Of a stretch of DNA of 64,000 nucleotides, positions 1 to 64,000 are shown piece after piece. A program made the position numbers and the translations under genes. The number at the start of each line of letters is the position of its first letter. Position 1 is the stretch's first letter. The notes under the pieces were generated by a model, which saw nothing but the letters and a program-made list of their open reading frames with translations, was not told the DNA's origin and did no database searches. Source of the DNA: Malacoraja senta (lineage: Eukaryota); NCBI GenBank assembly GCA_038087875.1, contig CM075990.1, positions 8,000,001-8,064,000 on the forward strand. Direction: 5' to 3'.

Positions 1-180
1 GGGCAATTTACTGTGGCCAATTAACCTACTGACCTGCACGTCTTTGGATGTGGGAGGAGATGAGAGCATCTGATGGAAACTCATGCAGTCACAGGGAGGA
101 CGTGCAAATACAACACAGACAGCACCTGAGGTCAGGGTTGAACCTTGGTCTCTGGTGCCGTGATGCAGCAGCTACCATGC
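1..180 (-). mobile_element. tRNA-derived V-SINE (HE1-like), degenerate, cut by window edge
   Basis: Matches the reverse complement of the intact SINE at 14773-15080 (ccaattaacctac...gcacgtctttgga...acagacagcacc...gaacc). Confidence 0.8.
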
Positions 181-314
181 TGTTTTTCTTTTAGTTTATC
201 AGTGACTCCAGGGGCAGGTTGATCATCCCATTGATAAATCAGACTCTCGCACCACGTACCACTTTTGAATCCTGTCATGCCACAGTAATTGGTGCAGATG
301 CTTCCCCAGTGTGG

Positions 315-460
315 AGAGGATGTTTCCACTCGTGGGAGAGTCTAGGACTAGAGGTCATAGCCTCAGAATCAAAGGATGTTTTTTTAGAAAGGAGATGAGG
401 AGACATTTCTTTGGTCAGAGGGTGGTGAACCTGTGGAATTATTTGCCCGTGGAGGCTGTT
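315..460 (+). mobile_element. CR1/HER1-like LINE 3' ORF2 fragment
   Basis: Similar to 6835-6990 (RMFPLVGESRTRGHSLRIKG...QRVVNLWN). Confidence 0.8.
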
Positions 461-528
461 GTAGGTAACTAACAGAACTGGCAACGTTTTAATGTTAACT
501 GATTAAAATTTAGTGTTTGCTACTGACT

Positions 529-778
529 TTAGAAATACAGCGTGGAAACAGGCCCTTCGGCCCACCGAGTCCGCGCCAACCAGCGATCACCCCGTACACC
601 AGCACTATCCTACACGCTAGTGACAATTTACAACTAATCAAAGCCAATTGACTTACAAACCTGCACATCTTTGGAGTGAGAGAGCAAAGGAGCTCCTGGA
701 GAAACCCACGCGTTTACAGGGAGAATGTACAAACTCCATACAGACAGCACCTGGAGTCAGGATTGAACCCGGGTCCTG
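529..778 (-). mobile_element. V-SINE (HE1-like)
   Basis: Starts with the tail tttagaaatacagcgtggaaacaggcccttcggcccaccgag, has the conserved body and ends in the B-box complement gattgaacccggg. Confidence 0.85.
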
Positions 779-819
779 TTTATTTAATACATCGACGGTT
801 GTTCCCTGATTGTACTATA

Positions 820-1172
820 TTAAGTAAGTTTATTGGCCAAGTATTCACATACAAAGAATTTGCCTTGGTGCTCCGCCCACAAGTAACAACATGACATACA
901 TTGATAGTTACGAATGACTCAGAAAACACTAAACATTAATAATAATAAAACATTAATGATAAAACACCATTGATCAAGCATGTGAACCAACAAAATACCA
1001 GATCAAAGGGAGGCTACAGATTTTTGGCTGTTGAGTAGAGCAACTACTCGATGATAAAAACTGTTTTTATGTCTGGCTGTGGCAGCTTTGACAATCCGGA
1101 GTCGCCTTCCAGAGGGAAGTGATTCAAAGAGTTTGTGGCCAGGGTGAGAGGGGTCAGAGATGATCTTGCCCG
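820..1172 (-). mobile_element. Rex1/Babar-type LINE 3' end
   Basis: Minus strand reads AGKIISDPSHPGHKLFESLPSGRRLRIVKAATARHKNSFY, then a 3' UTR with aataaa. Confidence 0.75.
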
Positions 1173-2542
1173 CAAGTATGGAATCGTTACTGTATAGAAG
1201 GACTTTCGGCCCGTCGAACCTGCTGACACTTTCTGCAAGAGAAAGCTGATCCTGGTTCTCGGCAGTTTGCTGCAGTTATCTTTCTCCCTCAAGAATCGAC
1301 CCAATCCCATTTTTGTTGTCAGATTTTGCAGATTTAACTACCTGTCTGAACCCAAAGTTCAAAGGGATTAAAAATGAACATCCCTGGATCACATCACGTA
1401 CGTAAACGTTGCCCATTCCTTCTCTCCAGAGATGCTGCCTGTCCCACTGAGTTACCTCAGCATTTTGTGTTTGTCTTGGGGAGTATACAAACTCCGCCCA
1501 GACCGTACCTGGCGTTTGAGGCAGCAGCACTAACTGCTGCAACAGCGTATCCTTTACCAACGAGGGTGGGTTGAAAAGGGCACGGACAAGGCGGCTGTGT
1601 ACTCCCAGCATTTTCTACTCTATTTAGCAGTGAGTGCTCTGCTTCACTTCAGCGCCAACCTCGCAACCTATTGAAGCATCAATATAACCTGACACCAGCA
1701 CACTCTGTGAATGTTGCCTTTCTCTGTGCTTCCCTAAACGCTAAAGGATGTCAAAGAAATGTTTGAAAAGTGTTATTATATCTGAATGCTTAAAAAACAA
1801 TCGGTTGAGATGTGGAAGGATATTTATAAACTGGTTTTGGAGGCGGCCAAAGCGATTTTTAAAGCTTCCATCAGCTCAGTTTGAAACGTGTGACAGGAGT
1901 GGCGAGGAAAATGATTGGATTAGATAGACAATAAAGTGTATAGAATTCAACACCTTGCAGAGCATCACAAATTTGAGATGTATTTTTTTGGAAATCCATA
2001 GAAAATGAAACTGCGTCATTTTGAGTCGCTGTCTGTTCCTTGGGTGAAGCCACGGAAGTTTAAATTCCTTCCGAACAAAATTAGCAAATTAATTTTATTT
2101 TCAAATTAAATTTTGATCGAAGGTGTCAATGAATTGGAAAATGTTCTTGATTCTTGACTAGTTTGGGCGTCGGGGGGTATGAGGAGAAGGCAGGAGAATG
2201 GGATTGAGAAGAAAAGATGGTTCTCCATGATTGAATGGCGGAGCGGACTTGGTGGGCGAATGGCCTAATTCTGCTCCTATAACTAATGAACACATGAATT
2301 TTGTTTCTGTCTTTCTTTCCCTTCTGAGTTAAGCAAGCATCCGTGTTGCATTCATTAATTATGATTGAGTGAGTGACTGTTCAACCGAACCAAGTGTGAA
2401 GTTACATCCTCCAGAGGATATGTCGCTTCAGAAGAGGACAGCTGCTGCGCAAGTCTGAATCTTCTCCCTTTCCAAACCATTGCAGAAAGATCAGAAACCA
2501 TCCTTGTTCTCCTGGGAAGGAGTCGAGCAAACTATTAATGCA

Positions 2543-2765
2543 GAAGATAAACACAAAAAGCTGGAGTAACACAGCGGGACAGGCAGCATCTCTGGAGAGA
2601 AGGAATGGGTGACATTTTGGGTCGAGACCGTTCTTCAGTCTGCAGAAGGGTCTCGACCGGAAACGTCACCCATTCCTTCTCTCCAGAGATGCTGCCTGTC
2701 CCGCTGTGTTACTCCAGCTTTTTGTGTCTATATTTGGTTTAAACCAGCATCTGCAGTTCCTTCCT
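2543..2765. mobile_element. Inverted pair of Penelope-like element termini (about 95-bp arms) with hammerhead motifs
   Basis: 2543-2638 is nearly the reverse complement of 2640-2735; the unit resembles the 3' end of the GIY-YIG Penelope at 57867-57960. Confidence 0.8.
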
Positions 2766-2904
2766 GAACTATTTGTGCAAACTGGTTTGAGATTGGTCTA
2801 ATCCAATGCCTTTGGGCTTCTGCAGCCATGAGGTCTCTATTGTCCTTGATGCCGATTGACCTGAACTCTTGTCCCAATGGTCATGTGTCTATCTTTAGAT
2901 TGAT

Positions 2905-3270
2905 AGGATGTGCTGTCTCAAAAACATAGCCACCATTATCAAGGACCCACACCACCCCTGGCCACACTCTCATCTCACTCCTGCCTTCGGGAAGAAGGTA
3001 CAGGAGTCTGAAAACTGTAACACTCGGATTCTGAAGCAAATTCTTCTCTACAACCATCAGGCTATTGAACACTACAAACTGCAACTAAACTCAAAACCAC
3101 AGGCTGCATGGGTTAACAAAGGGACTTCAGGTTTTGTTTTTGCACTATGTTGATTTTATTTTAATGTATTGAACTTATTTTTCTGTTTGTTTGTTATGTT
3201 ATCTGTTGAGTACTTTGTTTACAAAAATGTTGCCCAGCTCTGCAATAAGAATCAATAAAACATTCCTGAA
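2905..3270 (+). mobile_element. Rex1/Babar LINE 3' fragment
   Basis: [15 protein letters not shown]...[13 protein letters not shown] motif, frameshifted, followed by 3' UTR. Confidence 0.75.
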
Positions 3271-3593
3271 TCTTAACTAACATCGTTGTGTGTAAAAAAA
3301 ACACTGGTGTTAATGGTTAGTTGCCATGGTGATTGGTCATATGACAGGAGGAGCTTGTCACATGTCAGGAAAATGTCTGATCATTTTTACTCAATTTTTC
3401 AGTTATTGAGAGGATTTTACCTTTGGGCTGGGATTGTGTGAGTTGTCTAATGATCATAAATAGAAGATACTCTTGAATGTGCAGGGGCCAGGGGTTCATA
3501 ACAGCAGAAGGAAAGTGTGAACAATATTTCATTTATTCCTTGGATCAATTGAGTGGAATCCCTTTTGAACTGTGGCCGCAAGTGGGATCAAGA

Positions 3594-3915
3594 GTTTAGT
3601 TCAGTTTCGAGATGCAGCGTGGAAATAGGCCCTTTGGCCCATCGAGTCCAGGCTGACCATTGACCACCTGTTCGTACTGGTTCTGTGTTATCCCACTTTC
3701 CCATCCACTCCTCGTGCGTTAGGAGCTATTTACAGCAGCCAAGTAACCTACAAACCCGGGCATCTTTGGGATGTGAGATGAGAGCCGAGCACCCAGTGGA
3801 AACCTACGCGGTCACACGGAGAACATGCAAACTCCACACAGACAGCACCCGAGCTGAAGATCGAACCTGGGTCTCTGGTGCTGTGACAGTGCCAACAGCT
3901 CTACCAGCTACACCA
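3594..3915 (-). mobile_element. V-SINE (HE1-like), diverged
   Basis: agtttagttcagtttcgagatgcagcgtggaaatagg tail; gatcgaacctggg B-box complement. Confidence 0.8.
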
Positions 3916-4389
3916 CTAATGTTCTCGAAGACTTTGACTGATGTCAGAAGTCTCCCACAGCAGCAGGTATGTGAGAGGAGTATTTAATCCCCGGTGAAGC
4001 TCTTTGGTTTTCATTGTTACCAATTGTCTCAACACACAATTTTCTTCAACACATTGATTTTGATCGGAACCAGAGTTTCACTGTGAGGAAGGAAAAAATG
4101 TGGATGTGGGGAATTTCAGAATTAGTGGGCCTGGCCAAAGCTATTGAAAATCAGGAGAGTAGAAGCTTAATTTGGATTTTTAGAAAATGATTTGAGTGCA
4201 AAGCTATAAAATGTACACCAGTGTTAATGGTTGGAAGTCACAACCTGGAGACTAAAATCATTGGGACAGGTTATATCAGGGTCACAGCACAGTAAGGGAT
4301 AGGGTAGGTGGATTTGGAGTGCATTACAAGGTGGAAGCTGATCAGATGGATTGGACTATTTACTCCACTGACCGAATTATTAATGGTTG

Positions 4390-4988
4390 ATGTCAGACAG
4401 GACATTTTAACAGCTGTCTATAAATCACTTATAGAATCTGTACTCACCTTTAACATCACATCCTGGTTCACCCTCACCTCTGTCAAAGACAAATCAAAGC
4501 TTTCCCGGATCATCAATCAAGCAAGCAAAATAACTGGCAAAACTCAAAATCAATTATCAGTACTTCACACCCAGGCAGTTAAAAGGAAAGCCAACCTCAT
4601 TACACAGGATCCCACCCACCCCCTGCACAAGTCCTTCCAACTTCTGCCATCAGGCCGCCGCCGATATAAAGTCCCCCTATCTAAGAAAAACATCCACAAA
4701 AACTCATTCATACCCATTGCCATAAACAGCTTAAATAAAAAATGAACAATGGACAAATTAACCCTGACGCACTGTCACTTTACACGTATCCACAACTTTC
4801 ATCTTGTCTATTTTTACAGTTTTTAATCCTTATACTTGCTTTCAAGATCTATACACACGGTGTGTGCTCGCAGAAATCTGTGTTGTATGACTGCTTATCA
4901 GTACATTGTCCTGTTTGTATGTTGAGCCACGCCAAAGAAGATTTTCTGTTACGACAGACAATAAAGTTTTCTGAATCTGAATCTGAAT
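4390..4988 (+). mobile_element. Rex1/Babar-related LINE 3' end with (TCTGAA)n tail
   Basis: YKSLIESVLTFNITSWF...DPTHPLHKSFQLLPSGRR...KNSFIPIAI (ORF to 4745); aataaa then tctgaatctgaatctgaatc. Confidence 0.8.
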
Positions 4989-5364
4989 CATTGAGAGTGG
5001 ATGAAGTGTTTAGTTTATGTCATAAGATCATGTGATAATAGAATTAGCCCATTCGGCCCATCAAATCTACTCCGCCATTCAATCGCCTTTCCCTCCTAAC
5101 CCCATTCTCTTGCCTTCTCCCCATAACCTCTGACAAATGTACTAATCAAGAATCTATCTCTGCCTTGCAAATATCCACTGACGTGGCCTGCACAGCCTTC
5201 TGTGGCAAAGAATTCCACAGATTCACCACCCTCTACCTAAAGACATTTCTCCTCATCTCCTTCCTATAAGAACGTCCTTTAATTCTGAGGCTATAACCTC
5301 TAGTCCGAGACTCTCCCACTTGTGGAAATGTGCTCTCCACATCCACTCTATCCAGGCCATTCAC

Positions 5365-7083
5365 AAATCAAATGTAGGTCCCTTGCAGTCAGAAACAGGT
5401 GAATTGATCATGGGGAACAAGGATATGGCAGACCAATTGAATAACTACTTTGGTTCCGTCTTCACTAAGGAAGACATAAATAATCTGCCGGAAATAGCAG
5501 GGGGCCGCGGGTCAAAGGAGATGGAGGAACTGAGTGAAATCCAGGTTAGTCGGGAAGTGGTGTTGGGTAAATTGAATGGATTAAAGGCCGATAAATCACC
5601 AGGGCCAGATAGGCTGCATCCCAGAGTACTTAAGGAAGTAGCTCCAGAAATAGTGGATGCATTAGTGATAATTTTTCAAAACTCTTTAGATTCTGGAGTA
5701 GTTCCTGAGGATTGGAGGGTAGCAAACGTAACCCCACTTTTTAAGAAGGGAGGGAGAGAGAAAACGGGGAATTACAGACCAGTTAGTCTAACATCGGTAG
5801 TGGGGAAACTGCTAGAGTCAGTTATTAAAGATGGGATAGCAGCACATTTGGAAAGTGGTGAAATCATTGGACAAAGTCAGCATGGATTTACGAAAGGTAA
5901 ATCGTGTCTGACGAATCTTATAGAATTTTTCGAGGATGTAACTAGTAGAGTGGATAGGGGAGAACCAGTGGATGTGTTGTATCTGGACTTTCAGAAGGCT
6001 TTCGACAAGGTACCACATAAGAGATTAGGATACAAACTTAAATCACACGGTATTGGGGGTTCAGTATTGATGTGGATAGAGAACTGGCTGGCAAACAGGA
6101 AGCAAAGAGTAGGAGTAAACGGGTCCTTTTCACAATGGCAGGCAGTGACTAGTGGGGTACCGCAAGGCTCAGTGCTGGGACCCCAGCTATTTACAATTTA
6201 TATTAATGATCTGGACGAGGGAATTGAAAGCAACATCTCCAAGTTTGCGGATGACACTAAGCTGGGGGGCAGTGTTAGCTGTGAGGAGGATGCTAGGAGA
6301 CTGCAAGGTGACTTGGATAGGCTGGGTGAGTGGGCAAATGTTTGGCAGATGCAGTATAATGTGGATAAATGTGAGGTTATCCACTTTGGTAGCAAAAACG
6401 GGAAGGCAGACTATTATCTAAATGGTGGCCGATTAGGAAATGGGGAGATGCAGCGAGACCTGGGTGTCATGGTACACCAGTCATTGAAAGTAGGCATGCA
6501 GGTGCAGCAGGCAGTGAAGAAAGCGAATGGTATGTTGGCCTTCATAGCAAGAGGATTTGAGTATAGGAGCAGGGAGGTTCTACTGCAGTTGTACAGGGTC
6601 TTGGTGAGACCACACCTGGAGTATTGCGTACAGTTTTGGTCTCCAAATCTGAGGAAGGACATTATAGCCATAGAGGGAGTGCAGAGAAGGTTCACCAGAC
6701 TGATTCCTGGGATGTCAGGACTTTCATATGAAGAAAGACTGGATAGACTTGGCTTATACTCGCTAGAATTTAGGAGATTGAGAGGGGATCTTATAGAAAC
6801 GTACAAAATTCTTATGGGGTTGGACAGGCTAGATGCAGGAAGATTGTTCCCGATGTTGGGGAAGTCCAGGACAAGGGGTCACAGCTTAAGGATAAGGGGG
6901 AAATCCTTTAAGACCGAGATGAGGAAAAACTTTTTCACACAGAGAGTGGTGAATCTCTGGAACTCTCTGCCACAGAGGGTAGTTGAGGCCAGTTCATTGA
7001 CTATATTTAAGAGGGAATTAGATGTGGCCCTTGTGGCTAAAGGGATCAGGGGGTATGGAGAGAAGGCAGGTACGGGATACTGA
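5365..7083 (+). CDS. CR1 ORF2 reverse transcriptase (N-terminally truncated)
   Basis: KSPGPD, NYRPVSLTS, QHGF, LDFQKAFD, SGVPQGSVLGP, FADD, RPHLEYC motifs. The ORF-track start at 5320 lies in the flanking element. Confidence 0.9.
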   Translation, partial: KSNVGPLQSETGELIMGNKDMADQLNNYFGSVFTKEDINNLPEIAGGRGSKEMEELSEIQVSREVVLGKLNGLKADKSPGPDRLHPRVLKEVAPEIVDALVIIFQNSLDSGVVPEDWRVANVTPLFKKGGREKTGNYRPVSLTSVVGKLLESVIKDGIAAHLESGEIIGQSQHGFTKGKSCLTNLIEFFEDVTSRVDRGEPVDVLYLDFQKAFDKVPHKRLGYKLKSHGIGGSVLMWIENWLANRKQRVGVNGSFSQWQAVTSGVPQGSVLGPQLFTIYINDLDEGIESNISKFADDTKLGGSVSCEEDARRLQGDLDRLGEWANVWQMQYNVDKCEVIHFGSKNGKADYYLNGGRLGNGEMQRDLGVMVHQSLKVGMQVQQAVKKANGMLAFIARGFEYRSREVLLQLYRVLVRPHLEYCVQFWSPNLRKDIIAIEGVQRRFTRLIPGMSGLSYEERLDRLGLYSLEFRRLRGDLIETYKILMGLDRLDAGRLFPMLGKSRTRGHSLRIRGKSFKTEMRKNFFTQRVVNLWNSLPQRVVEASSLTIFKRELDVALVAKGIRGYGEKAGTGY

Positions 7084-7183
7084 GTTGGATGATCAGCCAT
7101 GATCGTATTGAATGGCGGTGCAGGCTCGAAGGGCCGAATGGCCTACTCCTGCACCTATTTTCTATGTATCTATGTATCTATGT
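5365..7183 (+). mobile_element. Young 5'-truncated CR1 (HER1-like) LINE
   Basis: Uninterrupted RT ORF, 3' UTR and (TCTATGTA)n tail at 7161-7183. Confidence 0.95.
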
Positions 7184-7304
7184 ATTCTGCATGTTTCAAT
7201 GAGGTCCCACCTCATTCTTCTAAACTCCAGCGAGTACAGGCCCAGTGCCGACAAACGCTCATCATAGGTTAACCTACTCATTCCTGGGATCATTCTTGTA
7301 AGTT

Positions 7305-7590
7305 TGGAGACTCAGTGTGGAAACTGGCCTTTTACTCCACCGAGTCCGTGCTGACCACAATGACCCATACACATGTTCTGTCCTTGACACATAGGATAAT
7401 TTTTACAGAAGCTAATTAACCTACAAACCTGCATGTCTTTGGAATGTGGGAGGAAACCGGAGCACCTGGAGAAAACCCACGCAGTCACAGGGAGAATGTA
7501 CAAGCTCCGTGCAGAATGCACCCATAGTCAAAATCAAACCTGGGTCTCTGGTGCTGTAAGGCTGCAACTCAACTCTACAGCTGTGCCAAG
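7305..7590 (-). mobile_element. V-SINE (HE1-like)
   Basis: Conserved body aattaacctacaaacctgcatgtctttggaatgtgggaggaaaccggagcacc. Confidence 0.8.
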
Positions 7591-8084
7591 GAATCTTTCC
7601 TCGTTTGTTTCCAATCTACAGATGTTAAATTGTCAAAACTGCTAGATGTGTTGACTGCATTATTAAGGTACATGTTAGGAGTTTTCAATATATATATAGC
7701 AATCAGTTTTCTGATGATTCTGGTAATGGATAGTAGATGTAATTTGGAGCTCAATTTTGACCAACACTTAAGGCTGGTTTCTATACACAACGTGTACACC
7801 AGGAGAGTGAACATTTTAAAATTCAAACAAATGTTGAATTTATGTAAACATTTTAATTGCAGAAAGAAACAGAAAAATACGTGCAGGTTTCGGCCCTTCA
7901 AGCTCGGACGGCCATTCAATATGAACATGGCTGATCATCCAGAATCACTACCCCGTTCCTGCTTTTTCCCCATATCCCTTGAAAGACAATGTTACTCTGT
8001 ATCTAAACCACAAGGTACCTCTTCTGCGTGCATTTGATGTAGCAATATTCAGCGATCTTTCCTCTGAATCTAATCATTTCTTTA

Positions 8085-8425
8085 TAAGACCCCCTCGGCC
8101 TACACGATCTCCCGGTTGCTAAACACTTTAGCTCCCCCTCCCATTCCCATACTGACCCTTCTGTCCCGGGCTCCTGATTAAATGTTACTGATTGTAGGAC
8201 TAGATGTCACCTTCCCCTCAGCTAACAATGAACCATTCGACATTACCTTAAGCATCGACTGCTTTGATCTGTTGTTTTCACACCTTGCCCTTCCATATCT
8301 CTAATCTTCCTCTCCCATGACTCTCGGTCTGAAGAAGGGTCTCGACCTGAAACATCACCCATTCCTTCTCTCCAGCGATGCTGCCTGTCCTGCTGATTTA
8401 ATCCAGCATTGTGTTTCTATCTTTG
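8085..8425 (+). mobile_element. Penelope-like 3' fragment (GIY-YIG C-terminus, 3' UTR, degenerate hammerhead)
   Basis: DLPVAKHFSSPSHSHTD resembles DHPVAQHFNSPSHSESD in the 58037-58363 ORF; ctgaagaagggtctcgacctgaaacatc at 8329-8356. Confidence 0.75.
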
Positions 8426-8674
8426 TAAGATTTTACCCTTTGTAGCATTGTCCATCAAGGCACACGCCTACAACAGACCAATATTAGGATCTTCTCATGC
8501 CCAGCAACGAAGACGTCCATGAAAATTGTGGATCTCGGGGCACCAATTCTCGTTGGCGTCCTGAGTCCATTTGTAATGTAAGTTTCCACAAATTTTGATT
8601 GGCATTGAATATTCAGCAGTAGTTCACCGTGACTCCTGCCGCACCTGGATACTATCCTACGCACATCTGTCCAG

Positions 8675-8980
8675 ACAATAAGTGCAAGAGTAGGCCATTC
8701 GACCCTTCAAGCCAGCACCGCCATTCACTGTGATCATGGCTGATCATCCACAATCAGTACCCCGTTCCTGCCTTCTCCCCATATCCCTTGACTCTGCTAT
8801 CTTTAAGAGCTCTATCTAACTCTGTCTTGAAAGCATCCAGAGAATTGGCCTCCACTGCCTCCTGAGGCAGAGAATGCCACAGATTCACAACTCTGGGTGA
8901 AAAGGTTTTTCCTCATCTCCATTCTAAATGGCCAACCCCTTATTCTTAAACTGTGGCCCCTAGTTCTGGGCTCCCCCACT
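8675..8980 (-). mobile_element. CR1 3' end
   Basis: Reverse complement of a CR1 ORF end and 3' UTR similar to 6860-7160. Confidence 0.8.
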
Positions 8981-9004
8981 TGGCTTTCATGTCGATGGCA
9001 ATAA

Positions 9005-9650
9005 TGTTGTCCCTGCCCAAGGTGTTTCTGATGGGGCAGTATTGAGAGGAATGTCTTCCGAATCCCGACTGTGCAGCCATTGCCCTAAAGAGGGCAGTGT
9101 AGAGGGAGCTTTACTCTACATCTCCTTCCTGCTGGGAGTGTTTGATAGTTTAGTTTTCGTTTCGACATACAGTGCAGAAACAGGCCCTTCTGCCGACCAA
9201 CACACTAAAGCTATCCTACACGTACTAGGGACACTTTACAGTTACACCAAGCCAATTAACCTACAAGCCTGTACGTCTTTGGAGTGTGGGAGGAAACTGG
9301 AGAAAACCCATGTGGTCACAGGGAGAGCGTACAAACTCCATACAGACAGCGCCCATAGTCGGGATCTAACCTGAGTCTCTGGTGCTGTAAGGCAGCAACT
9401 CTACCGCTGCGCCACCATGCCGCCATATTGGAGATTGTGGAAGGAGCTTTGTGTTATATCTAATCCATGCTGTCCCTGCCCTTGAAGGGTTTGATGGGAC
9501 TATGAAGAAGCAACTTGACCCTGTTTTGAACCCGCGCTGCCTCTGCCCTCTGAGTGCTTGACAGGACTGTGTAGAAGGAGCTTGCGTTTAGATCCAACCC
9601 ATGTTGTCCCTGGCGTGGAGGCATTTGATGGGGTACTGGGAAAGGAGAAG
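9005..9650. repeat. Degenerate tandem array of a roughly 68-bp unit, interrupted by a SINE
   Basis: Recurring ctgtccctgccc...gtgtttgatggg(a)cagtgtagagggagcttt...tctaa(c)cc near 9005, 9090, 9435, 9500, 9570 and 9600. Confidence 0.65.
9147..9425 (-). mobile_element. V-SINE (HE1-like)
   Basis: Ends in ggcagcaactctaccgctgcgccaccatgcc, the complement of the tRNA head. Confidence 0.85.
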
Positions 9651-10966
9651 AAATGGTGCCTTCCTTTACACTAGCAGTCCTCTCCTTGATGTCATCACTT
9701 CAGTCCTCTCTGCTCCCCTTGGACAAAGATGCTGATGTAACTTCACCTGGGATGAAAGATGCCTTTGGACAACCCTGGGAAACTAAAGGTGATGTTACCA
9801 TGACAAGCATCCAAGGTCCTGCATGCCTGTCGCTCTCTGAAAGTCGCAGTCGACATTCACCAGCGAGACAACGCACCAAGTGAATGCTTTTTGCAAAGCT
9901 TCTCACCTCCCGGCAACCCCAGGCAGAGATGTCGTTGTTCAACACAAGTGTCGCTGGCCTCCGATTGACTTGGCACTGTCCACTGACAAAATCGGCTGAG
10001 AGATTGTCTCCCCAGACCATGTGGATGATGCAGAGCAGATGGGATTAAGCTATTGAAGTCTCCCTCTAAACTAAGTGATTGATGAGAAATCCATGTCACT
10101 CGTTCCATGGTCGAACCTTTCCATTGTCCCAAGATGTCGGCATAAGCCAGCAATGTCTCCAATGCATAAAGGACTCTTTATGCAGTAAAGGCAGAAGCCG
10201 CTTGCACTGGAAACACAATTTCAGTAAGAAATTACGTAATGATTGCCTTCACGATACAAACTATTGTTACTTACTGGCAAGTGGCGATGTAATACTTTTT
10301 TTATTCGGTGGCTTTTTTGGGCTAGCTGCAGGCTGTGTGTTGGTCTCTCTCTAATCTCTAAACATCTCTGACCTTCAATATTATTGGATACAGCCTTTTA
10401 AATAACAATGGACACACAGAAACATATTGTGAAAGGTATATTTAAAAGAAAATCTCTTCCTCTTCCCATTTCTTTCTCCAAGCTGACTGACATTTAAATG
10501 TCCCTTTGTTTATATTTTTAGGGGACTAATGTAATGCAGAAATGATAGAACAAAAGTAAGTCGTGCAACAGACGAAAGTTCTTGGCCTGTTTTCCTTCTT
10601 CCATGAAAACCACTTGAATTATTCAGATTGTACATTTGACAAAATCAGCAGGCAAGCTATTAAATGTAATTGTTTGAATACAGTCACATAACAGGGGAAC
10701 GGGTCATTTGTCCCAGATTACACCATGACCATTGAGCACCCACTAATCCCATTTTTCTTCCCACCTTCCCAAAATTTCCCCCTAGACTACACTCATCAAT
10801 ACACCAGGGGCCCATTTAACCTGCTAACCTGCTTGTTTGTGGGATAAGTGAGGAAACTAGGGCATCCAGAAGGAAATCTCTGCCATCTCGGGGAGAAGGT
10901 GCAAATTCCTGAATTTAGGAATGGTGTTAATGCATTGGAAGCAGTTTAGAGTTACGAGTCTGATGT

Positions 10967-10994
10967 CTGACGAAGGGTCTCGACCCGAAACGTC
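10967..10994 (+). ncRNA. Minimal hammerhead ribozyme motif in a Penelope terminus (element about 10960-11100)
   Basis: CTGACGA-A-GGGTC-TC-GACCC-GAAA-CG-TC: CUGANGA core, stem II, GAAA, palindromic ACGT stem III, GUC cleavage triplet. Confidence 0.65.
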
Positions 10995-12925
10995 ACCTAT
11001 TCATTTTCTCCAGAGATTCTGTCTGAACCAGCTGAGTCACTCCGGCTCTTTGTGTCTATCCTCGGTTTCAACCAACATCTGCAGTTCCTTCTCACACATG
11101 TGAATGGACATGTTGTCTTATCAAGAAGGGATGGCCAGGGTAGGCCTGTACTTGCTGGAGTTGAGAAAAGTGAGAGATGATTTGATCGGCAGATGTTGAA
11201 GCAATAACAGGGTGGGTGTAAAGCACATGCTACCTCCTAAGGGGAAGCCTAGAAGTTAGAATCTACAAGTCTTTGCTGAAAAATCAGCCATGCAAGGCAG
11301 AGATGTGATGTCTTTTATATTTTTCTCCCAATGATGTGCTTTATGAGATCTCTTCCTTAAAGTAAAATAGAACATGTCTCTGGTGCCAAGGCAGAGGTAG
11401 ATGGTAGATTAATTGATAACTAGGTCAGCTACAGTCTTAAAGGTGGAACAGGATTGAGAGATGTACTCCTGCTCCTAATTAGTGCATGTGGCCGCACATA
11501 TGCAAACTCTGTTGATTACTGGTTAGAGAGATAACTGGTCATTCTTCCAGCCTACTGTTTAATCAAGCTGTCCTGCATTTCTATTACAGTAGAAACAAAG
11601 AACCGCAGATGCTGCTTTGTAACAGAGAGACGCAAAGTGCTGGCGTAACTCAGCGGGTCACGCAGCATCTCTGGAGAACCAGGATTGATGATGCTTCGGG
11701 TTGGGACCCTTCTTCGGGCTCCTTCTGAAGTCTGAAGGAAGGTTACCGACCAGAAGCGTCATCCATCCCAGATGCTGCCTGACCCTTGAGGTATGCCAGC
11801 ACTTGGTGTCAGCATTTCTTTGTCATCACTTGGTCCAAAGACTAGAACTCTCTCCTCAGCAGAAGGCTCCAAGGGCTGGAGCCTCTCTCCCCAACACTAT
11901 TTTGGAGATGTAATCACTCCAGGAAAGATTTATAGTTCAAGGTTGTCACCACTTTTTCTATACACTTGAAAATGAACAAGGATTGCTGGCCCTCCCAGCC
12001 ACATCGTATCTTGTGCATGGATAACAATTGTTACCAAAGGGCCTATCTATCTCCCTTCCTTACAACTACAGGTGTGCCGTGGAAAGCATTTTAGCACAGC
12101 ATGGTTTGTGAGCAGCTCCAACCCAGACCACAGGAAATTGCAGAGAATTGTGGAAGAGGCCCAGACCATCACAAAAACCAACCTCCCTTCCGTTGACTCA
12201 ATTTACACCTCGCGCTGCCTCTTCAAGGCCAGTAGCATAATCAAGGATGAGTCGCACCCTGATAACTCCCTCTTCTCCCCTCTCCCATCAGGCCATAGTT
12301 ATAGAATTGTGAAAATTCTATTAGGGCAGGTGAGGAAGGAGAAATAGTTGAGGTAACAGCAGATAATGAGCAAAGCAGAGACACACTTACCTTATTTTAT
12401 GTTCTTCATGGACAGGATATTAATCTCACTATTACCCACAAAAATCAATGGCCGTCCATGCATGTCTCACAGGCGGTGGTGTTTTGTTTAAATTTGGGTT
12501 TTTAATTTGATTCAGTTTAGTATTTTTGGAAGTGGTTGTTTACAGAGTCGCTGCACGCGGATGATGTCATTGATGGGGGGTGATAACAAATAAAAAATGA
12601 GACCACCCATGTTATTTGCAATGATGCAGTCATTAGCATGGAATGCTTGCAGAGTCTTGCTTCAACTGTGTATATTAATTACCTGGATTCCACCACAGGC
12701 AATACATGGTGCACTGTGCCCATCTGCTCTCCACCGCATGTACAGTTCAATTCCATAATTAACTTACACTATTAAAGTGACACATTTGCTGAAGCAGTGG
12801 GGTAATGACTGTGCCTATACTAATATTCATTTGCTTCAAACCAACTGTCAACCTCTGTGGAGTAAGTGGAACAATCTGTCAAAGAGCAAGTGTTGTGCGG
12901 GTTGTTGGAAAGGCCTGCACACTGA

Positions 12926-13123
12926 AGGGCCTGACCCACTTGGGCATCATTTACACGTCACGCAGGTGGCGCGCGAATATTTTGTGAATCCCAAAATCCT
13001 GGGGCGCAGCGCGTCACTGCCTACGTCACCACGCACCATGCACGCCATGTGCGCGTCACGTCGTGATGCGTATATTATGTCGCGGAAATGACGCGCAAAT
13101 GACGCCCAAGTGGGACAGGCCCT
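12926..13123. mobile_element. PIF/Harbinger-like MITE
   Basis: TIRs AGGGCCTGACCCACTTGGGCATCATTT / AAATGACGCCCAAGTGGGACAGGCCCT; 3-bp flanks TGA/TAA; CpG-rich interior. Confidence 0.75.
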
Positions 13124-14772
13124 TAATGTGGAGCCTGACTATCCAACACAAGCCTGATAGAGGAGCTCAGGATCAGGTATCAACTTTTGATGAAGCTTAA
13201 TGAAGAATGGGAAGAGTCAAGAACTGCATGTCCTCGAGCTGGTTTCAGGTTCGGAACTCCCCCACCTAAGTCGCACTAGCTGCTCATTTTCACACTACAA
13301 ACAGCCACAAACAGTCTGTTTCCTTTATCATCCTTACTTTTTTGCATATCTTTCATTCATTGTTCTTTATCTCTCCACATCACGGTCTATATCTCTCGTT
13401 TCCCTTGTCCCTACCCATTCCTTTTCTCCAGAGATGCTGCCTGTCCCGCTGAGTTACTCCAGCTTTTTGTGTCTATCTTTGGCGACAGTAATGTTGCATT
13501 TGGACTGGCCATATCTGGAGAAAAGTGACGTTTCGGGTCGAAACCCTTCCTCAGAGTTCAGATTGGGTTTGGTCTGGCCTTGGTTGGCTTGAATTTTGGG
13601 TTGGATTTGGTCCAGCTATGGTTATGTTTGGGTAGAATATGGTTGTGTTTGGAATTACTGAGGTTGGGTAGGGTTAAGGTTGGGGTTTGACTGGCCACAA
13701 TGATAAAAGATAAAAGATTTAGTTTGAATTTGGCCTGGCCTCAGTTGGGTAGGATTTGAGTCATGGTGGAAGTGACGAAAATCAAATTACTCCAGCATTT
13801 TGTGTCTACCTTTGATTTAAACCAGCATCCTCAGTTATTTCCTACACACAAAGATCAAATTGGGATTGGACTGGATTTGGTTCGATAGGGTTTGTGATCA
13901 TTAAACTGTCTTTTGGTGAGCCAATGAAAATAAAACCATTCATACACATGGTGTACTTCAAACTCTGCATGCTTTCTTTCTTTGATTATACCACTAAGAC
14001 AAGGGTTAAGTATTAGCTGTTTGTTTCTGAACAGTAGTGACTCACTGAAGATAGCCGGGACAGGCAGCATCTCTGGAGAGAAGGAATGGTTGAAGTTTCG
14101 GGTCGAGACCCTTTTTCAGACTGAGTCGGGGAGGGGGGGGGGGGGGAAGAGGGATACTCACAGAGTGGGGGCAGCGAGAGAGAATGTTGCAGATCTCTCA
14201 TTGGAGAGAGGAGGAGAACTTCTTCAAAGTAGGCATATGCTGCTTGTCTTCATCTTCCTTGTTGACCGTTTGTCTCTGGAGTGGTCACTGCCGGTGTACT
14301 CCATGTTCCTTTTATACATTTTAACATCAATCTTTCAGAAGGCTAGGGTTGCATTAAACCCATCTGAGTCGATCGGACACTGAGGGGCATGGAATGGGTG
14401 GAATTGATTCCACGCTCCTCAGGTGGGTCTTGATCAAGTCATCCCACCAAGACATTTCACCAATCTAACCCCCGGCCTCTGGTCATCTCTCTTCCCACCA
14501 TGACTGCTGTTGAGGCCTTTGTGATACCATGGGAGTTGTTTCGGAGTTGCTGATCTTAGTGCAACCAAACAGTTTCCGACTTGTTGCTCTCATTTACAAC
14601 TCCTGGTTCACAATTCTGTGATCAATCAATCAGTACTGGAGAATGCGCTCCGTTTAAGCTGTGATCAATTCTCTTCTCATTCCTGGAGAATTTCACAGAC
14701 CATTAACTATCCTGTGTGCAGTCTCTTAAAATCAGAAACACTGTCCAATCTTTTTATTCTGGGACATCCTTT

Positions 14773-15080
14773 GGGCAGCACGGTGGCGCAGCGGTAGAGT
14801 TGGTGCCTCACCGCGCCAGAGACCCGGGTTCGTTCCTGACTACGGGTGCTGTCTGTATGGAATTTGTCCGTTCTCCCCGTGACCTGCATGGGTTTTCTCC
14901 GGGATCTTTGGTTTCCTCTCACATTCCAAAGACGTATAGGTTTGTAGATTAATTGGCTTGTTATGATAGTAAATTGTCCCTAGTGTGTAGGAAAGTGTTA
15001 GTGTGTGGGGATCGCTGGTCGGTACGGACTCGGTGGGCCGAAGGGCCTGTTTCCGCGCTGTATCTCTAAACTAAACTATA
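14773..15080 (+). mobile_element. Full-length V-SINE (HE1-like)
   Basis: tRNA head with A-box TGGCGCAGCGG and B-box GGTTCGTTCC, conserved body, CR1-like tail gggccgaagggcctgtttcc and (CTAAA)n. Confidence 0.9.
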
Positions 15081-15193
15081 CTCAACTTTGTAAGTCACCT
15101 TGGTACAGCTTGGTTTTTCTTTGCACAATAATCTGTTCAGATTAAAATTGGTTTCCCATCACACGTTGCGGAGGTTTGGTTATGAACCACATA

Positions 15194-15297
15194 AGGGCCT
15201 GTTCCACTTGGGCATCATTTGCGTGTAATTTACGTGACATCATTTACGTGCCACCTGCGTGACGTGCAAATGACGCCCAAGTGGGATAGTGGGCCCT
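15194..15297. mobile_element. Internally deleted Harbinger-like MITE
   Basis: Same TIRs as 12926-13123, flanked by ATA/ATA. Confidence 0.7.
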
Positions 15298-16646
15298 ATA
15301 GTTTCAGTCATAGTTTTACAATTCGGGTGGGGTTGGCAATGGCCACAGTTGGTATTGTCCAGATTGGCCACAGTTGGAGTCAGGGAGGGGTAAACTTGAG
15401 GTATGGGAAGGTACAGAACACAGCAGGGCCTGTGACTCAGGAAAAGTGGAGCCCACAATGGTCAATTGTTGGCTGGGGACGAGGGATAATGCGGTTTTGT
15501 TGGAGAACAAGATGGTGGATGAAATCTAACCACATTAGAAGGTGCTGGGGGTGACAAACTCTGAGCAGGAGCTGGCTGCGGATGCTCAGTGCTACACTGA
15601 CAACTGCAGTATCCTTTGCATTTATGCCAGCATCACTCACAATGGAGTTTGGAGCAGAATCTATTCCTGGAAAGCTGTGGTGGAAGAAAGATTTACATCA
15701 GAGAATCAACCTGCCGGTGCTTGGAAGAATTTCAATGCTTCCTGCAGTAACTACAATGTGGGCAGCAAAGAGAACAGGCCCTCACTTAACCTTCTCCTTA
15801 GCTGCTCCAAAAATTGAATGATAATAGCAAGATTAATTAATTGATTGAAAGATGCATTGTTGAAACAGGCCATTCGGCCCAACGTGTTCATGCCAGGCTA
15901 TTCGCCCCATCAAGTCTACTCCTCATTCAATCATGGCTGATCTATCTTTTCCTCCCAATCCCATTCTCCTGCCTTCTCCCCACAACCCCTGACGCCTTTA
16001 CTAATCAAGAATCTATCAATCACCGCCTTAACAATGTCCATTGACTTGGCCTCCAGAGCCGTCTTTGGCAATGAATTCCACCGTCTGACCTCCTCGTCTC
16101 CTTTCTAAAGGTAGGTCATTTTATTTTGAAGCTATGACCTCTAGTCCACAAGGGGAAACATCCTCTCCATATACACCTGATCCAAGCCTTTCACTTGATA
16201 TTCACAAATAAGTATCCAAGTCCCATGAGACAAAAAGGACCCAAACCAGCGGAGGACATCATTGCAGCACAATAGGTTTACAGGGCAGTTTCTATGATAA
16301 ATGAGTATGAAAAAGAAGGTGCATCTGGGCATAAAATTGTTCATGTATATTTTGTGGTGTTGGTCTTTCTCTTTCTCAGAGCTATATACAAAGTTGTTTT
16401 GCATAGAAATACCCTGTTCAAATAAACACAACAGTGACAGGAGTGTTAACCATTTGTGCCCTGTCCTATTTGGTAAGTGTATAAAGCACGTGGGCGCAGA
16501 AATGTATTGGTTTTATAGGTCCGGGCTTTAGAACAGCGGCACGGTGGCGCAGTGGTAGAGTTGCTGCCTTATAGCGCTTACAGCGCCAGTCTTCAGTTGT
16601 GTTGCTTGTGTGATTACATGATGCAATTCTTCTCCGACTGTTAACT

Positions 16647-16862
16647 GGGGACAATTTACACGTACACCAAGCCAATTAACCTAAATCTGTACGTCTTCAG
16701 AGTGTGGGAGGAAACCGAAGCTCTTGGAAAAAACACACGCGGTCACGGGGAGAATGCACAAACTCTGTACAGACCGCACCCGTAGTCGGGATCGAACCCT
16801 GGTCTCCGGCACTGCAAGCGCTGTGAGGCAGCAACTCTACCGCTGCGCCACCATGCCACCCC
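16647..16862 (-). mobile_element. V-SINE (HE1-like), with an extra plus-strand head at 16538-16590
   Basis: gggatcgaacc and ctaccgctgcgccaccatgcc; ggcacggtggcgcagtggtagagttgctgcc at 16538. Confidence 0.8.
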
Positions 16863-19800
16863 TAAATGTACAAACAAACACCATGACTGGGAAGGGTACC
16901 TTGTCAGCTTTTAACTATTTGACCAAAATGATGATTATATTTAACTTTATATTTAAAGTGACTGCAGATGCTAAAGTTACTAATGCAAGAAAGATGAATC
17001 ATGAACATGCGAGCAAAAGGAATCTGGATTTAATTTGTGTGAAAGTGAAGTTTTGATTTACATTTGCATAACCAAATGTGGGGTGATAGGAACGGAAGTC
17101 AAGGCTAAAGACTTTTAAATCGAAGATGTCAGCATGTTTTCTCTTAACTAGGAACCTTGTGGCTGTGGAAGATTAAAGTGTTTTTTTTATTTCTAAGATA
17201 AGATGTGGCTTTGAAACCCAAATTCTGCTCTAGCTGTAGAATAATGTCTGGTTTAAAATGAAATGAGCTTTTGCAAAGTATAATTGAGCTGTAACTGCGT
17301 GAAACAAAAGCAATTTTAAGTTGAAATGAATGATTTAAAGAAAAAAGTGTGTGTTTTTTGTGCTGAACAAGCTGCACACTGATGGGGCTTGTCTACTATT
17401 GTGCATAATGGAAGACCACACAGTCCAGAGTCCAGAAACTGTCACTTTCCTACTGCCAAAATGTGTAGGAAGGAAGTGCAGATGTTGGTGCATACAGAAG
17501 ATAGACACAAAATGCTGGAGTAACTCAGGAGATCAGGCAACATCTCTGATGTGAAGAAAGTGGATAAGTGACATTTTGGGTTGAAACCTGAAATGTTGTC
17601 TCTCCATGTTCTCCCAAAGATGTTGCCTGAGTTACTCCAGCACTTTGTATACCAAAATGCTTGGGTTGGGTAAGCTAATTGCCCACTGTAAATTGCATCG
17701 AGTGTGTGGGTGATTGGTAAAATCTGGGGGTATTGACAGCAACTTGTGGAGAATAAGGATCCTGATCTGAAACATCACCTACCCACATTCACCTTAGTCG
17801 CTTAGTCGGTATTAATATTCACCTTGATCCATCAGTCTGAAGGAGGGTCTCACCCACTCCTTCTCTCCAGAGATGCTGCCTGTCTCACTGAGTTTCTCCA
17901 GCATTTTGAGTCTATTATAGTGAGACGCGTGTTGTTAAACAAAGTGATCTTTATTGAGTTAAACAAAGAACAGCACTTTGTGTTTTGCTCAAGATGTCAG
18001 CATCTGCATTTCCTTGTGTCTCCATCCTCAAGCAGCCTTGACCCTCAAGCATGTTCAACTCCATTTCTGGTTAGCTCAACTACATTGCTGGTTGGCACAC
18101 AACCACAGCTTGTCACCATACCTTCGTACACGTGACAATGAACTAAACTGATAAACGAGAAAGAAAATGTCACCGTATTTAATCGGAGTGTGGGCTCTGC
18201 TGGTAAACTGTAAAAAGATTCCACCTCCCAATGTGAGAAAAATGTGAGTTTAACGCATTTGTGCCAAAGCAAATGACTGGGATTATCAGGTTGCATTTTG
18301 GAAACCATGCAAAATGACTTGGAAAGGTTTGTGATCCAATTTACTCTCTGGGAAATACAATTCTCGATTGCAGAGTGCGTAAGAGAACAGCAATACCCTC
18401 CAAACAAATTTCCAGGTCTGATCGTTTTGGCAGTTATATTCATCTCTTGTTTTTCCTTTCCATCTGCTTGGCAAATGTTCATAGTTGTGTTCTTTCAACT
18501 GTCCATTCAAAGTCTGTCTGATGATTATTTGCTCTGTGGAAAGTATAGAACGGTCCAAGTGTGGAAAGAATACAATTCCAGCATCATCATCACCTTCTCC
18601 ATATTCTATGCCCCAGCTAATAAATGACCCACCATATTCATCTGCTCCACTGCCTTGGATGGAGGGATGGACCTTCCAAGGTGCTCTGATCATCCAGTTC
18701 ATTCAATGTCCTTCCATTCTTGAACATTCCCTTGCATTATATCACAGTTCTTTGAGTTAAATTTCACTTCTGCTTTTCTGCACAACTGATCTGACATCTC
18801 TATCTTCCTGCAGTCTAAATCTTTCCTCCTCCCGTCACCACATGGAAGATATCTGCTTTGTTGGCCAACTGCTTTGTCAAGCTCCTACGTTTAAGTCTAA
18901 ATCATTAGAATATTCAGCAAAGGGTCAAGTACTGAGCCCCGTGGAAACCACTAGTCAATAAAATTTCTGCTCTGCCTTAGATCTCCCTTTTTCCCTTTTT
19001 CAAGGAGCCTACCATGTGGGACCTTGTCTAAAGCTTTGCTAAAATCCAAGTAGACCACATCATCACACGAGAAACTGACTGAGCATTACTGCCAAGCATC
19101 CTACGAAGGGGAATTGAACTCTTTGCCAAATACTAAACTGAAGTCAACCATTTGGCCCTAGCAGAGCAATCCCATTTCTCTCTCTTTACTATTCCTACTC
19201 CTTCCTCTCTATTCTCTCTGACATGCACGTCAATTCCTCTTTCTTTCTTTGCGGTTCAGCTGTGCAAAGGAGTGATTTACAGTAACCAATTAATCTGCCT
19301 TTTGGCTGCAAGCACCTGACTGTCAGCATTGCCCAGGTCTCCTCGGCTTCCTCATTTTCCCCCAGACGTTGCTCAGAAATTGGCCGTGGATCGGAGGTGG
19401 AAGAAGCTCCTATTATCCATCATGTTTCACTAATGAACACATCAAAAAGGGAAAATATCTTTCAAGGTTGCCTGAAACTTCATCACAACCCTAAACTTTC
19501 TCACTACTTGTCGGATACACTGCCTGTCTTTCCTATCACTCGATTGCATTGTATTTGGCCACCTAGATAACTAACACTAGTCTGCGAGTGTCCAAACAAC
19601 TGAAAGAAATATCCACTGATGCTGAATCTGTGCTGATCCAATCGAGAGTACAAGTTGTCCTTTTACTGCAGTGTCATTGTTAATTTGCTGAAATCTCATC
19701 AGTTTTGTCACTGGCTGGTGTGCGGTAGGCTTTTGCTGCTCTTCTGTGTGGCTGGTGTGTGCTAAAATGTCACCCATCCTTTTTCTCCAGAGATACTGCT

Positions 19801-20189
19801 GCCTGACCCACTGAATTACTCCAGCAATTTGTATCCATCTTTGGAATAAACCAGCATCTGCAGTTCCTTTCTACACAATGAAACACAAAGCTTGCTCATA
19901 ATTGTAGTTCCATTGTGCAGCCAGCTAGTTTTGAACAAGTCACACACAGGTTCCTGTAATGCCACTGATGTTTACACTATAGAAACTAGGGTACACCCTA
20001 TAAGCTGAGGTACTGTTTGATTCACTTCTGCCCCATTGAGGACATTGGACTTTATCTGAGGAACTGATACATTACAATGCTGAGAACTATATTCTGCACT
20101 CTGTAACTTATTCTTTGCTCTAACTATTGTACTTGAGTTTGACCTGGTTGTATCTGCATATGATATGCGTAGGAAGATGCTTATTTTCA

Positions 20190-20335
20190 ACTGAAGATAG
20201 ACACAAAAAGCTGGAGTAACTCGGCGGGACAGGCAGCATCTCTGGAGAGAAGGAATGGGTGATGTAACACTTATTCCTTCTCTCCAGAGATGCTGCCTGT
20301 CCCGCTGTGTTACTCCAGCTTTTTGTGTTTATCTG
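20190..20335. mobile_element. Inverted Penelope termini
   Basis: agatagacacaaaaagctggagtaac...gaaggaat mirrored by attccttctctccagagatgctgcc...gtgtttatct. Confidence 0.75.
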
Positions 20336-21185
20336 CGAAGATATATCTGATTGGTTTGGCTAGCATGCAAAACAAAACTCTTCAATGTAGTTCGATACAT
20401 GTAACAATAATATACCCAAACTAGAAGGAGACTGCTATCCTAAATGGCCTGGCCCCTTGCTGATCTGAATGGTCTGATCTCCACACAGACTGTGCCTTCC
20501 TCTGTTTTTTGACAAGCATCTGGATTAAGACCTTGCTACTTGAAGAATAGGCAGCAGAAGCTTGTCACAAGCATCACGACTGTGTTGAAAGTATCTGCGG
20601 TGATGGCAGATGGAAGGAAGATATATGATAACAATGAACGGTGAGGCTGTCACTTAGCGGTGCAGTGCTCCTGGAGCAGCTGTTTGTCGCAGCAAGCTAA
20701 TCCAAGCAGGCTTGAGACCTGTGTAGGAATGAACTGCAGATGCTGGTTTAAATCAAAGGTAGACACAAAATGCTGGAGTAACTCAGCGGGACAGGCAGCA
20801 TCTCTGGAGGGAAGGAATGGGTGACGTCTCGGGTCGAGACCCTTCTAGGCTTGAGACTTGGGTATATGAGCCTTGTCTCTCTTGCCCAGCTCCCCGCAGC
20901 TGTCATCCTGAATCCCAGCTTCACCATGGACCTGACGATAGACATTAAACTTCAGCTTCACATGGGGACTTACAAAGTGCCACTTCCAATTTGTCAAGTG
21001 CCTTGATGTTTCCATACCGCAGTTCGGAGCTGCTTGCCAGGTTAATGAGACAGATCGTCTTCAGATGAAGGTCCAGTGATGATTACTGTGGCATCCCATT
21101 AGATACAGCAGCCCAGCATTAAAGTGATCCATTTATGCTGACTGTCTTTTAGTTAACAAACCTCCATACTCCATGCAAATACATT

Positions 21186-21880
21186 GGTTTATAGATACAG
21201 TGAGGAAACAGGCCCTTCGGCCCACGTGTTCGCGCCAACCACCAATCACCCATACACTAGTTCAATCCCACACACTAGGAACAAATTACAGAAACCAATT
21301 AACCTACAAACCTGCACGTCATTTGGAATGTGGGAGGAAACTGGAGCACCCGGAGAAAGAGTTTGGAAGAATGAGGGGGGACCTCATTGAAACATAGAGA
21401 ATAGTGAAAGGCTTGGAAAGAGTGGATGTGGAGAGGATGTTTCTACTAGTGGAATAGTTTAGGACTAGCGGTCACAGACTCAGAATCAAAGGACGTTCTT
21501 TTAGGAAGGAGATGAGGAGACATTTCTTTAGTCCAAGGGTGGTGAATCTGTGGAATTCTTTGCCACAGAAGGCTGTGGAGGCCAAGTCAGTGGATATTTG
21601 TAAGGCAGAGATAGATAGATTCTTGATTAGTACAGGTGTCAGAGGTTATGGGGTGAAGGCAGGAGAATGGGGTTAGGAGGGAGAGATAGATCAGCCATGA
21701 TTGAATGGTGGAGTAGACTTGATGGGCTGAATGTCCTAATTCTACTCTTATCCCTTATGACCTTAAAACCCATGTGGTCACAGGGAGAATGTACAAACAC
21801 CGTACAGACAGCAACTGTAGTCGGGATCGAACCTGGGTCTCAGGAACTGTAAGGCAACAACCCTACCACTGTCACCCCAA
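21186..21880 (-). mobile_element. V-SINE interrupted by a plus-strand CR1 3' fragment (about 21360-21762)
   Basis: SINE breaks at ggagcacccggagaaa and resumes at aaaacccatgtggtcacaggg; the insert encodes RMRGDLIET...QRVVNLWN-like sequence. Confidence 0.8.
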
Positions 21881-22259
21881 AACTCTGGTAAGCTCTTACC
21901 TAATTTAATATCCAGTTATGTCGCATTTTAAAATCCATATATATCACATCTACTGATTTTCCCTCTGACAACCCGGTTCATTTACGTCTTAAAAGAACTG
22001 TAATAAATTTGTGAAACATGATATTCATTTCACAGAACCATAATTTTCCTTGATAGATTTCCGAATTGTTCTGCTGCTACTTCACGAATGATGAATTTCC
22101 CTTTGCCAGCTGAGGGTCACACAGAAACTTGGTGCAGCAATTGGAAGGGATCTGTGGAGAAAAAAAACATGGTATAAAGTTTTAGTAGCGCTGGGTACTG
22201 AGGGGCAGGGGCCTGTGTACTACCAGTTGGGTATTTCACTGGCTTGTGTGGGAATGAAA

Positions 22260-22660
22260 GAAGATTGAGGGGGAATCTTATAGAAACTTACAAAATTCTT
22301 AAGGGGTTGGACAGGCTAGATGCAGGAAGATTATTCCCGATGTTGGGGAAGTCCAGAACAAGGGGGTCACAGTTTAAGGATAAGGGGGAAGTCTTTTAGG
22401 ACCGAGATGAGAAAATCATTTTTTACACAGAGAGTGGTGAATGTGTGGAATTCTCTGCCACAGAAGGTAGTTGAGGCCAGTTCATTGGCTATATTTACGA
22501 GGGAGTTAGATGTGGCTAAAGGGATCAGGGGGTGTGGAGAGAAGGCAGGTACAGGATACTGAGTTGGATGATCAGCCATGATCATATTGAATGGCGGTGC
22601 AGGCTCGAAGGGCCGAATGGCCTACTCCTGCACCTATTTTCTATGTTTCTATGTTTCTAT
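22260..22660 (+). mobile_element. CR1 3' end, same family as 5365-7183
   Basis: Nearly identical to 6775-7183, with (TCTATGTT)n tail. Confidence 0.9.
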
Positions 22661-22792
22661 GTTGAATTTCAAAGAGAAAAGAAGAAGTTGCCCTTAAAAT
22701 GGTGTTGGCAGTTGAAATTGATGAACTCAACTTTGGAACAAGCAGCTGTGAAGTTTGTGACTGAAAGATCAAAGGCTGGTCTTTAAGCTTAA

Positions 22793-22997
22793 AGGGCCTG
22801 TCCCACTTGTGAATCCCAAAATCCTGGGGCTCCGCGCGCGACCGTGCGTCACTGCCTACGCCACCACGTCTCACCACGCACCATGCGCGCATCACGACGC
22901 GATCGTAATGCGTAAATGATGTTGCGTCGTGCATCGTGACGCCTAAATGATGTTGTGAAAATGACGCGCAAATAACGCCCAAGTGGGACAGGCCCCT
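22793..22997. mobile_element. Harbinger-like MITE
   Basis: AGGGCCTGTCCCACTTG ... CAAGTGGGACAGGCCCCT with TWA flanks; interior shared with the 12926 copy (gaatcccaaaatcctgggg). Confidence 0.75.
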
Positions 22998-24177
22998 TTA
23001 GGTTGTTTGACCAACATGGGCAGCAATAGGTACAACCAGCATCTGGCCATGTTGTCAAGGTAGTTTCTTCCATTTGTTTCTTCGAATTCCAACTTATTTA
23101 AGATGTATTCACAGATGAATATCTACCAGCATTGGCTTTTGTTCTGAGTAGAGTTCTCTGCAAATCCCCTCCAAAGAATTGTTCAAAATGTTGTCAGGCT
23201 GCACTTGGAATACTGTGTTCAGTTTTGGTCACCATGCTATAGGAATGATGCCATTGGAAAGAGTGCAGGGAAGATTTGCCGGGATGTGGTCACGACTTGT
23301 TGGACTGAGTTGCAATGAAAGACTGGGCAGCCTAGGAATATATTCTTTGGAGTGTAGGAGATTGATGGGTGATTTTACAGAGGTGTATAAAATCACGACA
23401 GGCATCGATAGGGCGAATGTACAGTCTTGTTTTAACCAGGGTTGGGTAATGAAGAACCAGAGGACACAGTTTCAAGGTGAGAGTGGAAATCTTGAAAAGA
23501 GACTTGAGGGGCAACTTTTTAACAGAGGGTGATACGCAATGGAATGTACTGCCAGAGCAAGTACTGGTTGAGGCAAGTATAATGACAACATTTACAAAGA
23601 TAAATGTTTTTGAGGGATATGGGTCAATTGCAGGCAAATGGGACTAGCTTAGATGAGCATGGATGAGTTGGACCGAATTGCCCCTTTCCGTTCTGTATGA
23701 CTATGACATCAATTTGGCATGTTACAAGCAAAATTAATAATAAAGCTATAGAAGTGTAAAACCGCACAAATCCAGATTCAGGGACAATTTCTTTCCAGCT
23801 CTTATCAGGCAATTGAATCATCCTATCACCAACGAGAGAGCAGTCCTGAACTACTATCTACCTCATTGGTGACCCTCAGACTATCCTTGTTCGGACATTG
23901 CTGGCTTTACATTGCACTGAACTTTATTCCCTTATCATGTATCTACACACTATACATGGCTCGATTGTAATCATGTCTTGTCTTTCCACTGACTGGATAG
24001 CACACAACAAAAGCTTTTCACTGTACTTTGGTACACATGGCAATAAACTAAACTGAAACTAATATGATTTATTCTGTAAATTAACACAATGCAATTTTGT
24101 GTTACCATGCAGCTAAGAGAGGTACATTTTTCTCTCCAAGTTTTCATGCTGAGCTTTGATCTTAGTCCTGCCACAAT

Positions 24178-24300
24178 AGGAGGACGGAGAAAAAAAGCTT
24201 CAAGGATGTTCTCAAAGCTCCTTGAAAAGATGCAGCTTCCTCACCGACCCAGGAGAGTCTCTAGACCCTGGTCTTCCATCTTCCAGGGACATCTGTGAAG
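24178..24300 (+). mobile_element. RTE/BovB-like LINE C-terminal remnant
   Basis: Frameshifted GGRRK..FKDVLKA.LKRCS..TD..ESL resembles the RTE ORF C-terminus. Confidence 0.5.
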
Positions 24301-25389
24301 GCGCTGAACCCTTTGAGTCTCTTTCATGCTAATCCCACGTGGAAAATCAAGTGAAAGTGGCAAAAGGAGCAAAGGAACTTTAATCTCACAGAGGTGTATA
24401 CGATCATGAGAGGAGTAGATCGGGTAGATGCACAGAGTCTCTTGCCCAGAGTAGGTGAATCGAGGACCAGAGGACGTAGGTTTAAGGTGAAGGGGAAAAG
24501 ATTTAATAGGAATCTGAGGGGTACCAGAGGAGGTAGTTGAGGCAGGGACTATGCCAACTTTTAAGAAGCAGTTAGACATGGATAGGACAGGTTTGGAGGG
24601 ACATGGCCCAAATGCTGGCAGGTGATACTAGTGTAGCTGGGACATGTTGGTCGATGTGGGCAAGTCAGGCTGAAGGGCCTGTTTAAACACTGTATCACTC
24701 TATGACTCTAAATTCCAAACATCCCATCGAGCATCTCCTTCCCCACCGGTGGCGAAACCCATGGTTCCTCCATAGGACTCGTCGGCCATCTCAGAACCTA
24801 GACTGGAGTGGAGGCCAGTATTCCTTCATCCTGAGAGACTGCCTCATAAGAGTGATCTTGGAGCGCTGCTGAGCTGGTATCTGGTTTGGCCACAAAGGAA
24901 GTAGCTGGGTGCTGATTTCAATCCTGCCACTAGAGGAACTGCTGAGCTGCAATCTCGCTCCGAGCCAAGTTGTGATCTGCCGCGTTGTGATCTGTGAGCT
25001 GCCACTAGGGGTGGTGTTGAGCCCTGAACGCAGTCTATTGATGGAGTGGGTGGTGTTTCATGGAAGGTCAATCTCTTACCCACAGCAGTGACAACTTAAA
25101 AAAATAAACAGTTAAAGGCAATCATTCTGTCAGATGCCTTGAAGCTCAAATGGTGCATTGAAAAGATAAAAATATACTCAGGAAAATAATAACACCAATG
25201 GGGGAAGCAACATTTTTTAATGTTTTGGAGTCAAAAGCAGACTGCTGCAGAAACTCGGCTCGAAGAGCAGCATCTGTAAAGGGGAAGGAATTGAAACAGT
25301 GCCCTGTTGAAGGGTCTCGACTCGAAACGTTGACCATTAACGCAGAGGGTGGTGGGTATATGCAACATGCTGCCGGAGGTTTGTTTTCC

Positions 25390-25858
25390 AGCAAGAAATT
25401 GCAGCAAATTGTGGACGCAGCCCAGACCATCACACAAACCAACCTCCCTTCCATCGACTCCATTTATATCTCACGCTGCCTCGGCAAGGCCAGCAGCATA
25501 ATCAAGGACGAGTCACACCCTGGCCACTCTCTCTCTTCCCCTCTCCCATCGGGCAAAAGGTATAGAAGTGTGACAGCGCACACCTCCAGATTCAGGGATA
25601 GTTTCTTCCCAGTTATCAGACAACTGAATCATCCTAACGCAACTAGAGAGCAGTCCTGAACTATTATCTACCTCATTGGTGACCCTCGGACTATCCTTGA
25701 TCGGACTTCACTGGCTTTACCTTGCACTAAACGTTATTCCCTTATCATGTATTTATAAACTGTAATCACGCATTGTCTTTCCGCTGACGGGTTAGCCCGC
25801 GACAAAAGCTTTTCACTGTGCCTCGGTACCCGTGACAATAAACTAAACTGAAACTGAA
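25390..25858 (+). mobile_element. Rex1/Babar LINE 3' end
   Basis: KLQQIVDAAQTIT...SRCLGKASSIIKDESHPGH...LPSGKRYRS...FRDSFFP, 3' UTR and aataaactaaactgaaactgaa tail. Confidence 0.85.
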
Positions 25859-26635
25859 GGAGTTAGTTGAGGCAGATACTATTACAGCATTTAAAAGACA
25901 TTTGGACAGGTACATGGATAGGAAAGATTTAGAGGGATGTGGACCAAATGCGGGCAGGTGAGGGTAGCATGGATGGTGCTTCATGGTCAGCATGGGTAAG
26001 TTCGGCCAAAGGGCCAGTTTCAGTGCCAAATGACTCCTGGACTTTATAACTCCAATTCCTTCCCCTCTGCGGATATTGCCTGACTGGATGCGTTACCACA
26101 GCAGATGGTTTATTGGCTCCAAATTGCAGCATCTGCAGTCTCTTGTGTCTCCATTTAAAACATTATGTTGGTACATGGGGGATCTGCTGAAAGTGTTAAC
26201 TGTAGGGGAAATTTATTTCATTGTACCACCCTTGCAAATTGGTTGGGCCTCAAGTCAAGACTCCTATTTGTTGGAGTCAGCAGCTGTATTCTCTGCATGG
26301 TCGTGTCAACCTCCCATGGCATGAGGAATGCCATGGGGACTGATGCCAAGAAGTCTACATACCAGGAGCAGATTGTAAACCTAACATAAAGAGCTTTATA
26401 GTGCTGTTGATCATCGCACTGCCAAATTACGGCAGCTTTTAATCAGTATGTCCATTAGACAGGTAATAATGATTCATCCTTTGCTAACCACGCACGTCTG
26501 GAGATGCCAGGAACTGCAGATGTTGGAATCTTGAGCAAAAATCAAAGTGCTGGAGAACTTAGCAGCTCAGGCAGCATCCATGGGGGGGAATAAACAGGCA
26601 TTGTTTTGGGTTGGGGCCCTGTTTTCTGACTTTTG

Positions 26636-26945
26636 GGCAGCATGGTGGCGCAGCGGTAGAGTTGCTGCCATACAGCGCCAGAGATCCGGGTTCGATCCTG
26701 ACTACGGGTGCTGTCCGGATGGAGTTTGTACGTTCTCCCCGTGACTGAGTGGGTTTTCTCCAGGTGCTCCAGTTTCCTCCCGCACAACAAAGACGTACAG
26801 GTTTGTAGGTTAATTGCTTGAGGTTCAAATTGTAAATTGTCCCTGGTGTGTCGGGTTGTGCAAGTGTACGGGTATCGCTGGTCAGTGCGGACTCAGTGGG
26901 CCGAAGGGCCTGTTTCCCCGCAGTATCTCTAAACTCAACTAAACC
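26636..26945 (+). mobile_element. Full-length V-SINE (HE1-like)
   Basis: A-box tggcgcagcgg, B-box ggttcgatcc, ctaaa tail. Confidence 0.9.
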
Positions 26946-27719
26946 AAACCTGTCAGACTTCAAGAATGGGGAACCGTTTTCAAACCAAGCTGGCACTGTC
27001 CCTTTGTTCACAGATTAGAGTTTGCGACATGGGTCATTTTGTAAAGTGGTGTCATCATGCCAGCTCCCCACCGCCCTTGGTTGTGAAGAATTGATTCCAT
27101 CTGTGGTATTGTTTCGTTTAGAGTTACATCGTGGAAACAGGCCCTTCTGCCCACTGAGTCCCATTGGTGCATGGTATGAAGAGCAGACTTCATTACACTA
27201 AAGGCACAATGCAGCAGATGATGGAAATCTGAATTAAAAACAGAAACTGCTGGAGAGGTTCAGCATCTGTGGCAAGAGAAAGGTAAAATGCTTCAGTTTG
27301 ATCATCGTGTGTTAGGGCATTGAGTTGCCACATTGACTCCATTTCTTAACAGATGCTACCTGATCTTTGGTTACAAAGTGCTGGGGTAACTCAGCGGGTC
27401 AGGCAGTATGCCAGCACTTTGTATCTTTTTTGCTAAACCAGCATCTGCAGTTCCTTGTGTCTATCTATCTTTGGATTGCTTGTCCTCTCAATATGCTTCA
27501 TTCCAGACAACTTTTGTTGCTTGTTCTTTTCTTTGGTTTTTAATGTCTGTTGCTGATTAGGGGGGGCAATATCGTGATTGCTAGTTCCAATTGAAGATAA
27601 CAAGCATTGACCTGCACCACTTCCAAGGGAGATCGATTGAAGCTGGTTCAGATGGTGGTCTTCAACCATGAGTTGAGAGCAGCGTATTACTCAGTTAATT
27701 TTCATTTGTCCAATAAACA

Positions 27720-28170
27720 TATATGGATTTTCTTGAAGGGTCAGTAGAAGTTGGTGAGAGTTGTTGGGGACATGCCGAACTTACTAAGCCTTCTAAGGAA
27801 GTAGAGACATTGGTGTGCTTTCTTGGCCTTTGCTTTGATGTGGCTGGTCCAGGACAGAATTGTTGGTGATATTTATTCCTAACTTGAAGCCCTTGGAGTA
27901 GGTGTACTGTCTAGCTTCCTGAAGTCGATCACCATGTCCTTTGTCTTGCTGTCATTGAGGAAGAGCTTGATGTCTTGATACCAGGTTACGAGGTTCTCGA
28001 TCTCATTCCTGAACTCCGTCTCATCATTATTTGATATCCGGCCCACTATGGTGGTATCGTCTGTGAATTTGTAAATCGAGTTGGAATGGTATTTGGCTGC
28101 ACAGTCATGAGTGAATAAGGAGTATAGAAGGGGGCTGGGAACACATCCTTTACGGGGCACCAATGTGGAG
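27720..28170 (-). mobile_element. Rex1/Babar RT fragment
   Basis: GCVPSPLLYSLFTHDC...KFTDDTTIVGRISNNDE...KTKDMVIDFRK. Confidence 0.8.
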
Positions 28171-30599
28171 AATTTATATAGATTATCTTTTGAGATACCT
28201 GTGCATGCAAGCAATAAGCTGAATGTAGTGGTCAGTGATACCTGGTCCATGGGTTCAGAACTTGGTTCTTGGTTTCTTGGTTTCTTGGTCCTCCAAAATA
28301 TTCCAAATGGAATTTTTTTTAAATTTTAATTTGTATTTATTTTTTATTTTTATATATTTTTTGTTTTGTTTTTTTTGTTTTTGTTTTGTTTAAATCTTTT
28401 TATTTGAATTTCACAGCAATTTGCATACATACTATGATAACAGACAGTGACAGTCAAGGCACAATTGTGCAACAGTATGTAAGCGACCCTCAAAACCCTT
28501 ACCCTTACCCACCTTCAACCCACCCGAATCAGGTCAGAACCAAACGGGGACAAACAACACTCACATACGTACACATCCACACACATATGGTAAGATAACC
28601 GAAACAAAAAGTACTTAAAAAAAAATAAAAAAAATAAAAAATTGGGGTCACTGATAACAGTAAATAAGTAAGTAATTAAATAAATAATTGTGGGGAGGGG
28701 GGGGGGGGTTAAGGGGAAAGCAGCTGCTGTAGAGCAAAACAATGGTGGAGAACACTCAGTCCTCTTCCGAGTCCGGGGACAAGTTGAGAGAGTTAACAAG
28801 TTCCAAGAAAGGGTTCCATGTATCTAGGAATGTCTTGGTAGAGCCTTTGAGAGAGAACCTAAGTTTTTCAAGCTTTAAATTGTAAAGCACCTCCTTAATC
28901 CAACGGGCGTGTGTCGGGGGACAGGTGAGCCTCCAGTTAAGCAAGATCAGTCTCCGGGCTAACAAGGTTGTAAAAGCTAGGACCTGTTTCACCGCAACAG
29001 AGAGGTTGGTGTTGGGAGGGGTACCGAAAATGGCTGACATTGGGTTTGGAGGAATAGTCTGGTCGTAGGCTCTGCTTATCAATTCGAAAGCACTCCTCCA
29101 AAAGGCTGCTAGCTTAGGGCAAGACCAAAACATATGGCTATGGTTGGCAGGGGATTGATGACATCTGTTGCAGGTGTCCCTAACAGCGGGGTACATTCTA
29201 GATAATCTTGCATTTGTGTAGTGGACTTTGTGAAGGACTTTGCATTGGATTAGGCCATGACGGGCACATATGGAGGAAGAATGGATCAAATCCAAGGCAG
29301 AGTCCCATTGCTGGTCTGTTAGTTTCGTATTCAGCTCTCCCTCCCACGCAGCTTTTAATGAGGTATGAGGTTTCAATATAACCGACCCTAGCAAATTATA
29401 CAAAATAGAGATGCATTTCTTCCGGTTGGGATCTAGAGCTAAGATGGTATCGGCCAGGGTTTCAGGGGGGCGATTTGGGAAATAGGGGAATGTCTTCTTC
29501 ACAAAATCCCTAATCTGGAAAAACCGAAAAAGGTGGGAGTTTGGGAGGCTGTAGTTGGACGAGAGCTCCACGAAGGACGAAAAGATGCCATCCTTGTATA
29601 GGTTTTTGATACTACTGATACCCTTGCTATGCCAGATTTTGAATGCGTGGTGTGTGCTTGAAGGTTTAAAGATGTGATTTTTAAGCAGTGAGGTCAGGAT
29701 GGAAGGGCCTTGTAAACCGAAGTTTTTCCTGAGTTGACTCCATATCTTGAGCGAGAGGGACGCAATTTGGCTTGCACACACAGATGTTATAGAAAGGGGG
29801 AGTTGGGAGCATAGGACAGACCACAACGGGAGACGTGAACTCGCCTTTTCCATGTATACCCAGGTCGGTAGGTGGTCGCAATCATCATTCATCCAATACA
29901 GGAATTTTTGCAAGTTAGCTGCCCAATAGTATCGCCTAAAGTCAGGAAGTGCCAAACCGCCGTCACTCTTAGGAGACTGCAGTATCGCCTTTCGGATTCT
30001 AGCCGGTTTGCTACCCCATAAAAATTTAGATATTGTCCTTTCTAATTTATCAAAAAAAGATTTAGTGATAAGTATAGGGACGTGCTGGAAAAGATACAGG
30101 AATTCGGGTAGGACGACCATCTTGACCAGATTTATCCGGCCCACGAGGGATAGCGGTAAAACTGACCAGCGGTCAAAATCTCTTTCGGCTTTCTCAACCA
30201 GAGGCAGAAAGTTTGTGCGGAACATATCAGATAAGGGTGTTGTGATAAAAACGCCGAGATAGCGAAACCCGTCCTCTGCCCATTTGAATGAGGTTAAAGA
30301 GCGAGGGAGCTGCTTAGCCGGTAAGTTAATCGGTAATAGCTCACTCTTTTGGTAGTTAAGTTTATAACCAGAGTACGCACCAAACCGTTCTAAAATATTC
30401 GTAATCACAGGGAGAGAACTGACTGGATTCGAGATGTACAGGAGCAGGTCATCCGCATACAATGAGACTTTATGAGTTGTGTCGAACCGTGTAATACCTT
30501 TAAAGCCCTTCTCTGAGCGTAACCAGACCGCTAGGGATTCTATCGCGACAGCAAACAGGAGTGGTGATAATGGGCAACCCTGTCTGGTACCTCTCTGAA

Positions 30600-30651
30600 G
30601 GGGTCAAGGAAAGAGCGTTCACGCCGCGGCCCTGTTTCCACCAATCTTTCC
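30600..30651 (+). ncRNA. HDV-like self-cleaving ribozyme (minimal P4)
   Basis: P1 GGGGTC/GGCCCT (G1-U wobble), P2 GGAAAGA/TCTTTCC, P3 GCG/CGC, L3 TTCACGC, G, TTTCCA, J4/2 CCAA. Confidence 0.78.
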
Positions 30652-30765
30652 ACCACCACGCACAAGAAGCAACAAGACAGACACCATTGTATGCAGATGC
30701 AGAGAAGTGTGTTCAGCTTTGGTTGAACAACTTCTAATCTTGTGTGAGGACTCGATAAGAAGAAG
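30600..30765 (+). mobile_element. Short ribozyme-headed non-autonomous retroposon (Ingi/Vingi-like), family A
   Basis: 166 bp between TSD ACCTCTCTGAA (30589-30599 and 30766-30776); ends CTCGATAAGAAGAAG; no Pol III A/B boxes. The left boundary has GGG microhomology, so the TSD could be read as up to 14 bp. Confidence 0.8.
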
Positions 30766-32285
30766 ACCTCTCTGAAGGGTGAAGTGGGGCGACAGTGTGT
30801 CGTTTGTTTGTACTGAGGCCACCGGGGACGAGTATAATAGACTGACCCAAAGAATAAAACTCTTACCGAGGCCAAACCTGTCCATCGCCTCATATAGGTA
30901 CCTCCACTCGACCCTGTCGAAAGCTTTTTCGGCGTCGAGGGAGACCACTATCTCCGGGGTCTCACCACGCGGAGAATGGATGATGTTAAGGAGACGCCTA
31001 GTATTGTGGGAAGACTGTCGGCCTGGTATGAACCCTGTTTGATCTAACGAGATAATAGAGGGCATCACTCGTTGAAGACGGAGCGCAAGGGCTTTAGAGA
31101 GGATTTTGAGGTCCACATTCAGGAGTGAAATTGGTCTATACCTACTATAAAGCAGAGGATCTTTCTCCTTTTTAAGAATTAGGGAGATAGTAGCCCACGA
31201 CAAGGTGGGCGGTAGGCGACGATGTAAAAACGCCTCATTGTACATATCTCTCGGGACTGGTGCGAGGAGAGCAGAGAAAGCTTTGTAATATTCTACAGTG
31301 AAGCCGTCAGGGCCGGGTGACTTTCCGCTTTGCAGCGATGTGATGGCTGCTTGGACCTCAGCAACAGTTATGGGACCACCCAAGTCTCTCGTGGCTTCAT
31401 CGTCAATTCGGGGATACGTCATACTACTGAACATGTCACCTGCAGTGGGAGGACAGTCGGAAGCGTATAGTTCAGCGTAGAATTTAGCAAATGCTTCATT
31501 AATTCTAAGAGGATCAGTATGAATCTCCCCTAAGCTGGATCTAATGGCTGGAATTAGCCGTGAAGTCGCCTCTGTTCTGGCCTGATGGGCCAAAAGCTTC
31601 CCAGCTTTATCCCCAGATTCAAAAAAGTGTTGCCTAGATTTAAGCAGTCGTAGCTTGGCTTTAATAGTAGACGTGAGGTCAAAGTCTGTTTGTAACCTAA
31701 GACGTTCTCTATAAAGGTTAGGGTCTGGGTGAGATGCATATTTGTCATCAATGTCCTTTATTTTTTGTAACAGGTCTGCCATTTGGGACGTCTCGGTTCT
31801 TTTCAGGTTGGAGACAAAAGAGATAAGTTGGCCCCTAATATAGGCTTTTGAAGCTTCCCAGAGTATACCTCTTTCTATGTCCGGCGAGTCATTCAGCTCA
31901 AAATATAAGGTGATTTGGGAGTGCAAGAATTGCATGTAGTGGACCTCTGCTAATAATGAGGAGTTGAACCTCCACTTAAAGGGGTTAGTTCGTTTAAGAA
32001 AATGGAGATCGAGGGAGGTCGCAGCGTGATCTGATATTACGATACTATGATACTCGCTGGATTTGATTTTGGAGAGCAGTCTGTTATCTAAGAGAAAGAA
32101 GTCTATACGGGTATAGGTACGGTGCACGTGGGAAAAAAATGAAAATAATTTAGTCGTGGGGAATGTAAATCTCCATGGGTCTGTGAGCCCAAGTTGTTTG
32201 ACAAAAGCATGCAGAGTCTTACCTGATTTAGTTAAAGTAGAGGCTTTCCAAATGGAATTTAAACTGGAGGTGGTGGAGGGAGGAC

Positions 32286-33985
32286 TTAAGCCAGAAAGGG
32301 TTTTTGGGAAGAAAGAGCTACCTTAAATTTAGTTGCATCTGGTTGGGTAACTATAGTAGGGTGGAGATTATTCCATGCTTTAATTGTGCGGGGGAAGAAT
32401 GAATTGCTGTACACATCTGTCTTGGTAGCTGGAATCACAAATTGTATCGAATGCCCTTGTCTGCTCCTAGTTGGTTTGGGTTTGGTGTAGGTCTTGTAAT
32501 CTATGTCAAGCTGACCATTTTGTAAAAACAGGTCAAACGGTGAGCTTCACGTCTGTCTTGGAGAGGGTTCCACCCCAGAGAATTCAGAAGTTTGGTAACA
32601 CTCGCTTCTCTCTCATAGGTGTTAGTAACAAATCGAGCTGCCTGTCCTTGGACACGTTCGATGGAAGAAATGTTTTTATTTGTGTATGGGTCCCATGCTG
32701 CAACTGTGTAGTCCAAATGAGGTCTAACGAGGGTGAAGTATAGCTTCTCCATGACAGAAGTTGAACAATGATGAAAGTTGCACCTCAGAAAATTTAGGAC
32801 ACCTGTTGCTTTCACCGTTGCATGATGAGTCTGACCATTCCAGCGCAGATCATTCTGCAATTTGATGCCAAGATACTTGGTTTGTTTGGATTCTTCAAGG
32901 GCGGTACCAAGTATATTGTACGATGTTTCGCCTGGATTCCTCTTTCTGGTGACACGCATGGTTTCACATTTGGAAGGGTTGAACTGCATGCCCCATTGTT
33001 GTGACCACTCAACCATTGTATCGAGATCCTTTTGGAGAGCATCTTCATCATCAGCTGACTTAATTGGACGGTACAGCAAACAATCATCAGCGAATAGTCT
33101 GGTCGTGCTTGCGACTTTTTCATGGATGTCGTTTATGTAAAGCAAAAACAGATGTGGGCCAAGTACTGTGCCCTGAGGTGTACCACTCAACACTGGATGC
33201 CAATTGGAGCTCTTTCCGTTCACACACACACGCTGAAGACGTTTTGTCAGGAAACTGGAAATCCATCGTTTCGTGTTGGAACGAATACCATAGAAGCCAA
33301 GCTTCCGAAGCAGTCTCTGGTGTGGGATGACATCAAATGCTTTAGAAAAGTCCAGCACTACTAAATCCGTGATGACGTTACCATCAAGATGTTTGGCCCG
33401 GTCATTTGTCGTCAGGATAAGCTGAGACTCACATGATCTATGCCTCCTAAACGCATGTTGGTTGTCAGCAAGAATATTATGTTTGCTCACGTGTCGCATC
33501 AGATTATTATCAATTACATGCTCCAGTAATTTGCAGCAAGTACTTGTTAATGAAACAGGACGATAATTTGCTGGGTTGGTGGTTGAACCCTTCTTAAAGA
33601 GAAGAGTGATGTTAGCCTTCCTCCAATCCAGCGGAACATCACCTGAGTCAAGCGATTGTTGGAAAATGAACTGCAAAACTGGAGCCAGTTCTTCGGCCGC
33701 GATCTTGAGGGTTTGATTCTGTATCTGATCTGGTCCAATTGCTTTTGTGGTATTGATGTTGAGCAATAACTTCTTGACACCTTCAACCTCAATTTTAATA
33801 GCAGGCATATCAGCATACGGGCTGGGCGGTAGAACTGGAAATGATGAAGGCTCCATATCTTCCCGGGTGAAAACGTGTTGAAATTGGTTTGCAAGAGCTT
33901 CTGCTTTCGCCTGGTCCTCAGTGATCAGACAGTTGTTCACTTTCAGCATCTGGACACCAGTGTTGTCTGTCCATCTGGATTTCAC
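32286..33985 (-). pseudogene. RT ORF of the CR1-group LINE, frameshifted near 32515
   Basis: NYRPVSLTS, LDFSKAFD, SGTPQGTVLGP, FADD, LVRPHLDY..WDPY; continues in another frame as GHSIQF...NSFFPRTIKAWNNL to a stop near 32286. Confidence 0.85.
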
Positions 33986-34974
33986 ATATCTCCAAAAAGC
34001 CTTGGGTTGCTCGCCCCCAAGAATAGAAGAAACATGTTGTCTATGAGCACTCCTAATAGCACGATCGACTTGCTTTCGTACTCTAGTAAAATTGTCCCAG
34101 TTTTGTACCCCTTTTTTTGGTACGGATATAAGACTTCTCTTTCTTACTGCAGAGACGTTTCAGTTTTGCCGAAAACCAAGGAGGACACATACGGCCCTTA
34201 ATGAGTTTTTGAGGAACATGATTTGTAACAATATTATTTAAAGAGTTTCTCAGCCACACCCAGCTGTCTTTTACGGATCTTTTATCTGGTTGCAGGTTGA
34301 AGATCTGCACATGGCTCTGATGGTCAACTTGGAGCTCCGCTGTATTTTTAGAGTGGAGTATATTTATAGCACACTTCTCATTGCGAACACTAGGATACCC
34401 GGTGTAACCAAAAAATAAATTGAATTCTTTGAACAAATACGTATATTGTTCGTCTTGAAGTTAGTATCCTATGCAGTGGTCATGAAACTACAAGGAAGGA
34501 GAAATCGCACGTACAAAGATGAATGCCGATTATTTTAGATAGGAGGTAAGAACACAATGTATTTCTACCCACACATGGAGGTGAATGTGTTTGCTTAATA
34601 TTGAACAATGCAATTGTCCAATTTTTGAAATAAAATCAAGATTAAGAGCAAAAGGCAAATTTGATTTTCTCTCTGATGCACCAAAGAGTCTTTAGAATAA
34701 TCTTCTCGAGCACAGAACCCAGCTTCATGGAGTTTGGGTCTCAGGCAGATAAACATACATCAAACTGACAAGCAGCTAATTTAATGCAGCAATAAATAAG
34801 TTATTTAAATTTGGATTTTATTGCATTGAAAACTTTGGAAGATTTAATATATCCATAGTTACCTATTTAATGTTATTGTGGGCGGGAGTGGTGGTACCAG
34901 GGACTTACAGTGGTCATATAGCTCCATTGGGTGTGGTGATTGTGAATGTGGCTCCATAGTGACGTTAGAGTGAG

Positions 34975-35218
34975 AACTGCAGATGCTGGTTATACACCGG
35001 TTAGACACAAAGTGCTGGAGTAACTCAGCGGGACAGGCAGCATCTCTGGAGAGAAGGAATGGGTGACGTTTCAGGTCGAGACCCTCTCAGTCTGAAGAAG
35101 GGTCACAACCCGAAACGTCACCCATTCCTTCTCCCCAGAGATGCTGCCTGTCCCGCTGAGTTACTCCAGCACTTTGTGTCTACAGTGTAAACCAACATCT
35201 GCAGTTCCTTCCTACACA
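34975..35218. mobile_element. Inverted Penelope termini with a hammerhead motif at 35092-35119
   Basis: About 110-bp mirrored arms; CTGAAGA-A-GGGT-CACA-ACCC-GAAACGTC. Confidence 0.8.
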
Positions 35219-35562
35219 CTTAGAGTTGGTACCGCTGGTCTAAGTAAAGGTGTTTTCCAAATGAGATCCCCGATCTCGTGCAGCTCCAGCGGGAGCAGAT
35301 ATGGTGAGAATCTCTTTCAACCTCCAGAGGCCCAAATGTACATCTGGTTTTGTTTTGCAGTTCCTTCGACAGATTGACAGAAAGCCCATTCATTTGGTTA
35401 ATCTGCAGTCTGTTCACCTGCAGAGATGGTGTGTGATCATATCTCAGTTTCCCCCATCCCTGACTCTCAGTCTGATGAGGAGGCTCGACCCCAAACGTCA
35501 CCTATCCGTGTTCTCCAGAGATGCTGCCTGTCCCACTGAGTTGCTCCTGTACTTTGTGTCTA

Positions 35563-35875
35563 TTTAGTTTAGTTAAAGATACAGCACGGAAACAGGCCCT
35601 TCGGCCCACCGGGTCCGCGCCGACCAGCGATCCCTGCACATTAACACTATCCTACACCCACTAGGGACCATTTCTTTTACATTTACCAAGCCAATTAACC
35701 TCCAAACCTGCACGTCTTTGGAGTGTGGGAGGAAACCGAAGATCTCGGAGAAAACTCACGGGGAGAACGTACAAACTCCTTACAGACAGCACCCGTAGTT
35801 TGGATTGAACCCGGGTCTCCGGTGCTGCATTCACTGTAAGGCAGCAACTCTAACGCTGTGCCACTATGACCGCCC
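35563..35875 (-). mobile_element. Full-length V-SINE (HE1-like)
   Basis: tttagtttag tail through the ggattgaacccggg head complement. Confidence 0.88.
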
Positions 35876-36751
35876 ATCTATCTTCATCCCATCTATATTT
35901 GGTCTATCTTCGGTGTTAACCAGTAACTGAAGTTCCTTCCTACACGTGGTGTGTGATCAGTCAATGAACTGCTTTGCGCAGGTTGCTGCCAGCGTGCAGG
36001 ATTAGTGTAACCTATGAAGTTCCCACATAAACATTTATAAATAATATTTAATTTTCACATCTTTGCAGTTGCAATCAAAATTCTGCATAAGTTCAGCTAT
36101 AAAGCTGGGCTTCGATATTGCAATTTTTATAATGGCCTTATAATGGTCAGAAGGTCAGAAGAGATAGGAGAAGAATTAGGCCATTCGGCCCATCAAGTCT
36201 ACTCCGCCATTCAATCATGTCTGATCTATCTCTCCCACCTAACCCCATTGTCCTGCCTTCTCCTCATAACCCATCACACCCGTACTAATCACGAGTATCT
36301 CTGCCTTAAAAATATCCATTGACTTGGCCTCCACAGCCTTCTTGTATCTGGGAGTCTATCTCTGTGGGAAATGCTGTTGAATTTTGGAGGGAATTTCTAG
36401 TGGGACAATCATATGGCTAATCTGAAGAAGGGTCTCAACCCGAAACGTCACCCATTCCTTCTCCCCAGCGATGCTGCCTGTCCCGCTGAGTTACTCCAGC
36501 ATTTTGTGTCTATCAGGCCAGATAGCCTGGGAAATTGCATCACATTTGTGAACTAAATTGGAGTTGAACGAAGGTCTCTTTATGCATGCCTTGTCTAGTA
36601 GGGAGAAGGATCTGTCTCAGTTTATTTTCTGTGCTGTGCAACAATTTGCCGTCCTCTTAAAGTAACCTACACAAAGAGTTGGAAACAGACAATCTCTGAC
36701 AAGGGCAGAGAGCTGCTACATTCACCAGTCTGCGTTCACTCCTGACTGCCT

Positions 36752-38435
36752 GTTCAAGTTCAAGTGAATTTATTGTCATGTTTCCCTGATAGGACAATGA
36801 AATTCTTGCTTTGCTTCAGCACACAGAACATAGCAGTCATTGACTACAAAACAGATCAGTGTGTCCATATACCATTCTATAAATAAATACACACATGAAT
36901 AAATAAACTGATAAAGTGCAAATAACAGATAATGGGTTATTAATGATCAGAGTTTTGTCCGAGCCAGGTTTAATAGCCTGATGGCTGTGGGGAAGTAGCT
37001 ATTTCTGAACCTGGTCGTTGCAGTCTTCAGGCTCCTGTACCTTCTACCTGAAGGTAGCAGGGAGATGAGTGTGTGGCCAGGATGGTGTGGGTCCTTGATG
37101 ATACTGCCAGCCTTTTTGAGGCAGCGACTGCGATAGATCCCCTCGATGGAAGGGAGGTCAGAGCCGATGATGGACTGGGCAGTGTTTACTACTTGTTGTA
37201 GTCTTTTCCTCTCCAGGGCGCTCAAGTTGCCGAACCAAGCCACGATGCAACCGGTCAGCATGCTCTCTACTGTGCACCTGTAGAAGTTAGAGAGAGTCCT
37301 CCTTGACAAACCGACTCTCCGTAATCTCCTCAGGAAGTAGAGGCGCTGATGTGCTTTCTTGATAATTGCATTTGTGTTCTCAGACCAGGAAAGATCTTCA
37401 GAGATGTGCACGCCCAGGAATTTGAAGCTCTTGACACTTTCAACCATCGACCCATTGATATAAACGGGACTATGGGTCCCCATCCTACTCCTTCCAAAGT
37501 CCACAATCAGTTCCTTGGTTTTGCTGGTGTTGAGGGCCAGGTTATTGTGCTGGCTCCATATGGACAGTTGCTTGATCTCTCTTCTATACTCTGACTCATC
37601 CCCATCAGTGATACGTCCCACTACAGTGGTGTCGTCAGCGAACTTGATAATGGAGTTCGCACTGTGACCGGCTACGCAGTCATGAGTATAGAGTGAGTAC
37701 AGCAGGGGGCTGAGCACGAAGCCTTGAGGTGCGCTCGTGCTGATTGTTATCGAGGCTGACACATTTCCACCAATACGAACAGACTGTGGTCTGTGAATGA
37801 GGAAGTCGAGGATCCAATTGCAGAGGGATGCACAGAGACCCAGTTCTGCGAGTTTGGTAACCAGATTGGAGGGGATGATTGTGTTAAATGCCGAGCTGTA
37901 ATCGATGAATAACAGCCTGACATATGAGTTTTTGTTGTCCAAGTGGTCCAGAGCGGAGTGGAGGGCCAGCGAGATCGCATCCACTGTTGATCTGTTGTGG
38001 CGGTAAGCGAACCGCAGTGGGTCCAGGTTTTTGTCGAGGTAGGAGTTTATTTGCTCCATGATCAACCTCTCAAAGCACTTCATCACCACAGGTGTTAGTG
38101 CCACTGGTCGATAGTCATTGAGGCACGTCACCTTACTCTTCTTGGGCACTGGTATAATTGATGCCCTTTTAAAGCAGGTGGGGACCTCAGACCTCAGAAG
38201 TGAGAGGTTGAAAATATCCGTAAAAACTCCAGCCAGTTGGTCCGCACAGGTTTTTAGAACACGACCGGGTATACCATCAGGTCCAGGCGCTTTTCGAGGG
38301 TTCACCCCTCTGAAGGATATCCTGACGTTGGCCTCTGTGACTGAGACTGAAATACCATCTCAGCGAATGGGGGCTCGGGAAGGCACATCAGTATTCTCCC
38401 TATCAAAGCGTGCGTAAAACGCATTGAGCTCATCG
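36752..38435 (-). mobile_element. 5'-truncated Rex1/Babar LINE inserted into an old V-SINE
   Basis: RT ORF plus upstream DELNAFYARFD (one in-frame stop); (TTGAAC)n tail near 36752; SINE head at 36700-36750 resumes at 38436 (gtgctgtttatgtggagtttgcatg). Confidence 0.9.
36947..38305 (-). CDS. Rex1/Babar reverse transcriptase (truncated copy)
   Basis: [59 protein letters not shown]. Confidence 0.85.
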
Positions 38436-40019
38436 TGCTGTTTATGTGGAGTTTGCATGTTGTCCTCATGAAGTTAAGAGGATCTCCTTGATGCCTACTG
38501 TGAATTGCCCCTAATGTGGAGATGGGAGGTGGAGTCTGAGGTCACTGATGGGAAAGTACGAAGAATAAAAATAGGATTACAGTTATGTAATTGAATGTTT
38601 GAGGCCTTGGTGGGCCAAAGGGCCTGTTTATATGCTGTATGACCCCATGATGAATCACCATTAACAAGGGGGCATCACTGATATCTGTACAATGCCCAAT
38701 CTACCACTAAAACTGCAGTAGATCATTCTCAATATTTTTATTGGTACAGTGCAATTTAAATTTGAGATGTAGAAGAGTTCGATTACACAATATAGAATTA
38801 ATGATAGCTAAATCCCAATACATTTAATGCTCTGTTCTTGTTGGAATTAATTGAAAGGTACAGCATTGAAACAGGCCCTTTGGCTCACCGAGTCCACTCC
38901 GACCATCGATTACCCTTTCACACTAGTTCTATGTTATCCCGGTTTCGCATTCACTCCTTGCACATTAAGGACAATTTACAGAGGCTACCTCACTTACAAA
39001 CCCGCACGTCTTTGGGCTGTGAGAGGAAACCGGTGTACACAGGGGAACCCTGCGCAGACACAGTGAGAACGAGCAAACTGCACACACACACAATACCAGA
39101 GGTCAGGACTGATCCTGGGTCTCTGGCGCTGTGAGGCAGCAACTCTACCAGCTATGCCACTGGTGTCTGTTCGAAGCTGGTGTCTGTCTGTTTGAGTTAA
39201 CATGTACTTTGACAGTCAGTAAAAGTTGTTGGCTTGAAAGAAAATTGCTGTATTTGTATATGTGTTGTAAAGAAACATATTCTCTGCGGTGATCAAAGAG
39301 GCGATGGATCTTATGTATGTTCTTGGCAAGGCTCTCTCTAATAGACTGTCATTGCAGATAATAACCATGAATAGCAACCTGGCAGATTTATCTCCTCCCA
39401 GCTTCGAAATGTTACCCTTGATTACAGGACCATTGACCAACTCAGCACAGTGCAAGGCTTTATCTGAATGTTGTTTAGTGCTGCCTCTCGCTCTAAGAAG
39501 CAGCAGTGGCTATAAACAAAAGGTTTGGTTGCAGGCTTCTGTGTGCAATAGTGCAGTGCAGCGATCTGCAGTGTGGACACTTCCTTCCGCAGGCACCTCT
39601 GTCTCATTGCACTGCGGTTGCCTCCCACTGCAGTGCAGACCTTGGCCTTGGCACAGTCAGATTTAAATTGCTGCAATCACGGAAACTGGCACCAGTGAGA
39701 GCCCATTGATGCTGGCCATTCACCACCGTAAATCTGGTAAATGTACTGTTGCTTCTGGCTGGACAAGATGCAGCTGTCAGGAGAGAGTCGCACCATATTT
39801 TCAATTTTGGACTTTGAATTTTGTGTTATTAACTAATTACGCTTACTTGATTGCTAATTATGCACCGTGGCAAACTGTCCTACAAGCTCAGGGCGCTGTA
39901 AAACAAGACCGGTTTTTTAAAATGAGGAAACCTCATCAGATCGAACAACCTTTCAGAGCCACAATGTGCTCATATGACATGTTGTCCAGGTGACTGTCAT
40001 GACTGCATAGAGACGGAGA

Positions 40020-40550
40020 CATAGAACAATAGAGAAGGGTTCAGAGAAGATTTACAGGGTTGTTGCCAGGACTAGAGGGTCTAAGCTATATGGAGAGATT
40101 TGAGTAGGCTGGGACTCTATTCCTTGGAGCGCAGGAGGATGAGGGGTGATCTTATAGAGGTGTATAAAATCATGAGAGGAATAGATCGGGTAGATGCACA
40201 GAGTCTCTCGCCCCAGAGTAGGGGAATCGAGGACCAGAGGATATAGGTTTAAGGTGAAGGGGAAAAGATTTAATAGGAATCTGAGGGGTAACGTTTTCAC
40301 ACAAAGGGTGGTGGGTGTATGGAACAAGGTGCCAGAGGAGGTAGTTGAGGCAGGGACCATCCCATCGTTTAAAAAACAGTTAGACAGGTACATGGATAGG
40401 ACAGGTTTGGAGGGATATGGACCAAGTGCAGGCAGGTGGGACTAGAGTCACTGGGACATGTTGGCCAGTGTGGGCAAGTTAACCATATTGGGCCGACGTG
40501 GGCAAGTTGGGCCGAAGGGCCTGTTTCCACACTGTATCACTCTTTGACTC
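40020..40550 (+). mobile_element. CR1 3' fragment, followed tail-to-tail by a minus-strand CR1 3' end (40550-40700)
   Basis: RRMRGDLIEVYKIMRGIDRVDA...TQRVVGVWN. Confidence 0.85.
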
Positions 40551-42037
40551 AGCACTGAAACAGCCCTTCGGCCGAACTTGTCCACGCCGACCAAGATGCC
40601 CATCTACGCTTGTCCCACCTGCCTGCTTTTAGCCCATAACCCTCTAAACCTTTCCTATCCATACACCTGTCTGAAATGTGTTTTAAAATGTTGTTTTATG
40701 CAGGTTTATTATTTTAAGGAATTCAACACAAATTGGCAAAATGTCACTGTACCTTAATCGATACGCAGGAACGGGGTACTGATTGGGGATGATCATATTG
40801 AATTGCGGTGCTGGCTCGAAAGGGCCGAATGGCCTAGTCCTGCACCTATTGTCTATTGTCTATTGATACACGTGACAATAAACAGACCTTTAAACCTATG
40901 AAAACTAGGTTTGTGCAAAAAAAATATGTCAAAAGCAATTTAATGCGGGTAGTGGCTATCAAAGAAGCAGAAGATAGACACAACTCAGTGAGACAGGCAG
41001 CATCTCTGGAGAAAAGGAATGGCTGACATTTTGGGTCGAGACCCTTCATCAAAGAAGCAGATGCAAGTACTTCACAAAATGGGCGTCAGGGAGTTGGGGT
41101 CTTCATAGACTTGACGCTCAACAGTAAAAAACAGGTAATGGTGCTGAACATGAGGCTACAAGGGTGGTGTAGAACAGACGATTAGTTTAATCTCAAACAC
41201 ATCCGGAATGCTAGACTGGAAAGAATTGTACTTTTGAAGAGATCTGTGTAGAGGTGACTTTGGAGGTGTATCAGACAGTGAAAATTTATGTAAAACTATA
41301 TATTTAAAGCAGTGGAAGAGGTCATCGATTTGAATTTGTAAATGGCAAACTCATGATGTATAACATTACCATTTATCAGACAACAGAATCGTTCTCTCAC
41401 CAGCGAGAGAGCAGTCCTGGCCTGCCTTCTACCTCCTTCAAACTATCTTTAATCGGACTTTGGACACAAAATGCTGGAGTAACCCGGCGGGAAAGGCAGC
41501 ATCTCTGGAGAGAAGGAATGGGTGATGTTTCGAGTTGAGACCCTTCTTCAGACTGAAGAAGGCTTTCGATCCAAAATGTCACCCATTCTTTCTCTGCAGA
41601 GATGGTGCCTGTCCCGCAGAGTTACTCCAGAATTTTGTGTCTATCTTCGTCGTAAACCAGCATCTGTAGTTCCTTCCCACACATTTAATGAGACTTTACT
41701 GGACTTTACCTTGCATTAAACGCTATACCCTTTATCCTGTATCTGTACACTGTGGATGGCTTGGTTGTAATCATGTATAGTCTTTTCACTGACTGGATAG
41801 CAAGTGACAAAGAGCTTTTTGCTGTATCTCAGTACATGTGACAATAATAAACTAATCTCAACGAAGGCTTGAAGAGTGTTGGGAATGGAGTCCCATTAAA
41901 CCTGATGAACATATGAGATGAAATGAGGCTTTCCCTGGGGGGAGAATACACTTTGGTTGGATGAACCAAAGGAAGTTCGTCACCTTTAATTCTCTTGTGA
42001 TCAGGTATAACTAAAGGACAATGCAGAAATCTATCTA

Positions 42038-43561
42038 TCTATCTATATACTTTTAAAACTCTCTGGCTGTACGTCTGTACGTCTGTACGTCTGTACGTCC
42101 GTACGCTGCCTTTGATACCGCCCCTGGCCCACACAGCGGAAAGGCCCATATTTTTTACCATTTCCAAAGAGATGACATTTATCTTTACGAATAGCCACTC
42201 CTGATTAAATTCGGTCCTGTTTATGTACACGTTTTTTAATAAAATCCATCCCCCCCCCCATGTGATTTTCTCCGATTTTCTCCGATTTTCTCCGAAAACA
42301 ACGGCATCTTTTTTTCGCCGATTTTCTCCGATTATTTCCGAAAACGACGCCATCTTTTTTTCAGCAGATTTTCACCCGGGGTCTGAAGCACGTTCGGGAA
42401 CAACACCCCGGGGTGTCAAGCACTTTCGGGGACCAGACCCAACGGGTCTGCACTTGGTCTAGTATACTTATAAAACTCTCATCTTGTCCTCTTCCGGTTT
42501 GCATTGTTTTAAAATTTGCGCAAAAATGGTACCCGATAGCACTACGATTTTTCGCCACCTTACTCGCCATTCTTCTGTGCTTAAAGTGCAACAAGTTTTG
42601 TTCCAATCGGTGGAACAGTACAAAAGTTATGAAAGTTTAAAAATAGTAAAAACTGCCCCTTCCGGCACCCACTGTCAATCACCGGCGGCGAGGAGAATAA
42701 AGCTGAAGGAGCGGAGTGAGCAGCGTGCGGGGTGAGAGCAGCGTGCGGGCTGTTTCAGCGGAGACCAGCATGATGAGCCGGGAGCCGCTGAGTGGAACCG
42801 AGAGCCATTGAGTGAAGCCGGAGCCAGACCGGGAGCTATTGAGTGGGGCCGAAAGCTGAAGGTGCGGCGTGAGCAGAGTGCGGGGTGAGCAGAGTGCGAG
42901 CTGCATCTGCGGCGACCATCTCTCCCCACCACCCCTCCCCCACACACCCCCTCCCCCACACACCCCCACACCCCCTTCCTCCATACATCCCCCCTCCCCC
43001 ACATACCCCCCTCACCCACATAACCCCTCCCCACACACACACCCTCCCCACACCCTCTCCCCACACAACCCCCTCCCCCACACACCCCACCTCCCCCACA
43101 CACACCACCTCCCCCACACACATTCCCCTCACCCACACCCCCCCTCCCCCACACACCCCTCCTCCCCGGGTGCAGGATGCTCCCCACTCCTCCATCGGCC
43201 CCAGACAGCCCCCACCTGAAGAATGCAACAAGAGACGATACACGTACACACTTCACTTCCCACCCCACACGCCCCTTCCCCACACCACCCTCCCTGACAC
43301 CCCACCCCACGCTCTCCCCCCCTCACCTCCACCCCCTGCCCACACACACCCCCACTCCCCTCCTCTCCTCCCACACATGAAGAGGAGGGGGGGGGGGAAA
43401 TGCTGGGGGATGAGGGGAAATGAGCCGTGCCTGTGCAGTTAGGGGCTATGGGTGAGTGGTGGAATATTGCGTTGGGGAATGGGTTGCATTGGGGGAACGG
43501 GTTGCGTTGGGGGACCAGGCCTCCCGTGTGACTGAGACCTAATGGGTCCCACTTAGTCTAG
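42038..43561 (+). mobile_element. Non-autonomous Helitron (outer)
   Basis: 5' TCTA|TATACTTATAAAACTCTC, split by the inner copy; imperfect 3' hairpin gagacc-taat-gggtccc, then CTAG (43558-43561) followed by T; no TSD; C/A-rich low-complexity interior. Confidence 0.75.
42042..42462 (+). mobile_element. Non-autonomous Helitron (inner)
   Basis: 5' TCTATATACTTTTAAAACTCTC, (CTGTACGT)n microsatellite, hairpin CAGACCC-AAC-GGGTCTG (42434-42450), CTAG end, inserted between A and T. Confidence 0.8.
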
Positions 43562-43629
43562 TATACTCTAAATTTGTATTTCCACTGTGTCTATCATGAG
43601 CTAAAGATGTTCTAAAACTCCTTCCAAAG

Positions 43630-43750
43630 AAGTACAGTCACTGTCGTGCTGCAGCCAATTTCCACGCACTGAGCTCCCATATAACAGCAGCATTATTAAT
43701 GACAGGTAATCTGCTTTAGAGTAATTGAGCGATATTGGCCAAGGCACTCG
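43630..43750 (-). mobile_element. Probable DeuSINE (SacSINE1/AmnSINE1-related) remnant
   Basis: gcagccaatttccacgcactgagctcccat...aatgacaggtaatctg...atattggccaaggcac resembles the Deu-domain complement (from memory). Confidence 0.5.
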
Positions 43751-44964
43751 GTAAGGTGGTGGTTACATTTATGGAATGGGAATTAACATTGGATGAAAGT
43801 AATAAAGGCAGAATTGAATTTAAACTGATGTCATTGAATATATCTGGAATTAAAGGAAATACTCAGACCCGGTAACAATAACTATAACACAAATGAATGT
43901 CTTTAAAAACTTAACTGGTTCATTAATGTCCTTTAGGTAAGAGAATCTGGTATTCCCACACAATCTGGACTACATGTGACTTCAGTCCCACTCTCCTCTA
44001 CCTTTCATTCCCCCACCCTACAATCAGTCTTAAGAAGGGTCACCTATCTATGTTCTCCAGATATGCTGCCTGACCTATTGTTCCTCCAGCACTTTGGGTC
44101 TTTTTCAGGTAACATGGGGATGGATAACACCCGCTCTAAAATTGAACCTCACGACAATGCAATCTCCCTCCGTTTTTTCTGTAGTGGGATTTGAACCGAC
44201 AACCTAACAAGCTCCAATACAAGTGACACTGCAGGCATTCAATACACCAAGGAGCTGCACTAGCAAACAAATGTAGCAGGTATGGCATAATAGCTCAGTG
44301 CAATAAATATTTACACAGTGAAGAACGCTGGATAATTTATAACAATTTATTTTGTCATTCTCAGGAGCATAGATATTAATCATATTCCACTAAAGACCTG
44401 CAGTTATTTATAATACTCCAAGTATTTTTCCAATTGGAAAAAAAAAATCATTATTTGTGTCGTTTTTAATAATTACATGGTTTGTTTTTCTTATGGCATT
44501 CATCAGAGAAAATCCGCTATTATTGCATATTAATATACTTGTACGTCATCGAGTTATGTTATCAGTAATGATTCAGTGTTAGAATGTGCAGCCCAAACTG
44601 AACACTACCTGATGTACACGACATATGCGCTTTAAATTAGTGACAAGCCTTTGTTAGTTGATTGCATAGAATTATATTTTATAGAAGCAGGCTGCTCAGC
44701 CAGCTGGTGGGCTCCACATGTGTTTTCTCCACCCGAAATGTGTCATGAGGAGAGATTTATCAAACTGAGCCTAAATTCGCAAGAGCTCAGAAGAATGGGA
44801 GGTGATTTCTTTGAAACGTACAATCTCCTTGCAGGGTTTGACAAGGTCGATGCGGAGTTCCTGCTTCCCCCGGATGGAGAGTCTAGAACCAGGCACAGTT
44901 TCCAAAATATGTGGTTAGCCATTTAATAATGAGAATAAAAAGTGAAATTTGTACATCGTACATC

Positions 44965-45390
44965 GTGATAACAGGCCCATCGACCCAACTTGCCCACACC
45001 AACCAACATGTCCCAGCTACACTAGTCCCACCTGCCTTCATTTGACACATATCCCTCTAAACCTGTCCTATCCATTCACCCGTCTAAAGGTTTCATAAAC
45101 ATTGCAATAGTACCTACCTCAACTACCTCGCCCAGCAGCTCTTTCCATGCACCCACCACCCTTAGTGTGAAAAGCGTACTCCTCAGGTTCCTATTAAATC
45201 TTTCCTTTACTATGTCCTCTGGTTCACGATCCCCCTACTCTTGGCAAGAGACTCCGTGCATCTACTGTATCTATTCCTCTCATGATTTTGTACGCCTCTA
45301 TAAGATCACCCCTCATCCTCCTGCGCTCTAAGGAATAGAGTCTCAGCCTGCTCAACCTCTCCCCATAGCTCGAATCCTGGCAACATTTAG
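44965..45390 (-). mobile_element. CR1 3' fragment
   Basis: Reverse complement of the 40060-40520 family. Confidence 0.85.
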
Positions 45391-45994
45391 ATTCCAGCAT
45401 TTGCAGTTTTCTGATTTTCGGAGCTAAGATGAAATCTTCTCACCTGAGAGCAGTGAGTATTTAGCATTCTTGACCTCAGGGCCATGTATAGGCACTGCCA
45501 TTGAGTATAATCAGGGCAGAGATAATAAAAAAATATATATTAGGGGAATGAAGGGATATGTAATAATGTGGCACGGAGGTAGAAGATCGACTAATATATA
45601 ACGGAAAAGTGGAGCAGGCATGATGAACTGGATGACCTACTCTTGCTTATACTTTATATGTTCTTACTTTCAATCTTTCGCAGCAATAATGTCAAAGATC
45701 AAGATGTAGTCAGAAGTCTAAACAGTTTATTGTCATTGTCAACCTTCACTCCTGGATTTCTAAATCCAGACTGACACACGATGCAGGCTTGATGTTGATT
45801 CATTGTCAGTATTCCTATTCTTCAGATGAGTTCATAAATTGAAGTCCCACCAGCCTATTCCTATGGGAATCAATGATCCCACACACACTACCGGAGAAAT
45901 ATTCAGGTGATTTTCTGTTTTGCACGCTAAAACTGTTCAAGAAATTGAACAATATTTCCTTGCAAAACAGAATGAAGTAATTCGGCCCATTGAG

Positions 45995-47050
45995 TTTTGT
46001 TTAGAGATACAGCGTGGAAACAGGCCCTTCAGCCCACTGACCAGCGATCCCCTCACATGACACTACCCTACACACACTAGGGACAATTTTACATTTATAC
46101 CAAGCCAATTAATCTACCAATCTGTACGTCTTTAGAGTGTAGGAGGAAACCGAATATCTTGGAGAAAACCCACGCAGGTCACGGGGAGAACGTACAAACT
46201 CGGTACGGACAAGCACCCGTAGTCAGGATCGAACCCGGGCTCTCTGGCGCTGTAAAAGGTCTGTCTCACTGTGCGAGCTGACCCACGAGTGACCCCGAGT
46301 TTAAAACAAATTTAACTCGTGGTAATCACGTACAATTAACGTAGCGGGAACGTCGGAACTCGTGGACGCAACTTAGCGACTCTTGGCGCTAACGGGAGGT
46401 ACACGTGAAACTTGTTAACTCTTGCAAAAGTTCAAACAAATCGTGGAAAGGTTCAAACATGTTTGAACTTTTCCATGAGTAAAATGTACTCTTGAGGTTA
46501 AAATTTGAAACATTTTAAACTCGTTGTAAGAACGTAGTGGCCCGTGTCTCTCTCTCCCTCCCTCCCTCTCACACAGGCTGAGAGACTCTGCCTCTGTGAG
46601 TGTACGTCCCTTTCTCCCCCTCTCCCTGGGCTCTATACGCTCATTGTTTCCTATGAGAGACTTTGAAAAATAAGAATCACATTTCACACATTGATTTTAT
46701 GACTTTTAATTCTTAACATGACCATAATCACAATCTTTTACACCACCCATCACCACTCAGTTTTTTTTAACATGTGATGATTTTTAAACACTTCGATATA
46801 CATTGTTGCCTCAAGATTAACGGGAGAGGAACTTGGTACACTCGGGAGACGAACTTGGAACATCGCAGAAATGAGAAGTAAACGGGAAACTTAGACATAC
46901 CCGTGGGAACTCGGTTAAACTCGGGATCATAAACTTGTAGTATCGTACGCAACCACGAGTCTTTCACTCTGGGTCACTCGTGGGTCAACTTGCACAGTGA
47001 GACAGCCCTTTAAGGCAGTAGATCTACCGCTGCGCCACCGTGCCACCCGA
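45995..47050 (-). mobile_element. V-SINE split by a DNA transposon
   Basis: ...ctctggcgctgTAA | insert | TAAggcagtagatctaccgctgcgccaccgtgcc. Confidence 0.85.
46256..47010. mobile_element. PIF/Harbinger non-autonomous DNA transposon (755 bp)
   Basis: 45-bp TIRs (46256-46300 and 46966-47010, 41/45 match) and TAA TSD (46253-46255, 47011-47013). Confidence 0.88.
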
Positions 47051-47502
47051 CTTCCTCCCAGCTCTCCGAACATTCCCCTAAACTTCCATTTATTCATCGA
47101 TAAGCTATTCAGTCTCGTATATGCCATTCACCAGCAACTTCCAGCCACTGATTCTCCAATCACATACCTACACGAGGGGTAATTTACAGTGTGCTATACA
47201 CTTTTAGGATTTGGGTTTGTAATCTCTGTCAGTTGGATTTGACTGTGGGTTACTTTGTCCTCTTCTATTATCCAGATAGTTTAATCTATAGTTCACCACC
47301 ATGACAATCCTCGCCCAACCCTATCAGGGACTGTTTACATTCCTTTCTTTGCACCAGTCTCTCTTTTTGTGGTATTGTTCACTTTCTCTCCTTCTCACTG
47401 CATCCATTAACCCAATCCAATATAATATATTAGCTCTGTCTCCACAGATGCCGCCTAACCTGGAGCAATTACAGCACTTTCAGCTTCCATTTCATGTTCG
47501 AC

Positions 47503-47745
47503 CTGAAGAAGGAATTTCAAGAAGGGTCTCGACCTGAAACGTCACCTATGCCTTTTCTCCAGAGGTGCTGTCTGATCTGCTGAGTTACTCCAGCCTTTTG
47601 TGTCTATCTTCGGGTTAAGCCAGCATCTGCAGTCAGTCTGAAGAAGGGTCTCGACCCGAAACGTTACCCATTCCTTCTCTCCAGAGATGCTGCCTGTCCC
47701 GCTGAGTTTCTCCAGCATTTTGTGTCCATCTGCAGTTCTTTCCTA
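47503..47745 (+). mobile_element. Tandem Penelope terminal repeats with hammerhead motifs
   Basis: Direct repeats of about 118 bp; hammerhead motifs at 47521-47543 (partial) and 47638-47665. Confidence 0.75.
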
Positions 47746-48124
47746 CCCATTTTCTACCACGGTTGTTTAGGTGACTGCACTAAGACCAGTGATTTAAACA
47801 CTGACCATTATGTCTATTTACCAGGTCTGCCAGTTTGCAAATTACAGTTTAATGTTAAGTACGCAGTTAAATCATTCATGCATTGTGCCTTGCTTTTGTT
47901 AATTAGAAGCATCTTTGCCATTGTAAATCTGTACTTTTATCTGCATCTTTCTGTTGATGGCCCATGAACTAATAAACATCTCCAAGTGTCCAAATTCATC
48001 TTGTGCTTAGACTTCAATGTAATGACAAATAATGAGCAGTCTCTCTGAGGATCAACGATCTCCGCAAACTAACACTAGCATATACACTCTGGGGACAATT
48101 TACAATTATACCGAGCCAATTAGT

Positions 48125-48395
48125 ATGGGTTCGATCCTGATTACGGGTGCTGTCTTGTTGGGTGGAGTTTGTATGTTCTTCCTATGACCTGCTTTCTCCG
48201 GGTTTTCTCCGGGTGCTCCGGTTTCCTCCCACACTCCAAAGACATACAGGTTTGTAGGTTAATTGGCTTGGCATAATTGTAAATTGTCCCCAGTGTGTGT
48301 AGGATAGTGTTAGTGCGCGGGGATCGCTGGTTGGGGCGGATTGGCGGACGAAGGGCCTGTTTCCACGTTGTATCCCTAAAACTAAAAACTAAACT
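48125..48395 (+). mobile_element. V-SINE (5'-truncated)
   Basis: Starts at the B-box gggttcgatcctga; ctaaaactaaaaactaaac tail. Confidence 0.85.
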
Positions 48396-48493
48396 CGAGG
48401 CACTGACATGCCTTCTTTGTGATTATATCTGGGTGCTTGGTCCAGGACAGTTCATCCAATATCAGTTTGGGATCAAATAATTTCAGGAGGTTT

Positions 48494-48635
48494 CTTCTTC
48501 TTCTTCTTTCGTGTGGCGTGCACAGCCTAAAGTTGTTGGGCAACTTGTTCTATATGATCTTCCGTTTGTGCACGTCGAGTTGATTGCATTAGTCGAAACA
48601 GGGTGGACCACGTGAAGGTTGCAATCTTCCACCCC
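48494..48635 (-). mobile_element. Short ribozyme-headed non-autonomous retroposon (Ingi/Vingi-like), family B
   Basis: 142 bp between TSD TCAGGAGGTTT/TCATGAGGTTT (48483-48493, 48636-48646, one mismatch); ends CACACGAAAGAAGAAGAAGAAG. Confidence 0.82.
48582..48635 (-). ncRNA. HDV-like self-cleaving ribozyme (minimal P4)
   Basis: P1 GGGGTGG/CCACCCT, P2 GATTGCA/TGCAATC, P3 ACC/GGT, L3 TTCACGT, G, TTTCGA, J4/2 CTAA. Confidence 0.82.
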
Positions 48636-49609
48636 TCATGAGGTTTGGGAGGTAATCAGAGTGCATTGCCTAATCCCAAATACGGATACAGATGCCAAAT
48701 GCAGATTTGTTTGTAAAATTATAGCGTTAACCAGGAACAACTGTATGAGGCTGAGTGATCTGAGGGTATAGATGTGAAGTAGAGGGTTGTGTTGGAAGGA
48801 ACTGCAGATGCTGGTTTACACCGATGATAGACACAAAATGCTGAGTGAGACAGGCAGCATCTCTGGATAGAAGGAATGGGTGACGTTTTGGGTCCAGACC
48901 CTTCTTTCTGTATATTTTCCAGAGATTTCTTGTTGACCCACAGAGCTACTCCAGCATTCAGTTTCTTTATTTGTAAAACAGCATTAGAAGTTCCTTGTTT
49001 CTAATAAATATAGTCTTGTGCATGTTCAATATTTATATTCCAGACCTAGGATTCTGTCTTCTTAATAATCTTATTGACATGTTGCATGTTAAGAGCATTA
49101 TTCATGCTGCAAGAGTTGCCTTCACTTTGAATAATTTGACTTGCAATTCCTTTCTCTATTCATTCAAGATTTTGCAATTCTCCACACTGCTAATACTCTT
49201 GTCTATTTTTAGATGTCATGGTTCTTGTCACAGTTCAGAACATCCTAAGGCATCATTGTTTTTTCTTTAATTTCTCTTTAACGGATGTAATCGAACGTAT
49301 AATAAGTAATAAACAGCCTAACACAAACTCATTTTGATCCTCATTGACCACATCCAATCATCTCTCTGTGGTCACATCTTCCTCTCAACTAAATTACCAT
49401 CATTCGCACTTTATATTTCTTCGATGTTTAAAAAAATATTTTCTGAAAATCTACCTTCCCTTTACACAACGCCTTAACTGCCATGCAGCGCTATGATCCT
49501 GATAAATTCAGATAAACTTTCCAATTTCTAATTCAAGGGAAACTAAGATAACATCGCATGGAACTTGCCAGTAAGATTGTTGCTATTCAGATTATTTTGC
49601 TATTCCGTA

Positions 49610-49920
49610 GTGGCACAGTGGTGCAGCGGTAGAGCTGCTGCCTGACAGCGCCAGAGACCCGGGTTCGATCCTGACGACGGCTGCTGTCTGTACGGAGTTT
49701 GTTCGTTCTGCCTGTGATGGTGTGGGTTTTCTCTGGGTGCACCGGTTTCCTCCCACACTCCAAAGACATACGGGTTTGTAGGTTAATTGGCTTTGGCAAA
49801 AATTGTAAATTGTTTCCAGTGTTTGTGCAGGATAGTGCTAGTGTACGGGATGCTTGCAGGTCAGCGCATACCCGGTGGGCCGAAGGGCCTGTTTCTGTGC
49901 TGTGTATCTAAGGTCTAAAG
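49610..49920 (+). mobile_element. Full-length V-SINE (HE1-like)
   Basis: A-box tggtgcagcgg, B-box ggttcgatcc, CR1-like tail. Confidence 0.88.
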
Positions 49921-50736
49921 TTCATTTAAACATTTCACTTTTTATCACTCCAATGTTTTCTTAGCAAAGGCATTCACTAATTTGTGCTTTATCCATGTGA
50001 GCAAATGTACAATAATCTTCACAGATGCAAGGAACTGCAGACGCTAGAATCTTGGATAAAACACAGTGTTGGAGTAACTCGTCGAGTCAGTAGCATCTGA
50101 TGAAGGGTCCCAACCCAAAACGTCATCGATCCATTCCTTCCACAGACACTGCTTGACCCACTGAGTTACTCCAGCACCTTGTGTTTTGTACAAAATCCTT
50201 CTTCCAAACTTCCAAATTCCTCCTTAGGCTTGCTATACCCTACGCAGAAGTGGTCTCTTATTAGATGTCAACTCATGTCCATCAATTGATGTTCTTATTT
50301 GCCTTCCTCTTTCAAAATGTTCTGACCTATCTGTACATTGCACAGCTGTCTTTTAGGATTTGTTCTTTATATTTAGTTTACTTTGACTTAGAGATGCAGC
50401 AGGGAAACGGACATATTGGTCCATAGAAATCATTGATTAACCGTACACGCCAGTTCTAACGCCAGGAAATGACAATAAAGATATACAATAATGTATGTAA
50501 TCCCACTTTCTCATTAGGGGCAATTTTAAAGAAGCCAATTAGCCTAGTAACCCACATACCTTTGGGACACATACCTTCGGTCAGGTTATCATCACTGTAA
50601 ATGTCCTTTTTCAAAAACCAGTTAAAAAAAAAAAAAAGTCTTGAGATTTATTTTCTGCCTTATTATGAATATAACAGGAAAGCAAAAAATGGCAGCCCAG
50701 CTCTGATCTGGTGATTGTCCAGTCTGTTGTTGTTAC

Positions 50737-50810
50737 CTGCAATGGACTTGACTTCACCTCGCTTTCCATGTCCACGCCCATCATTTCCAGGTGAAGCCGT
50801 CCAAAAATCC
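50737..50810 (-). other. Candidate 74-nt host-gene exon
   Basis: Long polypyrimidine acceptor ttttcc(tc)n ttcctcacactttcAG and donor CAG|GTAAC; open frames IFGRLHLEMMGVDMESEVKSSPLQ or DFWTASPGNDGRGHGKRGEVKSIA; unique flanks. Gene not identified. Confidence 0.5.
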
Positions 50811-51064
50811 CTGAAAGTGTGAGGAAGAGAGAGAGAGAGAGGAAAATGAACCATCCATGAACCATTGCTCTTGGATGTTAATACAGGAATATTTGAAGCT
50901 TTCTTTTTGCTTAGTTTTGGACTTTATCAAACGAGCCTCATTCAAGATAGATCCATGAGAGCAGTTTAGATGAGGGCCTAGGGCTTTGCATTGTCTCTCA
51001 GCAGCTTCCTCCTGCAAATCGCCAAGAGATGGGAGACTGCATCTGTTGCCCTTGCAAGCCAGTT

Positions 51065-51078
51065 GTTACCATGGAGAC
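51065..51078. promoter_or_regulatory. RFX X-box-like motif
   Basis: GTTACCATGGAGAC versus consensus GTTRCCATGGYAAC; a weaker match GTTGCCCTTGCAAG lies about 20 bp upstream. Confidence 0.3.
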
Positions 51079-51480
51079 CTGGACCTTAACTAAACTTATT
51101 TCTCTTCTCTAATGATTATACATTGACAGTTTTTTTATTAGTTATTATAATAAACAGTAATAATGCTCAGATTTATACATTGCAACAACATTTTTCAAAG
51201 TGGATGGATTGCATTCTGCACCAGCGATTTTCCGAGAATAGCAATGTGATGAATGACTAGATAATGCAGGACAAATGAATCGCAATGGGAAACATGCACT
51301 GGAAATGAGATGTGCAATTAACCTGCGTTAGTTTGGTTTGGGCAGGTCACCAACAAATTTGGTGCTCGTCATTATTGTGCTCATAGAGTTAGCACCAGCT
51401 GTACGACCAGATTAATATGGATTTGTGTATGCAAGTTGGCTTGTGGACAAGAACACCTCAAACTAACTTGGGCTGAAACC

Positions 51481-51576
51481 CAGTCTGAAGAAGGGTTTCG
51501 GCCCGAAACGTTGCCTATTTCCTTCGCTCCATAGATGCTGCTGCACCCGCTGAGTTTCTCCAGCATTTTTGTGTAC
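51481..51576 (+). mobile_element. 96-bp Penelope terminus carrying a hammerhead motif, with 14-bp TSD
   Basis: TSD CTTGGGCTGAAACC (51467-51480, 51577-51590); CTGAAGA-A-GGGTT-TC-GGCCC-GAAACGTT at 51485-51512. Confidence 0.85.
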
Positions 51577-51896
51577 CTTGGGCTGAAACCATGCCTGTTC
51601 TTCTGTTGGCTCTAACCTAAAAATCCTTCTGAGGGTTAAGAACTTTGCAGAAAACAATGCCAGTGCAGGGCAACCTGAACAACTGGCAGCTGGGTGGGTG
51701 AGATGGAGAAAACGAGAAAGATCATCTATGTCCAGCACATGTTGAATTGACAATAGGAATGTTTGGCATCAATGGCCAAGGCACTGTCTATAAGAGTTGG
51801 GACATCATGTTACAAATTGTTTGGCTATGCTTGGGAATATTGTGTGCAGTTCTGGTCCACATAATTTAGGTGGGGCATGATTAAGCTAGAAAGAGT

Positions 51897-54800
51897 TCTA
51901 AAACCAGTGAACTCTTACACATATATCTAAAACCAGTGAACTCTTACACATATATATGGAAAACACAAATATAACAGATGTATGGAGGATTGCAAACCCG
52001 ACGGGAAGGGATTACTCGTTTTATTCAATGGTGCATAAAACATATTCACGGATAGACTATTTTCTAGTGGATACAAAATTAATCTCGCAATCTTTGAATC
52101 CTAAATATCATATTAATGCGATCTCAGATCATTCTCCGTTAACTTTTGTTCTAAAACTAGAAGGAATGTCTATGAATAAACCGTTCTGGAGGTTTAACTC
52201 ACAAATTTTAAAAGACCCTCAAGGGAGTATCTATCTAAAAAAACAGATGGATCTATTTTTTGAGTTAAATGATATACCAGAGATATCCCCCACGTTATTA
52301 TGGGAATCCTTCAAAGCATTTATAAGAGGAGTCATTATTTCATTTCAAGCTTATCAAAATAAAAAGAATAAGAATGAACAAAGACACTTAGAAGATCAAA
52401 TAAAACAGTTAGATATAGATAATGCTAAAGACCCAACTATGGATAAACATAATAAAATACTACTACTGAAATTTCAGTTAAATAAATTACTGTCAGAGAA
52501 AGTTATAACATTATTTCAAATCACAAAACAAGAACACTTCGAATTCGGGGACAAACCCCACAAACTTCTAGCACGACAACTTAAAAAACGGGAAAAAGAG
52601 AATGCAATATTAAAGATTAAATCAGATAGAGGGGAAGTATTAACACTACCCAAGGATATTAATAAAAGATTTGCTCAATTTTACCAGAATCTATACACAT
52701 CTAAAACGTCAATAGACAATAATAAAATCTCAGAATTTTTAGATAATTGTAATCTACCACAATTAGAACGCAGGGAACAAGAGGAACTGGGAGCACAAAT
52801 TACTTCTAAGGAGATAGAAGACACAATAAAAACACTAAAAAATGGAAAAACACCAGGACCAGACGGATTCAGTAATGAATTTTATAAATCTTTTTATGAT
52901 ATAGTTACTCCACGATTACAAAAAATGTATACATATGCTTATAAAGAGCAAAACCTACCTGAAACACTAGCGGAATCAACGATCATATTAATACTTAAAA
53001 AAGATAAAAATATAGAAGAACCAGGATCATATAGAGCTATTGCTTTGTTAAATACGGATCAGAAAATAATAGCAAAAACATTAGCCAATAGATTAAGCAA
53101 GTATGTTAGTAGACTAATACATGAGGATCAAACAGGATTTATACCTAAGAGACACTCATTTAATAATTTGAGACGTTTGCTTAACATAATGCATTCACAT
53201 AAATCTTATGACCAAGAGTTAGCTATCATCTCACTGGACGCAGAAAAAGCGTTTGATCAAGTAGAATGGGACTATATGATCAAAGTATTGCAAAAATTCC
53301 AATTGGGAGAAAACTTTATTGCATGGATAAAACTACTATATAACAAACCTACGGCTAGAATACTAACTAATAATATATTATCTTCAAAATTCGAATTATC
53401 TAGGGGCAACAGACAAGGATGTTCACTATCACCGCTGTTATTTGCTTTGGTAATTGAACCCCTTGCTGAAAAAATAAGAACACACTCGAATATTCACGGT
53501 TATAACACAAAATATTCAAACAACAAACTATCCCTATATGCTGATGATGTTCTACTGTATATCACAAAACCACAAATTAGTATACCAAATATATTAAACT
53601 TAATTGAGGACTTTGGATCCTTTTCAGGATATAGAATAAATTGGAACAAAAGTGAAATTATGTCGATTAAACCAAAAGATTCAACACATCTCAGGAAATT
53701 CCCTTTTAAAATAGCTATGGAAAAATTCAAATATTTAGGAATTGAGATTACTAGAAATTACCATGATATGTTTAAAGCTAATTATAATCCCCTACTTAAG
53801 AAATTAAATAATCTGATTAAATTTTGGAAAACACTTCCGATGTCCTTAATAGGTAGGATAAATGCTATAAAAATGATTTTCTTACCACAAATCCTTTACC
53901 TATTTCAATCAATACCTATATATCTCCCAAAAAAGTTTTTCAAAAAACTGGACTCAGACATTACAAATTTTATATGGGATTACAAATCCCACAGAATACA
54001 AAGAACACACCTTAACAAACGAAAAGAGTTGGGGGGTCTAGCGCTCCCTAACTTTATGTATTATAACTGGGCAGTAAATATTAAAAATATGATTCACCTG
54101 CTGGACAATTCTGCCCAGCAGGTGGACTGGATTATAATGGAAAAAGGGGATTGCTCCCCGAATAATATAGGAGCGATTATTCTCTCTCCAATAAACTTGA
54201 ATAATAAAAATTATAATAAAAATCCAATTATATATAGCACTATTAGAACATGGAAGCAAATAAAACAGAATCTAAAATTAAGAAACCTATCTCTCTTAAT
54301 ACCAATAGTCAATAACCCATCGTTTAAACCTTCAATCATAGATAAAGCATTTATACAATGGGAAAGAATGGGAATTAAAACGCTCGAAGATCTGTATGAA
54401 TTAGAAAAATTACTATCATTCCAACAACTACAACTGAAATATAATTTGAAAAATAATCAATATTTTAAATATATACAAATCTGTGACTATTTGAAAACAC
54501 ACACAAAAGATTATTATAATATGCCTTCCGACTTACTAGATGAAGCAATGAAGACAAAGGCGGAATCAGCTAATTTAATATCATACTTATATAATATCAT
54601 TTTAAATATAGAAATACCCACAACAGATGGAATTAGAAGAGATTGGGAACAAGATCTAGGTATAAAAATTTCAAAAGAGAGTTGGGATAATCATTTATTA
54701 CAGGTGCATAAATGCTCGATCAACGTACGACATACGCTTATCCAATTTAAAACATTACATAGATTATATTATTCAAAAACCAAACTAAATAAAATCTTTC

Positions 54801-55618
54801 CTAACGTCTCACCAATCTGTGATAAATGTATATGTCAAGAAGCTACCATAGCACATTCTTTTGTTTTTTGTACAAAAATCCAAAAATTCTGGTTTGAAAT
54901 ATTTGATATTTTTTCAAAATTAATCAAAATAAAACTGGTACCAAAACCAGAATGGATTATTTTTGGAATATCGGAAGGTATTCCTGAATTAAACGTGTAT
55001 CAGAAGAATTTACTCAATTATGGGCTAATAATGGGAAAAAAGCTTATACTTAAATTCTGGAAAAATGCGCCCACACCAACTATAAAAATGTGGACATCAA
55101 ATATGTTGGAAACATTACATCTGGAAGAGATGAGATTCCTCCTAGTAGGCAAAGCAGATCAATTTCAAAAGACGTGGTCTACGTTTTTGGACCTATTACA
55201 AGCATGAGGTGCAATAGTAATTTAGAAAAACAAATAAATAAATAAAAGGTATCTGGACCTGGTTATGGGAGGTAAAATAAAAATAGACTTGGTTGGTAGT
55301 TCCTTCTCTATGAAGTATGGTATAAGAGTCATAATAGAGCGATTGTTCCTTCTTTCTTTCTCTTTTTTTTTCTAGGGTCTATTTTCTAACTTTACTTCCT
55401 TCTCTAACCTCTTTTCTAAGGGGCTTTCTTTTCCCAACACTCTTTTGCACTTCACAACCTTTGCGCACTTTCTTCACTTTTCTTACTTCTTTCTTTTTCT
55501 TTCTTAAAGTTTAAAAAAGTGAAGCGGTACAAAAAATGTATTAATATATACGTGTTGTACATTACTGTAATCTACCGTACTTCTAAAAAATAAAAAAAAT
55601 AAAAAAAAAAAAAAAAAA
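51897..55618 (+). mobile_element. Young 5'-truncated L1-clade LINE inserted into an old CR1
   Basis: Intact reading frame, pyrimidine-rich 3' UTR, poly(A) at 55585-55619, TSD AGAAAGAGT (51888-51896, 55619-55627); CR1 remnants on both sides. Confidence 0.95.
51956..55207 (+). CDS. L1 ORF2 (C-terminal part of APE endonuclease, RT, CCHC), N-terminally truncated
   Basis: 1083 aa without stops: SRIDYFL, SDH, KTPGPDG, DAEKAFD, QGCSLSP, YADD, CDKC...H...C. Confidence 0.9.
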   Translation: MENTNITDVWRIANPTGRDYSFYSMVHKTYSRIDYFLVDTKLISQSLNPKYHINAISDHSPLTFVLKLEGMSMNKPFWRFNSQILKDPQGSIYLKKQMDLFFELNDIPEISPTLLWESFKAFIRGVIISFQAYQNKKNKNEQRHLEDQIKQLDIDNAKDPTMDKHNKILLLKFQLNKLLSEKVITLFQITKQEHFEFGDKPHKLLARQLKKREKENAILKIKSDRGEVLTLPKDINKRFAQFYQNLYTSKTSIDNNKISEFLDNCNLPQLERREQEELGAQITSKEIEDTIKTLKNGKTPGPDGFSNEFYKSFYDIVTPRLQKMYTYAYKEQNLPETLAESTIILILKKDKNIEEPGSYRAIALLNTDQKIIAKTLANRLSKYVSRLIHEDQTGFIPKRHSFNNLRRLLNIMHSHKSYDQELAIISLDAEKAFDQVEWDYMIKVLQKFQLGENFIAWIKLLYNKPTARILTNNILSSKFELSRGNRQGCSLSPLLFALVIEPLAEKIRTHSNIHGYNTKYSNNKLSLYADDVLLYITKPQISIPNILNLIEDFGSFSGYRINWNKSEIMSIKPKDSTHLRKFPFKIAMEKFKYLGIEITRNYHDMFKANYNPLLKKLNNLIKFWKTLPMSLIGRINAIKMIFLPQILYLFQSIPIYLPKKFFKKLDSDITNFIWDYKSHRIQRTHLNKRKELGGLALPNFMYYNWAVNIKNMIHLLDNSAQQVDWIIMEKGDCSPNNIGAIILSPINLNNKNYNKNPIIYSTIRTWKQIKQNLKLRNLSLLIPIVNNPSFKPSIIDKAFIQWERMGIKTLEDLYELEKLLSFQQLQLKYNLKNNQYFKYIQICDYLKTHTKDYYNMPSDLLDEAMKTKAESANLISYLYNIILNIEIPTTDGIRRDWEQDLGIKISKESWDNHLLQVHKCSINVRHTLIQFKTLHRLYYSKTKLNKIFPNVSPICDKCICQEATIAHSFVFCTKIQKFWFEIFDIFSKLIKIKLVPKPEWIIFGISEGIPELNVYQKNLLNYGLIMGKKLILKFWKNAPTPTIKMWTSNMLETLHLEEMRFLLVGKADQFQKTWSTFLDLLQA

Positions 55619-56074
55619 AGAAAGAGTGCAAAGATGATTCACAAGGATGTTATCTGGATTGGAGGGGTTGAGTTATTGGAGAGATTGTTCAGTGTTTGCT
55701 AGAGCAAAGGAGGCTGAGAGGTGACATGGTATCAATATATAAAATAATGAGAGGCATAGATAATCGGTGTATGTTTCACATGGTAGGAGAGCCTAAAAAT
55801 GGAAGGCATAGGTTAATGGTGAGTGGGAGGAGGTTTAAAGGAGTTCTGAAGGGTACATTTCCACACGGAGGGTGGTTAATATTTGGAATGAGCATCAGTG
55901 GTGCTGGTGAATGCAGGAACAGTAATGACATGGAAGAGACACTTTGACAGGTGCTTGTATGAGCAGAGCTTTGAGGAATATGAATTTAATGCAGGCAAGT
56001 GGGATTAATATACCTATATATAAAATCCAACTTGCCTGCATTCATTTCATATTCCTCAAAGCTCTGCTTTATAC

Positions 56075-56108
56075 ACACATGCATGCACACACACACACGC
56101 GCACATGC

Positions 56109-56187
<79 letters not shown>

Positions 56188-56211
56188 CACACACGCACAG
56201 ACGCACGCACG

Positions 56212-56286
<75 letters not shown>
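56075..56286. repeat. Compound (CA)n microsatellite
   Basis: About 210 bp of CA with CG interruptions. Confidence 0.97.
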
Positions 56287-56290
<4 letters not shown>

Positions 56291-56329
56291 CCCACACATA
56301 CGTTTCCCACACATACGTGGCGGGAATGT

Positions 56330-56868
56330 CCCAGGGAGCCGCGCGTGCCCGATTCACCCGCCGAACAACCGCGCCATCGCCAACCAGAACGGCGACCGAA
56401 ACGCGCCCTGGTATGCCCGACTCGCCCCACAGGTCACCCAGGAGACTGCGGTGATGCCGGGCAATGAGGCCTGTCTGGGCCGAAGGAGCCTCAGCGGTGA
56501 CGGTGATGGGAGCCTTGGGGGCAGTGGCGGGAGCCTCGACGGCAACGGGGGCCTCGGTGGCGATGGGGCTTCGCGGTCCATGTGTGTGAGGGGGGAGGGG
56601 AAGACAATGGGCACCCAGCGTGGGGGGAACGCTGTGAGGGAGGGTGGGTGAACAAAGGGGGACCCTGTGTGAGGGAGGGGGCGCTCTCTAGTTTAGAATC
56701 CTCTGCCCAGGGGCTAAGTCTGTGTGTGTTCGGCAGCCAGCCAACAGTCGCTTGTCTTTTCCTTTTTTCACTTTTCATTTCCAGTTTTTGTGTACCTTAT
56801 GCTTTGTGACTGTCGCCAGACCAATTTCCCTCTGGGGATGAATAAAGTTTTATTGTATTGTATCGTAT
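56330..56868 (+). mobile_element. Unclassified CpG-rich retroposon with LINE-type tail
   Basis: GC-rich body with about 18-21-bp gggagcctcggcggcgac-like repeats; ends aataaagttttattgtattgtatcgtat. Confidence 0.45.
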
Positions 56869-57866
56869 GACAAGCACGTTACCAAAGCACTATTGTCAAA
56901 GCCAAAATACCTGCTAATTTTCCATCAGCATACCCGAGTGCCTGCATTACAAGTACTTTGCCTGCCCTACTGTTTACTGGTGCCCTAGTATCCTGTAGAC
57001 AGGTTACTGGAGTGATCTGATACTCTGTAACACTGGTACCCGTTAGACCACAAGTCATAGGAGCAGAATTGGGTCTTTCAGCCCATCAAGTCTACTCCAC
57101 CATTCAATCATGGCTGATCTATTATTCCCTCTCAACCCTATTCTCCTTTCTCCCTATCAATCTCTGCCTTTAAAAACACACAATAGCATTAACCACAGAC
57201 GTTTGTGGTAATGAATTCCACAGGTTAACCACCCTCTGGCTGAAGAAATTCTTCCTCAACTCCATTCTGAAGGTACTTCCTTTTATTTTGAGGCTCTGCC
57301 CTCTGGTTTTATCTTTCATAGTGGTGAGACTCTCCCACTAGTGAAAACATCCTTTCTTTCAAGCATGGGGTGGTTCCTGCATTTGCTGTAAGTGCAGCTG
57401 ATCAAATGTAGTTCCAGGACATAACGCACTCGGTAACATGCTCGGTTACTCTCTTTTGGAGAAGCTGGTGGCACATAACGACCACATAAATGAGCAGATT
57501 GGCAGGTTGGCCTCTGTCAGTTATGCTTGCACAAATAATGGCATTGCAGCCTGTAGCAGATTTCTTGAATCGAGAATTTTAGATTTTTGAGATACAGCGA
57601 GGATAGCGGATGCCACCTTACATGGTTCACCATGCAGAGATGTCACACATGGCCTCATGTTCTGACCCATGTGCTTTATGAATTCCCAGCATGAAGCTGT
57701 GGTCTTATGAGGAAAGGCTGAGCGGATTGGGCGGATAGTGTACTCTGGATTTTAGAGAAGTGCAAGACGATGTTGAAACATATAAGATTTCTGCGAGAGC
57801 TCGACTGAGAGAATGTTTCCTCTTATGGGCGATCTACCAGAAGGGAATAACATTTCAGAATGAGGA

Positions 57867-58612
57867 AGACAAAAATGCTGGAGAAACTCAGCGGTTGAGG
57901 CAGCAACTATGGAGCGAAGGAAATAGGCAACATTTCGGGTCGAGACCCTTCTTCAGACTGATGTGAGGGTGGGGGGAGGCGGGGGGCAGAGACGGTGGGC
58001 TGAGGGAGGGCTGGGAAGAGGAGGAGAAAGCAAGGACTACCTGAAATTGGAGAAGTCAATGTTCATACCGCTGGGGTGTAAACTGCCCAAGCGAAATATG
58101 AGGTGCTGCTCATCCAATTTACGGTGGGCCTCACTCTGGCCATGGAGGAGGCCCAGGACAGAAAGGTCAGATTCAGAATGGGAGGGGGAGTTGAAGTGCT
58201 GAGCCACCGGGTGATCAGGTTGGTTAATGCGAACCGAGCGGAGGTGTTGGGCGAAACGATCGCCAAGCCTACGCTTGGTCTCACCGATGTAGAGCAGCTG
58301 ACACCTAGAGCAGCGGATGCAATAGATGAGGTTGGAGGAGGTGCAGGTGAATCTCTGCCGCACCTGGAAAGACTGCTTAGGTCCTTGAATGGAGTCAAAG
58401 GGGGAGGTAAAGCGACAAGTGTAGCATTTCCTGCGGTTGCAAGGGTAAGTGCCAGGAGATGGGGTGATTTGGGTGGGAAAGGACGAATTGACCAGGGAGT
58501 TACGGAGGGAGCGGTTTCTGCGGAAAGCAGACAGGGGAGGAGATGGGAAGATGTGGCCAGTGGTGGGATCCCGTTGGAGGTGACGAAAATGTCGGAGGAT
58601 TATTTGTTGTTA
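57867..58612 (-). mobile_element. 5'-truncated Penelope-like element (Neptune-type) with 11-bp TSD
   Basis: TSD CAGAATGAGGA (57856-57866, 58613-58623); GIY-YIG ORF followed by a hammerhead-containing terminus (57929-57956). Confidence 0.9.
58037..58609 (-). CDS. Penelope Cys-rich linker and GIY-YIG endonuclease (C-terminal fragment)
   Basis: One frame: ...AFRRNRSLRNSLV...CNRRKCYTC...NLIYCIRCSRCQLLYIGETKRRLGDRF..H...VAQHF...GMN. Confidence 0.88.
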   Translation of the reverse strand, partial: QQIILRHFRHLQRDPTTGHIFPSPPLSAFRRNRSLRNSLVNSSFPTQITPSPGTYPCNRRKCYTCRFTSPFDSIQGPKQSFQVRQRFTCTSSNLIYCIRCSRCQLLYIGETKRRLGDRFAQHLRSVRINQPDHPVAQHFNSPSHSESDLSVLGLLHGQSEAHRKLDEQHLIFRLGSLHPSGMNIDFSNFR

Positions 58613-58799
58613 CAGAATGAGGAGGTTGTTCACTTGAAATGAGGAGGAACCTCGGCTCTTGTTTTCCTGAATCTATGGAGAGCTATGGAGGTTGAATCAT
58701 CGGATATCCCCAAGGCAGACTTTTGATCTCTCTTGCTGAGTGTACTCTGCACCATCTCCAGTCCATTCATACTCTTCCAAAAGAGTGCAAAACAGAACT

Positions 58800-59075
58800 T
58801 ACCGAATAGTGAATGGCCTGAATAGACTAGAGTGGATGTGGAGAGGATGTTTCTACTAGTGTGAGAATCTTGGACCAGAGGTCGTAGCCTCCGAATTAAA
58901 GGACCTTCCTTTAGGAAGGAGATGAGTAAGAATTTCTTCAGTCAGAGGGTGGTGAATCTGTGGAATTCATTACCACAGGCGGCTGTGGAGGCAAAGTCAA
59001 TGGATATTTTTACGGCAGAGATGGATAGATTCTTGATTAGTACGGGTGTCAGGGGTTACGGGGAGAAGGCAGGAG
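58800..59075 (+). mobile_element. CR1 3' fragment
   Basis: NFFSQRVVNLWNSLPQAAVEA...GYGEKAG. Confidence 0.85.
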
Positions 59076-60084
59076 ACATCACCTGTCCATGTTTTTCAGA
59101 GACGCTGTCTGACCCGCTGAGTTGCTCCAGCACTTTGTGTCTTTATCTGTGAACCAGCATCTGCATTTCTTAATATCTAATAATCTACGCTGAGAAGTTT
59201 AACAGAATATTCAATAATTTGGGCCAGTGAACTGAGTTCCTTTTGCAAGGTCCGGCAAGCAGCAGGCACAAGGTAAAGTCGAAGCTGAGGGATAAGGAAT
59301 TGTTTGATGCAGGCTGTACAGTAGATTCCCAATATAATGCTGGGTTGATTTGGTACAATGGAACACCTTGGCTGTTGAGAATGTCATGCCCACAGCCTGT
59401 GCAGTCAGGGCTGAGAAATTGGTGTAATGTGTTTGATTCGTGTTGCAGCAGAACTCACTTGAATGCACACAGGTCATGGGGAAAATTCAGCTGCTTCTGT
59501 TCTCGGGAGTTTCATCTGTGATTATTTTTCATTTTTAAGGGATGGAATTCGTTAGGGAAAACTAAGAATTAAACAGTCCATGGATTGATCGATTGAAGGC
59601 AGAAAGTCAGTCAACATTTCCGCTGGGATGTTCACAGAGTATTCTAGAATACCACTGCCATTTTCAAACTAAAAATGTTTGTTTTTATTTGATTCAGTAA
59701 AACTACATTCGAGGCACCATATACATCTGACTTCAGGCTGACAGGAATAACGAAAACCTGATCCCAATATCATTGAGATTTCAGCTAAATGTTAAGGTAG
59801 TGGGAGCAGGAGGTGAACGGTTTCTCCATATCCACTTCTCCATTGATTGTCACCACTGATCCAACAACTCATTTACTTTGCGGGTCAGGGAGCATCTCTG
59901 GAGAACACGGACAGGTAACATTTTGGGTCAGGACTCGAGGGTCCTGTTCCGAAACATCACCAATCCATGTTGTTCAGAGATGCTGCTTGACCCGCTGAGT
60001 TACTCCAACACTTTGTACCATTTTGTAAACCAGCATCTGCAGTTCCTTGTACCTCTTTAATTTTCCTGTCTGATCCCCAATCCT

Positions 60085-60400
60085 ACTTAGTTTAGTTTAG
60101 AGATACAGCGCGGAAGCAGGCCCTTCGGCCCACCGGGTCCGCGCCGACCAGCGATCCCCGCACATCAACACTATCCTACACACACTAAGGACAATTTACA
60201 TTTACACCAAGCCAATTAACCTACAAACCTGTACGCCTTTGGAGTGTGGGAGGAAACCGAAGATCTCGGAGAAAACCCACGCAGGTCATGGGGAGAACGT
60301 ACAAACTCCGTACAGACAGCACCCGTAGTCAGGATCGAACCCGGGTCTCCGGCACTGCAAGCGCTGTAAGGCAGCAACTCTGCCGCTGCCCCACCGTGAC
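60085..60400 (-). mobile_element. Full-length V-SINE (HE1-like)
   Basis: (tttag)n tail, conserved body, caggatcgaacccggg. Confidence 0.9.
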
Positions 60401-62639
60401 TGTCCTACTCTTATATGTTAATAGATTATAGGACAGAATTAGGCCATTCAGCCTGTCAGGTCTACTCCACCATTCAATCATGGCTGATCTATCTTTCCCT
60501 CTCAACCCCATCCTCCTGCTTTCTTCAAGTAACCCCTGACACTTGCTCTATTAATTTTATAAGCACTGCTACCTTTACATTCCAGAAGGATCACAGGATA
60601 AGCACAGAAGGTCATTTGATCTGGGGTTCTGTTTAAATTTTTTTTTTCTTAATGTGGACATGGCTGGCAAGAACAAATTCATTACCCATCATTAATTGTC
60701 CCTGAGACAGTGGTGATAAGCCACCAACTTTTCTTGTTGCAGCCCTGCTGGTGAAATTACTTCGACAGTGCTGTCGGGAAGGAATTTCAAGCATTTAGCC
60801 TTGGTAATGTTGAAGAACCAACAATATATTTCCATGTAGATACAGGAGACTGAAATCTTGAGCTATAAAACAAACTGCTGGAGGAATTTAGTGGGTCGGG
60901 TAGGATCTGTGGAGAGGGATATGGACAGATCACGTTTTGAGATGAGATGCCTCTTCACCACTTTTAATGGTGTTCCTCAAACATTATTGGAAATGAATTT
61001 TACCATCAGTCCTTATAACTTTCCTCCCATTGCATCTTTATTTTGTGTCTTTTCTTTTAAATCTTTTCCCCGGTTCTTGAACTGTTCCATCGGTCTGAGC
61101 AAAGCCTCCGAAGTAAAATGCCGTCTATCCATTTCTATCCAGATACTCCCCGGCCTACTGATTACATTCCCAAGTTCAATTTAGTTATCAACTTGGAGGA
61201 GGAGGTTCTCCTGTGTGTCGTCGAGGTTGGGGTTTTGGGAGGTGCTGTCGGAGTAACCTATGCAAGAAAATGTACAGAATTTAGCAAGTGGCTTACACAG
61301 CAGCCTCTGTTGCACCATTGATGAAGGAGGTGAACATGTAGGGCAGTGGAAGATGTGAAGGTTAAGCAGCATGTTTTGTCCTGGATAGTGCTGAGTTTTT
61401 TTAGAGTTACTGGAGCTGTATTCATTCAGGCAAATGAAGAGTATTCCACCACGTCCCTCTTTGTAGATGGGGGAAAGGCTTTGGCAAATCCAGTTGGGTT
61501 TCTGATCAGTGGCAACTCTCAGGATTTTCCTGTGTTGCATCTTCGAAAAAGCTCATCCCAGTTCTTTCTTACTTCTCAATAACTCAATTTGTTTTTAGTT
61601 CAGTTCGCTTTCAGAACCTGCTGTTGAATTTTTTAAGACTGTATTTTGCAGATCAATACAACTTTTATTATACCAAAACAAATGCCTTGTGGTATAAAAC
61701 CCAAATGTTCATTTCAACATAGAGGCCATTCAGCCTTCTGACCTGCTGCAAGCTCCTTGAAGAGCAATCTTTTAATCCAGTTCACCTGCTCTTCCCCTCT
61801 GGCCCTACAAGTTATTTTCCTCAATTCCCCTTTAAATGAAAACTTCTGCTGATGATCTCCTCACATTATAGGCAATGATTTTATCATCAGTCCCTGCAAT
61901 TTTCCTCTCATTTCTACTTTATTGTTTGCCCTTTGTTCTAAATCCATGCCCCCAGTCCAAGAACTGTTCATCATTGCCTACAGCTTCTCCCTGTTAAACG
62001 TGTCATGATTTTGCACACCTCAATCAAAACCCATCCAATTGCACTTTCAATTAGGTTAAATCTGCACTCACATGGTGCTTGACTGTCAGAGGGAATGGGT
62101 TGTTATTATGTTGCTAAGGCCATTAATAAGCTTTGAACATATCTATAAAGTTTTCCCTTATCCATTTCTGTTTTAATGTGAACAAACCCAAAGTGTTAAT
62201 TCCACGTTCCTGATGTCCAACAGAACTGATTCCATTCTGGTAAGATTTTTCAAGAATCCTTCTAAAGGAGTGCCTGGATTTAGACTGATTAGATTTAGAC
62301 TGTTCCAACTGTGTTCTCGCTGGTTATTGATTATTTTTAAATAGCACAATTTTATACTTTATATATATTATGCTTTTATATATTATATGTCACTGCTTAT
62401 GCAGCCAACGAGCCCGTTTACTCTTGAAGGAGTCTTTACAATTTCCCGTCACCTTCACGGAATGTGCATTTTCTTCCAACAATCTCTGCACCTGCACCAT
62501 CTCAAATTTTTTGATTTATATTCTGTTTTCCCCATACTCTCTTTCAAAGTATATTACTTCAAACTTCTCTGCATTAAATTTCATCTGCCGTGAGTCTTTC
62601 TTTTATTTCACCTATATCTTGCATCTAGGATCATCAACT

Positions 62640-63057
62640 CTCCCCTCCCCTCAATCCATTCCATTTACCTCCAACGTACCTCAAAACGGGCAACAAAGAT
62701 CATCTCGGACCCCTCCCATCCAGCAAACCACCTTTTCCAGTCTCTCCCTTCAGGGAGGCGCCTTAGGTCACTTGCTACAAAATCCACCCGTTTTAAAAAC
62801 AGTTTCTTCCCCTCAGCAATAAGAACACTTAATTCCCTCCAATAACTTTTTGACTTTGATGTATACAGTGTCTTGTCTATGGTTTTTGTCTGTTCTTTTG
62901 CACTATGTATTGTTGGTGAGATTTGTGATTTGTGATGTGCTTTATTATTATTGTTGTTAGTGTTAATGTGCTAAAGCAGTGCCATCATGTACCGAACCCA
63001 ATTACCACCAACCCTGGTCGTGTGGCAAATAAAGTTTCTATTCTATTCTATTCTATT
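62640..63057 (+). mobile_element. Rex1/Babar-type LINE 3' end with (TTCTA)n tail
   Basis: KRATKIISDPSHPANHLFQSLPSGRRLRSL...FKNSFFPSAIRTLN; aataaagtttctattctattctattc. Confidence 0.82.
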
Positions 63058-63469
63058 CATTCCTAATCCCAATTCCTGGGGGAAGACTGCTGTACAGTTT
63101 GAAAAAATATCTATTTTGCCACTACTTTCTATTCCTTAGTTAACTTCTAATGCTTTTTGCTGCTGTTCCTTTAACCTGATATAAGCTTCAATTTTGCTCA
63201 TAAATTCTTTGTGGTGTTTTACCAAATAACATTTTAAAACATCTCGCTGTAACATCAGTTGATATTATTGCTTTCATTACATTTTGTTTTGCTTTGAATG
63301 ATCCACATTTCTTCTCCTTTATTAACCTGGTCTAGACAAGGGACATTTCACTATGTCTCAGAGTATTGTCCCCGAAGGATTCCCATGACCAATATTTTGC
63401 TGCATGGTCTGCAATGAATCCAAACCATTGCCAATTCTCCCACCATCCAAATCCTTTGGCAGGAAGGAT

Positions 63470-63630
63470 TTGGCAGGAGAATGGTGTTAGGAGGCAGCGG
63501 TAGATCAGCCATGATTGAATGGCAGAGTAGACTTGATGGGCCGAATGGCCTAATTCTGCTCTTATCACTTATGACCTTATTGAATAGGTCAGGTTGAAGG
63601 GCCTGTTTCCATGCTGTATTTCTAAATTAA
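63470..63630 (+). mobile_element. CR1 3' UTR remnants
   Basis: ggcaggagaatgg...tcagccatgattgaatggc...gggccgaatggcctaattctgctc. Confidence 0.75.
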
Positions 63631-64000
63631 ATCGTGAAAAGCTATGAGAGCTCAAGGAGCAGACAGCCATATTTTGACGAGACATTTTACCACCTTCTGG
63701 ATAACAGATGGAGTGCAAATTGTTCTGATAGTGATTGTGCTATCCTCCGTTATACCTTCTCTGACCTACTTTTTCTTCCATTACTAAACCCATTGCCATC
63801 TGCTATCGATTTCACCATCTTTTCATTATTTCATCTTTCCTGCCTTCTTTCCCGTTTTCCCTTCCCCCTCCTCCGTTACTCATGAAGATATGAGCTAGGA
63901 ATAGGACCAGGACACTCTATCCTTGAGCTTGCTCTGCCCTTCAGTAAGATTACGTAGAATCATACATAGTCAGACAGTGTTGAAACAGGCCTGTGCACCC

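What the first reader, a model, noticed from the sequence alone, without database searches (positions are those of the whole stretch)
30600..48635. Two divergent ~150-bp retroposons share an HDV-like ribozyme head, body stem and (AAG)n tail
Seen: elements A (30600-30765, +) and B (48494-48635, -) have little linear similarity but the same layout. Every ribozyme helix differs in sequence yet stays paired: P1 GGGGTC/GGCCCT vs GGGGTGG/CCACCCT, P2 GGAAAGA/TCTTTCC vs GATTGCA/TGCAATC, P3 GCG/CGC vs ACC/GGT. The unpaired core is conserved (AA linker, L3 TTCACGY, TGTTTCSA, J4/2 CYAA). Both start exactly at the predicted G1 cleavage position, end in CGAWA..GAAGAAG, have 11-bp TSDs and lack Pol III boxes. 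Established: HDV-like ribozymes process the 5' ends of Ingi/L1Tc, R2 and RTE retrotransposons, and Ingi/Vingi elements generate short non-autonomous derivatives. Inference: these are promoterless SINE-like elements that cut themselves out of read-through transcripts and borrow a Vingi-type RT. I cannot tell whether these families are already catalogued.
Basis: partly seen in the sequence, partly recalled or inferred. Interest (0 to 1): 0.85.

Follow-up and report, generated by a model that had tools for sequence, protein, structure and literature searches.

The report
Self-cutting mini-retroposons from Vingi LINEs
Two roughly 150-base jumping elements, present in thousands of copies, begin exactly at a compact fold that likely cuts their RNA free; one is the two joined ends of a longer, likely Vingi-type retrotransposon found in the same genome, and a published Vingi start is so close to the mammalian CPEB3 ribozyme that this memory-linked RNA likely came from such an element.

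Summary
Observation confirmed. Elements A and B are high-copy retroposons: 8,089 ribozyme-core matches against 12 in the control. Copies start at G1 and carry target-site duplications of about 11-13 bp.

B is not a free-standing SINE. It is the first 72 and last ~44 bases of a ~3.1-kb single-ORF LINE (APE + RT, no RNase H; Vingi-type) found here. A's 3' half looks like the end of a related LINE; its parent was not found. Two more Vingi-type families also start with HDV-like folds, and cognate 5' and 3' ends can pair.

In single-cell RNA of a relative, 1,695 of 3,348 reads leave B at G1, mostly into template-switch oligo. That fits self-cleavage or a +1 promoter; cleavage was not assayed.

The kind is known (NARTc/RIME, R2 SIDE, Vingi derivatives); this scan saw similar elements in fungi. 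New: P4-less ribozymes in a vertebrate, and ribozymes in Vingi. By-product: the published Vingi-2_Gav 5' end matches the CPEB3 ribozyme at 52 of 54 positions outside the P4 tip. I found no paper linking them.

The parts
30589..30599 (+). 5' target-site duplication of A (11 bp)
30600..30651 (+). A head: minimal (P4-less) HDV-like ribozyme fold; predicted cut before G30600; catalytic-position C at 30641
   Evidence: activity not assayed
30659..30667 (+). A 5' arm of the body stem, complementary to 30738-30746
   Evidence: 44 of 1000 shuffles as stable
30684..30737 (+). probable relic of a LINE ORF C-terminus (17 codons and a stop), in register with the C-terminus of family V3
   Evidence: short, judged by eye
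30738..30765 (+). A 3' UTR: stem arm, GGACTCGA motif shared with V3, (AAG)3 tail
30766..30776 (+). 3' target-site duplication of A
48636..48646 (-). 5' target-site duplication of B (11 bp)
48582..48635 (-). B head: minimal HDV-like ribozyme fold; predicted cut before G48635; catalytic-position C at 48592
   Evidence: RNA 5' ends at 48635 in a relative
48564..48635 (-). B bases 1-72 = 5' end of LINE V1 (67 of 71 identical to L242), including stem arm 48567-48574
48538..48563 (-). B junction/filler with short duplications; no LINE match
48494..48537 (-). B 3' part = 3' end of LINE V1 (36 of 38 identical to L193): ORF stop, stem arm 48517-48524, (AAG)5 tail
48483..48493 (-). 3' target-site duplication of B (one mismatch)

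Best explanation
A and B are non-autonomous retroposons whose RNA likely cuts itself free at base 1 with a minimal HDV-like ribozyme and is likely copied by a Vingi-type LINE protein; B is the two joined ends of such a LINE found in this genome, and A is likely built the same way from a parent not found. Steps: (1) a copy is transcribed inside a host RNA or from its own head (transcription shown in a relative; source inferred). (2) The head folds and cuts before G1 (fold and G1 5' ends shown; chemistry inferred from HDV-like ribozymes). (3) The bases just after the ribozyme pair with the 3' UTR, so both ends form one recognition unit; this would explain why derivatives keep both ends (complementarity shown in V1 and V3, weak in V4; role inferred). 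(4) The LINE's APE/RT protein primes at the (AAG)n tail and inserts the copy with an 11-13 bp duplication (products shown; enzyme inferred).
For: 5' ends: 27 of 28 (A) and 25 of 27 (B) independent top copies begin GGGG, with unrelated upstream DNA (identity 0.29 and 0.26); a TSD abuts G1 in 26 of 28 and 23 of 27. Copies picked by the body alone still carry the head in 25 of 28 (A) and 22 of 29 (B) by a strict pattern. Parent of B: L230, L242 and L228 run from B's head into an APE ORF; five 5'-inverted copies end at the head; copies of its 3' end carry B's tail. Domains: PF14529 and RVT_1, no RNase H. Helix changes between A, B, V3 and V4 keep pairing. Frequent non-CpG changes in B fall at unpaired 8 and 45 or give U-A/U-G at 32; the catalytic C is kept in 56 of 56 B and 51 of 55 A copies. 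B's core equals that of a tRNA-adjacent, theta-like ribozyme in a metagenome (L152). RNA: in run X21, 1,695 of 3,348 laid reads have a loose end at G1 whose consensus (agreement 0.74) is the template-switch oligo with its own three G kept (oligo identity in PMC11239685). Poly(T) loose ends sit at the tail.
Against: No cleavage assay. In two bulk oligo-dT runs, 952 and 700 reads continue upstream of G1 into mixed sequence, and no begin/end pile-up is listed; both directions are equal there, so many may be antisense. G1 ends could come from a capped +1 start, from cutting during library preparation, or partly from oligo mis-priming at the G-run. The reads are from a related organism, and only B was laid. 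A's parent was not seen in three exclusion-pattern searches (100 of 502, 100 of 188 and 100 of 193 matches listed). The V1 copies I translated are broken, and V1 copies are more diverged (about 85-96%) than the youngest B copies (99%), so the current helper of B is not identified. A's P1 has only 6 bp. End pairing is weak for A (44 of 1000) and V4 (40 and 201 of 1000).
Confidence: 0.85

Rival explanations
1. The head works mainly as an internal RNA polymerase II promoter starting at +1, like Pr77 of L1Tc. The ribozyme fold is real but secondary, and the G1 ends are capped start sites.
For: L1Tc Pr77 is both promoter and ribozyme and starts at +1 (PMC3383444 passages). Template switching works well on capped ends (recalled). 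Many bulk reads run uncut through G1.
Against: Primary sequence is not kept between A, B, V3 and V4, while pairing and the catalytic C are. That is what an RNA fold predicts, not a DNA promoter.
Confidence: 0.2
2. A is a chimera or is cross-mobilised: a Vingi-2-type head on a V3-like tail, now copied by V3 rather than by its own lost parent.
For: A shares the last motif and the C-terminal register with V3, which is young (97% between L281 and L282) and has a 986-aa open frame. No parent was found.
Against: A's own ends pair with each other (-16.2 kcal/mol) but not with V3's ends (-6.8 and -9.9). V3's head differs from A's (P4 present, other L3). This refines the main reading rather than replacing it.
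Confidence: 0.4
3. The elements are mobilised by the abundant Nimb/I-type LINEs, which also end in (AAG)n.
For: Nimb copies with long open frames and (AAG)n tails are common.
Against: Nimb 3' ends share nothing with A or B beyond the AAG run, while V1 shares both ends with B.
Confidence: 0.04
4. The fold is an inactive relic, and the fixed 5' end only reflects complete reverse transcription of a very short RNA.
For: No assay; some correctly folded SIDER heads were inactive (PMC4035085 passages).
Against: Master-lineage changes keep pairing and the catalytic C. The RNA must still get its G1 end somehow.
Confidence: 0.08

Closest known systems
NARTc/RIME and SIDERs of the L1Tc/ingi clade (PMC4035085, PMC3383444; passages read)
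   Same: Short internally deleted derivatives that keep the LINE's 5' HDV-like ribozyme and 3' end.
   Different: Trypanosomatid Ingi clade; that ribozyme has a P4. Here a vertebrate, a helper without RNase H, and no P4.
Bipartite non-autonomous Vingi derivatives, e.g. of Vingi-1_EE (PMC5786205, PMC4494074; passages read; the original 2011 paper was not held)
   Same: 5' plus 3' ends of a Vingi LINE joined by internal deletion.
   Different: [quoted passage not shown] I saw no mention of 5'-3' end pairing in the passages read.
R2 SIDE elements (PMC3414825; search listing and abstract start only)
   Same: Ribozyme-headed internal-deletion derivatives.
   Different: R2 is rDNA-specific with a restriction-like endonuclease; these elements are dispersed and have TSDs.
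Minimal HDV-like and theta ribozymes (PMC10879173; passages read)
   Same: No P4; B's P3, L3, linker and J4/2 match a tRNA-adjacent example found here (L152).
   Different: Described from metagenomes and phages. That paper's eukaryotic set (human, mouse, protists and other complete genomes) gave no reported hits. Here there are thousands of copies heading vertebrate retroposons.
Mammalian CPEB3 ribozyme (Rfam RF00622; PMC8233481 supplement passage)
   Same: A matches 26 of 34 positions of the Rfam consensus shown; older A copies share an exact 18-nt run over P3-L3-P3-P1.
   Different: CPEB3 is a single intronic copy with a P4 and another P2. A is a distant relative; the near-identical match is to crocodilian Vingi-2_Gav.

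Membership tests
HDV-like ribozyme | P1, P2 and P3 paired in nested double-pseudoknot order, G1 wobble, L3 of 7 nt, P1.1 partner G | tested here: met
   A's P1 has 6 bp rather than 7
HDV-like ribozyme | catalytic C first in J4/2 (C-N-A-A), conserved | tested here: met
   56 of 56 B and 51 of 55 A copies; N varies
HDV-like ribozyme | compensatory change between independent families | tested here: met
   A, B/V1, V3 and V4 differ in P1, P2 and P3 yet pair (single mismatches in decayed copies; hand-set registers, no R-scape)
HDV-like ribozyme | Mg2+-dependent self-cleavage before G1, lost in C-to-U | not testable with these tools
   only indirect: cDNA ends at G1
Bipartite non-autonomous LINE | 5' end and 3' end both match one autonomous LINE (element B) | tested here: met
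Bipartite non-autonomous LINE | same for element A | tested here: inconclusive
   3' half resembles V3's C-terminus and tail; no parent
Vingi clade (helper V1) | compact single ORF, APE + RT, no RNase H (PMC13708176 passage) | tested here: met
   intact relative P0002 and V3 lack RNase H, Nimb has it
Vingi clade (helper V1) | RT groups with named Repbase Vingi proteins | not testable with these tools
   no named Vingi, Ingi or RTE protein in hand; V1-V4 group apart from Nimb and CR1-type rows, bootstrap 100; RTE not excluded by tree, only by recalled motifs
SINE (Pol III, small-RNA head) | tRNA-, 5S- or 7SL-derived head with A and B boxes | tested here: not met
   no A-box pattern; no Rfam family at gathering score; B's head is LINE-derived
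Catalogued Dfam/Repbase family | exact entry exists | not testable with these tools
   no repeat library available

The most novel reading that the evidence does not exclude
Vingi retrotransposons as a clade start with HDV-like ribozymes and pair their two ends. In this fish lineage, P4-less versions have spread in thousands of ~150-nt self-cutting retroposons, and the mammalian CPEB3 ribozyme is an exapted 5' end of a Vingi-2-type element. Basis for the last point, by eye from printed sequences: Vingi-2_Gav matches elephant CPEB3 at 38 of 40 and then 14 of 14 positions and differs only in the distal P4. The Vingi-derived part of alligator SINE2-1_AMi has the same P4 stem as CPEB3 (57 of 66 overall). 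These helices vary freely among A, B, V3 and V4, so function alone does not force the match.
Probability: 0.65. Interest if true: 0.88.

Novelty: new variant of a known kind. Interest (0 to 1): 0.76.

Why it matters
It extends ribozyme-based 5' processing to Vingi-type LINEs, which are now used as RNA gene writers whose templates carry both UTRs (PMC13708176 passages). The ribozyme and the 5'-3' pairing give a testable reason for that design. It places minimal HDV-like ribozymes, so far described from phages and metagenomes, in a vertebrate genome at more than 8,000 sites, where sense copies in introns or UTRs could cut host RNAs. It also names a concrete donor for the CPEB3 ribozyme; the review passage read suggests domestication only in general terms (PMC7761336).

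Tried and rejected
Rfam at gathering score: nothing.

PF14529 search for the helper gave Nimb/I and CR1-type LINEs without a ribozyme head; rejected as parents. A tail pattern excluding B's own 3' UTR gave 5 hits, 4 B variants and one probable truncated B. Three searches for A's parent found only A variants among the listed matches. V2 has a (TAAA)n tail and no match to A or B; its 5' end was not seen.

Metagenome core scan: 9 hits and no LINE; 4 without a fold, 4 copies of one host-like locus, 1 theta-like. PDB: only L1, R2 and group II intron RTs. The first tree was spoiled by badly cut L1 and other outgroup rows and was rerun without the two long rows and four homologues. The strict descriptor missed the V3 and V4 heads; I found them by eye from the TSDs.

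No listed holder of B was on record as RNA (no evidence either way). Kojima 2011 and Ruminski 2011 were not held; the latter may include elements now called Vingi.

Print searches: Vingi + ribozyme, 6 papers, none stating it in the three read by passage; CPEB3 + Vingi, 0; skate + SINE + ribozyme + chondrichthyan, 0; searches gave no donor for CPEB3 (93 was swamped by reptile terms). PMC8233481's main text has no 'origin' or 'transpos' word. Patents, Repbase notes and subscription papers were not searchable.
Full report
Observation. A descriptor for the nested double pseudoknot finds these two sites and no other in the window. Forty simulated windows gave 1 hit and no compact one. Rfam has no match at gathering score; below it, A resembles CPEB3 (E 5.5e-4) and B weakly an HDV-like family (E 0.89). 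The window lies in a 1.94-Gb assembly. That the host is a cartilaginous fish is my inference from recalled repeat types.

Families. A and B have at least 1,185 and 1,614 candidates. A 16-letter pattern over P1-linker-J4/2 matches 8,089 times against 12 for the reversed control. The top 30 copies are 97.5% (A) and 99.1% (B) identical, so both were active recently; older subfamilies exist. After removing duplicate flanks, 27 of 28 A and 25 of 27 B copies begin GGGG, upstream DNA is unrelated, and a TSD abuts G1 in 26 of 28 and 23 of 27 (one mismatch was allowed, which inflates lengths by about one base). Copies chosen by the body alone keep the head in 25 of 28 and 22 of 29 by a strict pattern; the misses are decayed or truncated heads. 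In B, recurrent changes outside CpG sites fall in J1/2, at the free J4/2 base, or swap U-A for U-G in P1; the catalytic C is present in 56 of 56 B and 51 of 55 A copies.

Parent of B. A pattern holding B's 3' end but excluding its head gave 3,866 matches; 3 of the 100 listed had an ORF C-terminus upstream. Walking from there gave family V1: at least 518 candidates, mostly 5'-truncated. L230, L242 and L228 run from B's head into an endonuclease ORF; L242 is near full length with its own TSD; five 5'-inverted copies end at the head. B's bases 2-72 match L242 at 67 of 71, and its 3' part matches L193 at 36 of 38. V1 is about 3.1 kb, single ORF, PF14529 plus RVT_1. Its intact relative P0002 (80% over the RT) has no RNase H, whereas Nimb has. 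This fits the definition of Vingi in PMC13708176 (passages). No named Vingi protein was available; V1-V4 and eight database homologues form a group apart from Nimb and CR1-type rows (bootstrap 100). The V1 copies translated (L155, L179, L228, L230, L242) are broken, so the helper of the youngest B copies is not identified.

Other families and A. The RT search showed three more Vingi-type families. Read from their TSDs, V3 (one copy, one P1 mismatch and a P2 bulge) and V4 (two copies) also start with HDV-like folds, with a long P4; V2's start was not seen. A's 3' half translates to 17 residues in register with V3's C-terminus and shares its last motif, but A's head is not V3's. Three searches found no LINE with A's ends among the listed matches. 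The 30 bases after the ribozyme pair with the last 35 bases better than shuffles in B (1 of 1000), V1 (4), V3 (6), weakly in A (44) and V4 (40, 201), and not in four cross pairs (135-755). The 'body stem' is therefore likely a LINE end-to-end pairing kept by the derivatives.

RNA. I laid three raw RNA runs of a related organism and one contig set on B. In single-cell run X21, 1,695 of 3,348 reads have a loose end at G1 whose consensus (agreement 0.74) is the template-switch oligo (PMC11239685 table), with its three G added to the element's four. That is the pattern of a real RNA end rather than mis-priming, though only the consensus is shown. Reads on the element's strand are 3-4 times deeper over the head, and poly(T) ends sit at the tail. 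Against: in two bulk runs 952 and 700 reads continue upstream into mixed DNA, and no begin/end pile-up is listed. The data cannot separate cleavage in the cell, cleavage in the RT buffer and a capped +1 start.

Known and new. Ribozyme-headed internal-deletion derivatives are known from L1Tc/ingi and R2, and bipartite derivatives from Vingi (passages). PMC5786205 does not list Vingi among ribozyme-bearing clades, and my searches found no such statement; two key papers were not held. P4-less ribozymes are described from phages and metagenomes, and B's core matches a tRNA-adjacent example. Earlier notes of this scan report ribozyme-headed retroposons in fungi and a probable diatom, not this sequence.

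CPEB3. The supplement of PMC5786205 prints the 5' end of gharial Vingi-2_Gav and alligator SINE2-1_AMi (one passage); the supplement of PMC8233481 prints elephant CPEB3 (passages of a file cut when stored). By eye, Vingi-2_Gav matches CPEB3 at 38 of 40 and then 14 of 14 positions, differing only in the distal P4; the SINE has CPEB3's P4 stem. Such identity in freely varying helices points to common descent, with the mobile element the likely donor; human DNA keeps Vingi traces. A is a more distant relative (26 of 34). CPEB3 plus Vingi gave 0 papers; one review proposes domestication without a donor. This rests on published sequences, not on the window, and the direction of transfer is inferred.

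Verdict. Real; a new variant of a known kind. The main mechanism is likely (0.85) but unassayed. Interest 0.76, much of it from the Vingi-CPEB3 link.

Noticed in passing
window 28756-32322 (-): Element A sits inside an L1/Tx1-like ORF2 on the opposite strand and splits its reading frame (clade from recalled motifs).
   Followed up: no
L011:1417-1675: An A copy inserted at the tail of an internally deleted B copy.
   Followed up: no
L152: Minimal HDV-like ribozyme directly behind a tRNA-like sequence in a tRNA cluster, theta-like, with B's core.
   Followed up: partly
L148, L150, L151, L154: One host-like metagenome locus with the same P3-L3-linker-J4/2 core, short AAG runs on both sides and no long ORF; possibly another ribozyme-headed element.
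   Followed up: partly
L281 (V3), L283 and L284 (V4): Near full-length Vingi-type LINEs with TSDs and P4-bearing HDV-like heads; V3 has a 986-aa open frame.
   Followed up: partly
L222, L225, L227, L237, L245, L247, L286: Frequent 5' inversions in Vingi-type copies, as from twin priming.
   Followed up: no
L061-L098, L104-L106, L110: Young two-ORF Nimb/I-type LINEs with RNase H, many 1,277-aa open frames and (AAG)n tails.
   Followed up: partly
upstream base of G1 in top copies: G is rare at -1 (1 of 28 A, 3 of 27 B) and T is commonest; probably target preference.
   Followed up: no
window 51911-55207 (-): A 1,098-aa open frame of an L1-like element in AT-rich DNA.
   Followed up: no
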